Assembly (NCBI GenBank): GCA_018302685.1
Contig: JAGVZK010000021.1
Coordinates: 1-49,394, forward strand
Length of the DNA: 49,394 nucleotides
DNA from: Candidatus Woesearchaeota archaeon
Lineage (GTDB): Archaea; Nanobdellota; Nanobdellia; SCGC-AAA011-G17; GW2011-AR20
Reading direction: 5' to 3'
Positions within the stretch are counted from its first letter, which is position 1. Each line of letters begins with the position of its first letter. Of the stretch, positions 1 through 49,394 are shown piece by piece. The position numbers were made by a program, and so were the translations under genes. The notes under the pieces were generated by a model. The model worked only from the letters and a program-made list of their open reading frames with translations. It had not been told where the DNA came from and ran no database searches.

Positions 1-106
1 CCTCAAAAAGAAGGTAAATTTAAACTCTATTTTAATAAAAAAATTTAATCAGGAGTTAAAATAAAATCTGTTTCATAGTGAGCTAAACAGTTACGAAAAC
101 CAAAAG

Positions 107-114
107 TTTATAAA
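107..114 (+). promoter_or_regulatory. TATA-box-like element TTTATAAA upstream of EF-1alpha
   Basis: The context GTTTATAAATCC includes the 11-mer TTTATAAATCC, which recurs at 1767-1777 upstream of rps10. It resembles the archaeal box A consensus and lies about 50 nt upstream of the ATG at 165. Confidence 0.35.
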
Positions 115-164
115 TCCCTCAAAATTAACCATCCTAATAACTATTAATTAGGGGGTAATTTATT

Positions 165-1451
165 ATGGCAAGAGCAAAACCACACATAAACATAGTATTC
201 ATTGGCCACGTTGATCATGGTAAATCCACAACTATTGGAAGGCTGTTGTACGATTCTGGAAACATTGACGAACAGACAATGAGAAAGCTGAAGGAAAAGG
301 CCCAGGAATTGGGGAAGGGCGGATTTGAATTCGCTTTTGTCATGGACAACCTGAAAGAGGAAAGAGAGAGAGGAGTCACGATTGATCTGGCTCACAAGAA
401 GTTCGTTACAAACAAGTATGAGTACACAATTATAGACGCACCAGGTCACAAAGACTTCATCAAGAACATGATTACAGGAGCATCTCAGGCGGATGTCGGA
501 GTTATTGTAGTTGCAGCTTCCGAAGGGGTAATGGCCCAGACAAAGGAGCACATATGGCTCGCAAGAACTTTGGGAGTTCAGCAGCTCGCAATTGCAGTCA
601 ATAAAATGGATGCAATAAACTTTGACGAGTCTAAATTCAATAAGGTCAAAGAAGAAGTTTCCGCAGTCTTAAAAGGCGTAGGATACAACGCAAAGGAAAT
701 ACAATTCTTGGCAATCAGCGCTTTGCATGGAGAAAACATTGTAAAGAAATCCAGCAAAATGCCATGGTACAAAGGGCCGACATTGAACGAGCAACTTGAT
801 TTTTTCAAGGAGCCTGAAAAACCAACGCAGTTGCCACTGAGGTTGCCCCTACAGGATGTTTATAACATAACCGGAATCGGAGTCGTTCCAGTCGGCAGAG
901 TTGAAACTGGAAAGATGAGGGTCGGTGATAAGATTATAGTGGTCCCCGGAAGAGAAGGCAAAGGTGTAAGGGGAGAGGTCAAATCCATAGAAATGCATCA
1001 TGAACAAATCCAGGAGGCAGAGCCTGGCGATAACATAGGATTCTCAGTGAGAGGAATCGGCAAGAAGGATATTGCAAGGGGAGACGTTCTCGGACATGAG
1101 AGCAATATTCCAACTGTGGCAACTGAGTTCACAGCTCAGATTGTTGTCTTGAACCACCCTAGCGTCATAACCGTTGGGTATACTCCGGTATTCCACGTGC
1201 ACACAGCTCAGGTTGCATGCCAGATTTCAGAGATCATAGCGAAGGTTGATCCCGCAACAGGCCAAGTAATTCAGCAGAAGCCGGATATGCTTAGAAATGG
1301 CGATGCAGCAAAGGTAAAGATAAAGCCACAGAAGCCAATGGTGATCGAAAAGCAGTCAGAGATACCGCACATGTCAAGGTTTGCTATAAGGGATGCAGGC
1401 CAGACCGTTGCAGCAGGAATGTGCATCGATGTGGTCAAGAAAGAAATTTAA
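165..1451 (+). CDS. tuf: translation elongation factor EF-1 alpha (aEF-1A)
   Basis: 428-aa ORF with GTPase motifs [14 protein letters not shown] and NKMD. The whole length resembles archaeal EF-1alpha. Confidence 0.97.
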
Positions 1452-1766
1452 TTTCTTTTATTTTATCAAAAAACAAATTTAAAGAAGGAGGACGAAATTC
1501 CTCTACAGGCTAAAGCCTGTGGGAGTTTCCTTTCGACGAGAATGAAGAAGAAAAATATTTCTTTGATAGGGGGGCATGAGTTTCATAGTATACAAGGTAT
1601 TAATGAGAATCATATTCGTTTGTATATGGGGGAACCTAAAAAATTAATGAAATTTATCAAATCCTTTAAAGAGATTATAGAAAAATAGTTTCTTTCAAAA
1701 GTTATTTCTTAAACAATAATTTTTATAAAAAACTGACTTTAACTTACAGCTCACTTGGGGGTTAAA

Positions 1767-1774
1767 TTTATAAA
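1767..1774 (+). promoter_or_regulatory. TATA-box-like element TTTATAAA upstream of rps10
   Basis: AAATTTATAAATCC lies 24 nt upstream of the ATG at 1798. This implies a leaderless or very short-leader mRNA. The core is the same as at 107-117. Confidence 0.4.
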
Positions 1775-1797
1775 TCCATTTCTTTCCATAATTCAAA

Positions 1798-2106
1798 ATG
1801 CAGAAGGCAAGAATAAAATTATCGTCAAACAGGATAGATCAGCTCAATGAGATCGTGGATTCTATTCAGGACATTGCTAAAAAGACGAAGGCTAAACTGC
1901 ACGGCCCGATAAACCTTCCAACAAAGAAATTGAAGATCACGACAAGGAAGAGCCCTGGCGGAAGGGGAAAGGCTTCATGGGACAGGTATGAAATGCGGGT
2001 CCATAAGAAATTGGTCGACCTTGAGGTTAATGAAAGGGCTTTGAGATTGATAATGAGGGTCCCGATACCGGACAAGGTTAACATTTCAATTGAACTGTTA
2101 GAATGA
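1798..2106 (+). CDS. rps10: 30S ribosomal protein S10
   Basis: 102 aa, starting MQKARIKLSS and containing HGPINLPTKKLKITTRKSPGG. This is the typical S10/S20e signature, and the gene follows tuf as in archaeal str-type clusters. Confidence 0.93.
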   Translation: MQKARIKLSSNRIDQLNEIVDSIQDIAKKTKAKLHGPINLPTKKLKITTRKSPGGRGKASWDRYEMRVHKKLVDLEVNERALRLIMRVPIPDKVNISIELLE

Positions 2107-2570
2107 ACATATCATTGATTATTCTCAATATAATCGTCTTCATCATCATAATTCTCTTCGGTTTGATAATTGCAAGGGTGCTCTCAAATCTCTCTAAAAA
2201 AATAATTGATGAATTCGAAATCGGTAGGATAACAAGCAATAAGTTCAAGGATTACGCTCCGGAAATAATAAAGTACATTGTCTACTTCTTTGGATTGGTG
2301 ATAGCGCTTGACGCAATCGGCATCAGGGTGATAACATTCAAGATATTGGGAATCATAATAGTTGTCCTGATTGGGATAACGGTGCTCTTGGCTGCCGGAG
2401 ATTTCTTTCCTAATTTTATCAGGGGGCTGAAAATAAAGAGCAAGTACAAGATAAATGATATCATAAAAGTAAAGAATATTTCGGGCAGGATAATAAAAAA
2501 AGACCTGACAGAAATTCAGATTGAGAATGAGCACGAAACAGTTCACGTGCCATATTTGATGCTAAAATGA
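2103..2570 (+). CDS. small membrane protein, MscS-like (truncated mechanosensitive channel core)
   Basis: 155 aa with three hydrophobic helices. The C-terminal NDIIKVKNISGRIIKKDLTEIQIENEHETVHVPYLML matches the MscS beta-domain pattern (D-x-I-x-V-x4-G-x-V/I ... V-x-V/I-P). ATGA overlap with the rps10 stop. Confidence 0.5.
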   Translation: MNISLIILNIIVFIIIILFGLIIARVLSNLSKKIIDEFEIGRITSNKFKDYAPEIIKYIVYFFGLVIALDAIGIRVITFKILGIIIVVLIGITVLLAAGDFFPNFIRGLKIKSKYKINDIIKVKNISGRIIKKDLTEIQIENEHETVHVPYLMLK

Positions 2571-2962
2571 ACTACATAATAGGGGGCAAAGATTTTGTAA
2601 ACAGAAAAGCTGTCGAAAATCCCAGAGTTGACATTCTCATCTCTCCTGAAAGGTCGAGAAATAAGGATTTTATGAAGTCGAGAAACTCTGGGCTTAATCA
2701 GGTTCTCGTCAAATTAGCCAGCAAAAACAAGGTTGCAATTGGCTTTGATTTCAACTACGTATTGGATTCAGGCGAAAAGGAAAGGGCAAACATCCTTGGA
2801 AAGATGAAGCTAAATGTTTTATTGTGCAACAAATACAAAGTGGGGATGTGCGTCTGCAATTCAATAAAGAATAAAGAGGATGAAAGAAGCGAGAACAGCC
2901 TCAAGGCATTCGGAAGGATTTTGGGAATTTCAAATCCAAAAATCGCCAAATTTGAATATTAA
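2567..2962 (+). CDS. RNase P protein component 3 (Rpp30/Rnp3)-like, short form
   Basis: 131 aa. ENPRVDILISPE, GLNQVLVKLASKNKVAIGFDF and LLCNKYKVGMCVCNS...ERSENSLKAFGRILGIS follow the Rpp30 (PHP-like) C-terminal consensus. ATGA overlap with the upstream gene. Confidence 0.5.
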   Translation: MNYIIGGKDFVNRKAVENPRVDILISPERSRNKDFMKSRNSGLNQVLVKLASKNKVAIGFDFNYVLDSGEKERANILGKMKLNVLLCNKYKVGMCVCNSIKNKEDERSENSLKAFGRILGISNPKIAKFEY

Positions 2963-3012
2963 TAACATTTTTATACTAAAATAATCATCAAAATACAAAA
3001 GAGGTGAAATAA

Positions 3013-3333
3013 ATGGTCGTTAAGACATCGGTTCATAAAAGTTCTTCAAATCCAACCCATAATAATCTTGCCGAGAAACTGCTCGAAAACAACATTCTTC
3101 TTCAGAAGAAGGACGCGGAAATGATGCACTCAGTAAACAAGCTCATAGAGAAGATAGACAGGATGCTCAGTGTCTTTGAAGAGGCCTCAAAGCATGTCAT
3201 GGAGGTTGGGGATGACAAGAGAGTTGCAGAATTGACTGACAAGCTGGAAGAGCTGCTTGAGCAGAATAAAACGATAGCAAAGGGGCTCTTGATGTTGGAG
3301 AGGTATGTAAGGCAAAAAACTCCTCCAATGTAA
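3013..3333 (+). CDS. hypothetical coiled-coil protein
   Basis: 106-aa ORF preceded by GAGGTGA at 3001-3007 (5-nt spacer). Non-overlapping and heptad-rich. No family recognised. Confidence 0.55.
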   Translation: MVVKTSVHKSSSNPTHNNLAEKLLENNILLQKKDAEMMHSVNKLIEKIDRMLSVFEEASKHVMEVGDDKRVAELTDKLEELLEQNKTIAKGLLMLERYVRQKTPPM

Positions 3334-3334
3334 A

Positions 3335-3784
3335 ATGACGATAGAATTTCTGCTGGATGAATTTGAAGAGAAGAAGAAAAAAGAGCTGGTTGAGATAGAT
3401 AATCAATTGAGCAAAAAACCGAAGAAAAAAACAGATAAAAAGACTTTGTTCCTTAGGAATTTTACGCTTTCATTGATGGGGCAGTACGGGGTAAAGAGCC
3501 ACCACTATGAGCAGAAGGGGGAAAGCATAGACAGGCTGAACAAAGAATTGTCTTTTGAAACGCAGAAACTGAGTGCTAGTATATCTAGCCCAATTCAGAG
3601 AATGATGCCCCCTGTTCCAGACAGAATAATAAGTCATGAGGCAGGCCGGATGATGGACGCTCCTTTGCCAATTAATAATATTTCCATTCCAAAAAAAATC
3701 TCCGTCTTAGAAATTCCCAGGCCAATAAGTTCTCAAAAGCCAAACGAGGCTCCAAAACCGGATATTGTTCCAATTCCAGAATAG
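3335..3784 (+). CDS. hypothetical protein, Lys-rich N-terminus and Pro-rich C-terminus
   Basis: 149-aa ORF starting 1 nt after the upstream stop. No family recognised. Confidence 0.5.
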   Translation: MTIEFLLDEFEEKKKKELVEIDNQLSKKPKKKTDKKTLFLRNFTLSLMGQYGVKSHHYEQKGESIDRLNKELSFETQKLSASISSPIQRMMPPVPDRIISHEAGRMMDAPLPINNISIPKKISVLEIPRPISSQKPNEAPKPDIVPIPE

Positions 3785-3818
3785 TAAAAGTTATAAATTT
3801 TTAGTACTAAGCCATATT

Positions 3819-4211
3819 ATGAGAAATTTCACAAGGAATGCCGTTAGTTTTTTAATTGCAGGCTCCATTATTTCAACAGTAGCAATAAATACAGTCTACC
3901 GCAGCCCAAGAATAGAAGAAGCAGTGGAAGTTACGGCGGTCTATGACCGTCCCGGGGATAATTATACGGAGATAAAAGGAGAAGATAGCGAAGGAAACAC
4001 AATCAGATACTTCATTAGGAATGCACATCTATTTCCTGCAAAAGTAGGTGATTCTCTGTACGTTATGCAAATAAAAAAGAATGATTTATGGGAAATCATC
4101 TTGGGAGAAAACAAAGGGCATAACGACAAATTCAGAGTGAGAAACAAAAGAACCAATAATTATTTTGAATTAGATGGCCTTGAAATGTGGGTTGAATATC
4201 CTAATAATTGA
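3819..4211 (+). CDS. hypothetical membrane-anchored protein
   Basis: I place the start at the internal ATG 3819 (MRNFTRNAVSFLIAGSIISTVAINTV, an N-terminal TM helix). The track start at 3765 would overlap the upstream gene by 20 nt. Confidence 0.5.
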   Translation: MRNFTRNAVSFLIAGSIISTVAINTVYRSPRIEEAVEVTAVYDRPGDNYTEIKGEDSEGNTIRYFIRNAHLFPAKVGDSLYVMQIKKNDLWEIILGENKGHNDKFRVRNKRTNNYFELDGLEMWVEYPNN

Positions 4212-6003
4212 ACATAATCTCAATGTCATTTCCAAATATTTTCTTCAGTTCTTCAAATAATTTTTCCTTTACAAATATTGACTTCGGCACTTTGAATTTC
4301 TTTGAGCTCTCTTCAAACTCTTTCTTGGAGCTCTCTTTGATGTTGGCCAGCTCTCCGCTCTCGCTCAATTTTGCCTTTTTAATGACTTCATCATTTATTA
4401 TGTAAACGAGATCATCAAAGACATAGACCTCGCCGACCTTGTCGCCGTGCTTCACTCTTATTCTGACTTTGTCCAGCTTGATTCCGCTTTTCCTGTGCAT
4501 AAATTCGGAAACTTCCTTTATGAAGGATCTTGCATCCCTTGCAATCTTGTCATTCTCAGCCTTGCTCAGCTTCTTGGACTTTGAATCTTTAATAAGCTTG
4601 AATAGATCATAGTACTTCTTCTGAATTTCATTCTTTCCTACTAATGATTTCAGCCCATTGTCAAGATCTCCCTTGACTTCATAGTAATTCAGAATATCCC
4701 TTGTCAGATTCATGACGTTGTCGTAGAGCTCATCAGTTCTTTCCTTATCCTTGGTCTTCTGAAGCGCGGCGAATATCTTGTTGATTACCTTCAGATAGTT
4801 CCTTGACCTGTTCAGCAGGTCATCAATCTCTTTTCCAGAAACTTCCTTGACTTTTCCGTGTTCGATTCCCTTATAGAACGCCCTTACGTCCTCTAAGGTT
4901 TTGACATCATTCAATGTGCATAATTTCAGCTTCCTGACAAATATGTCCTTCATCAGGTTAATTGTCTCAAGAGGGGTCGGAGGATTCACTCCATAGAGCA
5001 TCAGAACAGCCTGGCTTGGGTTTATGATCGCCCAGTATAAATCCTCCCCAACAACACTCAGCAGTTTGAACCTTGTTCTGGACAGCAGCTTCTCGCCAGA
5101 ATCCATCTGCATGTCAATTGCCTCTGGAGTCGGCCTTATTCTCCCCATGTTCAAAAGAAGCTTCCATGGCATGAACATTCCCCTATCATAAAGCGGAACA
5201 CCGTCCCGGATAAAAGTGAACATAACCGGATGTGCATCCTTTACAGCCTCCCAGAAATCCGTGAGTATGTAAGTCTGGACGTGAAATTGTTTTTTAACGC
5301 CGGCAATTCTCGCAGCCTCAGCACCATAGCTTAAAATAATCCCTCTTAGTCTCTCTCTCAATTCGAATCTGCTCATTCTCTTCACATCAGTGTCATCAAT
5401 TATGATATAAACGTCAATGTCAAAGCTCTTCTTGTCTCCTCTGAAGAGAGAGCCTGCTGCGATATAGCTGAAGATATACTTGTCAAATTTCTTCAGGACC
5501 ATTGTCTTGTGGATCTCAGAAACTTTTATGCCCCCAAGAAAATCAATGGGGTCATAAACAAATGAACTCAGGCTTATTAATTTCAGGTATTCATATCTTG
5601 CATCATAGCAGTCCTCCTTTATCTCAGATACCAGCCTTACTTTCAGCAGAATGTTCTTGTCAATCGCCTTTGCAGTATCCTCGCAGGATTTAGTAATCTT
5701 GTGCTTCAGCTCAAATGGATTTTTGTTGTCATAGTCATTAACCAGTATAAAGACATTTATCTTGTCCTTTTCCTCCTCGGGCATCTTCTCCCCAGGCTTG
5801 ATGCCAGAATCCATATAAGAGGAAAACCTCAGTGGGCTCACGTTTGGAAGAAGTGAAATCCCTATGACTTCCTTGTGCTTCTTGACAATCTCCTTCTTGA
5901 AGTCATCAAGCTTCTTTTGTATCTGCTTGAGCTTCTCTTCCATTTCAGGAGTTATCTGAAACTTGTCCTGATAATCGTATATGCTTTCCTTCTCTTCAGT
6001 CAT
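4201..6003 (-). CDS. Pol-beta-superfamily nucleotidyltransferase-domain protein, 600 aa
   Basis: AAGSLFRGDKKSFDIDVYIIIDDTD matches the minimal NTase motif (G-S-x9-13-D-x-D plus a downstream acidic residue). A long helical, Lys-rich C-terminal region follows. Confidence 0.6.
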   Translation of the reverse strand: MTEEKESIYDYQDKFQITPEMEEKLKQIQKKLDDFKKEIVKKHKEVIGISLLPNVSPLRFSSYMDSGIKPGEKMPEEEKDKINVFILVNDYDNKNPFELKHKITKSCEDTAKAIDKNILLKVRLVSEIKEDCYDARYEYLKLISLSSFVYDPIDFLGGIKVSEIHKTMVLKKFDKYIFSYIAAGSLFRGDKKSFDIDVYIIIDDTDVKRMSRFELRERLRGIILSYGAEAARIAGVKKQFHVQTYILTDFWEAVKDAHPVMFTFIRDGVPLYDRGMFMPWKLLLNMGRIRPTPEAIDMQMDSGEKLLSRTRFKLLSVVGEDLYWAIINPSQAVLMLYGVNPPTPLETINLMKDIFVRKLKLCTLNDVKTLEDVRAFYKGIEHGKVKEVSGKEIDDLLNRSRNYLKVINKIFAALQKTKDKERTDELYDNVMNLTRDILNYYEVKGDLDNGLKSLVGKNEIQKKYYDLFKLIKDSKSKKLSKAENDKIARDARSFIKEVSEFMHRKSGIKLDKVRIRVKHGDKVGEVYVFDDLVYIINDEVIKKAKLSESGELANIKESSKKEFEESSKKFKVPKSIFVKEKLFEELKKIFGNDIEIMFNY

Positions 6004-6644
6004 TTTTTCTTGATTACCAAAAATATTATCATTGACGCAATTGATATCACTCCAACAATCATTATAAAGCTTATGGTTTCAGAGACAGAAGAATTTATCC
6101 AAATCTTCATAATCCCCAATATTCCGCCAAGCCCGTCTGGAAGTGCATCTTTGATCATTGAGTTTACAATCCCCATCAATGCAAACTTGTAGAACAGGTA
6201 ATTGAATACTGAAGCTACCGCCCCGGAAAATAATGCATGCTTTAATCCAGATATTACCCCAAGCCCAAGCAAGTACAGAGCAAGCCCAACAGCGAGAAGG
6301 AAAGCTCCAATGTTCCTTGCAGCATTAAAGTAATACCTTACCCTTTCCAGGTCCCCCTGAAGCTTCGTAAACGGGCTGTTCTCTTTCAGGTTTTCATCGG
6401 AGAAGGACATGCAAAAATCACTGTTGTCGTTTTCGCACTGCCTTTGTATCTGCTCCCTTGTTAACCCTGTCTGCTCCTCAAGGTCTGTATAAACCAAATT
6501 AAGAATTTCATTGTCAATATCAGTCTTATAATCTGGAAACGAGTCAACGAGGTTACTCCCAAACACAGAAACAAACAGCAGTCCCAAGGCAAGAAAGATT
6601 GCCAGACTCCCAAAAAATTTCAAAATCCCCTTAATAAACCCCAT
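6000..6644 (-). CDS. hypothetical integral membrane protein
   Basis: 214 aa with an N-terminal TM helix, a soluble loop and three or four C-terminal TM helices. 4-nt overlap with the downstream gene. Confidence 0.6.
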   Translation of the reverse strand: MGFIKGILKFFGSLAIFLALGLLFVSVFGSNLVDSFPDYKTDIDNEILNLVYTDLEEQTGLTREQIQRQCENDNSDFCMSFSDENLKENSPFTKLQGDLERVRYYFNAARNIGAFLLAVGLALYLLGLGVISGLKHALFSGAVASVFNYLFYKFALMGIVNSMIKDALPDGLGGILGIMKIWINSSVSETISFIMIVGVISIASMIIFLVIKKK

Positions 6645-6645
6645 T

Positions 6646-6843
6646 TTATCTCCTCATTAAAAGTATCAAAAGCAAAAGCAAAGCCAACAGCATAAAAATG
6701 TTCACCTTCATGAACACCAGATAGACCAGAAGGGCTAAGACAAGAAATGTTAGCCAGTGCGACTTTTTCTTTTCTTTTGTCAGGAGTTTACCGAGATTCC
6801 TGTCCTTCTTAACCATATTCAGCTGCCTCTTGGACAATTTCAT
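6646..6843 (-). CDS. small hypothetical membrane protein
   Basis: 65 aa with a basic N-terminus and then a long hydrophobic stretch. It abuts the next gene (1-nt spacer). Confidence 0.4.
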   Translation of the reverse strand: MKLSKRQLNMVKKDRNLGKLLTKEKKKSHWLTFLVLALLVYLVFMKVNIFMLLALLLLLILLMRR

Positions 6844-6888
6844 AAGAACAAAGTATATTTTTGAGTATATAAAAATTATGATGTAATG

Positions 6889-7356
6889 TTACTCCACTCC
6901 TATCAAATCTTCTATATCTTCCATGACTTCATTAAACCTTTTTTGAGAATTTTTCTTAGACAGTTTTGCTCCCTTCATCGCCGGAATTAAATAAATTCCT
7001 TCATCCGCGCAGCCAATATGTTCAAGGCTATTTGAAACACAGTACCATTTACTTGGATCCTTGTCAGTCCTGTCAAATATAAAAATTATCCCTGTGTCTT
7101 CTTCATAGGAAGAATCATCCTCACTAGGCATATAAACCGTCAGTCTTCCCCCCTTCATGTATCCATTTTGGGATTCAGGAGCATATCTTATCAGGTAAAC
7201 ATGCGGCTTACCTGTTCCTGAAAAATGATATGGAATTTCCTCAATGACAAGCCTAACCCTTTGCTCTGGAAAGCATGACCCAATATCTTCAGCGGACAGT
7301 CCTTTTCCATTGGCAAGAACAAACGCCACCAAACCTGTCAATAACAGTCTTTTCAT
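6889..7356 (-). CDS. hypothetical secreted protein
   Basis: Start moved to ATG 7356 (MKRLLLTGLVAFVLANGKGLSA, signal-peptide-like). The longer track ORF, up to 7470, would overlap the kae1 3' end. Confidence 0.55.
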   Translation of the reverse strand: MKRLLLTGLVAFVLANGKGLSAEDIGSCFPEQRVRLVIEEIPYHFSGTGKPHVYLIRYAPESQNGYMKGGRLTVYMPSEDDSSYEEDTGIIFIFDRTDKDPSKWYCVSNSLEHIGCADEGIYLIPAMKGAKLSKKNSQKRFNEVMEDIEDLIGVE

Positions 7357-7414
7357 ACCCTCGAAAATACTAAAACACTTATAAAGTTTTTTACAGTTAA
7401 TTATTTTGAAATAA

Positions 7415-8377
7415 CTACCAGAACACTTCCACATCATCAGTTCTCTCAGAGGGATTGATGTCAATAACATAATTCTTTTTTTTCTTGTACATCCTGCTTC
7501 CCAAGTATCCTATCATCGCAGCATTGTCAACAAGATACTGGTTCTCAGGGATGAAGCACTTGGCCCCCCTTTCTTTGCACATTATCCTTGCCATTTCCTG
7601 AAGCCTTGAATTGCACGCTACCCCTCCTCCGAGAGCCAATTCTTTTTTGTCAGTATGAGCCATGGCCCTTTCCGCAGTTTCAATCAGCATTGCAAAAACA
7701 GTTTCCTGGCATGAGTAGGCCAGGTCTTCCTTAGGATATTTTCCTATCTTGTTTTTGAGATTTGTATAAATCCCGCTGAAGGAAACATCCATTCCTTTGA
7801 CAACATACGGAAGCTCAATGAAATTTTGCGATTTTAAGGACAGCTCATAAATTTTTGGCCCCCCGGGAAATCCGAATCCCAGATCTCTGGCAAATTTATC
7901 AAGAAAATTTCCTATTCCTGTATCGAGGGTTTCCCCAAATATTCTATACTTCTTCCCCTCATAGGCAATTATCTGCGTGTTTGCCCCAGAAGCATACAGC
8001 AGGACAGGATCCTTTGCTTTCGTAACAAGTTTTGTAATTTCCAGATGTGCAATGCAGTGGTTTACTGGAACCAGCGGAATTTTATGCTTTTCATTCAATT
8101 CCCTGGCCAGATTCATCCCCTCTAGCAGGCATGGCGCCAATCCCGGGGCATTTGAAAATGCAATGATATCAATGTCTTCTACCCTCAGACTGGTTTCATC
8201 CAAAGCCCTGTTCAACAATGAATATTTTATTGCCTTATGATGCAGAGCTGCTTCAGTGGGATGAATTCCTCCAGCCTCCGTTACATACATATCTCTTAAA
8301 TTGCACAATACTCTATTGTCTTTTAAAATAGCTATCCCTAATGTATGTGCAGTTGATTCAATGCCCAAGGTTATCAT
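7415..8377 (-). CDS. kae1: tRNA N6-adenosine threonylcarbamoyltransferase Kae1 (no Bud32 fusion)
   Basis: 320 aa with GIESTAHTLGIAI, NHCIAHLE (metal-binding His pair) and GGGVACNSRL. Typical Kae1/TsaD fold motifs. Confidence 0.92.
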   Translation of the reverse strand: MITLGIESTAHTLGIAILKDNRVLCNLRDMYVTEAGGIHPTEAALHHKAIKYSLLNRALDETSLRVEDIDIIAFSNAPGLAPCLLEGMNLARELNEKHKIPLVPVNHCIAHLEITKLVTKAKDPVLLYASGANTQIIAYEGKKYRIFGETLDTGIGNFLDKFARDLGFGFPGGPKIYELSLKSQNFIELPYVVKGMDVSFSGIYTNLKNKIGKYPKEDLAYSCQETVFAMLIETAERAMAHTDKKELALGGGVACNSRLQEMARIMCKERGAKCFIPENQYLVDNAAMIGYLGSRMYKKKKNYVIDINPSERTDDVEVFW

Positions 8378-8407
8378 AAGATTTAATAATAATCAGAATT
8401 TATAAAA

Positions 8408-8815
8408 TTATTTTTTATCTAAAAATTTAAACCAACTCAAATATTCCTTTTTGATGTAATCTATAAATGGCTTCTCATCCTTTTCAATCTGATATCTATC
8501 AAGAACATCATAGTAATCCTCTAAGTCTTCTACAGGAATATCAATTAAAGGATAAGATTTCTTCCATAAAATCCAATTCATTAACAATCTTGATAATCTG
8601 CCATTCCCATCTGCAAAAGGTTGAATTGAAATCAGTTTCAAATGGATTAATGACGCAGGCTCGATCGAATGTAACTTCATGTTTTTTAATCCATGCCAGA
8701 CAAAGAAATTCTTTAGTTCTTTGTTAATATCATCCATTTTGGAGGAACATAGGCAGTTCCGGCAATTTTCACATTTCTCTTCAATTCACTTCTTAATTTT
8801 CCAGCAATACTTTCC
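8408..8815 (-). pseudogene. decayed Fic-domain gene (5'-truncated, frameshifted, catalytic His to Gln)
   Basis: The 109-aa ORF (8408-8737) carries IQPFADGNGRLSR, where the Fic motif is HPFx(D/E)GNGR. An upstream fragment ESIAGKLRSELKRNVKIAGTAYVPPK (8814-8737) lies in another frame, is closed by TAG at 8815-8817 and is joined at an A4 run. Confidence 0.7.
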
Positions 8816-8916
8816 TACCTTCCCTAACAGAATGAATTAAAATCCATTATCCGTTGTTCTTAATTTTTATTTGTTTTTAGGTAACAATTAATTAGTTATG
8901 TACTACACAAAAGAAA

Positions 8917-11307
8917 TCATTCACCAACAATCCTGCTCAATCCAACTACCTCATCATCGCCACTTAACCTAATCAATCTAACGCCAGAAGTGCTTCTTCC
9001 AATCACTTTGATATCTTTAACGTTCATTCTGATAGTAACTCCTTTCTTGGTAATGAACATCACTTGGTCATTATCATTAACACTCTTAATTCCTACCACG
9101 CCTTCATTTCTTGAATCAGGATAAATAAATTTAGTCTTAATGTTCAAAACTCCTTTGCCGCCTCTGTTAATAAGCCGGTAATCCTCAACATCAGTCCTCT
9201 TGCCGTAGCCGTTCTTTGTGACGGTCAATAGGCTGTCTTTGGCGATAACCAGCCCAATTACGTAATCATCAGCCAGCTTAATCCCCCTCACACCTATCGA
9301 ATTCCTTCCAACATCATTGATGTCAGAAACTTTGAATCTTGAAGCTATCCCTTTGTGGGTTCCTATAATCAGATTCTCCTCTCCTTTGACATAAAGCACG
9401 TCAACGACATCGTCATTGTCTCTGAGATTGATTGCAATTATCCCCCCTTTCCTTGGATTGCTGTACTCTTTAAGCTGTGTCTTTTTTATGACTCCTTTCC
9501 TTGTTGCGAATACAAGATAGCCTTCATCAAAACCATCAAGCTTCAGGACAGATGTAACCCTCTCTTTTGTGTTAAGGAGATTTATAATTGCCTTTCCTTT
9601 TGAATACCTAGAGCCAAGAGGGATATGATAGGCCTTCAGCCAGTGAACTCTCCCCTTATCGGTAAAGAACAGCAGGTTATTCAAGTTGCTGCACACAAAC
9701 AGGTCTTCAACGAAGTCCTCATCCTTTGTCGCCGCTGCAATTAATCCTTTTCCCCCCCTCTTCTGTTCCCTGTACTCATCCAACTTTGTGCTTTTAATAT
9801 AACCTTTATTTGTAATTGTAATCACAACATTTTCTTCATTAATCAAATCCTCGTCTTCAATGACCTCATCCCCTCCGTCAATTATTTCGGTTCTTCTTTC
9901 ATCAGAATAATCTTTTCTTGTCTCTTCAAGTTCATTTTTAATCATTTTAATCAGTTTGATCTTGCTCTCCAAAATTTCTTTTAGTTCTTTTATCAGTTCA
10001 ATCAAACCTCTGTGCTCCTCATTTATCTTGTCCTGCTCAAGTCCTGTTAACCTAGACAACTTCATGTCAAGAATTGCCTGGGCCTGCTTGTCTGATAAAT
10101 TATAATTATTGATCAATCCTTCCTTGGCTTCCTTTGAATCCTTTGATTTTTTAATCAGAGAAATAATTTCATCAATGCTCTTTAAAGCAATTAACAAACC
10201 TTCCAAAATATGCTTCCTTTCTTCAGCCTTATTTAAATCAAATTTGGTTCTTTTGATTACAACATCTTTTCTGTGCTCAATGAAATAAAATACCAAATCT
10301 TTCAGGGTCATTATTTTTGGCTGTAGATCATGAAGTGCAATCATGTTTATGCCAAAGCTCACTTCCAATTGGGTATTCTTATACAAATTATTAAGAACAA
10401 CATCTGCATTTACATTTTTGCTTAACTCAATAACAACTCTTATTTCATTTCTGCTTGATTCATCTCTTAAATCTCTTATACCTTCCAATTTTTTGTTCTT
10501 GACCAAGTCAGCAATATTTTCCAACAATAAACTTTTATTTATCTGGTATGGAATTTCATATACAATTATTCTATCTTTCTCAAACTTAACCTTGCTTCTT
10601 AATTTTATTATTCCTTTTCCTGTCTTGTATGCTTTTCTTATCCCGGAGTTTCCTAAAATTAACCCCCCTGTCGGAAAATCAGGTCCTCTGATAAAATCCA
10701 TAAGCTCGTCAACTGTGTAATCATCCCTTCCCAAAGCATAAATCACGGCATTAAGAATTTCATTAATATTATGGGGGGGGATATTGGAAGCCATGCCGAC
10801 CGCAATGCCAGAAGTTCCATTAATCAGTAAATTAGGAACTTTAGCAGGCAACACAACAGGTTCTTTCAAACTACCATCAAAATTGGGAATAAAATCTACG
10901 GTTTCTTTTTCAATGTCTTTCAGCATTTCTTCTCCAATTTTGTCAAACTTAGCCTCGGTGTATCTCATATGAGCTGCCTTAAAAGAATCACTACCAAAAT
11001 TACCATGACCCTTAACCAAAGTGTATCTCAAAGAAAAATCCTGAGCCATCCTAACTAAAGCATCATAAATGGAGCTATCTCCGTGTGGATGATATTTAAA
11101 ACATTCACCAACAATTCTTGCAGATTTTACAAAATTCTTGTTATTTATCAAACCCATTCCATACATTGAATAAAGAATTCTTCTATGAACTGGTTTAAGT
11201 CCATCTCTTACATCAGGCAATGCTCTCTGCATTATTACGGACATGGCATAATCTATGTAAGCACTCTTCATTTCTTCTTGAATTAATCTATTTTGAACTA
11301 CTTCCAT
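8917..11307 (-). CDS. gyrA: DNA gyrase subunit A
   Basis: 796 aa with [15 protein letters not shown] and the [11 protein letters not shown] active-site Tyr region. C-terminal beta-pinwheel repeats are present. Confidence 0.95.
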
Positions 11308-11309
11308 TT

Positions 11310-14750
<3,441 letters not shown>

Positions 14751-15012
14751 TTATTAAGTCCAAGCCTTTCATACCCTATTTTTTGTTAAAAATCTCCCCA
14801 AGATATACAATAAAAAATGCTGTTTAATATAAAAATCTTTCTCCCTCAAAACACAAAAATTTGAGCACTACAAGCCTTGTAATGGCAAAACAAAAGTTAT
14901 TTGACAGAAAGATTTATAAAGAAAATTTAGAAGTCCAAAAAACCAGAAAAGAAGGTTATTTCAACCTTAAATTAAGGCCTGAAAATCCCTGTTCTATGCC
15001 CTTTAAATTTTA

Positions 15013-15585
15013 TTAATTCTCTTCTATCACAAAATGTTTTTCACATCTTGCTTCATACTGCTCTTTTCCCCCAATGACAACCAGCTTATCATCATGATAG
15101 ACAGGCTTTCCATTAGCCAGCCTCTGCGTAAAATTAGCTTCTCTTCCGCAGATCTCGCCATTTTCCCTGTAAGTGCATATGGCAGACAAATAATAAACTT
15201 TGGACATAGCCATTAATTCCCCGACATGCCTCTCTGAATCTTTAAATTTAAATGGTTTGCCCATGAAATCAGTGTTCAATCCTGAAACAATTATCAGTTT
15301 GTTCCTGAATTTCCTGCAGAATCTAACTACCCCATCATCCAAAAACTGGACCTCGTCAATTCCTATAACATCGGCGTCATATCCGTAGAGATCGTCCGAA
15401 TTTTCAGCAGTGATGCATCTGAAGCTGACACCGTCGTGGGTCGTGACATATTCTTCGGAATATCGATTGTCGATTTTTGGCTTGAACAGGACGACTTTTT
15501 TTCCTGAAATGCTCTCCCTTCTCATTCTCCTTATCAGCTCTTCAGTTTTTCCGCAGAACATACATCCTGTGATGAATTCAATCAT
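15013..15585 (-). CDS. tdk: thymidine kinase
   Basis: 190 aa with the P-loop GCMFCGKTEEL, IGIDEVQF, and C-terminal Cys pairs (CTYRENGEICGR, ARCEKH). Confidence 0.9.
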   Translation of the reverse strand: MIEFITGCMFCGKTEELIRRMRRESISGKKVVLFKPKIDNRYSEEYVTTHDGVSFRCITAENSDDLYGYDADVIGIDEVQFLDDGVVRFCRKFRNKLIIVSGLNTDFMGKPFKFKDSERHVGELMAMSKVYYLSAICTYRENGEICGREANFTQRLANGKPVYHDDKLVVIGGKEQYEARCEKHFVIEEN

Positions 15586-15637
15586 AGATATTCAGGATGT
15601 GGGTTTATTTAAATTAATTATCAAAATAAAAAACAAC

Positions 15638-16564
15638 CTATGGAATAGTCCTATACTTTGTGTTTATCAATGTCCACTCAAATATGAGCAGGAATAAGGC
15701 AATTATTGTGAACCACAGGTCAAGCCTCTGTGTTATTTTTCTTTCCATTGAATTAGCAATTCTGCTGTATGCATCCTGCAACTGAACCTCGTCTTCCGCC
15801 CTGTAATATTCCCCAGAAGTGCTCAGCGCAATGTTCTTCAATGTGGTTTCATCCAGAACAAGCTGGGCTCCATAAAAGTCAGCTCCTTCTTCAGTTCCAA
15901 TTCCTATTGTATAGACAGTAACCTGCCTCAGGTTGATGTATTCTATCGCATCCGCAACAGGAAGCCCAACATTGCTCTGCCCGTCAGTAATAAGGATAAT
16001 CGCCTTTGCATTTTCGCTCCCCATCAGCAAATTCGCGCCGGTAACAAGAGCTTCCCCTATGTCTGTTCCGCCGGTGGAGCTTAGTTCAATGTTTCTTATC
16101 ACCTGGCCCACTTTAAATTTATCATCGGTCAATTCGGACTGCGAGTAGGCCGTGCTGGAGAATGCAACAATTCCCACCTTGTTATCCGGGCTTATCTGAT
16201 CAAGAAAATTTATTGCAGCCGTCTTGGCAGCTTGAAGCCTGCTCGGCGTGAAGTCATCAACAATCATGCTGTTGCTGTTGTCAATCACAATGACGAAATC
16301 ATAATTGCTTCCCAGGCCCTGATACGTAAATGAAACTCCGGAGATTGCAAGTATGAAAAGCAGCAGAATGCAGACTCTGGTGACAAGGAGAAAAAGGTTC
16401 TTGCTCAGCAGCTCTCCGCCAGTAATTCGCTCTATGGCTTCAAAATTGGCAAACTTGAACGCCCTTCTTTTTGTGCTTTTCAGCGTCGTGAAATGAATGA
16501 AGACAAGAATAGGCAGGCTGAACAAAAGCCATAGGTACTCTGGATTGACAAAATTTATCTCCAT
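15638..16564 (-). CDS. VWA-domain membrane protein (BatA-like)
   Basis: 308 aa with N-terminal TM helices, the VWA MIDAS motif VIVIDNSNSM, ITDGQSN, and a C-terminal TM helix. It follows DUF58 and MoxR. Confidence 0.85.
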   Translation of the reverse strand: MEINFVNPEYLWLLFSLPILVFIHFTTLKSTKRRAFKFANFEAIERITGGELLSKNLFLLVTRVCILLLFILAISGVSFTYQGLGSNYDFVIVIDNSNSMIVDDFTPSRLQAAKTAAINFLDQISPDNKVGIVAFSSTAYSQSELTDDKFKVGQVIRNIELSSTGGTDIGEALVTGANLLMGSENAKAIILITDGQSNVGLPVADAIEYINLRQVTVYTIGIGTEEGADFYGAQLVLDETTLKNIALSTSGEYYRAEDEVQLQDAYSRIANSMERKITQRLDLWFTIIALFLLIFEWTLINTKYRTIP

Positions 16565-17445
16565 CTCAGCGACCTCTCCATGAAAAGGTTCAATACTGGT
16601 TTTGTAAATCCCTTGTCAGTTGTCAGGCTAAGGAAATCAGCCCTGTTTCTCAGGAATGCATTCCTTATTTCATTTTCCTGCTTTTTCATCTCCGCCTCGT
16701 AGACCTCTCTTATTAATTCAGGCTCTATCAAAAGCGACCTTTTTGAATAGGGATCCTGGATGACAACCTGCCCTGCGTCTTCAGGGAGCACCTTGTCCCT
16801 CGGGTCTCTCACCATTATTGCTATGGTGTCAAACTTATGCGAAACTATCTCCAAAAATTTTACCCAGCCGTCTTTCAGGCCGACAAAATCAGAGACAATG
16901 ATGACGACAGAATCCTCCTTAAGAAAATTGAGGAGAAATTTTGCGGCATTGTTAAAGTCATAGGCTCCAAAGTAATAATCAGGGTTCAACAGGGCCTTTT
17001 CAAGGACATGAAACTGGCTTCTTCCCTTCGCAGGATAAATCTTGCTGACAATTTTGTCATTGAACATAGCCATTCCGACGCTATCTTCCGCCTCAAGGAT
17101 TGCATATGCAAGCGAGGCAACGAGTTCAACAGTGTACTCATTCTTTAATTTCACAGTGCTCCCAAAGACCATTGAATCGCTGCAGTCAATCAGAAAAAAA
17201 ACACTGACCTCCTTTTCTTCAACATACTGCCTTACAAGAATCTGGTTCGTTCTCAATGTGGCCTTCCAGTCAATCATTGATGCATCATCACCCGAACAAT
17301 ACGGCCTGTATTCAGAGAACTCGAGACCTCTCCCTTTGAAAACACTTCTGTAATTCCCGGAAACTTTTGTTTTGAGAAGGCCCTTGGTAACAATCTCAAG
17401 CCTTCTGATAGAAGGTACTATATCTACATTTAGCTTCCTTTTCAT
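16555..17445 (-). CDS. DUF58 family protein
   Basis: 296 aa. GRGLEFSEYRPYCSGDDASMIDWKATLR is the hallmark DUF58 motif. A VWA-like FLIDCSDSM follows. Confidence 0.85.
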   Translation of the reverse strand: MKRKLNVDIVPSIRRLEIVTKGLLKTKVSGNYRSVFKGRGLEFSEYRPYCSGDDASMIDWKATLRTNQILVRQYVEEKEVSVFFLIDCSDSMVFGSTVKLKNEYTVELVASLAYAILEAEDSVGMAMFNDKIVSKIYPAKGRSQFHVLEKALLNPDYYFGAYDFNNAAKFLLNFLKEDSVVIIVSDFVGLKDGWVKFLEIVSHKFDTIAIMVRDPRDKVLPEDAGQVVIQDPYSKRSLLIEPELIREVYEAEMKKQENEIRNAFLRNRADFLSLTTDKGFTKPVLNLFMERSLRWR

Positions 17446-18443
17446 GGCATCGGAACTTTTCTCAGAATTTCATTTATGACATCATCCCTGTCTATATTCT
17501 CCGCCTGTCCCTCATAATTGAGCAGTATCCTGTGCCTCAGAACATCATGGGCTATCGTCTTGACGTGATGGGGAGTTACATATGTCTGGCCTCTCAGCAG
17601 GGCCTCCGCCTTTGATGCAATGAACATACCAATGGATGCTCTTGGAGAGCTTCCCCATTCAATGTATTTTCCAAGACTTATCTTGTATTTCTGGGGATTC
17701 CTCGTGGCTTCAACTATTCTTATTATATACTTCTCAATATCCTTGCTCAGGAATATGTTCTTGACAAAGCTCTGCAAATCAAGTATTGACCTGGGATCCA
17801 TTACCTTGCTGAGTCTGTAATCATCAAAGTTCTTTAATGTTATATTTTTGCCGAGAATTTCCACTTCCTCATCTGTAGTTGGATACCTTATCTGAATTTT
17901 GAATAGGAACCTATCAATCTGAGCCTCCGGAAGATTGTAAACTCCTGCGCTTTCTATTGGATTCTGGGTTGCCATGACAAAAAACGGAGTAGGCAGCTTA
18001 TGGGTTGTCCTCCCTATCGTGACCTGCTTCTCTTGCATTGCCTCCAATAGAGCAGACTGCGATTTCGGAGGGCTTCTGTTGATCTCATCTGCAATTACAA
18101 AGTTGGAGAACACAGGCCCCTTAATGACCATAAATCCCTTATTTTTGTCATATGTTGTGAGGCCTGTTATATCTGTGGGAAGAAGATCAGCAGTGAACTG
18201 AATTCTCGAGTAATCAACACCCAAAATTTTGGCAAGCGTCCTTACTATCAGCGTTTTAGCTATCCCTGGGACTCCTTCAACAAGGATATGCCCGTCGCAT
18301 ATAACCCCTCTCAAAATTCCGTCAATGACTTCTTGCTGCCCGACGACAGTTTTCTTGGTTTCATTCCTTATCTTCAGAAACAGAGCATGATAATACTTTA
18401 TCTTATTCATGTCAGATTTGCTCAATCCGCCCCTTTCTTTCAT
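17442..18443 (-). CDS. MoxR-family AAA+ ATPase
   Basis: 333 aa with Walker A EGVPGIAKT, Walker B VIADEINRSPPKSQSALLEAMQE, and ATQNPIE. Confidence 0.92.
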   Translation of the reverse strand: MKERGGLSKSDMNKIKYYHALFLKIRNETKKTVVGQQEVIDGILRGVICDGHILVEGVPGIAKTLIVRTLAKILGVDYSRIQFTADLLPTDITGLTTYDKNKGFMVIKGPVFSNFVIADEINRSPPKSQSALLEAMQEKQVTIGRTTHKLPTPFFVMATQNPIESAGVYNLPEAQIDRFLFKIQIRYPTTDEEVEILGKNITLKNFDDYRLSKVMDPRSILDLQSFVKNIFLSKDIEKYIIRIVEATRNPQKYKISLGKYIEWGSSPRASIGMFIASKAEALLRGQTYVTPHHVKTIAHDVLRHRILLNYEGQAENIDRDDVINEILRKVPMP

Positions 18444-18464
18444 CTTGCACCTCTAATATATATT

Positions 18465-21400
18465 TTACAATGCATTTTTCTTTTTAAACCTTCTCCTTCT
18501 GTAATAGTAGTAGATCGAATAAAATACGAGCATGAATGCAATGATCTCAATTATCAGTATCGTTGTTTCGTTCAGTAATTCTTTCTTGGGCTCCTGCAAC
18601 GTCAGCCCCGCCCGGTTGACAAGATCTTTGCACGAATTTATTGCAGCCTCAGTTGTCTGTATTGCCTCCTCATAATTCCCCTCCTCGTAAATTTCAATGG
18701 CCCTGTCAATTAATTCCTTTAATTCAAGGCAGATTGGATTTGCCTCCAATAATGACTGTGCAAACTCTATCTTCTGCTTTGACTGAGCTGCAATTCCCCC
18801 TTCTGAAACAAGGTTAATGATGACCTTTGCCCGATCCTCGAAATTTGGCGTTGAAACTTCAGCAAGGACATTGACATCATACTGCCCCGGCTCAACATCA
18901 TCCCCTCTTGTTATTGTCAGGACAACAGGCATTGACTGCCCTCTTGCCAATGAGGGAATATAAGTTGAGCTAAAGACAAATCCCAACCCTTCTGTTCCCG
19001 AGTCAGCGCTCAGGCGGATTCCATACAAGTCTACCCCGCCTGTGTTTCTGAGTATGATCTGCGTCGTGACCTGCTTGTCTTCTGCTACCGTTATGACTCC
19101 TGGCTCTATTATATCCAAATCATAATCGGCCTTGCTTCCCCCTCCGCCTCCTCCGCCTCCTCCAGATCCTGATACAGCTACAGGAGACGTAGTTGCCTCT
19201 GAAACCATGAATACGCTCAGGTTCACCATTGATGCCCTGATATAATTATTATCTGTGCTCAACACGGAATCCAGCAATGTCCACGAGCATGATGCCTGAG
19301 AGTTACACTTGTAAAATTTTAAGTTCTCCTCATACGTTATTGTTCCAAGGACACTTGTGTAGTTGTATGTCATATTGACGCTCTGTGTGCTGCTGTTGGC
19401 TCCATAGGACAGCCCACTACAGCTGAAGTTATATTGGTCAATTGCCCTCGTATTTGTTGGGATTGCAATGCTCTCTGACAAATCCTGATATGCGCAGGCT
19501 TTTCCATGATCTGTGCTGAGGCTTACATTTTCTACCAAAATATTTAATTTGCTGTTTGTTAATTCCAAGTCAAAGTACCCAGAAGGATTTGTGAAGCTCA
19601 CGCTGCTGTTTGATTCAAAAACAGTCTTGCTGCTGCAGATGTCATTTATTGTAAAGTTTGTTATTCCCTCTCCTGTAAAAGTGATGTTCGTATTATTTGC
19701 AACTACCAGAGATGCATTTGAAGTGACGGTTATTCCAGTTTCAGGATAATTGATATCCCTGACCTGAACGCTAAGGGTATGGCTTCCCTCTGTTTTTGGG
19801 CTGTAGCTGAAATTATGTTCATACGTAAATCCCCCAGGTATAAAATCCTCCTCATTGTTGCTAACTGGAGTAAATTGATCAACGGTCCCGTTTGGAAGAT
19901 AGACATATACATCCACAGAATCTAAGAGCACAGACAGGTCAGTGTTGACTCTCACAGTGACATTGGCCTGTTCTATATTAGACACATACGTGTAATCCGG
20001 GCAGAAATAGCTTACTGTCGGATATGTAGCTGTAAGAGTGACAGGTACAGTAATTCTGAACCTTCCAGCTTCGCTCACGTTTGCGCTTGAGCCGATGCTG
20101 CCGTTCCATCCATATGCTGTGACCGTGACATACTGGGACTGGACTGACGGAACATCATAGCTGTAATTGTATGAAGTGTAGCTTCCCTGCGAGCTGTGAT
20201 TTGTGAAGTTAAGATAGCTTGTAAATGAGGATCCCTGAAGCGTAACGCTTATATTGTTGACCCAGTTCCCGTTTCCCATCTCAGTTATATTGAAGTTGTA
20301 TGAATTTCCGATTCTCAAGACCTGATCATAGGTCGGGGCCACAATCTGCAGAGTGGAATAAACAATGCTAAAGTTGCTGTAATTGTAGCTGTTGTAATCA
20401 ACGCTGTCATTTGCCCTTATCCTCAAATAATAGTCTCCAACAGGAGGCATGCTCTCAATCGGCAGAGTGTAATTTGTATAGCTTGTGTTGAATGCGAATA
20501 TCATATACGTTGAGTTGAATTTAGTTGAATTGTAAACTTCAAGCTCATAGCTCACATTGTCCAAATCCAGATCAGTTGAATCATCCCAGTCAAATTCCGT
20601 GTAGTTGTCATTGAGCATTTTGGCGTTAATGGCTGGGAATCTCCAAACAGGGGTCAGTGGAACCCTGTTCTGGACCTTGAATTCACCCCATGAGCTGCAG
20701 TTGGAGTTTCCATTGGTGTCATTGGCGCACCATCTGTAGATTACCGATTCCTGATTCGTGAAATTGTTCCATGTTATGTTGTATGAATACACATCTGTAT
20801 CTGAATTGATGTCAAATGAATTAGATGAATTAGTGTAATTCTGGTAGCTACCCGACCAGTTTCCCTCAACCCATATTTCATGGAGGAACAAGTCAGTGAC
20901 GGTTGCATTCAATGTTACATTGCTCGTCGGATAGCTCGGCTCAGGCGTCTTGTTCACATTAACTATCAATGGAGGGCTTAGGTCAACGCTGAAAATTCTC
21001 GTCTCCGAAATATTGACATTGCTTGAATTGTCATAGACTGATATATTCCACATTGTATTCTGCTGGTCAAAGAACCCTGTGAGGTTCATGTAGGTTATTG
21101 AGTCAAGGCTATTGATTGCAATCGTCGTGCTTGAATTCAGGGTTCCATTTATTGTTATAGTTATGTTCCCTATGCTGTGAAGATCAGACACATTGAATGT
21201 GAAATTGATGCTGCTTGCTCCTACAACAGAATTGTTTACAGGGTAATTAATCAACACTGAAGGCTTGATAGTGTCCCTTACAGTCAGGTTTTCATAAGTT
21301 GTGTTCTCCCTTCCGCTGAAATCAATCGCATATGCCTTCATCGTGTAATTTCCTGTTTTTGTCAGATTTGTTGTAAACAAAGTTACATTGTTCGATGCAT

Positions 21401-22589
21401 TGTTCAGGTGAGTTCCGTCAGGATATGAGATGTTTATGACTGAATAATTCAGCGAAACATCAACTATTGTAAAGTTGACAGTTGAGTTTTCGACCCCAAA
21501 CTCTATTGGAGTCGGGAAAACAGTCAGGTTGATCTTTGGATTTTGGGTGTCAACTCCAAAAGTCCTGTTGCCTGCCAGCGTGTTGTTGTTTCCTGCAGAA
21601 TCGACGCATATTACATTCCAGTCATACCTTCCATCAGATATTCTTGATGCCGACAGGGTGTTCTGTGTCCCTGAAGTCGGAGTCAAATCCGTGGTGTTGT
21701 ATCTCCATATTCCGTCAGTCCAGTTGCCATACAAGATGCAATAATCAAGATTGACATCAGTTGGTGTGTAGATGAAATCAGCGCTCTGGTCCTGGCTCCA
21801 GTATCCATTTGCCGGGCTGTTTAACGTGACTGTCGGGCTTATTGTGTCAACAGTATATGTAAGCGCTTCTGAAGTGTTGCAATAATTAAGCTGATCACAG
21901 TAATAGACTCTCCAATAGTAGGCCGTGTCTGCTCCCAGCTGCTCCGCTCCCAAAACCTGATACTGTATAACCCCCTCCTGTGTCGTGAATGACCTGTCAA
22001 AGCTTGTAAATGCAACATCATTGTCAACCTGGACAGTGTAGTTGTCCAGTCCTGAGTAGTCCTCAGCCCCATTCCATTGGAACAGCGGCGTCCTGTTTGT
22101 TGATACCGTCTGGTTCAAGGGGGATATTAAGCTTGCATTGAAAGGATACCCTGTTTCAACATAGAAATCGGAGTCATACTCAAATGTATTGTTCAAAGTG
22201 TCGTTTACATATAAGGTGTAATTAATTTGCCCCGTTCCATAAGTTGCATTCAGGGCAGGGATTGTTATTTCCCACAATCCTCCTCCTATCTCAACCAGCC
22301 ATCCCCAGAACAGCACTGCAGCATTCTTTATTGAGTCCCAGATGTAAATCCATGCGCTTGATATCTGGCCTATTCCTGAATCTGTGAGATTGAACCTTAA
22401 TGTCAAATTTTCACCATATGTCACGGGGCTTGTATTGTTGACTATCACCTGCCCAGTCGTCCTATTTGCAGTTATGTTCTGAACGGCCACATCAGGATAT
22501 AGTGTATCAACCTGAAAATTCAGCTCACTGCTCCAGTCAGAAAGGGCATTTTCATAAACATCATCATTTGATGTGGAATTGTCAGACAT
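18465..22589 (-). CDS. giant surface-type protein (about 1374 aa) with C-terminal TM anchor
   Basis: ATG at 22589. The track start at 22595 is a TTG two codons upstream. The sequence is dense in N-x-S/T sequons and has a Gly9 linker (SGSGGGGGGGGGSK) and a CARDB-like beta domain. It ends with a helical segment, a TM helix and RRRRFKKKN. No N-terminal signal peptide. Confidence 0.85.
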   Translation of the reverse strand: MSDNSTSNDDVYENALSDWSSELNFQVDTLYPDVAVQNITANRTTGQVIVNNTSPVTYGENLTLRFNLTDSGIGQISSAWIYIWDSIKNAAVLFWGWLVEIGGGLWEITIPALNATYGTGQINYTLYVNDTLNNTFEYDSDFYVETGYPFNASLISPLNQTVSTNRTPLFQWNGAEDYSGLDNYTVQVDNDVAFTSFDRSFTTQEGVIQYQVLGAEQLGADTAYYWRVYYCDQLNYCNTSEALTYTVDTISPTVTLNSPANGYWSQDQSADFIYTPTDVNLDYCILYGNWTDGIWRYNTTDLTPTSGTQNTLSASRISDGRYDWNVICVDSAGNNNTLAGNRTFGVDTQNPKINLTVFPTPIEFGVENSTVNFTIVDVSLNYSVINISYPDGTHLNNASNNVTLFTTNLTKTGNYTMKAYAIDFSGRENTTYENLTVRDTIKPSVLINYPVNNSVVGASSINFTFNVSDLHSIGNITITINGTLNSSTTIAINSLDSITYMNLTGFFDQQNTMWNISVYDNSSNVNISETRIFSVDLSPPLIVNVNKTPEPSYPTSNVTLNATVTDLFLHEIWVEGNWSGSYQNYTNSSNSFDINSDTDVYSYNITWNNFTNQESVIYRWCANDTNGNSNCSSWGEFKVQNRVPLTPVWRFPAINAKMLNDNYTEFDWDDSTDLDLDNVSYELEVYNSTKFNSTYMIFAFNTSYTNYTLPIESMPPVGDYYLRIRANDSVDYNSYNYSNFSIVYSTLQIVAPTYDQVLRIGNSYNFNITEMGNGNWVNNISVTLQGSSFTSYLNFTNHSSQGSYTSYNYSYDVPSVQSQYVTVTAYGWNGSIGSSANVSEAGRFRITVPVTLTATYPTVSYFCPDYTYVSNIEQANVTVRVNTDLSVLLDSVDVYVYLPNGTVDQFTPVSNNEEDFIPGGFTYEHNFSYSPKTEGSHTLSVQVRDINYPETGITVTSNASLVVANNTNITFTGEGITNFTINDICSSKTVFESNSSVSFTNPSGYFDLELTNSKLNILVENVSLSTDHGKACAYQDLSESIAIPTNTRAIDQYNFSCSGLSYGANSSTQSVNMTYNYTSVLGTITYEENLKFYKCNSQASCSWTLLDSVLSTDNNYIRASMVNLSVFMVSEATTSPVAVSGSGGGGGGGGGSKADYDLDIIEPGVITVAEDKQVTTQIILRNTGGVDLYGIRLSADSGTEGLGFVFSSTYIPSLARGQSMPVVLTITRGDDVEPGQYDVNVLAEVSTPNFEDRAKVIINLVSEGGIAAQSKQKIEFAQSLLEANPICLELKELIDRAIEIYEEGNYEEAIQTTEAAINSCKDLVNRAGLTLQEPKKELLNETTILIIEIIAFMLVFYSIYYYYRRRRFKKKNAL

Positions 22590-22591
22590 TC

Positions 22592-23374
22592 TCAATTTCC
22601 ATGTGTAATTCCCCCATCATCAAAGGCGAACCTCTGGAGCTCGTACAAGCTTGCAATTTCAGAGCCTGATAATGACCTGTTGAATATTGCCACTTCATCT
22701 ATATCTAATATTGCCCCATTTGCATTCCCTAGCGCAAAACCATAGCCTTCAATGGAAGCACTTGAGCCAACAATAAAGGTGTTTACTTTGGTATAATTAA
22801 AATAATATGTAATGTTAACCCCATCATATGTTATAGCCATAAAATCCCAAAGAGTAGGACGACTGGAAGGTCCAAAGTTACTGGGGAATTGAGCTGTAGA
22901 AATCCCTCCAGAACTATTGTAAAGAGAAAAATAAGGAATCTGCCCAGATGCACCTTCGAAATTAGTCTTGATCAAACCAGTAAAAGGAGTTCCATTGTAA
23001 AATATCCAATAATAATTCAGAATTGAACTTGTCCACTTCTCAGTCTTAACCCATTGGCTTATCGTAAACTCTGTTGGGTAGGTCCCTATCAAAGAATCAA
23101 TATTTGGAAAAATAATATAATCAGATGAGCTATCAAATTGAGTAGCAACCCTGTCTATCATATGAGAATCAGTGAAGTTTCCATTGGCTTCAGTGTAAGC
23201 TCCAACAATAAGTTCCCCCCCTCCTTGATATATTGTTGCTACATGTGAAGTATTCACTTTATTTATCAAATCACTTCCATCCCACAAAAGCTTCAAACCT
23301 TCAGGATAATAGGCGGTGCTTGGGGAATTTCCAAATATAGAACTTGTATTGTACAACGTTGAATTCAAAATCAA
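22592..23374 (-). CDS. LamG/concanavalin-like lectin-domain protein, C-terminal part of a gene split by a 77-bp duplication
   Basis: 260 aa. DEVAIFNRSLSGSEIASLYE is the terminal motif of Laminin_G_3-type domains. The N-terminal 25 aa duplicate the C-terminus of the upstream ORF. Confidence 0.8.
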   Translation of the reverse strand: MILNSTLYNTSSIFGNSPSTAYYPEGLKLLWDGSDLINKVNTSHVATIYQGGGELIVGAYTEANGNFTDSHMIDRVATQFDSSSDYIIFPNIDSLIGTYPTEFTISQWVKTEKWTSSILNYYWIFYNGTPFTGLIKTNFEGASGQIPYFSLYNSSGGISTAQFPSNFGPSSRPTLWDFMAITYDGVNITYYFNYTKVNTFIVGSSASIEGYGFALGNANGAILDIDEVAIFNRSLSGSEIASLYELQRFAFDDGGITHGN

Positions 23375-23453
23375 ACTTCAGGATAATAGGCGGTGCTTGG
23401 GGAATTTCCAAATATAGAACTTGTATTGTACAACGTTGAATTCAAAATCAAAC
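23300..23453. repeat. exact tandem duplication, 2 x 77 bp
   Basis: 23300-23376 and 23377-23453 are identical base for base (checked by hand). 77 is not a multiple of 3, so the repeat breaks the reading frame of the LamG gene. Confidence 0.95.
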
Positions 23454-24660
23454 TTCCGGAATTATTATAAATATTCAGCACAGGATGCAGTATATCTCCA
23501 TCCAAGTCGCTTTGGTTGGTCCAGTTCATTCTGGTGTGATTGCTGCCTGTCCAAGTCACATTTGTCGGATATGTCAAACTGAAGTTCGCAAAGGGCTGGG
23601 TATTCAGGATTTTAACTTGATAATCCTCCTGCTTAAGAACTACATCCATAAGCACTGGAGTCAAATTTGTATTCAGGGTTTCAAATAAAGCCATGTATTG
23701 AAGATACCTGTAAGATTCTGTTAAATTCTGGATTGAATTTGAGCTTCCATTCGGGATATAATAACTTGACCATGCACTCCAATTTATTTCATTATCTGCT
23801 GCCAATCTGCTTATTCCTGATATATTTGAGGCATTCCAGGAATTTCCAACTCTTGTCTGCAGTTTGAGATTTCCCTCAATGCTTCTGTTATAAATTTCAT
23901 AAACTTCAGTTGATGTTAAAGCCCTGTCCCATATTGCAACTTCATCCAGAGCCCCTACACTATAATCAGGTCCTGTGTACTGATATGCCCCAAGGACAAA
24001 ATTATCCCTGTTATTTATATCCCCCAGCCAGCTCCCATCATTAGAACCTAATGACATAGTAAATGATTGATTTATTCCGTCTATATACAATAGATACTGT
24101 GCACCATCAGAGCCAAAAACAAAATTATGCCATTCATTATCACTATACTGCCCATCAGAACCTACTACAACCTGCCTCCATCCTGCTATTCCATTATTCC
24201 AATAAAAATTAAATTTCCCATTATTAATCCCCAAGAGCAATAGATATATATTATTTCCTGTGTCAGTATCCCCAAAAGTAACATGATACTCGGACCCACT
24301 TCCTACACTTGATTTAAACCAATATGATATCATTCCAGCTTGGTCACCGCTTCTATAATTGGATGAATTATAAACTAAATACTGGCTTCCATTGAACCAT
24401 GTTGCACTTGTATCAATCACATGAATCCCTGTTCCGTTCATATTTATTGTTCCTGCCTGAACGCCCCCAACACTCGCAAATTGGATGGAATTATTTAAGT
24501 AACTTACATTGTTAGAGCCATCCCATCCAAATACCAACCCTGAAGGATAATAGCTTAGATGAGGAATATCATACCCAAAGCCTATCTCGGAGGCATTTGG
24601 ATTAACCCCCAAGTCAAATATCATTGAAGTAAAATTCCCTTTTGAAAAGTATCCATTCAC
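23371..24660 (-). CDS. LamG/concanavalin-like lectin-domain protein, N-terminal part of the split gene
   Basis: 429 aa with a GTG start overlapping the upstream stop (GTGA). LDEVAIWDRALTSTEVYEIYN is the LamG terminal motif. No signal peptide. Confidence 0.8.
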   Translation of the reverse strand: MNGYFSKGNFTSMIFDLGVNPNASEIGFGYDIPHLSYYPSGLVFGWDGSNNVSYLNNSIQFASVGGVQAGTINMNGTGIHVIDTSATWFNGSQYLVYNSSNYRSGDQAGMISYWFKSSVGSGSEYHVTFGDTDTGNNIYLLLLGINNGKFNFYWNNGIAGWRQVVVGSDGQYSDNEWHNFVFGSDGAQYLLYIDGINQSFTMSLGSNDGSWLGDINNRDNFVLGAYQYTGPDYSVGALDEVAIWDRALTSTEVYEIYNRSIEGNLKLQTRVGNSWNASNISGISRLAADNEINWSAWSSYYIPNGSSNSIQNLTESYRYLQYMALFETLNTNLTPVLMDVVLKQEDYQVKILNTQPFANFSLTYPTNVTWTGSNHTRMNWTNQSDLDGDILHPVLNIYNNSGSLILNSTLYNTSSIFGNSPSTAYYPEV

Positions 24661-26324
24661 CTAAAGTCCCCAATAGTTGTATCTATGACATACCTGTTCG
24701 TTGAATTGTCCCCATTTATCTGGCAGTAAATCCTGTCCCCCTTCACGAAATTGCCAGATGATAGAGAGCTTGTATTGCTTCCCAAAGCAGCATCATTCTT
24801 GAACCATTCATAGCTTAAAACAGAAAGGGTTGTATTTGCATAATTGCAGTAGAGAGTGTCATTCACTCTCGCAACAGCGAACTTCTTGTAATCCAAAGTT
24901 GAAGCAGTGTCCATCCACACGGCACTTTGATTGAATTCTGGATTTGTGGTTGAGACAAATTCCAGATTGTTATAAACAGTCCCTAAGTAAACTCCATAAT
25001 TCCTCTCAGAGAAATGGTCAACTATCCATTCAACAACAAAAATGCTTACATTGTTTTCACCAAGCGAGTAATAGGAATCATAAACCCCGATGCTGGCATT
25101 GTTGTCCATATCAGAAATAGACACTGGTTCCCCCTCATAGCCATAGAGAGCAGTGTAGCCAATTACATTCTCATAATATATATCAGAGCCAAATCTGACG
25201 ATCCTTCCATTCTGGATTCCATAGTCCTCAATCGTCCTTGGGCCTTCAGTCTGGTATTCAATTTCAACTTCATTTACACTGTCCTCAATAACAAGGCTTA
25301 CATTCTCAGTAAGATTTGATTCTCCCCCAAAGACAGCAAAGCCGGTGATTCCCCCAAGCCAGTCAAATACAGAATTCCCTGTAATCAAATTTCCGCTGCC
25401 AAGATCTTTTACACTACCATCTTCAACAACCTTGACCCTGTCATTGATCTCAATTTCAGAGCCGCCTTCAATTTTGGTCACGGTAACATTGCTTGCCAAT
25501 TTTGGTATCTCGATTGTAAGATTATCCGAGCTCTGCTCCAGCCTGACAACTTTTTTCCACCTTACAGGCTGGTTTATCCTTATCGGCTCAACAAGCGTTG
25601 TATTCTCTTCGATTCCACTTGGTAATGTAACATTTTCCTGTAGTGTAACATTCTCTATCGTCTCATTCACAGCCTCAACTATGTAGTCGCTTATGTTTAT
25701 TTCAATTGGATTATCAATGCTCTCATTGATTTCAATCGTGTAGTTGCTTGCGTTTAATTCAGGAACGTCTTCCATAGAATCTTCAACAACAAGCGTATCG
25801 CCTACAATCCCTACAATTCCACCATTGTCAATCAGGCTGAGTGTAACAGAATATTCTCCAGGATCCAGCTCAAGCCCAAAATCAGAAGCCCCCGCGTTTA
25901 GCGTGTCTATATAGTATCCATCTTCATCGGCTTCAAGCCCGAACTCTGATATGCTTCTCGAATATTCATCAAGATCAACAAGTAAAATGACGGATGCATT
26001 TGAAGACACATGCTCATTGATTTCAAGGTTGATGCCATCATTCTCAAACACAACAAAGCCAGTAATTCCATAGTTGAAGTAGAAAAAAAGCCCTCCTAAG
26101 AAGAGTATTCCTATTACCAAGAGAGGAATTGCACCACTTATCTTAGGATGCTGAACAACATAATCAGAAGAAGAATAATTTGAATTTCTGAGAGCCTTTT
26201 CTTTCCTGACGGCTTCTCTCTTATCGGAGCTTAAAAAGATATTTTTTACATTGCCATCTTTCCTGTAGTTGGTATACCAGTAGTCATATGACCTGCCATT
26301 CCTCACCACTGTCTTCCTATACAA
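24657..26324 (-). CDS. signal-anchored surface protein with basic cytoplasmic N-terminal module
   Basis: 555 aa. A TTG start at 26324 is preceded by AGGTGA (6-nt spacer), and an in-frame TGA lies three codons upstream. TM helix AIPLLVIGILFLGGLFFYF. The ectodomain is acidic and rich in N-x-S/T. Confidence 0.75.
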   Translation of the reverse strand: MYRKTVVRNGRSYDYWYTNYRKDGNVKNIFLSSDKREAVRKEKALRNSNYSSSDYVVQHPKISGAIPLLVIGILFLGGLFFYFNYGITGFVVFENDGINLEINEHVSSNASVILLVDLDEYSRSISEFGLEADEDGYYIDTLNAGASDFGLELDPGEYSVTLSLIDNGGIVGIVGDTLVVEDSMEDVPELNASNYTIEINESIDNPIEINISDYIVEAVNETIENVTLQENVTLPSGIEENTTLVEPIRINQPVRWKKVVRLEQSSDNLTIEIPKLASNVTVTKIEGGSEIEINDRVKVVEDGSVKDLGSGNLITGNSVFDWLGGITGFAVFGGESNLTENVSLVIEDSVNEVEIEYQTEGPRTIEDYGIQNGRIVRFGSDIYYENVIGYTALYGYEGEPVSISDMDNNASIGVYDSYYSLGENNVSIFVVEWIVDHFSERNYGVYLGTVYNNLEFVSTTNPEFNQSAVWMDTASTLDYKKFAVARVNDTLYCNYANTTLSVLSYEWFKNDAALGSNTSSLSSGNFVKGDRIYCQINGDNSTNRYVIDTTIGDFR

Positions 26325-26419
26325 AGGGCATCACCTTTCCAATAGAGAAACAGCTAGAAGAAACACTCCCTAACCGCTTAAAAGCATATGCTACAATAAC
26401 CATCAACCTCTTTTTTTAC

Positions 26420-26462
26420 AGTGGTGCAAATCCAGAAATAAGTGGTGCAACCCTAATATAAA
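26420..26462 (-). promoter_or_regulatory. candidate promoter/operator: TATA-like TTTATATT plus a 10-bp direct repeat
   Basis: On the minus strand, TTTATATT (26455-26462) is followed by TTGCACCACT twice (26441-26450 and 26420-26429), 21 bp apart. The region lies upstream of the 26324 operon. Confidence 0.35.
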
Positions 26463-26510
26463 TGTTGCTATTGCAGGGAATAAAGCCCACAAATAGTGAA
26501 TAGAGGCATT

Positions 26511-26954
26511 TCAATGATTCACTTCGCTTATTGACTCGTAAATTTCCTTTGTTTTGTTGTAAAGCTCAGCTCTTTGAACATCAGTCACCTGCTCTGACAA
26601 GTTGCCATAGAGCTCCAAAAGCTTGTTGTAGTGGTTTGCAGCAGCCTCAACTTTGTTTTCAATGACAAGAAGCCTTGTTTCCTCAGCAAGCTTGTTGAAG
26701 TCAATAACATTATCAATAACCCACCGGTCAGATCTGTGAATTATCTTAGCCTTCAGACGCGATGCATGAGCTGCGGAATGATGTTTTACTTTTCTAAGCA
26801 GGATTTTCTTTGTTTCCTTTTTTGATTTATGTTTCCCGCCTTCAACAATTTCTTTTCCAAGATATATGCTCTTCACCTTTCCATTGACTCTCTTGCTTTC
26901 ATACTTGTACCTGTAAATCTGCCCGCCTTTCTTTATTTCCCTTATGAAAGCCAT
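26511..26954 (-). CDS. hypothetical protein sharing an N-terminal module with the 555-aa protein
   Basis: 147 aa. FIREIKKGGQIYRYKYESKRVNGKVKSIYLG aligns with YRKTVVRNGRSYDYWYTNYRKDGNVKNIFLS of the 24657-26324 product. The C-terminus is helical. Confidence 0.6.
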   Translation of the reverse strand: MAFIREIKKGGQIYRYKYESKRVNGKVKSIYLGKEIVEGGKHKSKKETKKILLRKVKHHSAAHASRLKAKIIHRSDRWVIDNVIDFNKLAEETRLLVIENKVEAAANHYNKLLELYGNLSEQVTDVQRAELYNKTKEIYESISEVNH

Positions 26955-27043
26955 ATAAAAATGTAGTGTAATTTATATATAAATCTTTCTCTACACTACA
27001 AATGATTCCGAATTCCTTCTCAATAATTTCTTTAATAAGACAC

Positions 27044-27253
27044 TTACAATTCATCCAGAACTTTGACTCTGCTCTTAAAGCCCTTTACAATCCTTAATTT
27101 TGTCTTGAACTCCTTGGAGAGGAACTTAACCAGTTCAAGGTTGGCTTCGTTGTTCTTTGGCTTGGCATTGAGATCAACAAAATTCTTCCCCTCTTTTGAA
27201 TAAAATTTATTCCTGCTGCAGTTGGCTTTCACTTTGACTTCAATAGGAAACAT
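27044..27253 (-). CDS. DUF167 (YggU)-like small protein
   Basis: 69 aa. The pattern V-K-V-K-A ... AKPKNNEANLELVKFLSKEF ... RIVKGFKSRVKVL fits the DUF167 consensus. Confidence 0.5.
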   Translation of the reverse strand: MFPIEVKVKANCSRNKFYSKEGKNFVDLNAKPKNNEANLELVKFLSKEFKTKLRIVKGFKSRVKVLDEL

Positions 27254-27596
27254 CTTTCAGCTTTTCCTTCAGAACAGCAAGCTCTTTTTCAAGATTGTCA
27301 ACCTCATTGTCTTTTCTTACATAGCCATCGTACTCTATGTTGATCTTTTCAGCCTCCATCTTGAGCTTTTCCTCCTCATTGTATTCAAGCCTCGGAAATT
27401 TCATCCTCAGCGTGACCATGAGATTGTGGAGCTCTTTCGTGTATGCCTGAAGAAAAAGAAAAGTCTTGTGCTTGGCATGCCTCAGCTCAGCCAGTCTCTC
27501 AAAGTCCTCCATCATTTCAATTGCATGTATACTGCTCTCAAGAAGGTCCTTTCTCAGGCCCACGGGCGAATCTAAAGTAGTGTAAACCTTACTCAT
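27240..27596 (-). CDS. hypothetical coiled-coil protein
   Basis: 118 aa. It overlaps its neighbours by 14 and 8 nt, suggesting translational coupling. No family recognised. Confidence 0.55.
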   Translation of the reverse strand: MSKVYTTLDSPVGLRKDLLESSIHAIEMMEDFERLAELRHAKHKTFLFLQAYTKELHNLMVTLRMKFPRLEYNEEEKLKMEAEKINIEYDGYVRKDNEVDNLEKELAVLKEKLKDVSY

Positions 27597-27948
27597 TTTC
27601 TATGTCATAGAGGATTTCATCCATCTTGTTGAGCTTGGTCTTGACGTGCTCCATTTCAGAATGCCACTTCGCAAGGTACTCATCCTCCTGCGTCTTCATC
27701 CTCTGCATATCGCTTACAAGCCTGTCAATGTCCTTTATTTTTTCCTTTATTTTTTCCACGATGTCAATAGCCTCTCTGTAATGGTCCATCTTGACAAATA
27801 TTTTTTTCTTGACATTCGGCTCTGAAATTGAAAATGAGTTATGGCTTTCAATCTCCCCAAGATCAGATCCCCTTATAACCCCTATGTCAATTGAAGAAGG
27901 CTTAGGCAACTCCTGAAGCGATTTATTCTGTGATGTAAAAATTCCCAT
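27589..27948 (-). CDS. hypothetical coiled-coil protein
   Basis: 119 aa, first gene of a small minus-strand operon, with GGAGGTAT upstream (27955-27962, minus strand). Confidence 0.55.
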   Translation of the reverse strand: MGIFTSQNKSLQELPKPSSIDIGVIRGSDLGEIESHNSFSISEPNVKKKIFVKMDHYREAIDIVEKIKEKIKDIDRLVSDMQRMKTQEDEYLAKWHSEMEHVKTKLNKMDEILYDIENE

Positions 27949-28068
27949 TATAATACCTCCAAAACAATAGGATATATAACTTAATCATTATTAAATTCTT
28001 CCTTTTTACTCTACAATAACAAATTAATTTTCCAAAAAGCTTATATACACTACAGCGAATAATATTGC

Positions 28069-30561
28069 ATGCTTAAGAGGAGTTTGTTGTTGGTTATTTT
28101 TCTTGCATTTTCCAATAGGGTTTCCGCTGTAGCGCTCTTCGGCCAGGACTATTCTTTGACATTGATTGTCCCTGTGCTTATGATCCTATTTGCACTACTT
28201 TTCTTTCTTGGGATATACCTTAAAGACAACTGGAAAAGATTCAAGCTGCCAGTTCACAGAAAACACAGGAAGCATGAAGTTAAAGTGGAGACTGATTTCA
28301 GCAGTGAGTTTTCAAATCTGAAGAAATCTCTCAAGAAGCAGTCTGATGGGCAGGCATTGGATTCAATAGAAGACCTGACCAAAAAGTTTCTTGGCGAAAA
28401 ATTAAAAATAATAGGTGAGTTCTCATTTGAAGAGCTTCCAAAAGAAAGGCTCTCTCTGTCAACCAGAAGCTTCATAGAAAAAATATCTGAACTGAAATAC
28501 AGCGGTGAGGCAGTGACAAGGCAGAAGATAGCCAATCTCCTCTTTCAGCTGTCAGGGCTCCTAAGAGTCAGATTCGCCGGTGATGAAGCCCCCCACAAAA
28601 AGAGATTCAGATTCAGGATTCCAAAGATCTCATTGAATTTATTTCCAAAGAAAAAATACGCCCCCAAAAGCCTCAAGGTTCCAAGACCTAACAAGTTGAA
28701 TCTGTCCCCTCCAAAACCATCAAGCAATCTTGGCGCGGTGGAAAGATTGAACCGGAGGCTTATGGGGCTGATGCGGAAGATTGAGCTGAGCCTATCCAGA
28801 CCAAAGAAGGCTTTGAAGCTCTATCAGAAGGCCGTTGAACTCAACAGAGTAATTCCAAGGTCAGGTTTGACCAGTAAGCTGAAAGAGTTAAACAGCAGGA
28901 TATTAACCTACAAGGAAAAAGAAGACAAGACAAAGCTGAAGAAAGCCAGATCAAAAAAGAATAAGAATTTAGAGAAGACATCGCAGGCAATCCAGCAGCT
29001 GGTAAAGCAGACAGAAGCAAATATAATAGATTACAGGAAGGCATTAAAGCTGCATGAAAAGGCTGTGAAGCTCAACAAGACAGTTCCTCATCACGAATTT
29101 TCAGGCAAGTTGTCCGCTCTGTACCAGAGCATAGTAAGAACAAAGGAAAGACAGAACGAAATTAAGCTAAGGAATATAGACCTGCAGAATCAGAAAAAAA
29201 TAAAGCAGGTGAGGGATTCAAAAACAAGTGAAGTAAGAAGAGTAATGAAAATAGCTGAGAATAACATTTCAAATGTAAGCAAAGCCCTGAAGATTCATTC
29301 AAAAGCACTGAAATTAAATCAAGGAATACCAAATTCCCACCTTCAAAAAGAGCTGAAGGACCTCCATGATAAAATACTCTGTGAAAGGCAGAAACAGATA
29401 AGAGACGCAAAAAAAAGGGAACTTGAAAAGATAAACGGGGAAATATCAGAGCTAATTCAAATGTCTGAAAGCAGTATAAAGAATACAAAAAAGGCCTTGA
29501 AATTCTATGAAAGAGCACTTGGAATCTACACATCCCTTCCTGAAAGGCAGGGATTCACAGCAAGATTAAAGGAGCTTCATGAAAAGATTCTTGAAAACAA
29601 GATAAGGCCGATAGCCTCTCCTCTGGAAAATAAAAAGATTGAACTTCCAGAGAAGGAATATCAGGCCAAGAAGAAGCACTCTTCCGCAAATCCAAATAAA
29701 ATAATAAGGCTGTTGAAAAAGGCAGAAAGAATGTCATCCAGAAACCCTCTTCTCTCAAAAAAGTTCCACGACAGGGCTCTCTTCATGTATTATGAGCTGC
29801 CTATTCAGGATGAAAAACAGATAACTTCCAGGCTGTCTGGATTCTATGAAAAAATTCAGGGTCCAAAGCATCTTGTGGAATACAAGAAGAATGACCTTCA
29901 CAAGACAAGAGAAGCATTGAAGGAATACCAGAAATACAAGAATTATGTCATTCTTGAAGAATCCAAGGACAGGAATGAAATTTCGAGGCATCTCCAAGAC
30001 ATTAAAAAGCATGCTCTGGCTCACCTCTCAAAGGAAAAAAATCCCTCTATGAAGAGATCAATAAACAGCCTGTTGAGAAATATAAACAAGAAGCATGAAA
30101 AAATAATCAATCTTGACACGAGAGAGATTGAAAATCTCCATAAGAGTTCCCAGAACCTTCTGAACGAAATATCCTCGAAATCAAGAAGAGTATCATCTCC
30201 TGTTTCAGAAGATGAGCATAGCATAAATGATTCAGCAAAAAGCCTGTTCGAAAAGCTTGGGATAAAGCATCACTCTCCTCACATCCCAAGGCAGATTACA
30301 GATATCCCAAAGCCAAGGACTCCTGAGCCAATATCAACTTCAGGTGAAGCCGCAGGAGAGCCGGAAGTCTTTGGTGAGGAGTTGATTAAGCCGAAGATAA
30401 TCCTAAAAGCTGCAAAGATTCACATAAGGCCCCCGGAACTGCATGAAAGAAAAATACCTGAATCAATCAAAAGATTGCAGAAGGAGAAAGAGATGCTTAA
30501 TGAAAAACTAAGGTCTTTAGAATATCAGGATGATATATTGGGAAAAATAAGGAATCAATAA
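28069..30561 (+). CDS. membrane-anchored, Lys-rich protein with five or six internal repeats
   Basis: 830 aa with a signal-like segment and a TM helix at the N-terminus. The repeated module K-A-L-K-[LIF]-[YH]-x-[KR]-A-[VL]-x-[LI]-[NY]-x3-P ... L-x-x-L-[HNY]-x-[KRS]-I-[LV] starts at about 28807, 29038, 29281, 29491, 29752 and possibly 29908. Confidence 0.75.
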   Translation: MLKRSLLLVIFLAFSNRVSAVALFGQDYSLTLIVPVLMILFALLFFLGIYLKDNWKRFKLPVHRKHRKHEVKVETDFSSEFSNLKKSLKKQSDGQALDSIEDLTKKFLGEKLKIIGEFSFEELPKERLSLSTRSFIEKISELKYSGEAVTRQKIANLLFQLSGLLRVRFAGDEAPHKKRFRFRIPKISLNLFPKKKYAPKSLKVPRPNKLNLSPPKPSSNLGAVERLNRRLMGLMRKIELSLSRPKKALKLYQKAVELNRVIPRSGLTSKLKELNSRILTYKEKEDKTKLKKARSKKNKNLEKTSQAIQQLVKQTEANIIDYRKALKLHEKAVKLNKTVPHHEFSGKLSALYQSIVRTKERQNEIKLRNIDLQNQKKIKQVRDSKTSEVRRVMKIAENNISNVSKALKIHSKALKLNQGIPNSHLQKELKDLHDKILCERQKQIRDAKKRELEKINGEISELIQMSESSIKNTKKALKFYERALGIYTSLPERQGFTARLKELHEKILENKIRPIASPLENKKIELPEKEYQAKKKHSSANPNKIIRLLKKAERMSSRNPLLSKKFHDRALFMYYELPIQDEKQITSRLSGFYEKIQGPKHLVEYKKNDLHKTREALKEYQKYKNYVILEESKDRNEISRHLQDIKKHALAHLSKEKNPSMKRSINSLLRNINKKHEKIINLDTREIENLHKSSQNLLNEISSKSRRVSSPVSEDEHSINDSAKSLFEKLGIKHHSPHIPRQITDIPKPRTPEPISTSGEAAGEPEVFGEELIKPKIILKAAKIHIRPPELHERKIPESIKRLQKEKEMLNEKLRSLEYQDDILGKIRNQ

Positions 30562-30595
30562 ATTTAAAAAAGATATTTCTCATGATTTTATAAAC

Positions 30596-30667
30596 GGGCT
30601 CATGGCTCAATGGTAGAGCATCACCCTTACAAGGTGAGGGTTCCAGGTTCGAGTCCTGGTGGGCCCA
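30596..30667 (+). tRNA. tRNA-Val (anticodon UAC)
   Basis: A hand-folded cloverleaf: acceptor GGGCTCA/TGGGCCC, D stem GCTC/GAGC, anticodon stem TCACC/GGTGA with loop CTTACAA, T arm CCAGG-TTCGAGT-CCTGG, discriminator A. No encoded CCA. Confidence 0.9.
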
Positions 30668-30854
30668 TATTAAATTTTCTAATAAAATATGGATTTCTTA
30701 GCAAAATAAGTAAACAAAAATCAAAGGGTTATGATCAAACCTATGATTTTTTTAATATTAAATTCATTGTATTCAAAACAATAAGAAATTGCTGAAATTG
30801 ATTATGAAGTTGTAGTAGTTCACATTATTATGGGAATCTTCCAGTAAAAAATAA

Positions 30855-31466
30855 TTACAATTTACTTAAAATCCTTAATTTTTTTAATTTATACTCTCTA
30901 GGATTCAAGCCAAGATACTTGTAATCTTTAAAAGAAGTTAAAATTTGTTTGATTCTCATTTCATAACCTTTAATATTATAATTATCTAAAATTTTATGAT
31001 ATTTTTTAAAATCAATATCAACATAAAAGAGCAAAGTCAGAATATCAATCCTGTCTTTTTCACCTTTAACGCTGTCCTTTCTGTCAATTTCAGCATTCTG
31101 TTTTAGAATTAATAATAGTTCAGGAATTACAACATTGAAACCGTGCGTCTTAGTGCTAAATTTTTTAATGTCCTCTACGGGAATTCCGAGTTTGGAATAG
31201 TAAGGAACATAAATATCTATATCAATTTCATCAATTTCAATTTCATATTTTTTAAGATTATCATTTTTTACAAGGTTATAATTATTTTTCAAAATATCTA
31301 ATTGTTTTAAATCAACAACAACAACAATGTCTTTTGACTTGTGTAGATTAGTCCATAAGTAAGCCGCCCATCCACCAATCAGAATAAAATCAAAATCTGA
31401 TTTTTTTAAATCTTGTAATATCTTAAAACTCTTTTCAGTTAACAGGCTATTCCAGAAATTTTCCAA
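30855..31466 (-). CDS. nucleotidyltransferase-fold protein (AbiEii/minimal-NTase-like, tentative)
   Basis: 203 aa. FILIGGWAAYLW...SKDIVVVVD resembles the GG-x-A ... D-x-D NTase motif. IDIDIY and KGEKDRIDILTLL are also typical of this fold. 20-nt overlap with the upstream wHTH gene. Confidence 0.4.
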   Translation of the reverse strand: MENFWNSLLTEKSFKILQDLKKSDFDFILIGGWAAYLWTNLHKSKDIVVVVDLKQLDILKNNYNLVKNDNLKKYEIEIDEIDIDIYVPYYSKLGIPVEDIKKFSTKTHGFNVVIPELLLILKQNAEIDRKDSVKGEKDRIDILTLLFYVDIDFKKYHKILDNYNIKGYEMRIKQILTSFKDYKYLGLNPREYKLKKLRILSKL

Positions 31467-32022
31467 TTTTATCCTCCAAAGCAGTTAGAAAATCTTTCGC
31501 GTACCATTCTTTCATATTCCATAAATCAACAAATGTTTGCGCAATCGTAGTAGTTTTTCCGTACAAATCTTCACAATCTTTCTTAATAATAAACAAATTT
31601 GGGTTTTTATTATTCATTTTAAATCTATCAAGATCATTTCCATAAATATAAATTTCGGAATAATCTGCAGGAACATCCTTAAATTTAAATTTAAACGCGG
31701 AATAAGCGCCATAAACAATACTATCAGGCATTTCAGATTCTATTTCCTTAATAGGTTTTTCAATCCTTGTAGAACAAACAATTTCTTTTTTTAGGTTTCT
31801 TATGCTTGCCCAGTAAAAAAGTATCTTTTTTGCATCAATGGCATTAAAATTTCTCGGGTTTACTTTAATGGAATTCATTTCTTTTAAGAAAGACAAGGCA
31901 TGATTAACAGTGCTTAATGAAACTTTCAGTTTTTTTGATAGTTCGGACTGGGTTAAGGTTTTGTTATTCTTTTCCATCACTTGAAAAAGTATTTCCCTGT
32001 ATACTTTTTCTTTATTTTTCAT
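31447..32022 (-). CDS. winged-helix DNA-binding protein (AbiEi-like antitoxin candidate)
   Basis: 191 aa. LTQSELSKKLKVSLSTVNHALSFLKEMNSIKV is a clear HTH. A C-terminal domain of unknown function follows. Confidence 0.5.
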   Translation of the reverse strand: MKNKEKVYREILFQVMEKNNKTLTQSELSKKLKVSLSTVNHALSFLKEMNSIKVNPRNFNAIDAKKILFYWASIRNLKKEIVCSTRIEKPIKEIESEMPDSIVYGAYSAFKFKFKDVPADYSEIYIYGNDLDRFKMNNKNPNLFIIKKDCEDLYGKTTTIAQTFVDLWNMKEWYAKDFLTALEDKIGKFLE

Positions 32023-32084
32023 ATTTTAATCTTAGATTATCTTATTTATAAATCTTTCGAATATTATAGAAACATATTAAAATA

Positions 32085-33752
32085 TCAATTCAATGATTTT
32101 GAAACATAAACTCCATCGTCTTTATATCCCAACTTCCTGTAATATTCTTTAACCCCAACACCGGAAATAACCAACAATTTATTCTTGCCATTTTCCCTGC
32201 AGATTTCCTCGGCCTTTTCCATTAATCTCTTTCCGCATCCTTTGTGCTGATAGCTATCGCCTTTGCTTCCCACTTTCAAAGCAGAGGAATAAACATGCAA
32301 TTCTCGAATAATCCCGGAATTATTGGTGATTTCTTCCCTCAGGCTTTCAGAAGGAAATCTCAGTCTAACAAAGCCCATTAAAGGATCCTTCCCGATTGAG
32401 ATAAAAAATTCCTTTCCTTTGGAGGCGTTATATTCATCAACATATATGTTATCATCAATTATTTTTTCATTTCTCCCAATTTCCCTTGCCCTTATGTCCC
32501 GGCTCTCAATTCCCTTCTTCTTGCATAGTTCATCCACATACTGTCTAAGATTGCTCCTGTCCACTCCTCCCTCGGCAAGCTTTGGCGGAATGTCCCTCTG
32601 AATCCTCATTATTCTTGAGTATCTTTCAACATGCCTTATGAATTCGGAAATCATCTCAGCAGCCTGCTCAGTCGTTACTTCCTTGTAATTTCCTTTTTTG
32701 AACTCTTCATGGAGCTCTGTCCCTGGGAAGATCATGCATGGATAAATCTTAAGCATATCAGGCCTGTAGTTCTCGTCCGAGAATAATTTTTTCATATTAT
32801 CAAGCTCTTTCTTCGTATTGTAAAAAATCATATAATGAAAATTCAGCTTGAATCCAAGGTTCCTAAGCAGCTTGATTGCAGCAACGCTCTCCCTTGTCCC
32901 ATGGCCCCTTCTGAAATACTTCAAAACTTCATCATCCATGCTCTGTATCCCCAGTTCAATTCTGGTGGCGCCAAGATCAAGCATAAAGTTTCCAATTTTT
33001 ATATCAACACAGTCAGGCCTTGTCTCAATTGTCAATCCAATGACTCTGCAGTTTGATTTTTCGTTCCTCTTCTGCTCCTCTTTCAGCCCGCATTTCCCTT
33101 TCAGGCTAGAAACCTTCCTGATGATTTTTTTCAGTCTTTCCTCATCCCTGAATTCTTTGTCAAGTTCAAAGAAATTTGAAAATTTCTCATAGTCAAGCTC
33201 ATCATTTTTAAAAAACATGCCGGAAAAATCATTCATGGCCTTGAAGATGTACTTCACAAAATTCTCCTGATATTGTTTTGCAAAGGCTGTGAATGTCCCC
33301 CCCATAACAATGACGTCGCATTTTGAGATGTCCTGATTCAAAAGAACATAATGCTCCAGCCTGTTAAACACCTGAAGATAGGGATCATAGAGATTTCTCC
33401 TTGCTCTCATTGAAGCGGGCTCATTTCCAGTATAGCTTTTAGGCGTGTCGCCAAACTGGGATTTCAGGCCGCCGGGGCAGAAAGTGCACATAGCCTGGGG
33501 AGGGCAGTTTGAAGGCATTGTCATCACAGCAACGGGAGAAACCCCTGACAGAGTTCTGTTTGGTTTCGTTTTAAGTATCTTCTTGAGATATTCTTTCTGC
33601 TTCCTGTCTGCCTTGGCAAAGATTGAAATCAGTGAAGGAAGCTGCTTCGGTTTTAGTTTTCTTGCAAGACCATCCCTTAATTTCAATATGCCTTCAATGG
33701 TCGGCACTTTATCCTCTACAATCAGGCTATTAAGTTCCTTTGTGAAATCCAT
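32085..33752 (-). CDS. elp3: Elp3-like radical SAM/GNAT tRNA modification enzyme
   Basis: 555 aa with a Cys cluster CPPQAMCTFCPGG, the radical-SAM TIM region and a C-terminal GNAT (QHKGCGKRLMEKAEEI). Confidence 0.9.
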   Translation of the reverse strand: MDFTKELNSLIVEDKVPTIEGILKLRDGLARKLKPKQLPSLISIFAKADRKQKEYLKKILKTKPNRTLSGVSPVAVMTMPSNCPPQAMCTFCPGGLKSQFGDTPKSYTGNEPASMRARRNLYDPYLQVFNRLEHYVLLNQDISKCDVIVMGGTFTAFAKQYQENFVKYIFKAMNDFSGMFFKNDELDYEKFSNFFELDKEFRDEERLKKIIRKVSSLKGKCGLKEEQKRNEKSNCRVIGLTIETRPDCVDIKIGNFMLDLGATRIELGIQSMDDEVLKYFRRGHGTRESVAAIKLLRNLGFKLNFHYMIFYNTKKELDNMKKLFSDENYRPDMLKIYPCMIFPGTELHEEFKKGNYKEVTTEQAAEMISEFIRHVERYSRIMRIQRDIPPKLAEGGVDRSNLRQYVDELCKKKGIESRDIRAREIGRNEKIIDDNIYVDEYNASKGKEFFISIGKDPLMGFVRLRFPSESLREEITNNSGIIRELHVYSSALKVGSKGDSYQHKGCGKRLMEKAEEICRENGKNKLLVISGVGVKEYYRKLGYKDDGVYVSKSLN

Positions 33753-33784
33753 GGGAGTTTAATCAAAAAACACTTTAAAAAAGT

Positions 33785-34894
33785 TTAGATGTACAGGCTG
33801 TACAGTTGGGTTATCTCCTCCTGGGTTAAAGTTCTTCTCCATATTGCAATTTCATCCGCATAGGCAATCTTGTTGGAATCCGGGCTGTTGTACATTATCT
33901 TAAAATTATAGCCTCCAATGTGCTCGCTCTCACCAGCGACATAAGTTGATTTTTTTACCCCATTCCTGAAGAAGGTGATGTTAATCCCGTCATAGGCTAT
34001 CAAAAAATGATTCCATGCCGTTGGATTGCTTGATGGTTTGTATGAATCAAGGCTTAAGGCTGGGTTCGAGCCTGAGCTATTCTGAAAAACGAAATAAGGG
34101 GTTTGTCCGCCGGAGCTCCACAGTCTTGTCCTTATAGTGCTCCCATTGTAGAATCCCCAGTAGGTGGAGGTGGTCGACGGTGTGTCATATTCAACTTTCA
34201 CCCACATAGATACTGTGAATTCATTAGGATTCGTACCTATCAATAAATCTAAGTTTGAAAACTGAATATACTCATTTGGAGATTTCATTTTGGTTCCAGT
34301 TCCTAAATACCCCTCTGCATTTCCTGCCTGGATCCCTCCTCCCAATATTCCAACGAGTCCTGAAACATAATCAATATTATTTGAGCCGTCCCATCCAAAA
34401 ACAAGCCCCTCGCCGGATAAGTGGAATTCCGTTTCACTCCGCTCAAGAACATCAAAAATGCTTCCATCCTCTTTTGTTCCAGAATAAGAGCCTTCTATGC
34501 TATGAATTAAATTTCCCTTGGAAGTGTACATTACTCTTATGTTCCCTGAAACCTTGTCATAATCAGACATATCAAGGGCGCATCCTGTAAAAGTCTCATC
34601 GCCTAGACCAGTATTGTACAAAGATCCCCCAAGATCATAGCATGACTCACCATTGATTGATATGTCTGTGATGTTGGCCTCGTCAACCAAATTCTTTGAT
34701 ATGTGGAACAGTATTCCATTATCCTTCACGATCATATCCTCTATCAAAAGCGGAGCCTGTATTTGGTAGCTGTTGGAGGTTTCATGAGAAAAAATGCCAA
34801 GGTAAAACAGAGCGCCCAAAACTATCAGGACACCTATGATAGCCCAGCCATAAGTCATCAAGAACTCCATGGCAGCCTGCCCTCTTTTTAACAT
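33785..34894 (-). CDS. type IV pilin-like protein (class III signal peptide) with a LamG lectin domain
   Basis: 369 aa. The N-terminus MLKRGQAAMEFLMTYGWAIIGVLIVLGALFYLGIF suggests a prepilin peptidase site KRG|QAAME with Glu at +5. The C-terminus ADEIAIWRRTLTQEEITQLYS is the LamG motif. Paralogous to 22592-24660. Confidence 0.8.
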   Translation of the reverse strand: MLKRGQAAMEFLMTYGWAIIGVLIVLGALFYLGIFSHETSNSYQIQAPLLIEDMIVKDNGILFHISKNLVDEANITDISINGESCYDLGGSLYNTGLGDETFTGCALDMSDYDKVSGNIRVMYTSKGNLIHSIEGSYSGTKEDGSIFDVLERSETEFHLSGEGLVFGWDGSNNIDYVSGLVGILGGGIQAGNAEGYLGTGTKMKSPNEYIQFSNLDLLIGTNPNEFTVSMWVKVEYDTPSTTSTYWGFYNGSTIRTRLWSSGGQTPYFVFQNSSGSNPALSLDSYKPSSNPTAWNHFLIAYDGINITFFRNGVKKSTYVAGESEHIGGYNFKIMYNSPDSNKIAYADEIAIWRRTLTQEEITQLYSLYI

Positions 34895-34914
34895 AAGACA
34901 ATAATAAATCCCAG

Positions 34915-35616
34915 TTATTTAAAATTATCCAAAATCTCCTCTTCAAGAAAATGCATTCTTCCAGGGACAATAAGGCACTGCGGAAACCTTTCAAATTTTA
35001 CTTTTAAGATATTATCTGCATTTCCCGCCTTGATTTTTTGGTCTTCATATCCAAGCCTTTCAATTCCAACGACAAGCCTGTTTTCCATGCCCTGCTTTCT
35101 CAATCTCTTGATGGACTCATTGATGCTCATGAATTTGTTCTCTCTTGGATTGAGATCAAGCAGGAACAAAGTGTGCATTCCAAGCTTGAGGTTATCCCTG
35201 AGCCCTCCCACAAGATCCACATCCTGAAACGGAACGCTTATGGTCTTCCCAAAATTATAAAGGCTTAATCCAATGTTTGAAACAAGAGTCAGTATTGAAA
35301 TGTTGTGTATGACTTTAACTTCAATGTTCTTTTTTATTGCGTCAAGATAAAGCGAGATGTGCGTCGTTGCAGAAAAGACATCCCCATAGAATAGGATCCC
35401 TATATTTTTTTCCCCGGCGCTCTTGACGTCATAATTCTCGACAAAGTCCCTGCCAACGACATCAATTCTTTTATTGAAAATACCACTCAATTCAACAAGG
35501 CTTATTCCGAGGGAAGTGTATCCCTCAAGATAAACCTCATCGCACTTCTTCACAGATTCAATGGCCCCGAGGTTTATGTCTTCCTTGCTTATTCCAAGGC
35601 TTATCAAGTAAAGCAT
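34915..35616 (-). CDS. dphB: diphthine synthase
   Basis: 233 aa. MLYLISLGI...VYLEGYTS...FYGDVFSATTH matches the tetrapyrrole-methylase-fold Dph5 pattern. Confidence 0.85.
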   Translation of the reverse strand: MLYLISLGISKEDINLGAIESVKKCDEVYLEGYTSLGISLVELSGIFNKRIDVVGRDFVENYDVKSAGEKNIGILFYGDVFSATTHISLYLDAIKKNIEVKVIHNISILTLVSNIGLSLYNFGKTISVPFQDVDLVGGLRDNLKLGMHTLFLLDLNPRENKFMSINESIKRLRKQGMENRLVVGIERLGYEDQKIKAGNADNILKVKFERFPQCLIVPGRMHFLEEEILDNFK

Positions 35617-35638
35617 AGATAGGATTCAACTTATATTT

Positions 35639-37687
35639 TTATAAAACTTCTGTAACCCCCTCCTTCTTGTCAAGCCTTAAGACCCTGTCGACATAGCTCT
35701 CAATCTTAGGATCATGGCTCACAATTATTACCTGCTTGATGTCAATCTCCTGAAGGAGTATCCTCATCCTGTCAAGCTGGCTCTCTGAAAACCCATCAGT
35801 CGGCTCGTCAAGGATTATCAGGTTCTTGGTTTGGATGTCGCTGACGACATTGTTTATCACCTGGTTAAGGGCGAGCCTGTACGCCAGAGCCCCTGCAGTC
35901 TTCTCTCCACCTGACAGATTCAGGTAGTCAAGGTTGTAGCCATTCTGCTCAACAAGAGGAGAAAAGTCCTCATCCAATGCAACAATCAGATTGTCGTCAT
36001 CAACAAGGATGTTGAACCATTTTTCAAACAGGGAATTAAAATCGCCATGGACTTTAAGCATTATTTTTTTCTCTATGTCCTCGACCAGTCCGACGAAATC
36101 AGAATCAATAAAAGACCTCAAGTTTTTGAGGCTGAACAGCTCCTCCCTGTACTTCTCTCTCCTTTCAACGCCTTCCCTGAGCTTGGCAAGAATTTCCAGA
36201 ATATTTTTTATCCTTGTTTCAACAGATGTTTTATTGAGAAGTATCTCCCTTTCCTCCACGAGCAGCCCATCAAGATCACGCTTAAGCCTGGCGTAGTCAT
36301 TGGTGTTTATTTCTCCAATTCTTGACCTCAATTCGGAGATTTCAGATTCAAGACCCCTTACTCTTGCCCCGTCATTATTGATTTCTCTCTTCACATTTTC
36401 CAGATTGTCCTTCTTGTCAATCAGGTTCTTCCTCTTCAGCCTCCAGATCTCGAATCTGCTCTTCTCCATGCTGATAGATTCAAGCCTGCTCCTAAAATCT
36501 CTGATTTCAATCATTAACTTATTTTCCTGCAGTGTGAGCTCTTTAATAGAATCCCTTAGGTAGGTCATATTAATCTCCTCAGCACCAACTATTGCATGCC
36601 TGTGATCATCGTTAACATCCTGCTTGCATACGGGGCATTTTTTGAGGCTCTTAAGCTCATTTATCATCCTTTCTGAACTCATATATCCTACTTTGCTCTC
36701 ACTCATTCTCTGCGTGATAGTCCTTAATTCAATCTCGCACTTGTTTATTTTGCCCCTGACAGCAATGATATCAGTGTCATAACTCTTGACTTCAACACCC
36801 GTGCCAATCTCTTCCTGAAGCCTTGCAATATCGCCTTCAAGCCTGGCACCAAATTCTTCGTTGTTTAAAATCCTGCTAGTTAGATTCTTGAGCTCCAACT
36901 CTCTCAGTTCAAAATTCTTCCTGAGCTCATTGAACAGCTTAATCTTTTCCTCAATCAATCCTATCTCATTTTTCCTGTCTTCAACCCTCATCGAGGCAAC
37001 GCTGAATTTGGAGTTGATCTCATTTAATTTATTATTTAGGCTGTCAAGCTCCCCCTCTTTCTCTGTCTTCTCTTTTTTAAGCTCCTCCAGATCAAGAATC
37101 AGAGTCTCCCTCTCTTTAATCCTCTCCCTAAGGTGATAGCTCACGATCTTTGAGTTGTCCTTTATCCTCTTGTACTTGTCAATGTTGAATATCTTTCTCA
37201 AGGTGTCAATCCTGTACTTGTCATCGCTCAAGAGGATTGATTTCATCTCTTCCTGTGGTGTGTACACTGTGTACCTGTAGATCAGGGATTTCTTTGTCAG
37301 GGTTTCCTTCGGATAATTCAGAAGGTCAAGTATTCTCTGCTTAAGCTCAACAGCGCTTAATTCCTCCCTTGCCCCGTTGATCTCAAGATAGCCTGAATTC
37401 TGGACGACACTGTCGCTGCTCCTCTTGAGACTCCTCTTGACTTTAATGTCAAAATTTCCAATCTTGAATTCCAGCTCAACGCTTCCTTTGTTTTTTCCAT
37501 ACCTCAAAAGAGACTCTCCTGACAGGACTCCTTTTGACAGCCCAAAGAGCGCAAAATCAATGGCCTGAAGTATGCTTGATTTTCCCGATCCTATGTCGCC
37601 TGACAGCAGCGTGCTCCCTAGTTCAAAATTAATTTCCCTTTCAATATAGCTTCTTATGTTCTCAAGTTTTATTTTTTTTATTATCAT
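35639..37687 (-). CDS. rad50: DNA double-strand break repair ATPase Rad50
   Basis: 682 aa with Walker A GDIGSGKSS, long coiled coils, the zinc hook CPVC, signature LSGGEKTA and Walker B LIILDEPTDGF. Confidence 0.93.
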   Translation of the reverse strand: MIIKKIKLENIRSYIEREINFELGSTLLSGDIGSGKSSILQAIDFALFGLSKGVLSGESLLRYGKNKGSVELEFKIGNFDIKVKRSLKRSSDSVVQNSGYLEINGAREELSAVELKQRILDLLNYPKETLTKKSLIYRYTVYTPQEEMKSILLSDDKYRIDTLRKIFNIDKYKRIKDNSKIVSYHLRERIKERETLILDLEELKKEKTEKEGELDSLNNKLNEINSKFSVASMRVEDRKNEIGLIEEKIKLFNELRKNFELRELELKNLTSRILNNEEFGARLEGDIARLQEEIGTGVEVKSYDTDIIAVRGKINKCEIELRTITQRMSESKVGYMSSERMINELKSLKKCPVCKQDVNDDHRHAIVGAEEINMTYLRDSIKELTLQENKLMIEIRDFRSRLESISMEKSRFEIWRLKRKNLIDKKDNLENVKREINNDGARVRGLESEISELRSRIGEINTNDYARLKRDLDGLLVEEREILLNKTSVETRIKNILEILAKLREGVERREKYREELFSLKNLRSFIDSDFVGLVEDIEKKIMLKVHGDFNSLFEKWFNILVDDDNLIVALDEDFSPLVEQNGYNLDYLNLSGGEKTAGALAYRLALNQVINNVVSDIQTKNLIILDEPTDGFSESQLDRMRILLQEIDIKQVIIVSHDPKIESYVDRVLRLDKKEGVTEVL

Positions 37688-38835
37688 ATTAACTTTTCAA
37701 AATCTTTTATTATCCTGTTTTCAAAATCAACGTTTTTCTCTCCCTCGTCCTTTTCACTGTCAAGAATCTTGATCAAATTTTCAACGAACTCCCTTTCGAA
37801 GCTGATCTCTTTTACAAATTTAAGTATGTCATTGCTCTCCAGCTCTTCAACGCTGTGCTCACCAGTGTCATAGTCCAGAAATTCCTTTGACCTCAGCTTG
37901 GATGTGTTTTTCAGCACAGCATACGCACCGCTGATATTGTCAATAATTTTCTTGAAATTTATGTCGGAAGCCTTTCCTTCTTTCAGAATTCCTTCGACCC
38001 TTATAGTGACTATTCTGTCCTCAAAGTTATGAATATCAAGGACCTCATCTTCAACTTCCCTTGCAGTCTTTCCATCGGCATTGATTTTGATGTGGAGTGT
38101 TTCTTTGAGCTTTATTGGGATGTAATTCAGTTTTGAATTGTCATAGATGTAGAAGCCTCCGTTTCCAAGCTCCTCTATTTCCTTGAAATTATTTGGGAAC
38201 AGAGGTCCTGGGTATACGAGTTTTCCCCTGCCATAGTCCTCCTCCCTTATGTAGTGGACATGGCCTCCGGCGTAATAATCAAAATTTTTTGGAAATTTCT
38301 TCATTGAAATTCCCTCAACTTTTTCCATGTCCTTCGGCTTTATTTCATCTATAGTGTTGTGGAACATAAATATCTTAAATCCCGGCTCATCCTCGATATT
38401 TGAAAAGTCAAGATTTTCATAGTAATACTTGTCCAGGCCTGACCTAAGTCCGACTAATCCTGTAATTTTGACATTCGTTTTATCAGTCACGAAATGCAGT
38501 TTGTTATTAATTATTCTCATTGAATTGATTACAAGCCCTGCCTTCTCCAGAACGCCAAGCATTGTCTTTCCTGAAGGCGAAAAGTCATGGCTTCCAGGGA
38601 TTATGTAAACATCAATATCATGCTCCTTCAGCCTGTTTAGGATGTCTGCAGTGGCCTTAATCAGGTCTATGCTTGGGAGCGCATTGTCGAATAAGTCTCC
38701 CGCAATCAACAAAAACCCTACATTCTCCTCAATGCATTTTTCAACAGCCCTCTCAAAGGATTTGATGCTCAGCTCCTTTAGCTTTGAATCCCTCCATCCT
38801 CCGATATGGCAATCTGCCAGATGCGCGAATTTCAT
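37684..38835 (-). CDS. mre11: DNA double-strand break repair nuclease Mre11
   Basis: 383 aa with phosphoesterase motifs FAHLADCH, AGDLFD, GSHD and GGHVH. 4-nt overlap with rad50. Confidence 0.93.
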   Translation of the reverse strand: MKFAHLADCHIGGWRDSKLKELSIKSFERAVEKCIEENVGFLLIAGDLFDNALPSIDLIKATADILNRLKEHDIDVYIIPGSHDFSPSGKTMLGVLEKAGLVINSMRIINNKLHFVTDKTNVKITGLVGLRSGLDKYYYENLDFSNIEDEPGFKIFMFHNTIDEIKPKDMEKVEGISMKKFPKNFDYYAGGHVHYIREEDYGRGKLVYPGPLFPNNFKEIEELGNGGFYIYDNSKLNYIPIKLKETLHIKINADGKTAREVEDEVLDIHNFEDRIVTIRVEGILKEGKASDINFKKIIDNISGAYAVLKNTSKLRSKEFLDYDTGEHSVEELESNDILKFVKEISFEREFVENLIKILDSEKDEGEKNVDFENRIIKDFEKLI

Positions 38836-38971
38836 TGTAGGGAAAGGCCATCTCTTTATTAATAGATTATTATGATGAATAAGATATAATTAATTATAAG
38901 GATTTAGAATATGGCTTTGCAATCTTCCAAAGCAGCAAGCCTATAAAAAACAAGTCAAACAAAATAAAAGA

Positions 38972-39463
38972 CTACCTCATGTGCTTGTCATACACGTTCT
39001 CATAATCAAACAGTTCTTTCTGGGAAAACCACAGGCCGATTTCCTTTTCAGCCTCCTCCTTGTTTCCCGAAGCATGAACTAGATTTGGGATAGCCATGTT
39101 TTTCTCATCTGCATATTTGTAGCTTATGTGGGCGTAGTCTCCTCTTATCGTTCCTAGCAGGGCTGATTTTGGCTCAGTGTCCCCAGCAATTTTCCTCACA
39201 TTCTCAACGGCATCAACACCCTGAAGGCAGATAGCAACGACGTGACTATTGACAATGAAATCCATTAGCTTCTTCCTTACATGCTCGCCTCTTCTCCTCG
39301 TTATGTCCTCAGTGTAATGCTGCATTGCAAGATCTCGATTCACTCTAACCATTTTTATCCCTTTGATTTTCAGCCCTTTCTTTTCAAATCTAGAAATAAT
39401 CTCCCCTATGAGCCCCCTTTCAACGCCATCAGGCTTGATCAGAACCAAAGTTTCCTCAATCAT
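38972..39463 (-). CDS. ndk: nucleoside diphosphate kinase
   Basis: Start placed at ATG 39463 (MIEETLVLIKPDGV). Also has GTIRGDY and NLVHASG (active-site His). The track ORF adds 18 unsupported N-terminal residues. Confidence 0.9.
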   Translation of the reverse strand: MIEETLVLIKPDGVERGLIGEIISRFEKKGLKIKGIKMVRVNRDLAMQHYTEDITRRRGEHVRKKLMDFIVNSHVVAICLQGVDAVENVRKIAGDTEPKSALLGTIRGDYAHISYKYADEKNMAIPNLVHASGNKEEAEKEIGLWFSQKELFDYENVYDKHMR

Positions 39464-39533
39464 GAAAGGACTAAACGACAAAATATTATAAAGATTTCTG
39501 TTCAAATCAAATTCCAAATGTATTTGTAAAGAA

Positions 39534-39722
39534 TCAACCCCTGCTCTTCCTTACCCTTTCAAATTCTTTGGTCCACCTGACAGTATGGGGCTTTCTCTTG
39601 AGCTTCAGCATGTTCTTCTCGCATTTTGAAGAGCAGAAATAGCTGATCTTTCCAGTTTTGAAGACGAACATTTTTCCTGTTCCTTTTTCCATGCTCTTTC
39701 CGCAGAAACTGCAATTGCTCAT
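39534..39722 (-). CDS. rpl24e: 50S ribosomal protein L24e
   Basis: 62 aa with the zinc ribbon CSFCGK...FCSSKC. Confidence 0.9.
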
Positions 39723-40057
39723 TTTCTCTTCTTCCCTGACATTAGCTTTCTTGCCTCAATCTCAGTTTCTCTCAGCATCAGGACATCGCCAATTCTTATA
39801 GGACCCTTGACATTTCTTCTTAGAATCTTTCCTGTGTCCCTTCCATCCATTATCTTGCACCTGACTTGTGTTACTTCCCCTCTCGTGCCTGTCCTTCCAA
39901 TAATTTCTTCCACGGTTGCAGGGTAGGCGCTGCTAAACAAGCCTCCGGTCTCCTGAGTGAATTTAATCCTCTGGTCTCTAGTAACAACCTGTTTCTTTTG
40001 AGCTCTCTTCTCCTTCTTCTCAGTTTTCTTGTCTTTTTTGGTTTTACTCTTTGCCAT
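39719..40057 (-). CDS. rps28e: 30S ribosomal protein S28e with a Lys-rich N-terminal extension
   Basis: The core is [59 protein letters not shown]. The ATG start gives 112 aa. An in-frame TTG at 39940 would give a canonical protein of about 73 aa. Confidence 0.85.
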
Positions 40058-40397
40058 TCTTGCTCAACTTCACCTTTATTTCCTTGATTAAGTTTAAAGA
40101 ATCTCCTTCCTTAATAATTGCAACCGCAGCAGTTGAAACCGGCAGTCCAGCAGCAGCTCCAAGGTCGCTCTTACTTTCAACCAAAACGAAAGGAATTTCC
40201 TTTTCCCTTGATAACGGCTCCAAGTGCATGATGACTTCTCTTGGGTTTACATCATTGGCAACAACAACCAGCTTTGCATACCCTTTCTCAACCGACTTGG
40301 TAACCTCATTAGAACCCTTCTTCAACTTTCCTGACTTTTTAGCCAGCTCAATAGCTTCATAAGCCTTGTCTTGCAAATCCTTTTTGACCTCTGCCAT
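40044..40397 (-). CDS. rpl7ae: 50S ribosomal protein L7Ae
   Basis: Start placed at ATG 40397, preceded by GGAGGAT. Motifs: [27 protein letters not shown] and LGAAAG. The L7Ae-S28e-L24e-ndk order is the conserved archaeal cluster. Confidence 0.92.
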
Positions 40398-40455
40398 TTT
40401 GATCCTCCTGAATTTATTTTGATTAATAAAAAACAAAAAAGAGAATTTATAAAGG

Positions 40456-40767
40456 TTATGCTACAGGCGGATAATCCATATCATGATTATTCAAGGGGAT
40501 TACCCTGCATCCAGCTTTATGCGCATGAGGACCAACAAACTTTCCTTCAAGTATTATAGGTTCACTTAAATCATTAATTTCAATCCTAGAACCATCAAGA
40601 CAAATATTTTTCGCAAATCCGGGCAAATCAACAATACGACGAAGCCTATCCTTTCCTAACGGATAATAACCCCTCAAACTCGTTTCTATCCTGGTTGAAG
40701 TTTCACCAACAACACACTTCAATCCATCCCCATTCCAACGATATTTAGAATCACCATTTTCATTCAT
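40456..40767 (-). CDS. hypothetical protein
   Basis: 103-aa non-overlapping ORF. No family recognised. Confidence 0.45.
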   Translation of the reverse strand: MNENGDSKYRWNGDGLKCVVGETSTRIETSLRGYYPLGKDRLRRIVDLPGFAKNICLDGSRIEINDLSEPIILEGKFVGPHAHKAGCRVIPLNNHDMDYPPVA

Positions 40768-40825
40768 AGTTCAAGCCAGCTATATAAAAAACTATATAAA
40801 CATTGTTGATTAAATTTTTCTTAAT

Positions 40826-40927
40826 GAGCTTGTAGCTTAGCCTGGCTAGAGCACTGGTCTTATATGACCGCCTTTGGTACAAATCTAAGAGAACCAGAGG
40901 TCCGGGGTTCAAATCCCCGCAAGCTCA
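40826..40927 (+). tRNA. tRNA-Ile (anticodon UAU) with a 27-nt canonical-position intron (40865-40891)
   Basis: Acceptor GAGCTTG/CAAGCTC, D stem GCTT/GAGC, anticodon stem CTGGT/ACCAG. Loop C-T-TAT-A | intron | A. Helix CTTA/TAAG is flanked by 3-nt bulges (BHB-like). T arm CGGGG-TTCAAAT-CCCCG. Confidence 0.8.
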
Positions 40928-40972
40928 TTTTTTGCCATAAAGTTTAAAAATAAGGTATGATCCGTGCTTAAA

Positions 40973-41362
40973 ATGAAAAATTTGATTAAAATAGCGCTGG
41001 TTTTAGGTATGTTTCATTCTTCCATGTACTCACAAGACAGAGATCCAGCAGGCCATCTGAAAACATTAATGAGAGATACTGACAAAGTTGAAATAGCATA
41101 CTGTGGGCTTGGTGGAAGAATTAGACTGGAGGAAGAATTAAAAAATGGATGGGTGTTAAAATATGCTGTTTATATGAGAGACACCAATTCAATTGTTCTT
41201 GAGTATGAAAATTATTCTAAACCAGGAAGAGATGGAATTTATTCCTCGAGAATTAACGATCCATATGGGTTAAGAAAGGAAGAAATATACGGCTCACCTG
41301 AAAAGTATGAAGAAATAAGAAAAGGGACAGTACAAAGGCTGACGGATTATCTTGAAGATTAG
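40973..41362 (+). CDS. hypothetical secreted protein
   Basis: ATG at 40973 (MKNLIKIALVLGMFHSSMYS, signal-like). The track start at 40964 is a GTG. Confidence 0.55.
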   Translation: MKNLIKIALVLGMFHSSMYSQDRDPAGHLKTLMRDTDKVEIAYCGLGGRIRLEEELKNGWVLKYAVYMRDTNSIVLEYENYSKPGRDGIYSSRINDPYGLRKEEIYGSPEKYEEIRKGTVQRLTDYLED

Positions 41363-41757
41363 GCTGTTTTAATTTTTTACCTTTCTAAAGTAAATTATTG
41401 GAGACTCGCTTGAAGAGAGATTTAAATCAGCGGCCGGATGGTTTTGTGCAAACCAATCTGATTTATCCCATTAGAAGAAGATTGAAAACTGGCAGGATGT
41501 TCTTTGCCTGATCGCAAATTTTAGATTTGACAAAAATGCAGGATCCTCAGCAGGAATTAATTTAAGCAATAATTGTTGCGTGATAAACTTGTTCAATCAT
41601 CACAGTTCAAACAAAGATCCAAGAAATATAGTATGGCTCAGTGAAACAGCAACGGGTCAAAATACAAAGATTCCTGCAAAATAATTAGGGAAAAGAATAT
41701 CTTCAAAGTAAAGAACAAGCAATTTGTTTGTGTAAAAAGAATTATCTGAGATTGGGT

Positions 41758-42648
41758 TCAGTTCTTCCTGATTTTCGCGACGAAGAATCCCTCTGTGTTG
41801 TTGTCCTGAGGCCACACCCTGACGCAGTTTTTAATTTCAGAATTGTAGCTTCTTCCCTCAAAATCAAGGATAGCCCCCTCAGTCTTCAAGCCGTGAAACT
41901 TTATTTTCTCTAATTTGGCATTCTCATATTTGCCAAGCAAAAAGTCTATCACACCCTCATTCTCTTCAGGCTCGAGGCTGCATGTGGAGTAGACGAGGCT
42001 TCCATTTTTATTCAGGATTCTAAAGGAATTGTCAATCAATCTTCTTTGGTCTCCGGCAAGCTTTCTGATCATCCCTGTATTGTAAATCCTGAGAGTTTCA
42101 AGGGACTTCCTTATTGCCCCGGTGCCGGAGCAGGGAGCATCAAGCAGTATTGAATCAAAGTTCTCCTTTATTGACGAGCCGCCCATCAGGGTGATGACTG
42201 TGTTCATAACCCCCAGCCTCTGAAGGTTCATGCTTAGAGCTTTAAGCCTTTTATAGTCATTGTCATTCGCTATTAACATCCCTTTATTACTCATGAGAGC
42301 AGCTATCTGTCCTGTCTTGCTCCCAGGCGCTGCACTGACATCAAGTATCTTGTCTTTGATGTCCAAAACCAGGGGAGGCAACATTGACGCGGCTTCCTGG
42401 ACATAAAAGTAGCCTAAAAAATGTTCGTTAAGATTCCCAAGAGTAGCTCTTGAATTTACATAGAAGCCGTCATCAGTCCATGGAATTTTTTCCAGATCCA
42501 GATTAAGTCTCTTTTTCAAATCACTCACTGAAATCTTCAGTGTATTCACCCTTATTGACTTTCTCAGGTCCATCAGACAGTACCTCTTAAACTCTTCAAT
42601 ATCTGTCAGCTTTCCATATCTTTCCGTGAATTTTTGTTTGAATTCCAT
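41758..42648 (-). CDS. NOL1/NOP2/Sun-family RNA cytosine-C5 methyltransferase
   Basis: 296 aa with SAM motif LDVSAAPGSKTG and catalytic Cys motifs LLDAPCSGTGAIRK and GSLVYSTCSLEPEENE. Confidence 0.9.
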   Translation of the reverse strand: MEFKQKFTERYGKLTDIEEFKRYCLMDLRKSIRVNTLKISVSDLKKRLNLDLEKIPWTDDGFYVNSRATLGNLNEHFLGYFYVQEAASMLPPLVLDIKDKILDVSAAPGSKTGQIAALMSNKGMLIANDNDYKRLKALSMNLQRLGVMNTVITLMGGSSIKENFDSILLDAPCSGTGAIRKSLETLRIYNTGMIRKLAGDQRRLIDNSFRILNKNGSLVYSTCSLEPEENEGVIDFLLGKYENAKLEKIKFHGLKTEGAILDFEGRSYNSEIKNCVRVWPQDNNTEGFFVAKIRKN

Positions 42649-42720
42649 AATGTCCTAATAAAGAAACCTTTTTATATAAATTATTCCATATTTTATGTAT
42701 AAATCGGAGGTGATTTTATA

Positions 42721-42885
42721 ATGGCAAAGAGTGGAGCATCCGCTTGCCCAGCATGGTTGGCTTGGGTGACGCTTGTTATTGGGGTTTTGTATTTGATAGC
42801 AGACTTCGGTTGGTTCAACTGGGGAGTTAGCTGGTACACAGCATTGTTTGTTCTGGCGGGTTTATATTACGTTACAATGAAATAA
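42721..42885 (+). CDS. small two-TM membrane protein (54 aa, below the ORF-track cutoff)
   Basis: ATG at 42721 preceded by GGAGGTGA (7-nt spacer). Sequence MAKSGASACPAWLAWVTLVIGVLYLIADFGWFNWGVSWYTALFVLAGLYYVTMK. TAA at 42883-42885. Confidence 0.55.
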   Translation: MAKSGASACPAWLAWVTLVIGVLYLIADFGWFNWGVSWYTALFVLAGLYYVTMK

Positions 42886-42956
42886 CCCTCTTTCTTTTTT
42901 TATCATAAACTATTTAAACAGAAAATTCAGTCAAATGCTGCAAGGGGGTAATATCA

Positions 42957-43826
42957 ATGAAAAGAATAAATACATGGCAGATAACCACAATGGTTCTTGC
43001 TGTTTTGTTTGTCTTGAGCTTGTTCAATGTTTTCAGCTTCAGTTCAGGAAATAAGATAACTGGAAATGCTGTGGTGTTCATAAACGAAAACCTGCTTGAT
43101 GGAACTTCGCAGGCAGTTCTTCAGAATACTGAAAAAGTAAGCGGGGTTTACAAAGTATCAATGCTTATAGACAATCAGCCTTTCGAGTCCTACATAACAA
43201 TGGACGGAAAGCTTCTGTTCCCTACGGCAGTGCCTTTGGATTCAGAAATACAGGCTGTGCAGAACACTCAGCCTCAGATTATTGACGTCGAGGCGGCAGA
43301 CGGCCCATTTTTAGGGCCTGAAGACTCTGAGAATGTTGTGATTGTATTTTCAGATTTTGAATGCCCCTTCTGCGGTTTGGCATTTGATGATGCTGCAGGA
43401 AAGGCAAGATTCGGCCAGAGTTATGAGGCAGCGGTTCCAATTCTGGAACAATTGGCGGAGGAGGGAAAGATAAAATTTGTTTACAGGCATTTTCCACTGA
43501 GCTTCCATCCAAATGCGATGAATGCAGCTCTTGCATCAGAATGCGCTAATGAGCAGGATATGTTCTGGAAGTATCATGACTTGTTGTTCATGAACCAGGA
43601 TGCCTTGGTATTAAATGACCTTAAGCAGTATGCATCCGACTTGGGGCTGAACACTGTGCAGTTCAATGAATGCCTCGATTCCAAGAAACACTCAGACAAG
43701 ATAAACAAAGACATAGCAGATGGTTCAAGCTATGGAGTTTCAGGAACGCCTGCATTCTTCGTGAATGGATATCTCCTCGAAGGATCACAGCCATTCAGTA
43801 AGTTTGAGCCGGCGCTAAATTTATAA
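42957..43826 (+). CDS. DsbA-family thiol-disulfide oxidoreductase, membrane-anchored
   Basis: 289 aa with an N-terminal TM helix, the thioredoxin-fold CPFC active site (FSDFECPFCG) and GVSGTPAFFVNG (cis-Pro loop). Confidence 0.88.
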   Translation: MKRINTWQITTMVLAVLFVLSLFNVFSFSSGNKITGNAVVFINENLLDGTSQAVLQNTEKVSGVYKVSMLIDNQPFESYITMDGKLLFPTAVPLDSEIQAVQNTQPQIIDVEAADGPFLGPEDSENVVIVFSDFECPFCGLAFDDAAGKARFGQSYEAAVPILEQLAEEGKIKFVYRHFPLSFHPNAMNAALASECANEQDMFWKYHDLLFMNQDALVLNDLKQYASDLGLNTVQFNECLDSKKHSDKINKDIADGSSYGVSGTPAFFVNGYLLEGSQPFSKFEPALNL

Positions 43827-44340
43827 ATTTTTTTTAATTTTAGAATCATATAGGCAAGAAACCTCAGCAGTTTACTACTGAGATGAATTGCCAATAGGAT
43901 TCCAAACAAGATGGAGGAAAAATATCCTGGGGCAAAGCACTCAATACTGAACTCATTCCTTGAGATTCTTCCTTTATTAAAGGAGAAATACAAAAACTCG
44001 GATTATAAAATAAAATACTTCATGAAATGCAACGAGCCATCTTCAAAGGATATATGCTAGAAGTGCGAAATATTAGACAAGGTTTAAATATTCTTTTGAC
44101 AAATTATAATTATGAAAACATTTATCCGCAGCAAGCATTTTCACAACAAAATCCCGGAAATAAGAAGTATATTAGAAAGTAAAGACCATACTATTTCCTC
44201 GGGGGAATTTCCAGAGTTCATCGTTCCAATGTTCAACCAACAAGACTTTATTGTCCACATGGATAACAGGACTGGAAGCCATAGTGAATTTTAATTTCCT
44301 GTTGTTCTTTCCAATCGCATCATAATTCTTTAATTCCCTC

Positions 44341-44826
44341 TTAGAGACTGACCTGCTTCCGGAACTTGCTGTCAAGAACATAGTTCCCCTTGATTTCTGA
44401 AAAGAACACCTGGCATATCTTATCACCCGCATTTATCTTCACTCTGACATTGTTGACGTTCTTTATTTCAAGAACCTGCTTGTTGCTCACGCCCGGATGA
44501 ATGAAGCTTGATGCCGCATGGACAGTGATCCCAAGCCTTGCAAACGTGCTCCTCCCCTCTAATCTTCCGGCAAGATTCTTCAGCGTCAGCTTCTCCTTCG
44601 TGATTCCAAGAATGAATTGCCCCGGCTCCAGAACTATCTGGCTCTTTGTCATCAGTTTGCTGTACTTCTTGTAGTCCTGGCTCATGACATCCTTGTAAAA
44701 GAACCTAAACTTGTTATCCAGCGTCAGATCAATCGAGCTGCCCTTTATACTGTCTTTATTAAAAGGCTCCACCTTCAGGCCCCCAATCTTAATCGCCTTC
44801 AGTATCTCCTCCTTTCCAAGAATCAT
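44341..44826 (-). CDS. dcd: dCTP deaminase/dUTPase-family protein
   Basis: 161 aa with SIDLTLDN, GRLEGRSTFARLGITVH and ICQVFF. Typical of the dCTP deaminase family. Confidence 0.8.
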   Translation of the reverse strand: MILGKEEILKAIKIGGLKVEPFNKDSIKGSSIDLTLDNKFRFFYKDVMSQDYKKYSKLMTKSQIVLEPGQFILGITKEKLTLKNLAGRLEGRSTFARLGITVHAASSFIHPGVSNKQVLEIKNVNNVRVKINAGDKICQVFFSEIKGNYVLDSKFRKQVSL

Positions 44827-44859
44827 ATTCTTTAAATAACTTAAGATTATATAAAGATT

Positions 44860-45255
44860 ATGAAATTAAGGGCGCTGTTAGCATCACTTTTGGTATTTTC
44901 CTCTTCCCTCGGGCAGGAGCCCCCGATTTACGAGACGATAAAAGAGCTGCAAAGGCTTGAAAGAAGGTTTACAGTGCTTGAGTTCGGGGAATTAGAGCTA
45001 GATCTTAGGAAGCAGAGAGCGACATATCCCCTCGGAAGAAGCACTCTTTATTTTGACGTGAAGGAGGGGAATTATGGAGAACCTTTATATCTTGTAAAAT
45101 ACAATTTTTACCTTGAAGATGTACCGTCATTTATCAAAGGGCTACGAAGAACTGCATGGGGGCGAGCAGATAAAAAAGCTGAAAGTTATTCAGGAAAATA
45201 TGAAGATAATCCCTCCGCTTCTAGACATAGGCTGCGGAACTGGAATATCCACTGA
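44860..45255 (+). CDS. hypothetical secreted protein (3' end uncertain)
   Basis: 131 aa with a signal-like N-terminus MKLRALLASLLVFSSSLG. The last ~47 codons overlap the methyltransferase gene in another frame. Confidence 0.4.
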   Translation: MKLRALLASLLVFSSSLGQEPPIYETIKELQRLERRFTVLEFGELELDLRKQRATYPLGRSTLYFDVKEGNYGEPLYLVKYNFYLEDVPSFIKGLRRTAWGRADKKAESYSGKYEDNPSASRHRLRNWNIH

Positions 45256-45598
45256 TTTCTTCAATGTAAATTCAACAGGGATAGACAACTGCAGGGAGAT
45301 GATTGGAAAGAAAAAAAACCTGAAGTTCGGAGATGCAGAAAAACTCCCGTTTAAGGACAGGTCATTCAACACCGTGATTTCAGTGACCGCATTCCACAAC
45401 ATAAAAAATATGAAAAAGGCGATGAAGGAAGCCATAAGAGTGTCAAAGAACAATAATATATGCATATCATTCCTTAAAAAATCAAAAAAACTCAATGAAT
45501 TCCGAAAGCTGTTCAGAAAATGCTTCAAAAATTATAGAGAAATAGAAGAAGAAAAGGATATTATCTTTCTTTCATCTTCCTTACCATGTCATCCCTGA
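45113..45598 (+). CDS. class I SAM-dependent methyltransferase
   Basis: 161 aa with motif I LLDIGCGTGIST and FGDAEKLPFKDRSFNTVISVTAFHNI. The N-terminal YRHLSKGYEELHGGEQ is typical of this small MTase family. Confidence 0.8.
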   Translation: MKMYRHLSKGYEELHGGEQIKKLKVIQENMKIIPPLLDIGCGTGISTDFFNVNSTGIDNCREMIGKKKNLKFGDAEKLPFKDRSFNTVISVTAFHNIKNMKKAMKEAIRVSKNNNICISFLKKSKKLNEFRKLFRKCFKNYREIEEEKDIIFLSSSLPCHP

Positions 45599-47321
45599 AG
45601 TTATCCGCATCTCTCTTTGGTATTTCTTTCGAAGGGAACAACCTTTTTGGCTGCGTCCTCAGCCTGTTTCTCTTTTCCATCACCCTTTCCCTCATCGATT
45701 TTCCCTCTTCAAAATGCTTGTTGTAGTCCCCTTCATAAACATCGCCCCTCTTAGTTGGTTTCTTTCTGAAGAAGACGAAATAAACAATTGCCGCTACAAC
45801 GATTATCAGTATCAGCCATAACAGTGTTGGACTTCCTCCATTGGCGCCGACAACAAATCCTGTGACTTTTTGGAATCCTGTTCTGTCATCAACGAGCTCA
45901 ACATCAACCTGAATATCACCATAGTCAGAGCTTACAGAAGCTGTGTAGACTCCTTGGCTTACCCATCCCCTAAGATCATAGCTTCCAATCTCGGAAGGCT
46001 TCAGGCTGTAACTGAAATCAACTGTACTTCCACCTATCAAGACATTGAAGTCATCGCTCAAATCGACATTTCCCACATTCTTAACCTTCAGCCTGTTGTC
46101 TTCAAAATAAGCATCAATCTTTTCAAGTGTGTTCACAGTAAATTCCCTTTCAACATTGAAGTCAGGGCTCTCAAATACAGCCTTGTAAATTCCCGGAGCG
46201 GTATAATCCTCAACTTCATACGTAGAGCTTTCTCCCGAATTGATTTCGGACAGTCCTATCTTCTCTCCTTTCGGATTGAGTATCCTCACGCTTATTTCAT
46301 CCTGATAAATATAATCCGCCTTGTCGTATATTGTTGCACCAAGGCTTATGCTGTCGCCTGGAAGGACGCTGTCTCCTATCTCCACATCCATCCTATCGGG
46401 CACTGAAATTATTTCATATCCTAATGTCTCAAGATAAAAATTACCATAGCTGTCAACTATTCTCACCAAGATTGTATGGCTTCCACCCCCTAAGGTGCCC
46501 AATTTGACATCATATTCAAAGCCGGCGCTGTAAAAATTCAAAGTTTCCGACTTGCCTTCATACTCTATGTATACTTCGTATGAATCAGCGTCATCAACGG
46601 CTCCAAGAATCTTTAGGTTGTTTCCCTGCAGAACTTCATATGTTTCAAGACTCACCCTTGCAGTAAGCTCATTGATCACCTGAATCTTCTGTGCAAAGGT
46701 GAATATGTGGCTGTTCCCATAATAATCATAAACCTCAACCTGGAGGTCATAGTCCCCTGCAGGAAGGCTGTCAAGAATGAAATTGTACGCTATGTCTCCG
46801 TTTGTTATGTCAAAGCTGTCAACCAAGAACTCCTCTGAATCCTTGCTCAATGTCAATATTCCAAACCCGCTTATTCTATCATCACTCAGCCTGTAGACAT
46901 CACCCTCAACATTCAAGGGCTCCCCTAATTTTATCCTTGTGCTCGTTACAAAAATATCACCCTTCAGCTCATCTGTAACCTGAAAGTCCTCTGAATCTTC
47001 ATTCTCATCATTGAAGTCCGCATTAAAATGGCATATCCCATTTGAATTCACAGGGAGGTTGACATCCTGAGCGAAGTAGTAATTCTGATTGTTGCTGACA
47101 TGTATCATCTTTCCTGAGAGGATCTGGGAATCGCCCCCGCAGACCAGATAAAGCCTGAATATATCATCAACATTCGAATCGCTCAGAACATAGCCCTGAA
47201 CTTCAACGACATCACCCATATTGTACTCTTCATAGAAATCATTATTAAACGTAATATCCGCGCTAACAAAAGGAACAATAAATAAGGCAAGCAAAACCAA
47301 CAACAAGATCTTTTTCATCAA
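45561..47321 (-). CDS. hypothetical surface protein (signal peptide, C-terminal TM anchor, cytoplasmic tail)
   Basis: 586 aa. MMKKILLLVLLALFIVPFVSA is a signal peptide. A beta-rich acidic ectodomain follows, then TM LLWLILIIVVAAIVYFVFF and a basic tail. Its 3' end converges on and overlaps the MTase gene by 38 nt. Confidence 0.7.
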   Translation of the reverse strand: MMKKILLLVLLALFIVPFVSADITFNNDFYEEYNMGDVVEVQGYVLSDSNVDDIFRLYLVCGGDSQILSGKMIHVSNNQNYYFAQDVNLPVNSNGICHFNADFNDENEDSEDFQVTDELKGDIFVTSTRIKLGEPLNVEGDVYRLSDDRISGFGILTLSKDSEEFLVDSFDITNGDIAYNFILDSLPAGDYDLQVEVYDYYGNSHIFTFAQKIQVINELTARVSLETYEVLQGNNLKILGAVDDADSYEVYIEYEGKSETLNFYSAGFEYDVKLGTLGGGSHTILVRIVDSYGNFYLETLGYEIISVPDRMDVEIGDSVLPGDSISLGATIYDKADYIYQDEISVRILNPKGEKIGLSEINSGESSTYEVEDYTAPGIYKAVFESPDFNVEREFTVNTLEKIDAYFEDNRLKVKNVGNVDLSDDFNVLIGGSTVDFSYSLKPSEIGSYDLRGWVSQGVYTASVSSDYGDIQVDVELVDDRTGFQKVTGFVVGANGGSPTLLWLILIIVVAAIVYFVFFRKKPTKRGDVYEGDYNKHFEEGKSMRERVMEKRNRLRTQPKRLFPSKEIPKRDADNFRDDMVRKMKER

Positions 47322-47599
47322 ATTTCACCTCTCCACAATTGAAAATACATAGAAGTAAATGCATGACTAATATATAAACATTACTAAACAAAATTCAAAA
47401 AATATATAAAGAAATATATTTCTCAAAATATAGCAAAAAAAGAGGTGGTTGGATGAAAGATTCCTACGAAGAGGACTTTGAGTTCAAATCCAGGGATGAC
47501 TGGGAAGACGAGGAAGAGGAGTACCTTGAGCCCGAATATGATGATGTTGAGTGACTTTCTTTTTCTCTTTTTTTTATTGACTTCACAAAAGAGAGTATA

Positions 47600-47743
47600 T
47601 CCCCACTGCCGGAGTTGAACCAGCAACCTCTCCCGGATAATAGTTTATCTTTCGGTGACGGCTGAATATTTTTCATTCTTAGCATTATAGCCACGTCAAA
47701 CATCCTCTACAGCCGAATGCTCTACCAATTGAGCTAAGTGGGG
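47600..47743 (-). tRNA. tRNA-Tyr (anticodon GUA) with a 50-nt intron (47657-47706) and a second ~21-nt insertion (about 47630-47650)
   Basis: Minus-strand fold: acceptor CCCCACT/AGTGGGG (C1:G72, A73, the archaeal Tyr identity set), D arm GCTC-AATTGGTA-GAGC, anticodon stem TTCGG/CCGAA with loop CTGTAG|intron|A, T arm GCTGG-TTCAACT-CCGGC. Subtracting a 73-nt mature tRNA from 144 nt leaves 71 nt of insertions. Confidence 0.8.
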
Positions 47744-47864
47744 ATAAATAGATTCAACAAATATAATTTATAAATTTAACCAAAAAGATTATAAACCAAA
47801 TTTCAAGAGAAACTTCCATGAAGAATCTCGAAAACCTTATAAATAAGCAGAATTATCTAATTTT

Positions 47865-48953
47865 ATGACTTACACCAAGATAAAAATTCATGAGCCTAAT
47901 CTTGAAGTAAGAAAGAAAAGTTTTCTTGCAGATAAAAAAATTCCAAAAGAAGATAGAGATGATATGATGGAATTTCTAAGATTAGCAAGTCTTGGAAAAA
48001 TAAATTTAAGAAAGAAGATAGGAAACAGCAGGCTTCTAAAATATATAGAAAATTTAAGAGTGTGTTTTTATTATTTCAAGAAGCCATTTAGCCATATAAC
48101 TTTAAATGACATGGAGAATTTTGAAAGGGATCTAAGCAGTAATAAAATAAAAAATGCAAGAAATAACAAGCCTTATTCTGAAAATACAAAATGCGATTTC
48201 AAGAAAGCATTGAAGATTTATCTTAAATGGAAATTAAGGGATAATGCTTCAAAATTTGCTGAATTGACTAATTGGCTTGATACAATACCAAAGAATAAAA
48301 CTCCAGAATATCTCAAGGAAGATGATGTTGTTAAACTGTTTAAAGGTTGCAAGGATAACAGGCAGAGATTCTTGATTGCTGTTTTGTTTGATGCAGGTTG
48401 TAGGATTGAAGAGTTCTTGAATATAAGAAAGGAAGATATAGAAGAGCCTAATGCGAATAGCCCTTATTACAAAATAACTCTGAAAGAGGAGTACAGCAAA
48501 ACAAAAGGAAGAACAGTAGGATTGTATTGGCAGTATAGCACAGAAGCCATAAAAGATTATTTGTCAGAGCATTATCTTAAACCATCTGAGCCTGTTTATA
48601 CAGGAAAATATGATGATACAAGATTTTTCCTTAAGAGGTTAGGTCAAAGGGTTTTGAAGAGAAGAATCTATGCTCATTTATTTAGGCATAGTTCAGCAAC
48701 TTATTATGCTTCAAAGATGAACAGACAGCAGTTATGTTATAGGTTTGGTTGGGCATTTTCTTCAAGAATGCCTGATGTTTATATTTCAAGAGCTGGAATG
48801 GTTGAAGAGAAAATTAGTGAGCAATTCAAGAATGAAGAGCTAAGTGTTTTAAGGGAAAGATTGGATAAGTATGAACAGTTATTGAAGATAGTTCTTGATA
48901 ATGGGAAACAAACTTTAATGAATGTGAAAGAGAATGTTAAGAAACAAAACTAA
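47865..48953 (+). CDS. tyrosine recombinase / phage-type integrase
   Basis: 362 aa. Box I is AVLFDAGCRIEEFLNIRKEDI, box II is HLFRHSSATYYA, and the catalytic Tyr region is GWAFSSRMPDVYISR. AT-richer than the core genes. Confidence 0.85.
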   Translation: MTYTKIKIHEPNLEVRKKSFLADKKIPKEDRDDMMEFLRLASLGKINLRKKIGNSRLLKYIENLRVCFYYFKKPFSHITLNDMENFERDLSSNKIKNARNNKPYSENTKCDFKKALKIYLKWKLRDNASKFAELTNWLDTIPKNKTPEYLKEDDVVKLFKGCKDNRQRFLIAVLFDAGCRIEEFLNIRKEDIEEPNANSPYYKITLKEEYSKTKGRTVGLYWQYSTEAIKDYLSEHYLKPSEPVYTGKYDDTRFFLKRLGQRVLKRRIYAHLFRHSSATYYASKMNRQQLCYRFGWAFSSRMPDVYISRAGMVEEKISEQFKNEELSVLRERLDKYEQLLKIVLDNGKQTLMNVKENVKKQN

Positions 48954-48958
48954 AATTA

Positions 48959-49207
48959 TTAATGACGGATAATCACATTAGAAACATGCCCAATGCTAAA
49001 ATCCTTACCCACTTTTAATTTATTAATTTGAGAACGAATAACAGGATTTAGATAATAAAGACCTTTAATTTTTTCATTCTTTAATTCTCCTTCTCTTACA
49101 AGGACTACTCCCATATTTATTAAATCCTGAACACTTTTATCTACTCTTCTAAAACTTGGAAATTTAAGTTTCTTTTTTAAAAAATTTATAGCTTCTGATT
49201 GGGGCAT
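48959..49207 (-). CDS. hypothetical small protein
   Basis: 82-aa ORF convergent with the integrase gene. An upstream in-frame TAA limits any extension. No family recognised. Confidence 0.35.
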   Translation of the reverse strand: MPQSEAINFLKKKLKFPSFRRVDKSVQDLINMGVVLVREGELKNEKIKGLYYLNPVIRSQINKLKVGKDFSIGHVSNVIIRH

Positions 49208-49394
49208 TGATGCTATTTTTAATATCTTTTGTTTTTCTTCATCATCAAGAGAATAATAACTTAAAAATGGAAAATCAAATTCTCTTATATATTTAATTTG
49301 AGGGGGATAATCTTTTGAAGTTAAAACCGTGAGTGTATTTCTAATTAAAGAATTAATTATATCTTTAATTGTTAATGCTTTATTGTAAATATAC

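Follow-up and report, generated by a model that had tools for sequence, protein, structure and literature searches.

A C-terminal anchor module of giant DPANN surface proteins is linked to MoxR-DUF58-VWA genes

Which proteins might a MoxR-type ATPase and its DUF58 and VWA partners serve in a DPANN archaeon? The question is raised by a 49,394-nt stretch of a Candidatus Woesearchaeota contig (the window), in which a MoxR-DUF58-VWA triad lies behind a series of ORFs for surface proteins. The original prediction read this locus as seven genes of one operon, with the triad translationally coupled to its probable client, a multiprotein lectin-like surface structure. The ORFs and the recurrent tie to a giant surface protein held up on analysis, while the gene count, the role of LamG, and the coupling did not, so that the observation was partly confirmed and the interpretation partly supported.

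A giant surface-protein gene and the triad

All seven minus-strand ORFs are present from 15638 to 26324. Five junctions had been read correctly: the GTGA overlap (24657-24660), TGA-2 nt-ATG (22587-22594), the 21-nt gap (18444-18464), and the overlaps of 4 nt (17442-17445) and 10 nt (16555-16564). A sixth, a TTGA overlap at 23371-23374, had been missed. Pfam agrees with the MoxR, DUF58, VWA, and LamG calls, the upstream ORFs are indeed rich in N-x-S/T sequons (3.5 to 6.0 per 100 aa), and the closest relatives, Nanoarchaeota and Woesearchaeota MAGs, agree with a DPANN origin. A CARDB domain, also envisaged, had no Pfam match at E<0.01 among the locus ORF products. The seven ORFs are nevertheless four genes: one for a surface protein of ~2,620 aa, of which the upstream four ORFs are pieces, followed by moxR, duf58, and a batA-type VWA gene.

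24657-26324, minus strand: ORF 1, fragment 1 of the giant gene; TTG start, TM anchor at about residues 63-90, then sequon-rich ectodomain
24660-24661, minus strand: lesion 1, 88 nt missing that are present in all six other same-population assemblies
23371-24660, minus strand: ORF 2, fragment 2; LamG_a (Laminin_G_3, residues 92-253) and the start of an FN3-like domain
23296-23449: lesion 2, tandem duplication of 77 nt in two copies (76/77 identical)
22592-23374, minus strand: ORF 3, fragment 3; LamG_b (Laminin_G_3, residues 81-241)
22611-22616, minus strand: lesion 3, GATGGGGG in place of the GACGGG of six other assemblies
18465-22595, minus strand: ORF 4, fragment 4
19167-22589, minus strand: variable ectodomain of fragment 4; Ig/FN3-like repeats, 81 N-x-S/T sequons
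18465-19166, minus strand: C-terminal anchor module, ~230 aa, from an AF2 model and conservation
17442-18443, minus strand: MoxR-type AAA+ ATPase of the MRP/"MoxR proper" kind, predicted cytoplasmic
16555-17445, minus strand: DUF58 protein, VWA-like with a DCSDS motif (Pfam DUF58, 1.7e-46)
15638-16564, minus strand: BatA-type VWA membrane protein (Pfam VWA, 9e-22; BatA_N, 6.9e-10)

Of the four upstream ORFs, the first alone encodes a membrane anchor at the N terminus and the last alone one at the C terminus, and fragment 4 lacks a separate N-terminal signal peptide. A relative, P0001 (2601 aa), is a single protein colinear with all four; fragment 1 matches its residues 1-367 and 431-885. The relatives' homology (DGNYSWKAKL) also extends upstream of the nominal start of fragment 4. 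Within the same population (nucleotide identity of at least 99.3%), L154 and L156 contain an uninterrupted giant ORF, called as 2616 aa, in which fragment 1 runs on into the next ORF and which stops 21 nt before moxR.

Three lesions explain the fragments. The 88 nt lost at lesion 1, which code for SNGTFSSNGTAFEINWTRQPGNLTLNNISD, account for both the GTGA overlap and the frame shift. Lesion 2 (23296-23372 and 23373-23449), with a self-match at offset 77 that spans 81 nt and a unit that is single copy in L153 to L158, created the TTGA overlap and, by shifting the frame, parted LamG_a from LamG_b. Lesion 3 combines a C-to-T change with two extra G and shifts the frame again. All three breaks are private to the window among the same-population assemblies, which indicates errors of assembly or gap closure or else a pseudogene specific to this strain. 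Two same-population scaffolds have N-gaps ~100 nt from lesion 1, so this region is hard to assemble.

We consider it very unlikely that the giant gene is dead, with the "operon" a relic and nothing functional coupled in this genome. The fragments stay open for 260 to 1376 codons without further stops, L154 and L156 carry the gene intact, and the gapped scaffolds mark the region as difficult for assembly. That all frame-disrupting lesions fall in this gene, and that the comparison with L153, L155, and L157 over 8.4 kb showed no further indel, does speak for a pseudogene, as does the frameshift at a different place in the giant gene of a related contig (L146). Even if true, decay would concern one strain and leave the family-wide linkage untouched.

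The supposed multiprotein lectin-like structure is thus one gene, fragmented in this assembly. Its product is membrane anchored at both ends, and between the anchors lies a sequon-dense ectodomain that changes rapidly and is made up of LamG lectin-like and Ig/FN3-like domains. A basic cytoplasmic beta-hairpin-like motif (MYRKTVVRNGRSYDYWYTNYRKDGNVKNIFL) lies at its N terminus. Both LamG ORFs match Laminin_G_3 in Pfam (2.7e-16 and 1.2e-11). Two very different alleles of the LamG_a core (~23874-24515) occur in the population, and LamG_b is an insertion within an FN3-like domain relative to L081, L123, and L130.

In the triad, MoxR matches AAA_3 (4.7e-60) and AAA_lid_2 (1.2e-17), and 2R44 is the nearest solved structure (E 2.5e-95). 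The duf58 gene shares its first 4 nt with moxR, and its product, which lacks TM segments, is predicted to be cytoplasmic. The VWA protein has two N-terminal TM helices (BatA_N), the VWA domain, and a C-terminal TM helix; its best NCBIfam match, VWA_BatA_Lepto (2.1e-29), falls under that model's cutoff. Its MIDAS is intact, as originally read, with D-x-S-x-S, T, and D invariant in 25 orthologues. The three proteins have 0 to 0.9 sequons per 100 aa versus 3.5 to 6.0 in the upstream ORFs, and the VWA protein has none. Across 33 orthologues the N-tail is acidic, the C-tail basic, and the TM1-TM2 loop averages 6.9 K+R versus 1.8 D+E. These positive-inside statistics predict that the VWA domain faces outward, in agreement with the topology of BB0173, whose VWA domain is experimentally exposed to the periplasm (PMC5700661).

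Putative control sequences and flanking genes are listed below; the TATA-box-like element at 26455-26462, the direct repeats, and the Shine-Dalgarno-like element near 26331 were read from the sequence.

26455-26462, minus strand: TATA-box-like TTTATATT upstream of the giant gene, a putative promoter element
26441-26450 and 26420-26429: two direct repeats, TTGCACCACT
26331-26340: Shine-Dalgarno-like GGAAAGGTGA
18444-18464, minus strand: 21-nt spacer before moxR, with Shine-Dalgarno-like AGAGGTG at 18448-18454
18455-18464: A/T-rich AATATATATT in this spacer
15623-15634, minus strand: oligo-T GTTTTTTATTTT directly after the VWA stop codon
15606-15613: TATA-like TTTAAATA, ~20 nt ahead of a thymidine-kinase ATG
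28069-30561, plus strand: divergent gene for an 830-aa protein with a signal-like segment, TM helix, BatD-like domain, and TPR-like repeats
26511-26954, minus strand: gene for a 147-aa soluble protein with the giant protein's N-terminal basic beta-hairpin motif

The oligo-T run at 15623-15634 is likely the 3' end of the transcription unit; the spacer at 18444-18464 contains none. The 830-aa protein is probably an accessory gene product of the system. It combines a long basic region of TPR-like repeats (TPR matches) with a helical domain of ~90 aa that shows homology to the post-TM C-terminal part of bacterial BatD (residues 84-162; HMM match, E 3.7e-7). An orthologue occupies the same divergent position in L123, and relatives of the BatD-C-like domain adjoin the triad in ~32 DPANN loci and in L147, L148, L150, and L152. 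It is uncertain whether the 147-aa protein, whose gene is a neighbor in close relatives only, belongs to the system.

Linkage of the anchor module to the triad

The giant protein ends in a module in which a Gly-rich linker leads into an Ig-like beta-sandwich, followed by a three-helix bundle, then a TM helix, and last an RRRRFKKK tail; AF2 models it at a pLDDT of 93. The bundle conserves F135, N143-P144-x-C146, E148, E151, A156, and C179, among them two Cys; E148 and E151 may owe their conservation to a structural role instead of to ligand function. No Pfam or NCBIfam model was found for the module, and 765 relatives were found among 50%-identity cluster representatives, nearly always at the extreme C terminus of proteins of 200 to 6446 aa. 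Sequons number 7.1 per 100 aa in ectodomains, 0.89 in the module (one in that of the window), and 0.56 in VWA orthologues. This composition suggests that module and VWA domain may form a glycan-free contact zone. Poor access of oligosaccharyltransferase near the membrane could also explain the scarcity of sequons there.

Metagenomic loci were collected with the C-terminal motif of the surface protein as seed, and those with at least 3 kb of flank (n = 37) were taken as informative. The triad lay within 10 kb in 28 of them (76%), against a chance expectation of ~2% of genes for one triad in a ~1-Mb genome; the other nine module genes had no triad nearby. moxR was the next gene on the same strand, at a gap of ≤200 nt, in ~22 nonredundant loci. 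Some loci are redundant (L008 = L125 = L126; L110 ≈ L124 ≈ L132, among others), which brings the independent lineages nearer to about 20. Protein look-ups placed the triad ≤6 kb downstream in 8/8 cases with otherwise unrelated surroundings, and all-against-all clustering returned surface proteins, MoxR, DUF58, and VWA as the only recurrent neighbors. The neighborhood also persists in rearranged loci, where the triad is upstream, convergent, or divergent or where toxin-antitoxin genes are inserted between.

LamG, the linked element of the original prediction, was found by tblastn in only 5 of 64 motif-seeded loci and is variable cargo; the conserved triad-linked element is the C-terminal anchor module. 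Translational coupling is likewise not a conserved feature, as the gap in relatives runs from -4 nt to >5 kb and often contains an opposite-strand gene. What recurs is the linkage of the triad to a giant, glycoprotein-like, membrane-anchored DPANN protein. Among loci seeded with MoxR (L001 to L080, mostly bacterial), the module occurs only in archaeal L002, L006, L007, and L008. Four of the eight closest DPANN triads (L001, L003, L004, and L005) adjoin no module or giant gene, and, beyond the eight, the module was found in none of the other 72 loci, most of which are of the bacterial Bat type. In some relatives the triad thus stands without such a neighbor, a pattern that counts in part against the original prediction.

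A proposed mechanism and its rivals

On the basis of neighborhood, predicted topology, and composition, we propose, with a probability of roughly 0.5, that the triad is a Bat-like membrane-spanning machine for assembly or anchoring, reduced relative to Bat and dedicated to proteins that end in the anchor module. Outside the cell, the sequon-free BatA-like VWA protein would grip the sequon-poor, membrane-proximal module through its invariant MIDAS, for which E148 and E151 on helix 2 of the bundle are candidate ligands. Inside, a MoxR hexamer and the VWA-like DUF58 adaptor would supply ATP-driven remodeling, docking on the BatA-like protein at its strongly basic TM1-TM2 loop, on BatD-C-like-domain proteins, or on both. 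Very large proteins of the adhesin or S-layer-like kind would thereby be folded, assembled, or stably anchored and might also be released in a regulated way.

Against this reading, the triad of the window is intact beside a broken client gene; if the lesions are real, the triad is independent of this particular gene. Bacterial Bat triads, too, function without a module-type partner.

This intact triad, together with the four DPANN triads that lack a module gene, would also suit a general Bat-type envelope or oxidative-stress system that neighbors the surface gene through coregulation or coinheritance and has no direct client. In Bacteroides, Leptospira, Borrelia, and Riemerella, Bat operons have been associated with phenotypes of stress or aerotolerance, not with adhesins (PMC5700661, among other papers). 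We regard this reading as unlikely, given that the linkage is kept over MoxR identities of 54 to 78%, inversions, and insertions, that the triad genes are the module genes' only recurrent neighbors, and that proximity so far exceeds chance. Somewhat less likely still is an integrin-like device for signaling or adhesion control rather than biogenesis, in which the giant protein senses a ligand and relays through the VWA protein to MoxR/DUF58 or MoxR switches adhesin affinity or conformation from inside. The outward-facing VWA/MIDAS domain, the basic cytoplasmic loop, the recurring cytoplasmic BatD-C-like domain, and the conserved cytoplasmic N-terminal motif of the giant protein would all serve such a device, and the swapping of the LamG core between alleles fits a recognition surface. 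The neighborhood holds no recurrent kinase, transcription factor, or other output domain, however, and characterized MoxR-VWA systems are reported to be maturation chaperones, not transducers (PMC9976466, PMC13036017, and PMC3893208). A MoxR-vWA "ternary" conflict or defense system of the VMAP type, a class that is known (PMC7159879 and PMC10907252), was rejected as extremely improbable. The weak bpMoxR match in Pfam (1.3e-13) is far exceeded by AAA_3 (4.7e-60), DUF58 with BatA_N marks the MRP/Bat kind, effectors (VMAP, peptidase, TIR, or others) are absent, and PADLOC models matched 0 of 7 proteins tested.

Relation to known systems

In PGF-CTERM/archaeosortase, LPXTG/sortase, and the T9SS, a C-terminal domain is paired with dedicated machinery. 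The proposed Bat-like machine and its module resemble this logic: a conserved C-terminal domain sits on unrelated, variable surface proteins, with machinery beside some of them and several such genes possible per locus. In contrast, the DPANN system has no sortase, exosortase, or protease, and its module is a folded domain of ~230 aa versus a short tripartite signal.

The Bat operon (MoxR-DUF58-BatA-BatB-BatC-BatD-BatE) of Bacteroides, Leptospira, and Borrelia begins with the three genes of the DPANN triad, identically ordered and tightly overlapping. It also shares the BatA-type architecture of two N-terminal TM helices, outward VWA/MIDAS, and C-terminal TM, and a homologue of BatD's cytoplasmic tail domain is encoded near the DPANN triad. 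No BatB, DUF11-like ectodomain of BatD, or BatE was found in the DPANN cluster, which has TPR-like repeats only in the divergent 830-aa protein and is coupled to a giant surface protein with a novel C-terminal module.

In Mycobacterium tuberculosis, the gene order is ripA-ripB-moxR1-Rv1480 (DUF58)-Rv1481 (VWA-TM). As in the DPANN cluster, a gene for a secreted envelope protein lies directly upstream of the triad there. RipA is an experimentally supported client of MoxR1, on which it depends as its chaperone (PMC4810496). RipA differs in being a small, TAT-exported peptidoglycan hydrolase of a bacterium without a conserved C-terminal anchor module. In the bifidobacterial PFNA cluster (pkb2-fn3-moxR [aaa-atp]-duf58-tgm), a gene for a large secreted FN3/Ig-type glycoprotein directly precedes moxR-duf58, and its authors suggest that MoxR chaperones this protein (PMC8430577). 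The third partner there is a transglutaminase-like membrane protein, not a BatA-type VWA, and the cluster is bacterial, linked to a Ser/Thr kinase, and built on another surface-protein family. An archaeal "novel secretion system" (arCOG01314/DUF4350) was predicted from COG0714 MoxR, secreted vWA, and Ig-like/S-layer proteins (Makarova, Galperin, and Koonin, 2015; PMC5898192). It similarly joins a MoxR ATPase and an extracellular vWA to Ig-like/S-layer neighbors and was read by its authors as an assembly or secretion machine. The DPANN loci looked up encode no DUF4350 protein, their vWA is of the BatA type and not an Ig-vWA fusion, DUF58 is present, and the surface partner is defined by another, undescribed C-terminal module.

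The linkage had been thought undescribed. The exact DPANN association of module and triad was not found in the literature searched, but the DUF4350, PFNA, and RipA systems (PMC5898192, PMC8430577, and PMC4810496) are close precedents. Because the triad adjoins genes that end in the same anchor domain across many related genomes, the module-bearing proteins are plausible dedicated partners, the first for this enigmatic class of ATPases.

A giant gene in four pieces

The original prediction described seven consecutive minus-strand ORFs at 15638-26324, and these ORFs, together with each junction that it named, are exact to the base. It gave five junctions for the seven ORFs; the sixth lies at 23371-23374, within a 77-nt tandem duplication (23296-23372 / 23373-23449). 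The ORFs, junctions and domains hold, and the count of seven genes fails: on sequence comparison, four of the seven ORFs are one gene, and the proposed gene model of the locus is wrong. The parts are as follows.

24657-26324 (-), giant gene, first ORF
23371-24660 (-), giant gene, second ORF, with LamG_a
22592-23374 (-), giant gene, third ORF, with LamG_b
18465-22595 (-), giant gene, fourth ORF, ending in the C-terminal module (18465-19166)
17442-18443 (-), moxR
16555-17445 (-), DUF58 gene
15638-16564 (-), BatA-type VWA gene

Of the four upstream ORFs, the first alone is anchored in the membrane at its N terminus and the last alone at its C terminus. No signal peptide is seen in the LamG ORFs or in the "1374-aa protein"; homologues at other loci do have one. 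With one 77-nt copy deleted, both LamG ORFs fuse into a single 663-aa frame. The concatenated products, used as a query, found a single 2601-aa protein (P0001) that is colinear with all four ORFs and whose alignments cross the junctions. The same population is present in at least 23 contigs, as determined by an exact-sequence look-up with the window's MoxR. Six of them were fetched (L153 to L158), and these are 99.3-99.97% identical to the window with identical synteny (aligned blocks of 13 kb, the divergent LamG segment excepted). In L154 and L156 the giant gene is one unbroken frame (2616 aa as called, 2624 open codons) that stops 21 nt ahead of moxR. All three frame breaks of the window are absent from all six contigs.

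Between 24660 and 24661, lesion 1, an 88-nt segment missing relative to the six same-population contigs
23296-23449, lesion 2, the 77-nt tandem duplication, in this assembly only; self-match of 81 nt at offset 77 (77 + 4 nt of microhomology)
22611-22616, lesion 3, GACGGG changed to GATGGGGG relative to the six same-population contigs

Over 15000-23383, the window has no further indel beyond these relative to L153, L155 and L157. Runs of N (scaffold gaps) lie inside the giant gene in L153 (~3810-3909) and L155 (~3807-3906), ~100 nt from lesion 1, so this region is evidently hard to assemble in several samples. The lesions are either assembly or gap-closure errors or else a strain-specific inactivated allele. 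A k-mer size of 77 is common in assemblers (SPAdes k=77), and lesion 2 may be a k=77 overlap artefact; its 81-nt self-match fits slippage or a gap-closure error at least as well. Two other readings were discarded: same-population contigs replaced a 1-nt loss from a G6 run at lesion 3 with a C-to-T change plus two extra G, and an apparent 199-nt duplication in L153 and L155 is in fact the run of N at the scaffold gap. In a relative whose MoxR is 75% identical (L146), the giant gene is likewise frameshifted, at another position (~1071-1086, query residue ~850).

Whichever of the two origins the lesions have, the "multi-protein lectin-like structure" proposed earlier is a product of this fragmentation, and the proposed "translational coupling" is mostly an artefact of the window's broken gene. 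An NTGA start/stop overlap arises almost automatically where a frameshift meets a TGA codon. The seven-ORF "operon" holds a single gene in pieces, and annotation pipelines would propagate the error.

The surface protein and its C-terminal module

From N to C terminus, the intact protein consists of a basic motif (MYRKTVVRNGRSYDYWYTNYRKDGNVK...) that is probably cytoplasmic, a TM helix, an ectodomain, a Gly-rich linker and the module. The ectodomain of ~2,300 residues is sequon-rich and contains two LamG domains and many Ig/FN3-like repeats; the upstream ORFs carry 3.5-6.0 N-x-S/T sequons per 100 aa versus 0-0.9 in MoxR, DUF58 and VWA. Laminin_G_3 was matched by Pfam in both middle ORFs (2.7e-16 and 1.2e-11), which places them in the concanavalin-like lectin class of surface proteins, with carbohydrate binding predicted.

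The LamG_a core (~23874-24515) occurs as two alleles within the one population, ~52% identical in nucleotide and ~25% in amino acid sequence, with flanks at least 99% identical on both sides. Allele 1 is found in the window, L155 and L157 and allele 2 in L153, L154, L156 and L158. The pattern suggests a lectin-domain cassette that has been exchanged, with diversifying or balancing selection acting on it; such a swap fits a recognition or adhesion role. An origin by DGR was dropped because the substitutions are not adenine-specific and the alleles share only that ~52%.

A ~35-aa basic N-terminal motif, M-x-[YF]-[KR]-K-x-[IV]-x-[KR]-x-G-x-x-Y-x-Y-x-Y-x-x-x-R-x-x-G-K-V-K-x-[IR]-[FY]-[LI], is common to the 24657-26324 product, a soluble 147-aa protein (26511-26954), P0001 and ORFs in five other loci (L008, L094, L123, L130 and L145), and stands before the TM anchor in several giant surface proteins. 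It has no Pfam or NCBIfam match and, by eye only, resembles a beta-hairpin or Arm-type DNA-binding motif.

The module of ~230 aa was modeled by AF2 with a mean pLDDT of 93 (47-sequence alignment) as an Ig-like sandwich (17-119), three helices (122-142, 144-161 and 165-185) and a TM helix (200-232). Its conserved residues are F135, N143-P144-x-C146, E148, E151, A156 and C179; in module alignments A1 and A4 they form the signature F-x7-N-P-x-C-x-E-L-x-E-L...A-I-x-x-C in the three-helix bundle, followed by the TM helix and a basic tail. In the model, a C146-C179 disulfide is plausible. Searched exhaustively by phmmer, 1.84 billion cluster representatives at 50% identity gave 765 relatives, 582 of them at E <= 1e-10; a word-indexed homologue search had returned 0 proteins with the module alone and 4 with A1. 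The module lies almost always at the extreme C terminus of proteins of 200-6446 aa, and those with an NCBI name are all "hypothetical protein [Nanoarchaeota archaeon]." No Pfam or NCBIfam model covers it. A Foldseek search of the PDB matched its generic Ig-like part and not the whole module, and in Pfam its Ig domain matched nothing, the BatD DUF11-like domain included, even at E <= 10, except NPCBM_assoc/NEW3 below threshold. The module is recognizable and merits its own domain definition.

Sequon density is 7.1 per 100 aa in the ectodomain and 0.89 in the module (50 family members), and 0.56 in the VWA orthologues. Glycosylation sites are nearly absent from both the module and the VWA domain, which would be expected to touch each other at the membrane surface.

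Linkage of the module to the MoxR-DUF58-VWA triad

Profile searches with the triad and LamG products returned the predicted families. MoxR matched AAA_3 (PF07726, 4.7e-60) and AAA_lid_2 (PF17863, 1.2e-17) in Pfam and structure 2R44 (E 2.5e-95), and has Walker A (GVPGIAKT) and Walker B (FVIADEINR) motifs; it belongs by sequence to the MRP ("MoxR proper") subfamily, for which chaperone, ATPase and hexamer roles are predicted. The second protein matched DUF58 (1.7e-46). The third matched VWA (PF00092, 9e-22) and BatA_N (PF07584, 6.9e-10) in Pfam, and VWA_BatA_Lepto in NCBIfam (2.1e-29, under the equivalog cutoff). Its MIDAS, originally called intact, has its residues in place, and these are invariant across 25 orthologues. 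Among 33 orthologues of this BatA-type protein, the N-tail is acidic (0.5 K+R versus 1.2 D+E) and the C-tail basic, and the TM1-TM2 loop carries a strong positive charge (6.9 K+R in its 29 aa). This charge bias predicts that the VWA domain faces outward, as was mapped by experiment for Borrelia BB0173 (PMC5700661). MoxR and DUF58 lack TM segments, and both are predicted to be cytoplasmic.

In a species-level genome collection, the closest MoxR relatives come from Nanoarchaeota, Woesearchaeota and Pacearchaeota MAGs (54-67% identity). Two Rfam tRNA matches, 40826-40927 (+) of 102 nt and 47600-47743 (-) of 144 nt, are long for a 71-position model, were both missed by ARAGORN and are probably intron-containing archaeal tRNAs. 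The original assignment to a DPANN-like archaeon is therefore reasonable. Elsewhere in the window, GyrB (11310-14732, -) is interrupted by an intein (Intein_splicing 1.8e-19) that includes a LAGLIDADG homing-endonuclease domain and is kept in all same-population contigs.

In a MoxR-seeded scan, the module gene lies directly upstream of the triad in four of the eight closest DPANN triads (L002, L006, L007 and L008) and does not adjoin it in the other four (L001, L003, L004 and L005); none of the remaining 72 loci, mostly bacterial Bat-type, has the module. Metagenome contigs were then scanned for the helical motif with A2, an alignment of 5 sequences trimmed to that motif, as the full 8-sequence A1 had no stretch conserved enough. 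This yielded 64 loci, 36 of them with MoxR. The triad is within 10 kb in 28 of the 37 motif-seeded loci with at least 3 kb downstream, compared with a chance expectation that ~2% of genes would lie that near a single triad in a ~1-Mb genome. At ~22 non-redundant loci, moxR follows the module gene directly and in the same orientation, with a gap of -4 to 200 nt (21 nt in the window). Some loci are redundant (L008 = L125 = L126; L110 ≈ L124 ≈ L132; L095 ≈ L101 ≈ L111), and independent lineages number nearer 20. An exact-sequence look-up of eight module proteins (P0001, P0007, P0035, P0032, P0026, P0163, P0013 and P0062) found MoxR and DUF58 within 6 kb downstream in all eight. A BatA-type VWA gene follows in the look-ups where the contig continues, the third gene running off the end in two loci; the surroundings otherwise differ and include ribosomal and NAD biosynthesis genes. 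The comparison of neighborhoods bears out the link in 28 of 37 loci and 8 of 8 look-ups; the refuting condition set in the original prediction applies in part, to the four DPANN triads without a module neighbor.

Elsewhere the triad is upstream of the module gene (L095, L101 and L111), convergent with it (L091 and L097) or divergent from it (L104), or is parted from it by a HEPN/nucleotidyltransferase toxin-antitoxin pair or an opposite-strand gene. The variants in placement indicate that the neighborhood outlasts rearrangement, yet is not always one operon. In all-against-all clustering, the only recurrent neighbors were surface proteins, MoxR (42 loci), DUF58 (36) and VWA (34), and the window's MoxR-DUF58-VWA-TM gene order recurs at 34-42 related loci. 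LamG was found by tblastn in only 5 of the 64 loci, which makes LamG the cargo and the C-terminal module the linked element. The linkage of the triad to giant surface proteins predicted earlier is therefore recurrent, and its attribution to LamG does not hold.

Different relatives have HEPN/nucleotidyltransferase (MNT-type) pairs as repeated insertions at precisely this site, after the giant gene and before moxR:

L081, 14816-17137
L100, 1809-2926
L133, 600-1720
L151, 11959-13076
L123, 10338-11122

An extra LamG-protein gene lies directly 3' of the VWA gene in L146 (5510-6607, 365 aa) and L081 (20784-22187, 467 aa), where the window has thymidine kinase.

Because the organism is archaeal, a sigma-70 scan was set aside, and motifs of TATA and Shine-Dalgarno type were picked out by eye. 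An oligo-T run (15623-15634) follows the VWA gene, and a TATA-like box lies ~20 nt ahead of the thymidine-kinase start; the transcription unit probably ends there, 3' of the VWA gene. The 21-nt spacer ahead of moxR is free of T-runs and holds a strong Shine-Dalgarno-like motif; its A/T-rich stretch appears too near the ATG for a typical archaeal promoter. Just downstream of the giant gene's TATA-like box are two exact direct repeats, TTGCACCACT, 21 nt apart from start to start (26420-26450), a possible repressor operator.

A fifth recurrent element, a ~90-aa helical domain, came to light in small proteins between the module gene and moxR (L004, L006, L007, L098 and L120). It shares homology with the part of bacterial BatD proteins that follows the TM helix, the cytoplasmic C-terminal region (in L013, L018 and L042, which have PF13584), and occurs in ~32 DPANN loci as well as L147, L148, L150 and L152. 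In the window it lies (E 3.7e-7) in a divergent TM/TPR-like protein, which has an orthologue in the same position in L123.

28069-30561 (+), 830-aa protein: signal-like segment, TM helix, BatD-C-like domain, ~600 residues of very basic helical repeats

The repeat unit is KALK[LF]Y.KA..LN..[IL]P, with only weak TPR/Sel1 matches in Pfam. The module protein P0163 (2351 aa; L150 8001-15056) bears, besides its C-terminal module, a TM-like segment and then a BatD-C-like domain in its interior (residues ~648-815); two neighboring genes may have fused here, or the protein may pass through the membrane more than two times.

A Bat-like system and its proposed client

MoxR-DUF58-VWA ("Bat") modules are among the most widespread uncharacterized ATPase systems of bacteria and archaea and, to our knowledge, essentially none of their clients has been identified. 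The triad is of the MoxR-proper/Bat kind, with three Bat components. Its VWA protein has the features of BatA, namely, a BatA_N TM domain, a VWA domain with MIDAS that is predicted to face outward and a C-terminal TM helix. Unlike in a Bat operon, BatB is absent (there is no second VWA gene, and thymidine kinase comes directly after the terminator-like T-run), as is BatE (TPR + SH3), no SH3 domain having been found in the window proteins scanned. Of BatD only a counterpart of the cytoplasmic domain is seen, and the Pfam scan of window proteins gave no match to its DUF11-like ectodomain (PF13584).

Our best explanation, to which we give a probability of about 0.5, is that the triad forms a reduced machine of the Bat kind, spanning the membrane and devoted to surface proteins that bear the module. 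Gene linkage, the identities of the domains, a confidently predicted module fold, and composition and charge patterns are what is shown. Outside the cell, the module, glycan-free and close to the membrane, would be held by the MIDAS of the VWA domain, with E148 and E151 as candidate ligands; inside, MoxR and the VWA-like DUF58 adaptor would act via the basic BatA loop, BatD-C-like proteins or both. The effect of MoxR/DUF58 would be to fold, assemble, anchor or release these proteins. Since some loci hold two or more module genes (L002, L118 and L135), a single triad could have several substrates. A real functional partnership between the triad and module proteins is probable. That the triad is a dedicated ATP-powered sorting or anchoring machine, recognizing the folded C-terminal domain of giant hypervariable DPANN surface proteins, is a tentative proposal, and the specific contact of MIDAS with module is less likely than not.

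Four rival explanations were weighed. A generic stress system would sit easily with the closest DPANN triads that do not adjoin a module gene, and less so with a module that has the triad as its recurrent neighbor. An intact MIDAS on an outward-facing VWA domain is also what integrin-like signalling would use; the neighborhood holds no recurrent kinase, transcription factor or other output domain. A relic beside a pseudogene suits the window if its lesions are an inactivated allele, and the open frames of L154 and L156 speak against it. MoxR-vWA proteins also occur in ternary conflict systems with VMAP, and against such a system there is no PADLOC match and no VMAP or effector/adaptor domain in the Pfam results. 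Nor was DUF4350, of the arCOG01314 DUF4350-MoxR-vWA system, found in the cluster proteins scanned or in precomputed Pfam lists of L081 and L146-L152.

In the limited set of literature searched, no paper linking MoxR or DUF58 with DPANN lineages was found, in line with the original claim that the linkage was undescribed. Three earlier cases anticipate the idea of a secreted client whose gene adjoins MoxR-DUF58: RipA-MoxR1 of M. tuberculosis (PMC4810496), the bifidobacterial fn3-moxR-duf58-tgm cluster (PMC8430577) and a predicted archaeal DUF4350-MoxR-vWA-Ig/S-layer "secretion system" (PMC5898192). The novelty seems to lie in the DPANN variant, with a partner defined by an undescribed C-terminal module and a separate BatD-C-like domain. 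The original observation is partly confirmed and its interpretation partly supported.

The module family is a constant neighbor of the triad in one large archaeal radiation, and the question of what Bat-type MoxR systems target becomes a direct experiment in binding and genetics. If the sorting-machine reading is true, these proteins would be the first client class for such systems, and the machinery by which DPANN episymbionts mount their probable host-attachment proteins would have been identified. The partners of the triad are the largest and most variable DPANN surface proteins, with lectin-like domains that include a swapped LamG core, as would be expected of the host- or particle-attachment proteins of ultra-small symbionts.

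Follow-up and report, generated by a model that had tools for sequence, protein, structure and literature searches.

An exact 77-bp tandem duplication that splits a giant archaeal surface-protein gene is most probably a local assembly error

The window analysed here, a stretch of 49,394 nucleotides, comprises all of contig C21 of the metagenome-assembled genome (MAG) G000 of a DPANN-like archaeon (473 kb in 28 contigs, 78% complete) and carries an exact tandem duplication of 77 bp that is almost certainly not a real biological feature. Judging from sequence comparisons, we consider it highly probable that the duplication is a local assembly error, in which contigs were abutted at a strain-variation break with their 77-bp overlap left unmerged. 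We favour this reading because every independent assembly carries one copy of the unit and because two contigs, L082 and L083, contain the affected gene intact, with a length of 2,616 aa. An assembly artefact had been one of three alternatives offered in an earlier note on this DNA, and it is the one that the data favour, with one copy in 11 contigs and four Logan runs and with three similar duplications of the same MAG absent elsewhere.

As deposited, positions 23300-23376 (copy 1) and 23377-23453 (copy 2), neither assigned to a strand, agree at 77/77 bases when the two halves are compared directly, and Tandem Repeats Finder reports a period of 77 with 2.2 copies in the window. The tandem duplication read from the letters by the earlier note is thus borne out base for base; an exact repeat of this kind cannot be of chance origin. 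The copy-to-copy junction between 23376 and 23377, which is absent from all other assemblies, reads ...GAATTCAAAATCAAAC followed directly by TTCAGGATAATAGG... Identity at an offset of 77 spans 81 bases (23299-23379 = 23376-23456), so that the breakpoint is ambiguous by four bases, CTTC. This microhomology occurs at 23299-23302, 23376-23379 and 23453-23456 and sits within a longer imperfect repeat of ~13 bases, TCAAAC[C]TTC[A/C]GGA, at the unit boundaries, in agreement with the weak microhomology that had been noticed around the repeat.

Two minus-strand ORFs meet at the duplication, both of them internal fragments of a giant gene: one of 429 aa (23371-24660), which holds a first LamG module (LamG1) and the first half of a fibronectin type III (FN3)-like domain, and one of 260 aa (22592-23374), which holds a second LamG module (LamG2). 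Both ORFs contain the 25 shared residues ILNSTLYNTSSIFGNSPSTAYYPE, as had been claimed, and deletion of one copy in silico reproduced the single ORF of 1992 nt (663 aa) that the claim entailed. Each has one match to Laminin_G_3 (PF13385), with E = 2.7e-16 and 60.5 bits for the 429-aa ORF and E = 1.2e-11 and 45.4 bits for the 260-aa ORF, both above the curated Pfam gathering cut-off of 27.6 bits; the family belongs to the concanavalin A-like lectin/glucanase superfamily. The description of the locus as a split double-LamG gene therefore holds in that each half carries a Laminin_G_3 module; the 663 aa, however, are only the middle of a 2,616-aa gene, which two further assembly-specific lesions also break within the window. 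The 429-aa ORF aligns collinearly with the intact protein (residues ~579-1005) and is terminated by the frameshift of the duplication, where a homologous protein (P0004) continues straight through. The apparent start of the 260-aa ORF is likewise due to the duplication, and its apparent stop to two extra G at 22611-22615.

The comparison with independent assemblies covered 11 distinct contigs (L066, L080-L083 and L085-L090; the twelfth listed locus, L084, is the same scaffold as L066) from ENA MEGAHIT k141/k127 assemblies and "ANAN16" scaffolds, representing at least nine samples. L066 was reached via the 90% cluster of a called protein (the 1,997-aa member, from an ENA assembly), L080 was a further contig of 2.2 kb, and the other nine (L081-L083, L085-L090) were found via exact matches to the MoxR protein of the downstream gene. 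The 77-bp unit is single-copy in 11/11 of these contigs, and a 50-mer across the duplication junction was found in 0/11. Metagenome runs from groundwater or sediment that contain the stretch 22900-23900 number at least 20. Logan contigs were inspected for four of them, and in each the contig across the joint passes from 23298 to 23376, omitting exactly 77 bases, with unbranched sequence of 138-396 b to one side of the joint and 499 b to the other. Single-copy contigs include ones with window-type alleles beside the joint (L088, X2) and beside the G-run described below (L089); apart from the missing copy, the contig of Logan run X2 matches the window perfectly over 138 b and 208 b on the two sides of the joint. 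Hence neither the 11 independent contigs nor the four Logan contig sets contain the duplicated form, with the qualification that contigs alone could miss minority variants. JGI metagenome contigs gave no matches, either to the protein or to a 32-mer taken from the duplicated unit, and a homologue search with the 429-aa ORF returned only that ORF itself and two distant LamG proteins.

The duplication locus is hard for every short-read assembler, and two of the independent contigs have local errors of their own. L066 (ENA ANAN16 scaffold_2044) contains a local error at 5767-5976, where 100 N stand between identical 55-bp flanks, and L080 has an unrelated head of 548 b (1-548) and lacks about 71 bp at 1174-1207.

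L082 and L083 each contain one gene of 2,616 aa, free of internal stops, of which the four window ORFs (555, 429, 260 and 1376 aa) form successive parts. The 555-aa ORF (24657-26324, minus strand), which represents the N-terminal part of the gene with an N-terminal membrane anchor, has 100% identity to the intact protein over residues 1-548, and the 1376-aa ORF (18465-22595, minus strand), the C-terminal part, is 99.6% identical to residues 1241-2616. The latter comprises Ig-like repeats, a Gly-rich linker, a C-terminal transmembrane (TM) helix and an RRRRFKKK tail, along with weak Big_7 and DUF4625 matches. The full-length protein thus combines an N-terminal TM helix at ~residues 56-78, two Laminin_G_3 modules (the family matches two stretches of it), the Ig-like repeats, the Gly-rich linker and, at its C-terminus, the TM helix and RRRRFKKK tail, with 138 N-x-S/T sequons over its whole length. 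Genes for MoxR, DUF58 and BatA/VWA proteins follow downstream. Read at the level of sequence, the locus is one gene of ~2,616 aa for a predicted membrane-anchored surface protein of a DPANN-like archaeon, very rich in N-glycosylation sequons, and the domain architecture suggests a role in cell-surface attachment.

The duplication shares this gene with two further lesions that are unique to the deposit. Between 24660 and 24661 (minus strand), 88 bp are missing that are present in 5/5 independent contigs reaching the site, and the relative G019 encodes the corresponding ~30 residues. At 22611-22615 (minus strand), a run of five G on the gene strand corresponds to a run of three in 10/10 independent contigs. 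The GTGA "stop/start overlap" of the 555-aa and 429-aa ORFs is the scar of the 88-bp loss, and the 260-aa (LamG2) ORF is separated from the 1376-aa ORF because of the 2-bp frameshift of the G5 run. What look like operon junctions in the deposit (GTGA and TGA/ATG) are two assembly-specific scars.

The duplication and the G-run lesion lie at the edges of a part of the gene that varies among strains. A hypervariable LamG2 block at 22614-23279 (minus strand) diverges by 4.7% between window and L066, as opposed to flanks that are 99.95% identical; 31 of the 36 differences between the two sequences fall inside these 666 bp. The block is bounded by the G-run lesion on one side, and the duplication lies 20 bp from the opposite edge, at which the first variant stands. 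Codon changes between the window and L066 alleles of LamG2 are mostly nonsynonymous (18, compared to three synonymous ones). Across contigs there are at least eight LamG2 alleles, 94-99.9% identical and with in-frame indels, every one of them open. The allele of the window is a mosaic of segments found in L087, L088 and L089, and as a whole it is absent from all other contigs compared. The LamG1 core (23874-24515, minus strand) exists as two population cassettes that blastn cannot align, the other cassette being present in L081-L083 and L086-L088, and the Logan contigs run into unlike sequence at 23874, the edge of this core.

The gene is probably intact in the population, with the LamG modules as its polymorphic parts, a pattern that suggests diversifying selection or recombination on putative ligand-binding modules. 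Strain-variable adhesin domains are an already known kind of phenomenon. Population heterogeneity, another alternative of the earlier note, thus applies to the hypervariable LamG modules, but not to the copy number of the 77-bp unit.

A diversity-generating retroelement (DGR) was considered as the source of the LamG2 variation and rejected, as no template was found and the variation comprises in-frame indels and all substitution types rather than being adenine-specific. Nor is the sequence of window 22400-24800 repeated elsewhere in G000, although a template could be missing from this MAG, which is 78% complete. What looks like a DGR by its sequence features does occur elsewhere in the MAG, at C14:14580-15889, where a 92-bp repeat pair has 15/16 mismatches at adenines of the copy adjacent to the reverse transcriptase (RT), which itself gives an RVT_1 match of 84 bits. 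Other contigs (C15:2436-2527, C11:128-754 and C24:20325-20600) carry two further matches to RTs and what may be a remote variable region. We also discarded the idea that a repeat had produced a chimera of LamG2 with the pilin-linked LamG gene (33794-34297): the two are only 43% identical as proteins and show no similarity at the DNA level, and the adjacency at the duplication locus is confirmed by independent contigs.

Exact tandem duplications are frequent throughout the MAG, with nine in the 473 kb of G000 vs a single one (63 bp) in the complete genome of the relative G025 (736,802 bp). Four of the nine have a period of at least 29 bp, namely the 77-bp duplication and those of 29 bp (C19:24374-24431), 39 bp (C26:17818-17895) and 43 bp (C26:15429-15514). 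In independent contigs, which were here reached via neighbouring proteins, the 29-bp unit is single-copy in 5/5, the 39-bp unit in 3/3 and the 43-bp unit in 2/2 cases, and some of these contigs have 60-b flanks that are 100% identical to G000. Two of the duplications damage recognizable features. The one of 29 bp (C19:24374) separates a lipoprotein-like signal peptide from its start codon and Shine-Dalgarno site, and the peptide is intact again once one copy is removed. In replication factor C (RFC), the one of 39 bp (C26:17818) produces a second copy of the conserved KYRPKNFEDITGQ box (KYRPK...GQ), which is single in 17/17 relatives for which the N-terminus was inspected. Independent contigs tend to stop right beside the 29-, 39- and 43-bp units (offsets of +1, +15 and -12 b), and two alleles part 2 b beyond the 29-bp unit.

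Contig ends of G000 that were left unjoined overlap as well, by 99 bp in four pairs and by 83 bp and 67 bp in others. The 83-bp overlap involves the window itself, in that positions 1-83 equal the end of contig C3 (reverse strand), and the two contigs probably join there; positions 18-114 also resemble a dispersed repeat of ~100 bp on C14, C25 and C3. The 83- or 67-bp pairs, if abutted, would look just like the 77-bp duplication. An N-run in contig C28 was inspected as a candidate "X-N-X" error and dropped, its flanks having no overlap. Side observations from the same comparisons concern inteins (Intein_splicing and LAGLIDADG matches) in gyrB (1,140 aa) and in an RFC small-subunit gene (946 aa in L067). 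The intein-bearing gyrB lies at window ~12465-15900, as judged by homology to L081 11712-15134, and RFC is on contig C26; an intein-less RFC allele of 313 aa is found in contig L069.

How might such errors arise? The LamG locus is a typical break point for short-read graph assemblers because both LamG1 and LamG2 are polymorphic, and the assembly would break at these blocks. The resulting pieces would then be placed end to end, with any true overlap or gap ignored. An unmerged overlap of 77 bp would yield the tandem duplication 20 bp from the variable block of LamG2, an 88-bp gap closed by direct abutment would yield the apparent deletion between 24660 and 24661, and a slip of two bases at the other LamG2 boundary would yield the G5 run. 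Scaffolding, or the Velvet patch-repair of aquifer studies, are candidate software steps for such joins. The position of a contig boundary or branch point is here seen by proxy, from the distance of 20 b between the 77-bp unit and the first LamG2 variant. We infer that the reads of the source sample would lack the duplication junction.

Several observations count against an assembly artefact. By our own calculation, the 4-base extension of the identity would be expected by chance in only ~1.6% of cases under a pure end-to-end join, and a CTTC microhomology within an imperfect repeat is a signature of genuine slippage duplication. The copies adjoin directly, whereas Ns separate them in the published form of the error, and the lengths of 29, 39, 43 and 77 bp fit no single k-1. 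Branch geometry at k=100 was tried as an account of the duplication lengths and abandoned, since it fits one end of the 77-bp duplication (first variant + 99 b) and fails for the 29-bp one.

Part of this evidence would also suit a genuine, recent, microhomology-mediated duplication in the strain or sample of the MAG, which would frameshift the giant gene and thereby amount to pseudogenisation or a reversible off-switch. The copies are exactly identical and the CTTC lies inside a longer imperfect direct repeat; moreover, the locus is strongly polymorphic, so strain-specific alleles do exist, and the LamG2 allele of the window is, as a whole, unmatched in other contigs. We nevertheless regard such an event as quite improbable, given one copy in 11/11 independent contigs and 4/4 Logan runs, including those with window-type alleles (L088, X2, L089). 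In addition, this one gene would have to carry two more frameshifting lesions seen nowhere else, between flanks that are 99.95% identical to intact copies, and the rest of the 473-kb genome three exact duplications that are likewise unique, including one within an essential motif of RFC. That is, six independent unique lesions would be required, all at places where other assemblers break contigs. The inactivating or phase-switching duplication suggested in the earlier note is therefore unsupported, as all independent data have one copy. A narrower form of the proposal, in which a reversible 77-bp duplication limited to the lineage of the MAG switches off the 2,616-aa host-attachment protein of a DPANN episymbiont, strikes us as similarly far-fetched; a switch of this sort would arise at the hypervariable LamG edge and stay invisible in the majority-rule contigs of other samples.

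The earlier note had also seen in the number 77 the signature of an untrimmed de Bruijn overlap at k=77, left when graph-adjacent contigs sharing k bases are concatenated; 77 is a standard SPAdes k value and the duplication is exact, but this is the least probable reading and a highly implausible one, because the contig ends of G000 share 99 bp (four pairs, fitting a maximum k of ~100), 83 or 67 bp, never 77, and the other assembly-specific duplications of 29, 39 and 43 bp show that the length is not tied to one k.

If the highly probable assembly error is accepted, these observations serve mainly to correct the public record, in which a single giant gene for a surface protein is divided among four ORFs and which also has at least three other spurious duplications, one of them in RFC. 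Because the lesions are spurious, gene calls, apparent operon junctions and inferences of pseudogenes or phase variation at these sites of the MAG would be wrong. The two cassettes of LamG1 and the mosaic of LamG2, with its mostly amino-acid-changing differences, are as expected of the partner-recognition part of an episymbiont adhesin.

Among known systems, the intact gene resembles the giant LamG/Ig-domain surface proteins of DPANN archaea encoded beside MoxR-DUF58-VWA(BatA) genes, with which it shares two Laminin_G_3 modules, Ig-like repeats and both membrane anchors. It differs in that LamG2 is nested inside the FN3-like domain and both LamG modules are polymorphic in the population. The relative G019, from a related genus, has a syntenic yet differently built locus (C34:14000-26000), in which there is no LamG2 insertion and the FN3-like domain is uninterrupted. 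The G019 locus, too, is divided into several ORFs (372, 428, 723 and 494 aa), with its breaks at other positions; these breaks may represent real differences or similar assembly damage.

With microhomology duplications and slipped-strand phase variation, the duplication has in common a short microhomology and the frameshift in an adhesin-like gene. In contrast with these, its 77-bp unit is no simple-sequence contingency tract, no second data set has the duplicated form, and it co-occurs with other assembly-specific lesions. The likeness to the contig-end overlaps of de Bruijn assemblers (k for SPAdes, k-1 for IDBA) is closer, as exact duplicates lie at contig boundaries and the ends of G000 show 99-bp overlaps, although the duplication in the window measures 77 bp rather than 99 bp and the others 29-43 bp. 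Overlaps of 99 bp fit a maxk of 100, as used with IDBA-UD. Samples from the Rifle aquifer were assembled by IDBA-UD with mink 40, maxk 100 and step 20, and "scaffolding errors" were patched by Velvet re-assemblies (Anantharaman et al. 2016; PMC5079060). The near-identical contigs bear sample labels from this study and from PRJNA268031, and we infer that the deposit may come from the same IDBA-UD/Velvet aquifer pipeline.

The closest published counterpart is the class of local assembly errors reported to be prominent in IDBA-UD scaffolds, which include joins with overlapping flanks, one duplicate of which is to be removed (Chen, Anantharaman, Shaiber, Eren and Banfield 2020, Genome Res; PMC7111523). 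The copies in the window differ from the IDBA-UD/CLC scaffold errors of that study in having no Ns between them, and the 88-bp loss and the two-base homopolymer excess are not specifically described there. The likeness is nonetheless extensive: sequence flanking the join is present twice, errors recur within the assembly, and genes are broken. The sister contig L066, with its 55-bp identical flanks around 100 N, has the textbook form of the error.

Follow-up and report, generated by a model that had tools for sequence, protein, structure and literature searches.

A candidate modular type IV pilin with a LamG head encoded in the genome of a groundwater woesearchaeote

DPANN archaea are believed to spend their lives attached to other cells. 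The locus described here raises the question of whether one of these archaea displays a lectin-type module on a pilus and, if so, where that module comes from. The window, i.e., the whole stretch of DNA that was analysed (49,394 nt), belongs to a Candidatus Woesearchaeota archaeon, a groundwater DPANN member with a genome of ~0.5-0.6 Mb whose assembly is 78% complete. The gene of interest, taken from the ORF list, lies at 33785..34894 on the minus strand (stop codon 33785-33787) and encodes 369 aa, with the N-terminal sequence MLKRGQAAMEFLMTYGWAIIGVL. The identical 369-aa protein is encoded, with unchanged gene neighbours, by 12 contigs that derive from several groundwater metagenomes. The layout of the protein is that of a modular pilin, consisting of a stem (res 1-145), a linker (res 146-160) and a PF13385 head. 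We consider it to be an archaeal modular type IV pilin in which a pilin-module stem carries a LamG head on a flexible tether, with a probability of roughly 0.7. The design itself is not new, as it is known in bacteria and predicted in archaea; a pilin with a lectin-type head is a concrete candidate for host contact in DPANN archaea.

The first part of the answer concerns the N-terminus. The initial annotation had read it as an archaeal class III (prepilin-type) signal, and this reading holds: in MLKRG/QAAMEF, where the slash marks the predicted cut, a short basic leader is followed by a hydrophobic helix of ~26 aa. The leader peptide MLKRG occupies res 1-5 (34880..34894, minus strand; a reading of the sequence), shows the basic character and the [KR][GA] ending of class III leaders and precedes an uncharged hydrophobic stretch of the usual length (~20 aa), i.e., MLKRG/QAAMEFLMTYGWAIIGVLIVLGALFYLG. 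Cleavage by a prepilin peptidase is predicted after Gly5 and would leave a mature protein with Gln at +1 and Glu at +5, both of which are marks of EppA-type archaeal pilins (PMC4371748). At the N-terminus of the mature protein, a hydrophobic alpha-helix spans res 6-31 (34802..34879, minus strand; helical from res 3/4 to 31 in the AF2 model); conservation within the family is highest here, with Q6, E10 and L12-I19 invariant or nearly so across 14-21 homologues.

The helix is followed by a globular pilin head at res 42-140 (34475..34771, minus strand), modelled as an 8-strand Ig-like beta-sandwich with a pLDDT of about 88-90, and the AF2 model thus has the lollipop shape of an N-terminal alpha-helix with a beta-rich globular head. 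Foldseek searches with a stem-only model returned generic Ig-like matches only, none of them at E<=1e-3 and none a solved pilin, and PDB sequence and profile searches with the stem found no pilin either. Thus, the fold of the stem fits a pilin without proving homology to one. Pfam and NCBIfam contain no model for the stem, and Class_IIIsignal (PF04021) and N_methyl gave no match.

The homology of the stem to machinery-linked pilins is seen in related genomes. Residues 1 to ~143 were matched in 54 of the 101 genomes of the same order, mostly in open frames of ~141-235 aa that are often arranged in tandem, while about a third of the matches lie in frames of 290-660 aa; a homologue search restricted to res 1-150 retrieved no additional relatives. 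In the closed genome of a relative from the same taxonomic family (G065), a wHTH gene is followed by the ATPase gene, a pair of T2SSF genes and three pilin genes, whose products of 149, 161 and 159 aa start with K[RK]AQTAMEFLMTYGWAILI. In another relative (G028), pilin-module genes follow a T2SSE gene downstream at a distance of 2-3 kb. Judged from these relatives, the N-terminal ~145 aa are a genuine pilin module, and the stem family represents an unannotated archaeal pilin family present in about half of the order's sampled genomes.

Could the 369-aa protein then be the major filament-forming pilin, with a fibre coated by LamG over its whole length? Its complete pilin module and flexible linker are compatible with such a role, and bacterial work leaves a location of modular pilins in the filament body possible (PMC8179133). 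In addition, the assembly contains no complete stand-alone pilin of the stem family, the sole trace being a 35-aa start at the end of contig C16. This trace, however, shows that a second family member begins there, in relatives the family is represented by 1-6 small stand-alone pilins, whose genes are often tandemly arranged beside the machinery, and a 210-aa head on each subunit would be sterically demanding. We regard a major-pilin role as very improbable.

Part of the corresponding machinery is encoded in the same genome assembly. Contig C3 encodes a T2SSE ATPase (485 aa), which is 66% identical to the ATPase of G065, together with two TadC/FlaJ-like T2SSF platform genes, and contig C8 carries a second T2SSE locus. 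A PF01478 search of this genome (78% complete) gave no match, and the assembly lacks the peptidase's catalytic half: the end of contig C10 cuts an A24 prepilin peptidase gene, of which only the C-terminal half was assembled. The fragment is 44% identical (E 1e-30) to the corresponding half of a Peptidase_A24 protein from a relative and has a neighbour gene in common with it. Peptidase_A24 was detected in all five near-complete relatives tested, and the enzyme of G065 is FlaK/PibD-like and 279 aa long. A weak Arc_PepC_II match on C3 was also considered as a peptidase and rejected, as it is an ABC transporter. The search for pilus machinery that had been proposed along with the initial annotation yielded the ATPase, the platform and, of the peptidase, only the C-terminal half; in G065 the stem is the pilin of that machinery.

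The absence of the catalytic part from the assembly, together with the fact that cleavage is a prediction, speaks for an ordinary type II signal-anchor membrane protein, whose N-terminus would mimic a class III signal, stay uncut and be unrelated to type IV filaments (T4F). Such a protein would hardly explain the invariance of the KRG/Q...E motif and of the helix or the location of the family's small members directly after ATPase and platform genes, and the peptidase is represented by its C-terminal half; we consider this possibility extremely unlikely. Besides the pilin gene, about 15 ORFs of the genome are class III-like, and in seven of them Pfam detects no known domain at its cut-off. Thus, within this genome, LamG is the single module behind the modular attachment repertoire suggested by the initial annotation.

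Beyond the stem, a linker at res 146-160 (34415..34459, minus strand) is probably flexible; in the full-length model, the pLDDT of res 148-160 is <50. Homologues bearing other C-terminal domains diverge from the linker onward, and the heads of stem-sharing homologues are of the beta-helix/NosD, CBM or collagen-C type or unknown. In the protein studied here, the head is a LamG (Laminin_G_3/ConA-like) jelly-roll module at res 161-369 (33788..34414, minus strand; Pfam PF13385, boundary from the HMM). Laminin_G_3 (PF13385) matches res 207-361 with an E-value of 1.5e-14 and a score of 54.9 bits (cut-off 27.6). Foldseek searches with the head revealed ConA-like lectin jelly rolls (E about 1e-9, probability 1.00), and the listed fold matches belong to lectin or binding modules, a few of which form part of enzymes or toxins. 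A GH16-type enzyme was considered and rejected, since neither an ExDxxE-type motif nor a Pfam glycoside hydrolase match was found. LamG domains bind proteins and lipids too; "lectin" is therefore used here as a family label only, and carbohydrate binding by the head is putative.

Where does this head come from? It had been proposed that the module is common to the pilin and to separate LamG proteins of a MoxR-linked operon, which together would form an anchored surface complex. The latter proteins proved to be pieces of a single one. A gene for a giant (~2,600-aa) surface protein, membrane-anchored N- and C-terminally, lies at 18465..26324 on the minus strand, directly upstream of MoxR-DUF58-VWA (15638-18443; MoxR, DUF58 and VWA/BatA assigned by Pfam). 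Three apparent frame-shifting lesions, namely an 88-nt deletion, a 77-nt duplication and a GG insertion, split it into four ORFs in this assembly, while it forms one intact ORF of 2,616 aa in sibling contigs (L012 and L014). ORF429 is separated from ORF260 by a 77-nt tandem duplication (23296..23449) with copies that are 99% identical and that is absent from four sibling assemblies. This small genome devotes about 8 kb to one giant adhesin.

Within the giant protein, LamG #1 lies at 23887..24546 (minus strand) inside ORF 23371-24660, and LamG #2 lies at 22637..23302 (minus strand) inside ORF 22592-23374, 11 kb from the pilin gene. BLASTP of the pilin against the 22592-23374 product yielded 89 identical residues of 225 (40%; E 4e-39), a similarity well above what chance would give, and all peptide pairs that had been quoted as a close C-terminal alignment fall within this match. 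The 23371-24660 product showed 25% identity (E 3e-9), which, by this comparison, is the ordinary LamG-to-LamG level. Identity to the pilin LamG is 40-45% for module #2 and 25-29% for the distant module #1. The proposed sharing therefore stands for LamG #2, a close paralogue, but not for LamG #1, and the supposed complex is one broken protein. The GL-x-x-x-WDGS motif, described as preceding each LamG module, does occur in all three (EGLVFGWDGS, EGLKLLWDGS and SGLVFGWDGS); however, it is the first strand of the fold itself. In the pilin, GLVFGWDGS comprises res 163-171 (34382..34408, minus strand; strand 164-168 in the model) and lies outside the Pfam envelope, and the corresponding position reads GLVGxWxFDG in distant bacterial LamG_3 domains. 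LamG #1 is allelic between sibling assemblies, with 31% aa identity between flanks that are 99-100% identical.

The relationship to LamG #2 was placed in a wider context by a phmmer search with res 160-369 against 1.84e9 representative proteins. After the protein itself, the highest ranks were taken by a related giant protein (P0025, E 4e-31) and by ORF260 of the window (P0026, E 5e-30; no record in an exact look-up). The next matches, at about 1e-21, arose solely through multiple LamG repeats, and the LamG heads of the pilin's own full-length homologues reached only about 1e-8. Among the 1.84e9 representatives, nothing unrelated to the locus was closer to the pilin LamG. A phylogenetic tree paired the pilin LamG with the LamG of the 22592-23374 product (support 96/99), so that the check by alignment statistics that accompanied the initial annotation ends with the two modules as mutual nearest known relatives. 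Pilin-borne and giant-borne LamGs are intermingled in this tree, and a tree constrained to unite the pilin-borne LamGs of the subfamily was rejected (AU p = 0.003). On this phylogenetic evidence, stem and head were not passed down together, and the head comes from a LamG subfamily common to the pilins and the giant cell-body adhesins of the lineage.

The two sister LamGs have specific loop segments in common (SGGQTPYF.FQNSSG and PSSNPTAW), and their divergence is not concentrated in loops (43% identity in strands, 45% in loops); the loops of the pilin LamG are modelled by AF2 with low confidence. Through the sister heads, a connection between the pilus and the adhesin of the cell body becomes testable. 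An extension that we consider doubtful is that LamG heads are cassettes that move between pilins and giant adhesins and are swapped among co-occurring strains, with the sister heads having the same or a related host-surface ligand; if true, it would support two-stage docking, in which long-range capture by the pilus is followed by close contact via the giant protein. A 219-aa protein (P0002) with a 98%-identical LamG and a different N-terminus was considered as a natural head swap and set aside as a probably chimeric contig end: the differing 340 nt are located at the end of the contig and match neither the genome nor any of four sibling loci.

For the modular pilin, the following course of events can be proposed. 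The precursor would enter the membrane via its class III signal, and the A24 prepilin peptidase would cleave behind MLKRG to expose the +1 Gln. The ATPase of C3 (485 aa) and the two TadC/FlaJ-like platform proteins would then pull the helix from the membrane and build a filament composed otherwise of about 150-aa pilins of the stem family. Because it is bulky, the LamG-bearing subunit would be expected either at the fibre tip or at a few positions along the fibre, and from there its head could bind a ligand, most likely a glycan, on a host cell or another surface. The probable role is attachment to a host or a surface.

The closest parallels in design are bacterial. PilC and PilB of Streptococcus sanguinis are modular type IV pilins (PMC9934059, PMC8179133), and PF13385 is among the commonest modules grafted onto bacterial pilins (PMC8179133, PMC9934059). 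Like S. sanguinis PilC, for which adhesion at the pilus tip has been proposed, the archaeal protein combines an N-terminal pilin module, a short linker and a ConA-like lectin-type module. In contrast, its stem has no detectable sequence relationship to those of PilC and PilB, and the pilin head is an Ig-like beta-sandwich of the archaeal type rather than the bacterial alpha-beta roll. PilC also has an intervening Ig module, which the archaeal protein lacks, as it lacks a known PilA-like partner, and its role in a pilus is a prediction. The published survey of modular pilins (Raynaud et al. 2021) was based on IPR012902/N_methyl, neither of which is present here; with an archaeal class III signal instead, the protein could not have been found by it. 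Since the N_methyl motif is bacterial, the protein is an archaeal analogue outside the InterPro-defined set of modular pilins, and a bacterial survey keyed to IPR012902 misses an unannotated archaeal pilin family.

Among archaea, proteins combining class III signals with binding domains have been reported for "system 1" T4F, which is defined by one ATPase and two platform genes and occurs in methanogens and Nanobdellati (DPANN) (PMC13705601). The genome studied here resembles system 1 in having one ATPase with two platform genes and extra pilins away from the machinery locus (PMC4371748, PMC13705601). The protein resembles the Epd pilins of Methanococcus maripaludis, which are EppA substrates, in its +1 Gln, +5 Glu and short basic leader (PMC4371748); the major Epd pilin, however, has no globular domain, whereas the stem family has a beta-sandwich head. 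The bindosome proteins of Sulfolobales are likewise large, are exported by means of a class III signal and are handled by an ATPase and platform of the T4F type, but they have an ABC substrate-binding fold and no pilin beta-sandwich, serve nutrient uptake and depend on the Bas machinery.

These bindosome proteins suggest another reading, in which the protein is a peptidase-processed, helix-anchored lectin of the cell surface, alone or on a short pseudopilus-like stalk, and no long pilus is formed. Archaeal class III signals are indeed also known from surface proteins that are not pilus subunits and that greatly exceed pilins in size (PMC4371748, PMC13705601), and compared with the stand-alone pilins of its family, the protein is larger by a factor of 2.4. 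Its gene lies among housekeeping genes, distant from the T4F loci, and is not adjacent to any T4F gene in its own genome. Against this stand the stem, which reproduces the machinery-linked pilin module in full, down to its beta-sandwich, the lack of any homology to ABC substrate-binding proteins in Pfam searches, and the BasE and BasA models, which were matched only by the ATPase and far below their cut-offs. We consider a bindosome-like protein unlikely and the modular pilin the better explanation.

The gene is flanked by elp3 and a TP_methylase/dphB-type gene, and all three are co-oriented. The order dphB-pilin-elp3 is fixed in the 12 sibling contigs, while in five other genera of the same family, neither dphB nor a pilin gene was found beside elp3, and synteny is lost. 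The description of the gene as a dispersed paralogue thus applies to its LamG module; the place of the gene itself is constant in the siblings, although not in the other genera. Upstream of the gene, TTTTAAATAA (34915..34924, minus strand), as read from the sequence, is centred ~26 nt before the pilin ATG, overlaps the dphB stop codon and may possibly serve as an archaeal TATA box.

The head of the 369-aa protein encoded at 33785-34894 (minus strand; N-terminus MLKRGQAAMEFLMTYGWAIIGVLIVLGALFYLG) is recognized by Pfam as Laminin_G_3 at residues 207-361 (E = 1.5e-14), and no Pfam match was found in the N-terminal 160 aa. In BLASTP comparisons, the protein shares 40% identity over 225 aa with the 22592-23374 product, ORF260 (E = 4e-39), and just 25% with the 23371-24660 product (E = 3e-9). 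Of these two LamG modules, the first is a close relative of the head and the second a distant one. A head-only phmmer search (residues 160-369) against 1.84 billion representatives returned, in order, the protein itself, a contig-end variant, P0025 (a 1,108-aa protein with three LamGs; E = 4e-31) and P0026, which is ORF260 itself (E = 5e-30), after which no head match was better than 1e-21. The LamG heads of the full-length homologues P0003, P0094, P0111, P0115 and P0164 score merely ~ 1e-8, in contrast to their stems, which are 43-53% identical to that of the 369-aa protein. In a maximum likelihood tree of 43 LamG modules, the head and LamG #2 of the giant surface protein, the module of ORF260, come out as sisters (support 96/99), and the two fall within a clade (96/84) mixing pilin-borne and giant-protein-borne modules. 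Forcing together the eight pilin-borne modules of the clade, a group fixed after the tree had been seen, cost 42 log-likelihood units (AU p = 0.003). Identity, search ranking and tree support therefore show the suspected similarity to the 22592-23374 product to be real and specific.

Predicted strands (43% identity) and loops (45%) are equally similar between the two sister heads, which have common loop segments missing from other LamGs; judged by sequence, these segments hint at related ligands. The GL-x-x-x-WDGS motif described in the initial annotation does stand before the Pfam envelopes of the three modules (EGLVFGWDGS, EGLKLLWDGS and SGLVFGWDGS). LVFGW (residues 164-168) forms a strand in the AF2 model, and the module HMM aligns the motif position with the strand that reads GLVGxWxFDG in distant LamG_3 proteins from bacteria; thus, the motif is the first strand of the LamG fold, and the module spans approximately residues 161-369.

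Another question is whether the stem is that of a pilin. The N-terminus combines a short, Gly-terminated basic leader, Gln at +1, Glu at +5 and an uncharged helix of 26 aa; the open frame has no start codon other than ATG 34894, which gives a leader of 5 aa. Residues Q6, E10 and L12-I19 vary little or not at all among 14-21 homologues, and +1 Gln and +5 Glu mark archaeal pilins processed by EppA (PMC4371748). The stem-only AF2 model (pLDDT 88) contains a helix at residues 3-31 and an 8-strand beta-sandwich at residues 42-140; in the full-length model, residues 148-160 fall below pLDDT 50 and are followed by a jelly roll. Foldseek matched the sandwich to generic Ig-like folds only, and PDB sequence searches with the stem revealed no pilin. 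The modeled fold is thus compatible with a pilin, though not diagnostic. At residues 44-53 (window 34736-34765; SYQIQAPLLIED), both cysteines typical of most family members (xxC...APFxCxD) are missing, as they are in the homologue P0004, and this looks like the paired loss of a probable disulfide.

The gene context is the decisive evidence that the stem is a pilin. In the closed genome G065 of the same family, the genes for a wHTH protein, a 485-aa ATPase and two T2SSF platform proteins are followed by those for three pilins (149, 161 and 159 aa) with the N-termini K[RK]AQTAMEFLMTYGWAILI. Matches to residues 1-~143 occur in 54 of the 101 genomes surveyed within the order, mostly in open frames of ~ 141-235 aa that are often tandem, and roughly one-third in frames of 290-660 aa. 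By the G065 order and this census, the 369-aa protein has as its stem that machinery's pilin module, to which a head has been added. In other homologues, the stem is retained, and the head is of the beta-helix/NosD, CBM or collagen-C type or is unassigned.

The search for pilus machinery, proposed initially, was successful for the ATPase and platform genes. Contig C3 of the same assembly encodes a wHTH protein, an ATPase (PF00437, E = 1e-36; 66% identical to the 485-aa ATPase of G065) and two T2SSF proteins, the arrangement reported as "system 1" in Nanobdellati (PMC13705601), and a second T2SSE locus lies on contig C8. The prepilin peptidase was found only as a C-terminal half: a 145-aa ORF that runs off the end of contig C10 (C10:9303-9740 = L008:1486-1923, minus strand) weakly matches archaeal A24 C-terminal domains and is 44% identical to residues 135-278 of the 279-aa G065 peptidase (E = 1e-30), with which it has a convergent HIT-family neighbor in common. 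PF01478, which sits in the N-terminal half of the G065 peptidase, was not found in this 78% complete assembly because the contig end cuts the gene. The peptidase is present in all five near-complete relatives tested.

A rule-based census revealed ~ 15 further class III-like ORFs on contigs C8 (713-862, 31384-33309), C9 (27777-28790), C10 (330-921, 2623-3186), C12 (5372-7525), C17 (1904-2957), C20 (4653-5813) and C26 (1799-2293). Several are grouped in small clusters, and the seven that were scanned had no Pfam domain at the cut-off. A second member of the pilin's family, MNRRG followed by QAAMEFLMTYGWAILVV..., is cut by the end of contig C16 after 35 aa (C16:7203-7309 = L039:3704-3808, plus strand; MNRRG followed by QAAMEFLMTYGWAILVVLIALGALFYLGVF), and a MinD/ParA-type ATPase gene lies ~ 1.2 kb upstream. 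This pilin-like repertoire is large for a genome of ~ 0.5-0.6 Mb. The further LamG paralogues sought elsewhere in the genome are absent: all three modules of the assembly are on the window contig.

A gap of 20 nt separates the pilin gene from a preceding TP_methylase/diphthine-synthase-type gene, and elp3 follows after 32 nt; Mre11 and Rad50 genes are found farther upstream, and all are on the same strand. The window is the whole of contig C21 in an assembly of 473 kb (28 contigs, 38% GC). The exact 369-aa protein occurs on 12 contigs from several groundwater metagenomes with unchanged neighbors, P0001 has one residue different, and its homologues carry Pacearchaeota or Nanoarchaeota MAG labels. 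These labels and the groundwater source identify the host of the gene as a DPANN archaeon. On one sibling contig, the 5' half of the gene is swapped for 340 unrelated nt (L010:1-340) and the contig ends inside the gene, yielding a 219-aa "LamG-only" protein call (P0002). These 340 nt matched neither this genome nor any of four other sibling loci and are probably a chimeric contig end.

MoxR (AAA_3), DUF58 and VWA/BatA were confirmed at 15638-18443. The LamG proteins once taken as separate products of this operon belong to a single upstream gene (18465-26324, minus strand), which the window splits into ORFs 24657-26324, 23371-24660, 22592-23374 and 18465-22595; in the sibling contigs L012 and L014 (99-100% identical), it is intact, and its 2,616-aa ORF has a membrane anchor at either terminus. 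Relative to these contigs, three lesions, which may be assembly errors or real decay and each of which is a frame shift equivalent to -1, separate the ORFs: an 88-nt deletion between imperfect direct repeats (24661/24660), a 77-nt tandem duplication (23296-23449) and two extra G in a run (22611-22615). The repeats around the deletion (24630-24690; AATGGGACATTTTCA and AATGGATACTTTTCA, encoding NGTFSS and NGYFSK) are compatible with slippage or assembly collapse. Siblings L011 and L013 have, in place of these lesions, a duplication of ~ 100 nt near the 5' part, and their ORFs measure 2,021 and 1,997 aa. LamG #1 is allelic, with one version in the window and L013 and another in L012 and L014; the two versions (window 23875-24514 versus L012:4012-4645) have a protein identity of only 31%, and their flanks are 99-100% identical, a pattern suggestive of a cassette swap inside a single population. 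The giant protein carries 5.3 sequons per 100 aa versus 1.1 in the pilin.

By its sequence, the gene encodes a predicted archaeal modular pilin, a design already known. Its architecture is the same as that of bacterial modular pilins, such as S. sanguinis PilC with its ConA-like lectin module, and PF13385 is one of the grafts met most often in the survey of bacterial pilins (PMC8179133, PMC9934059); that survey was keyed on IPR012902, which the archaeal signal of the 369-aa protein lacks. Beyond this design lie the well-supported sister relation of the putative pilus-borne head to a giant-adhesin module and what looks like strain-level swapping of the neighboring LamG #1. The alliance of a pilin-borne LamG with a MoxR-side LamG noted initially is thus confirmed and its interpretation supported, with the corrections of one giant gene and of the motif as a first strand; processing, filament incorporation, filament position and ligand are what we infer for this protein. 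Elsewhere, a 1,140-aa gyrB on the minus strand, ~ 3.5 kb past the gene for thymidine kinase (window 15013-15585) and seen at L011:13712-17134, has an Intein_splicing match and faint LAGLIDADG matches, which identify it as an intein-containing gyrase B.
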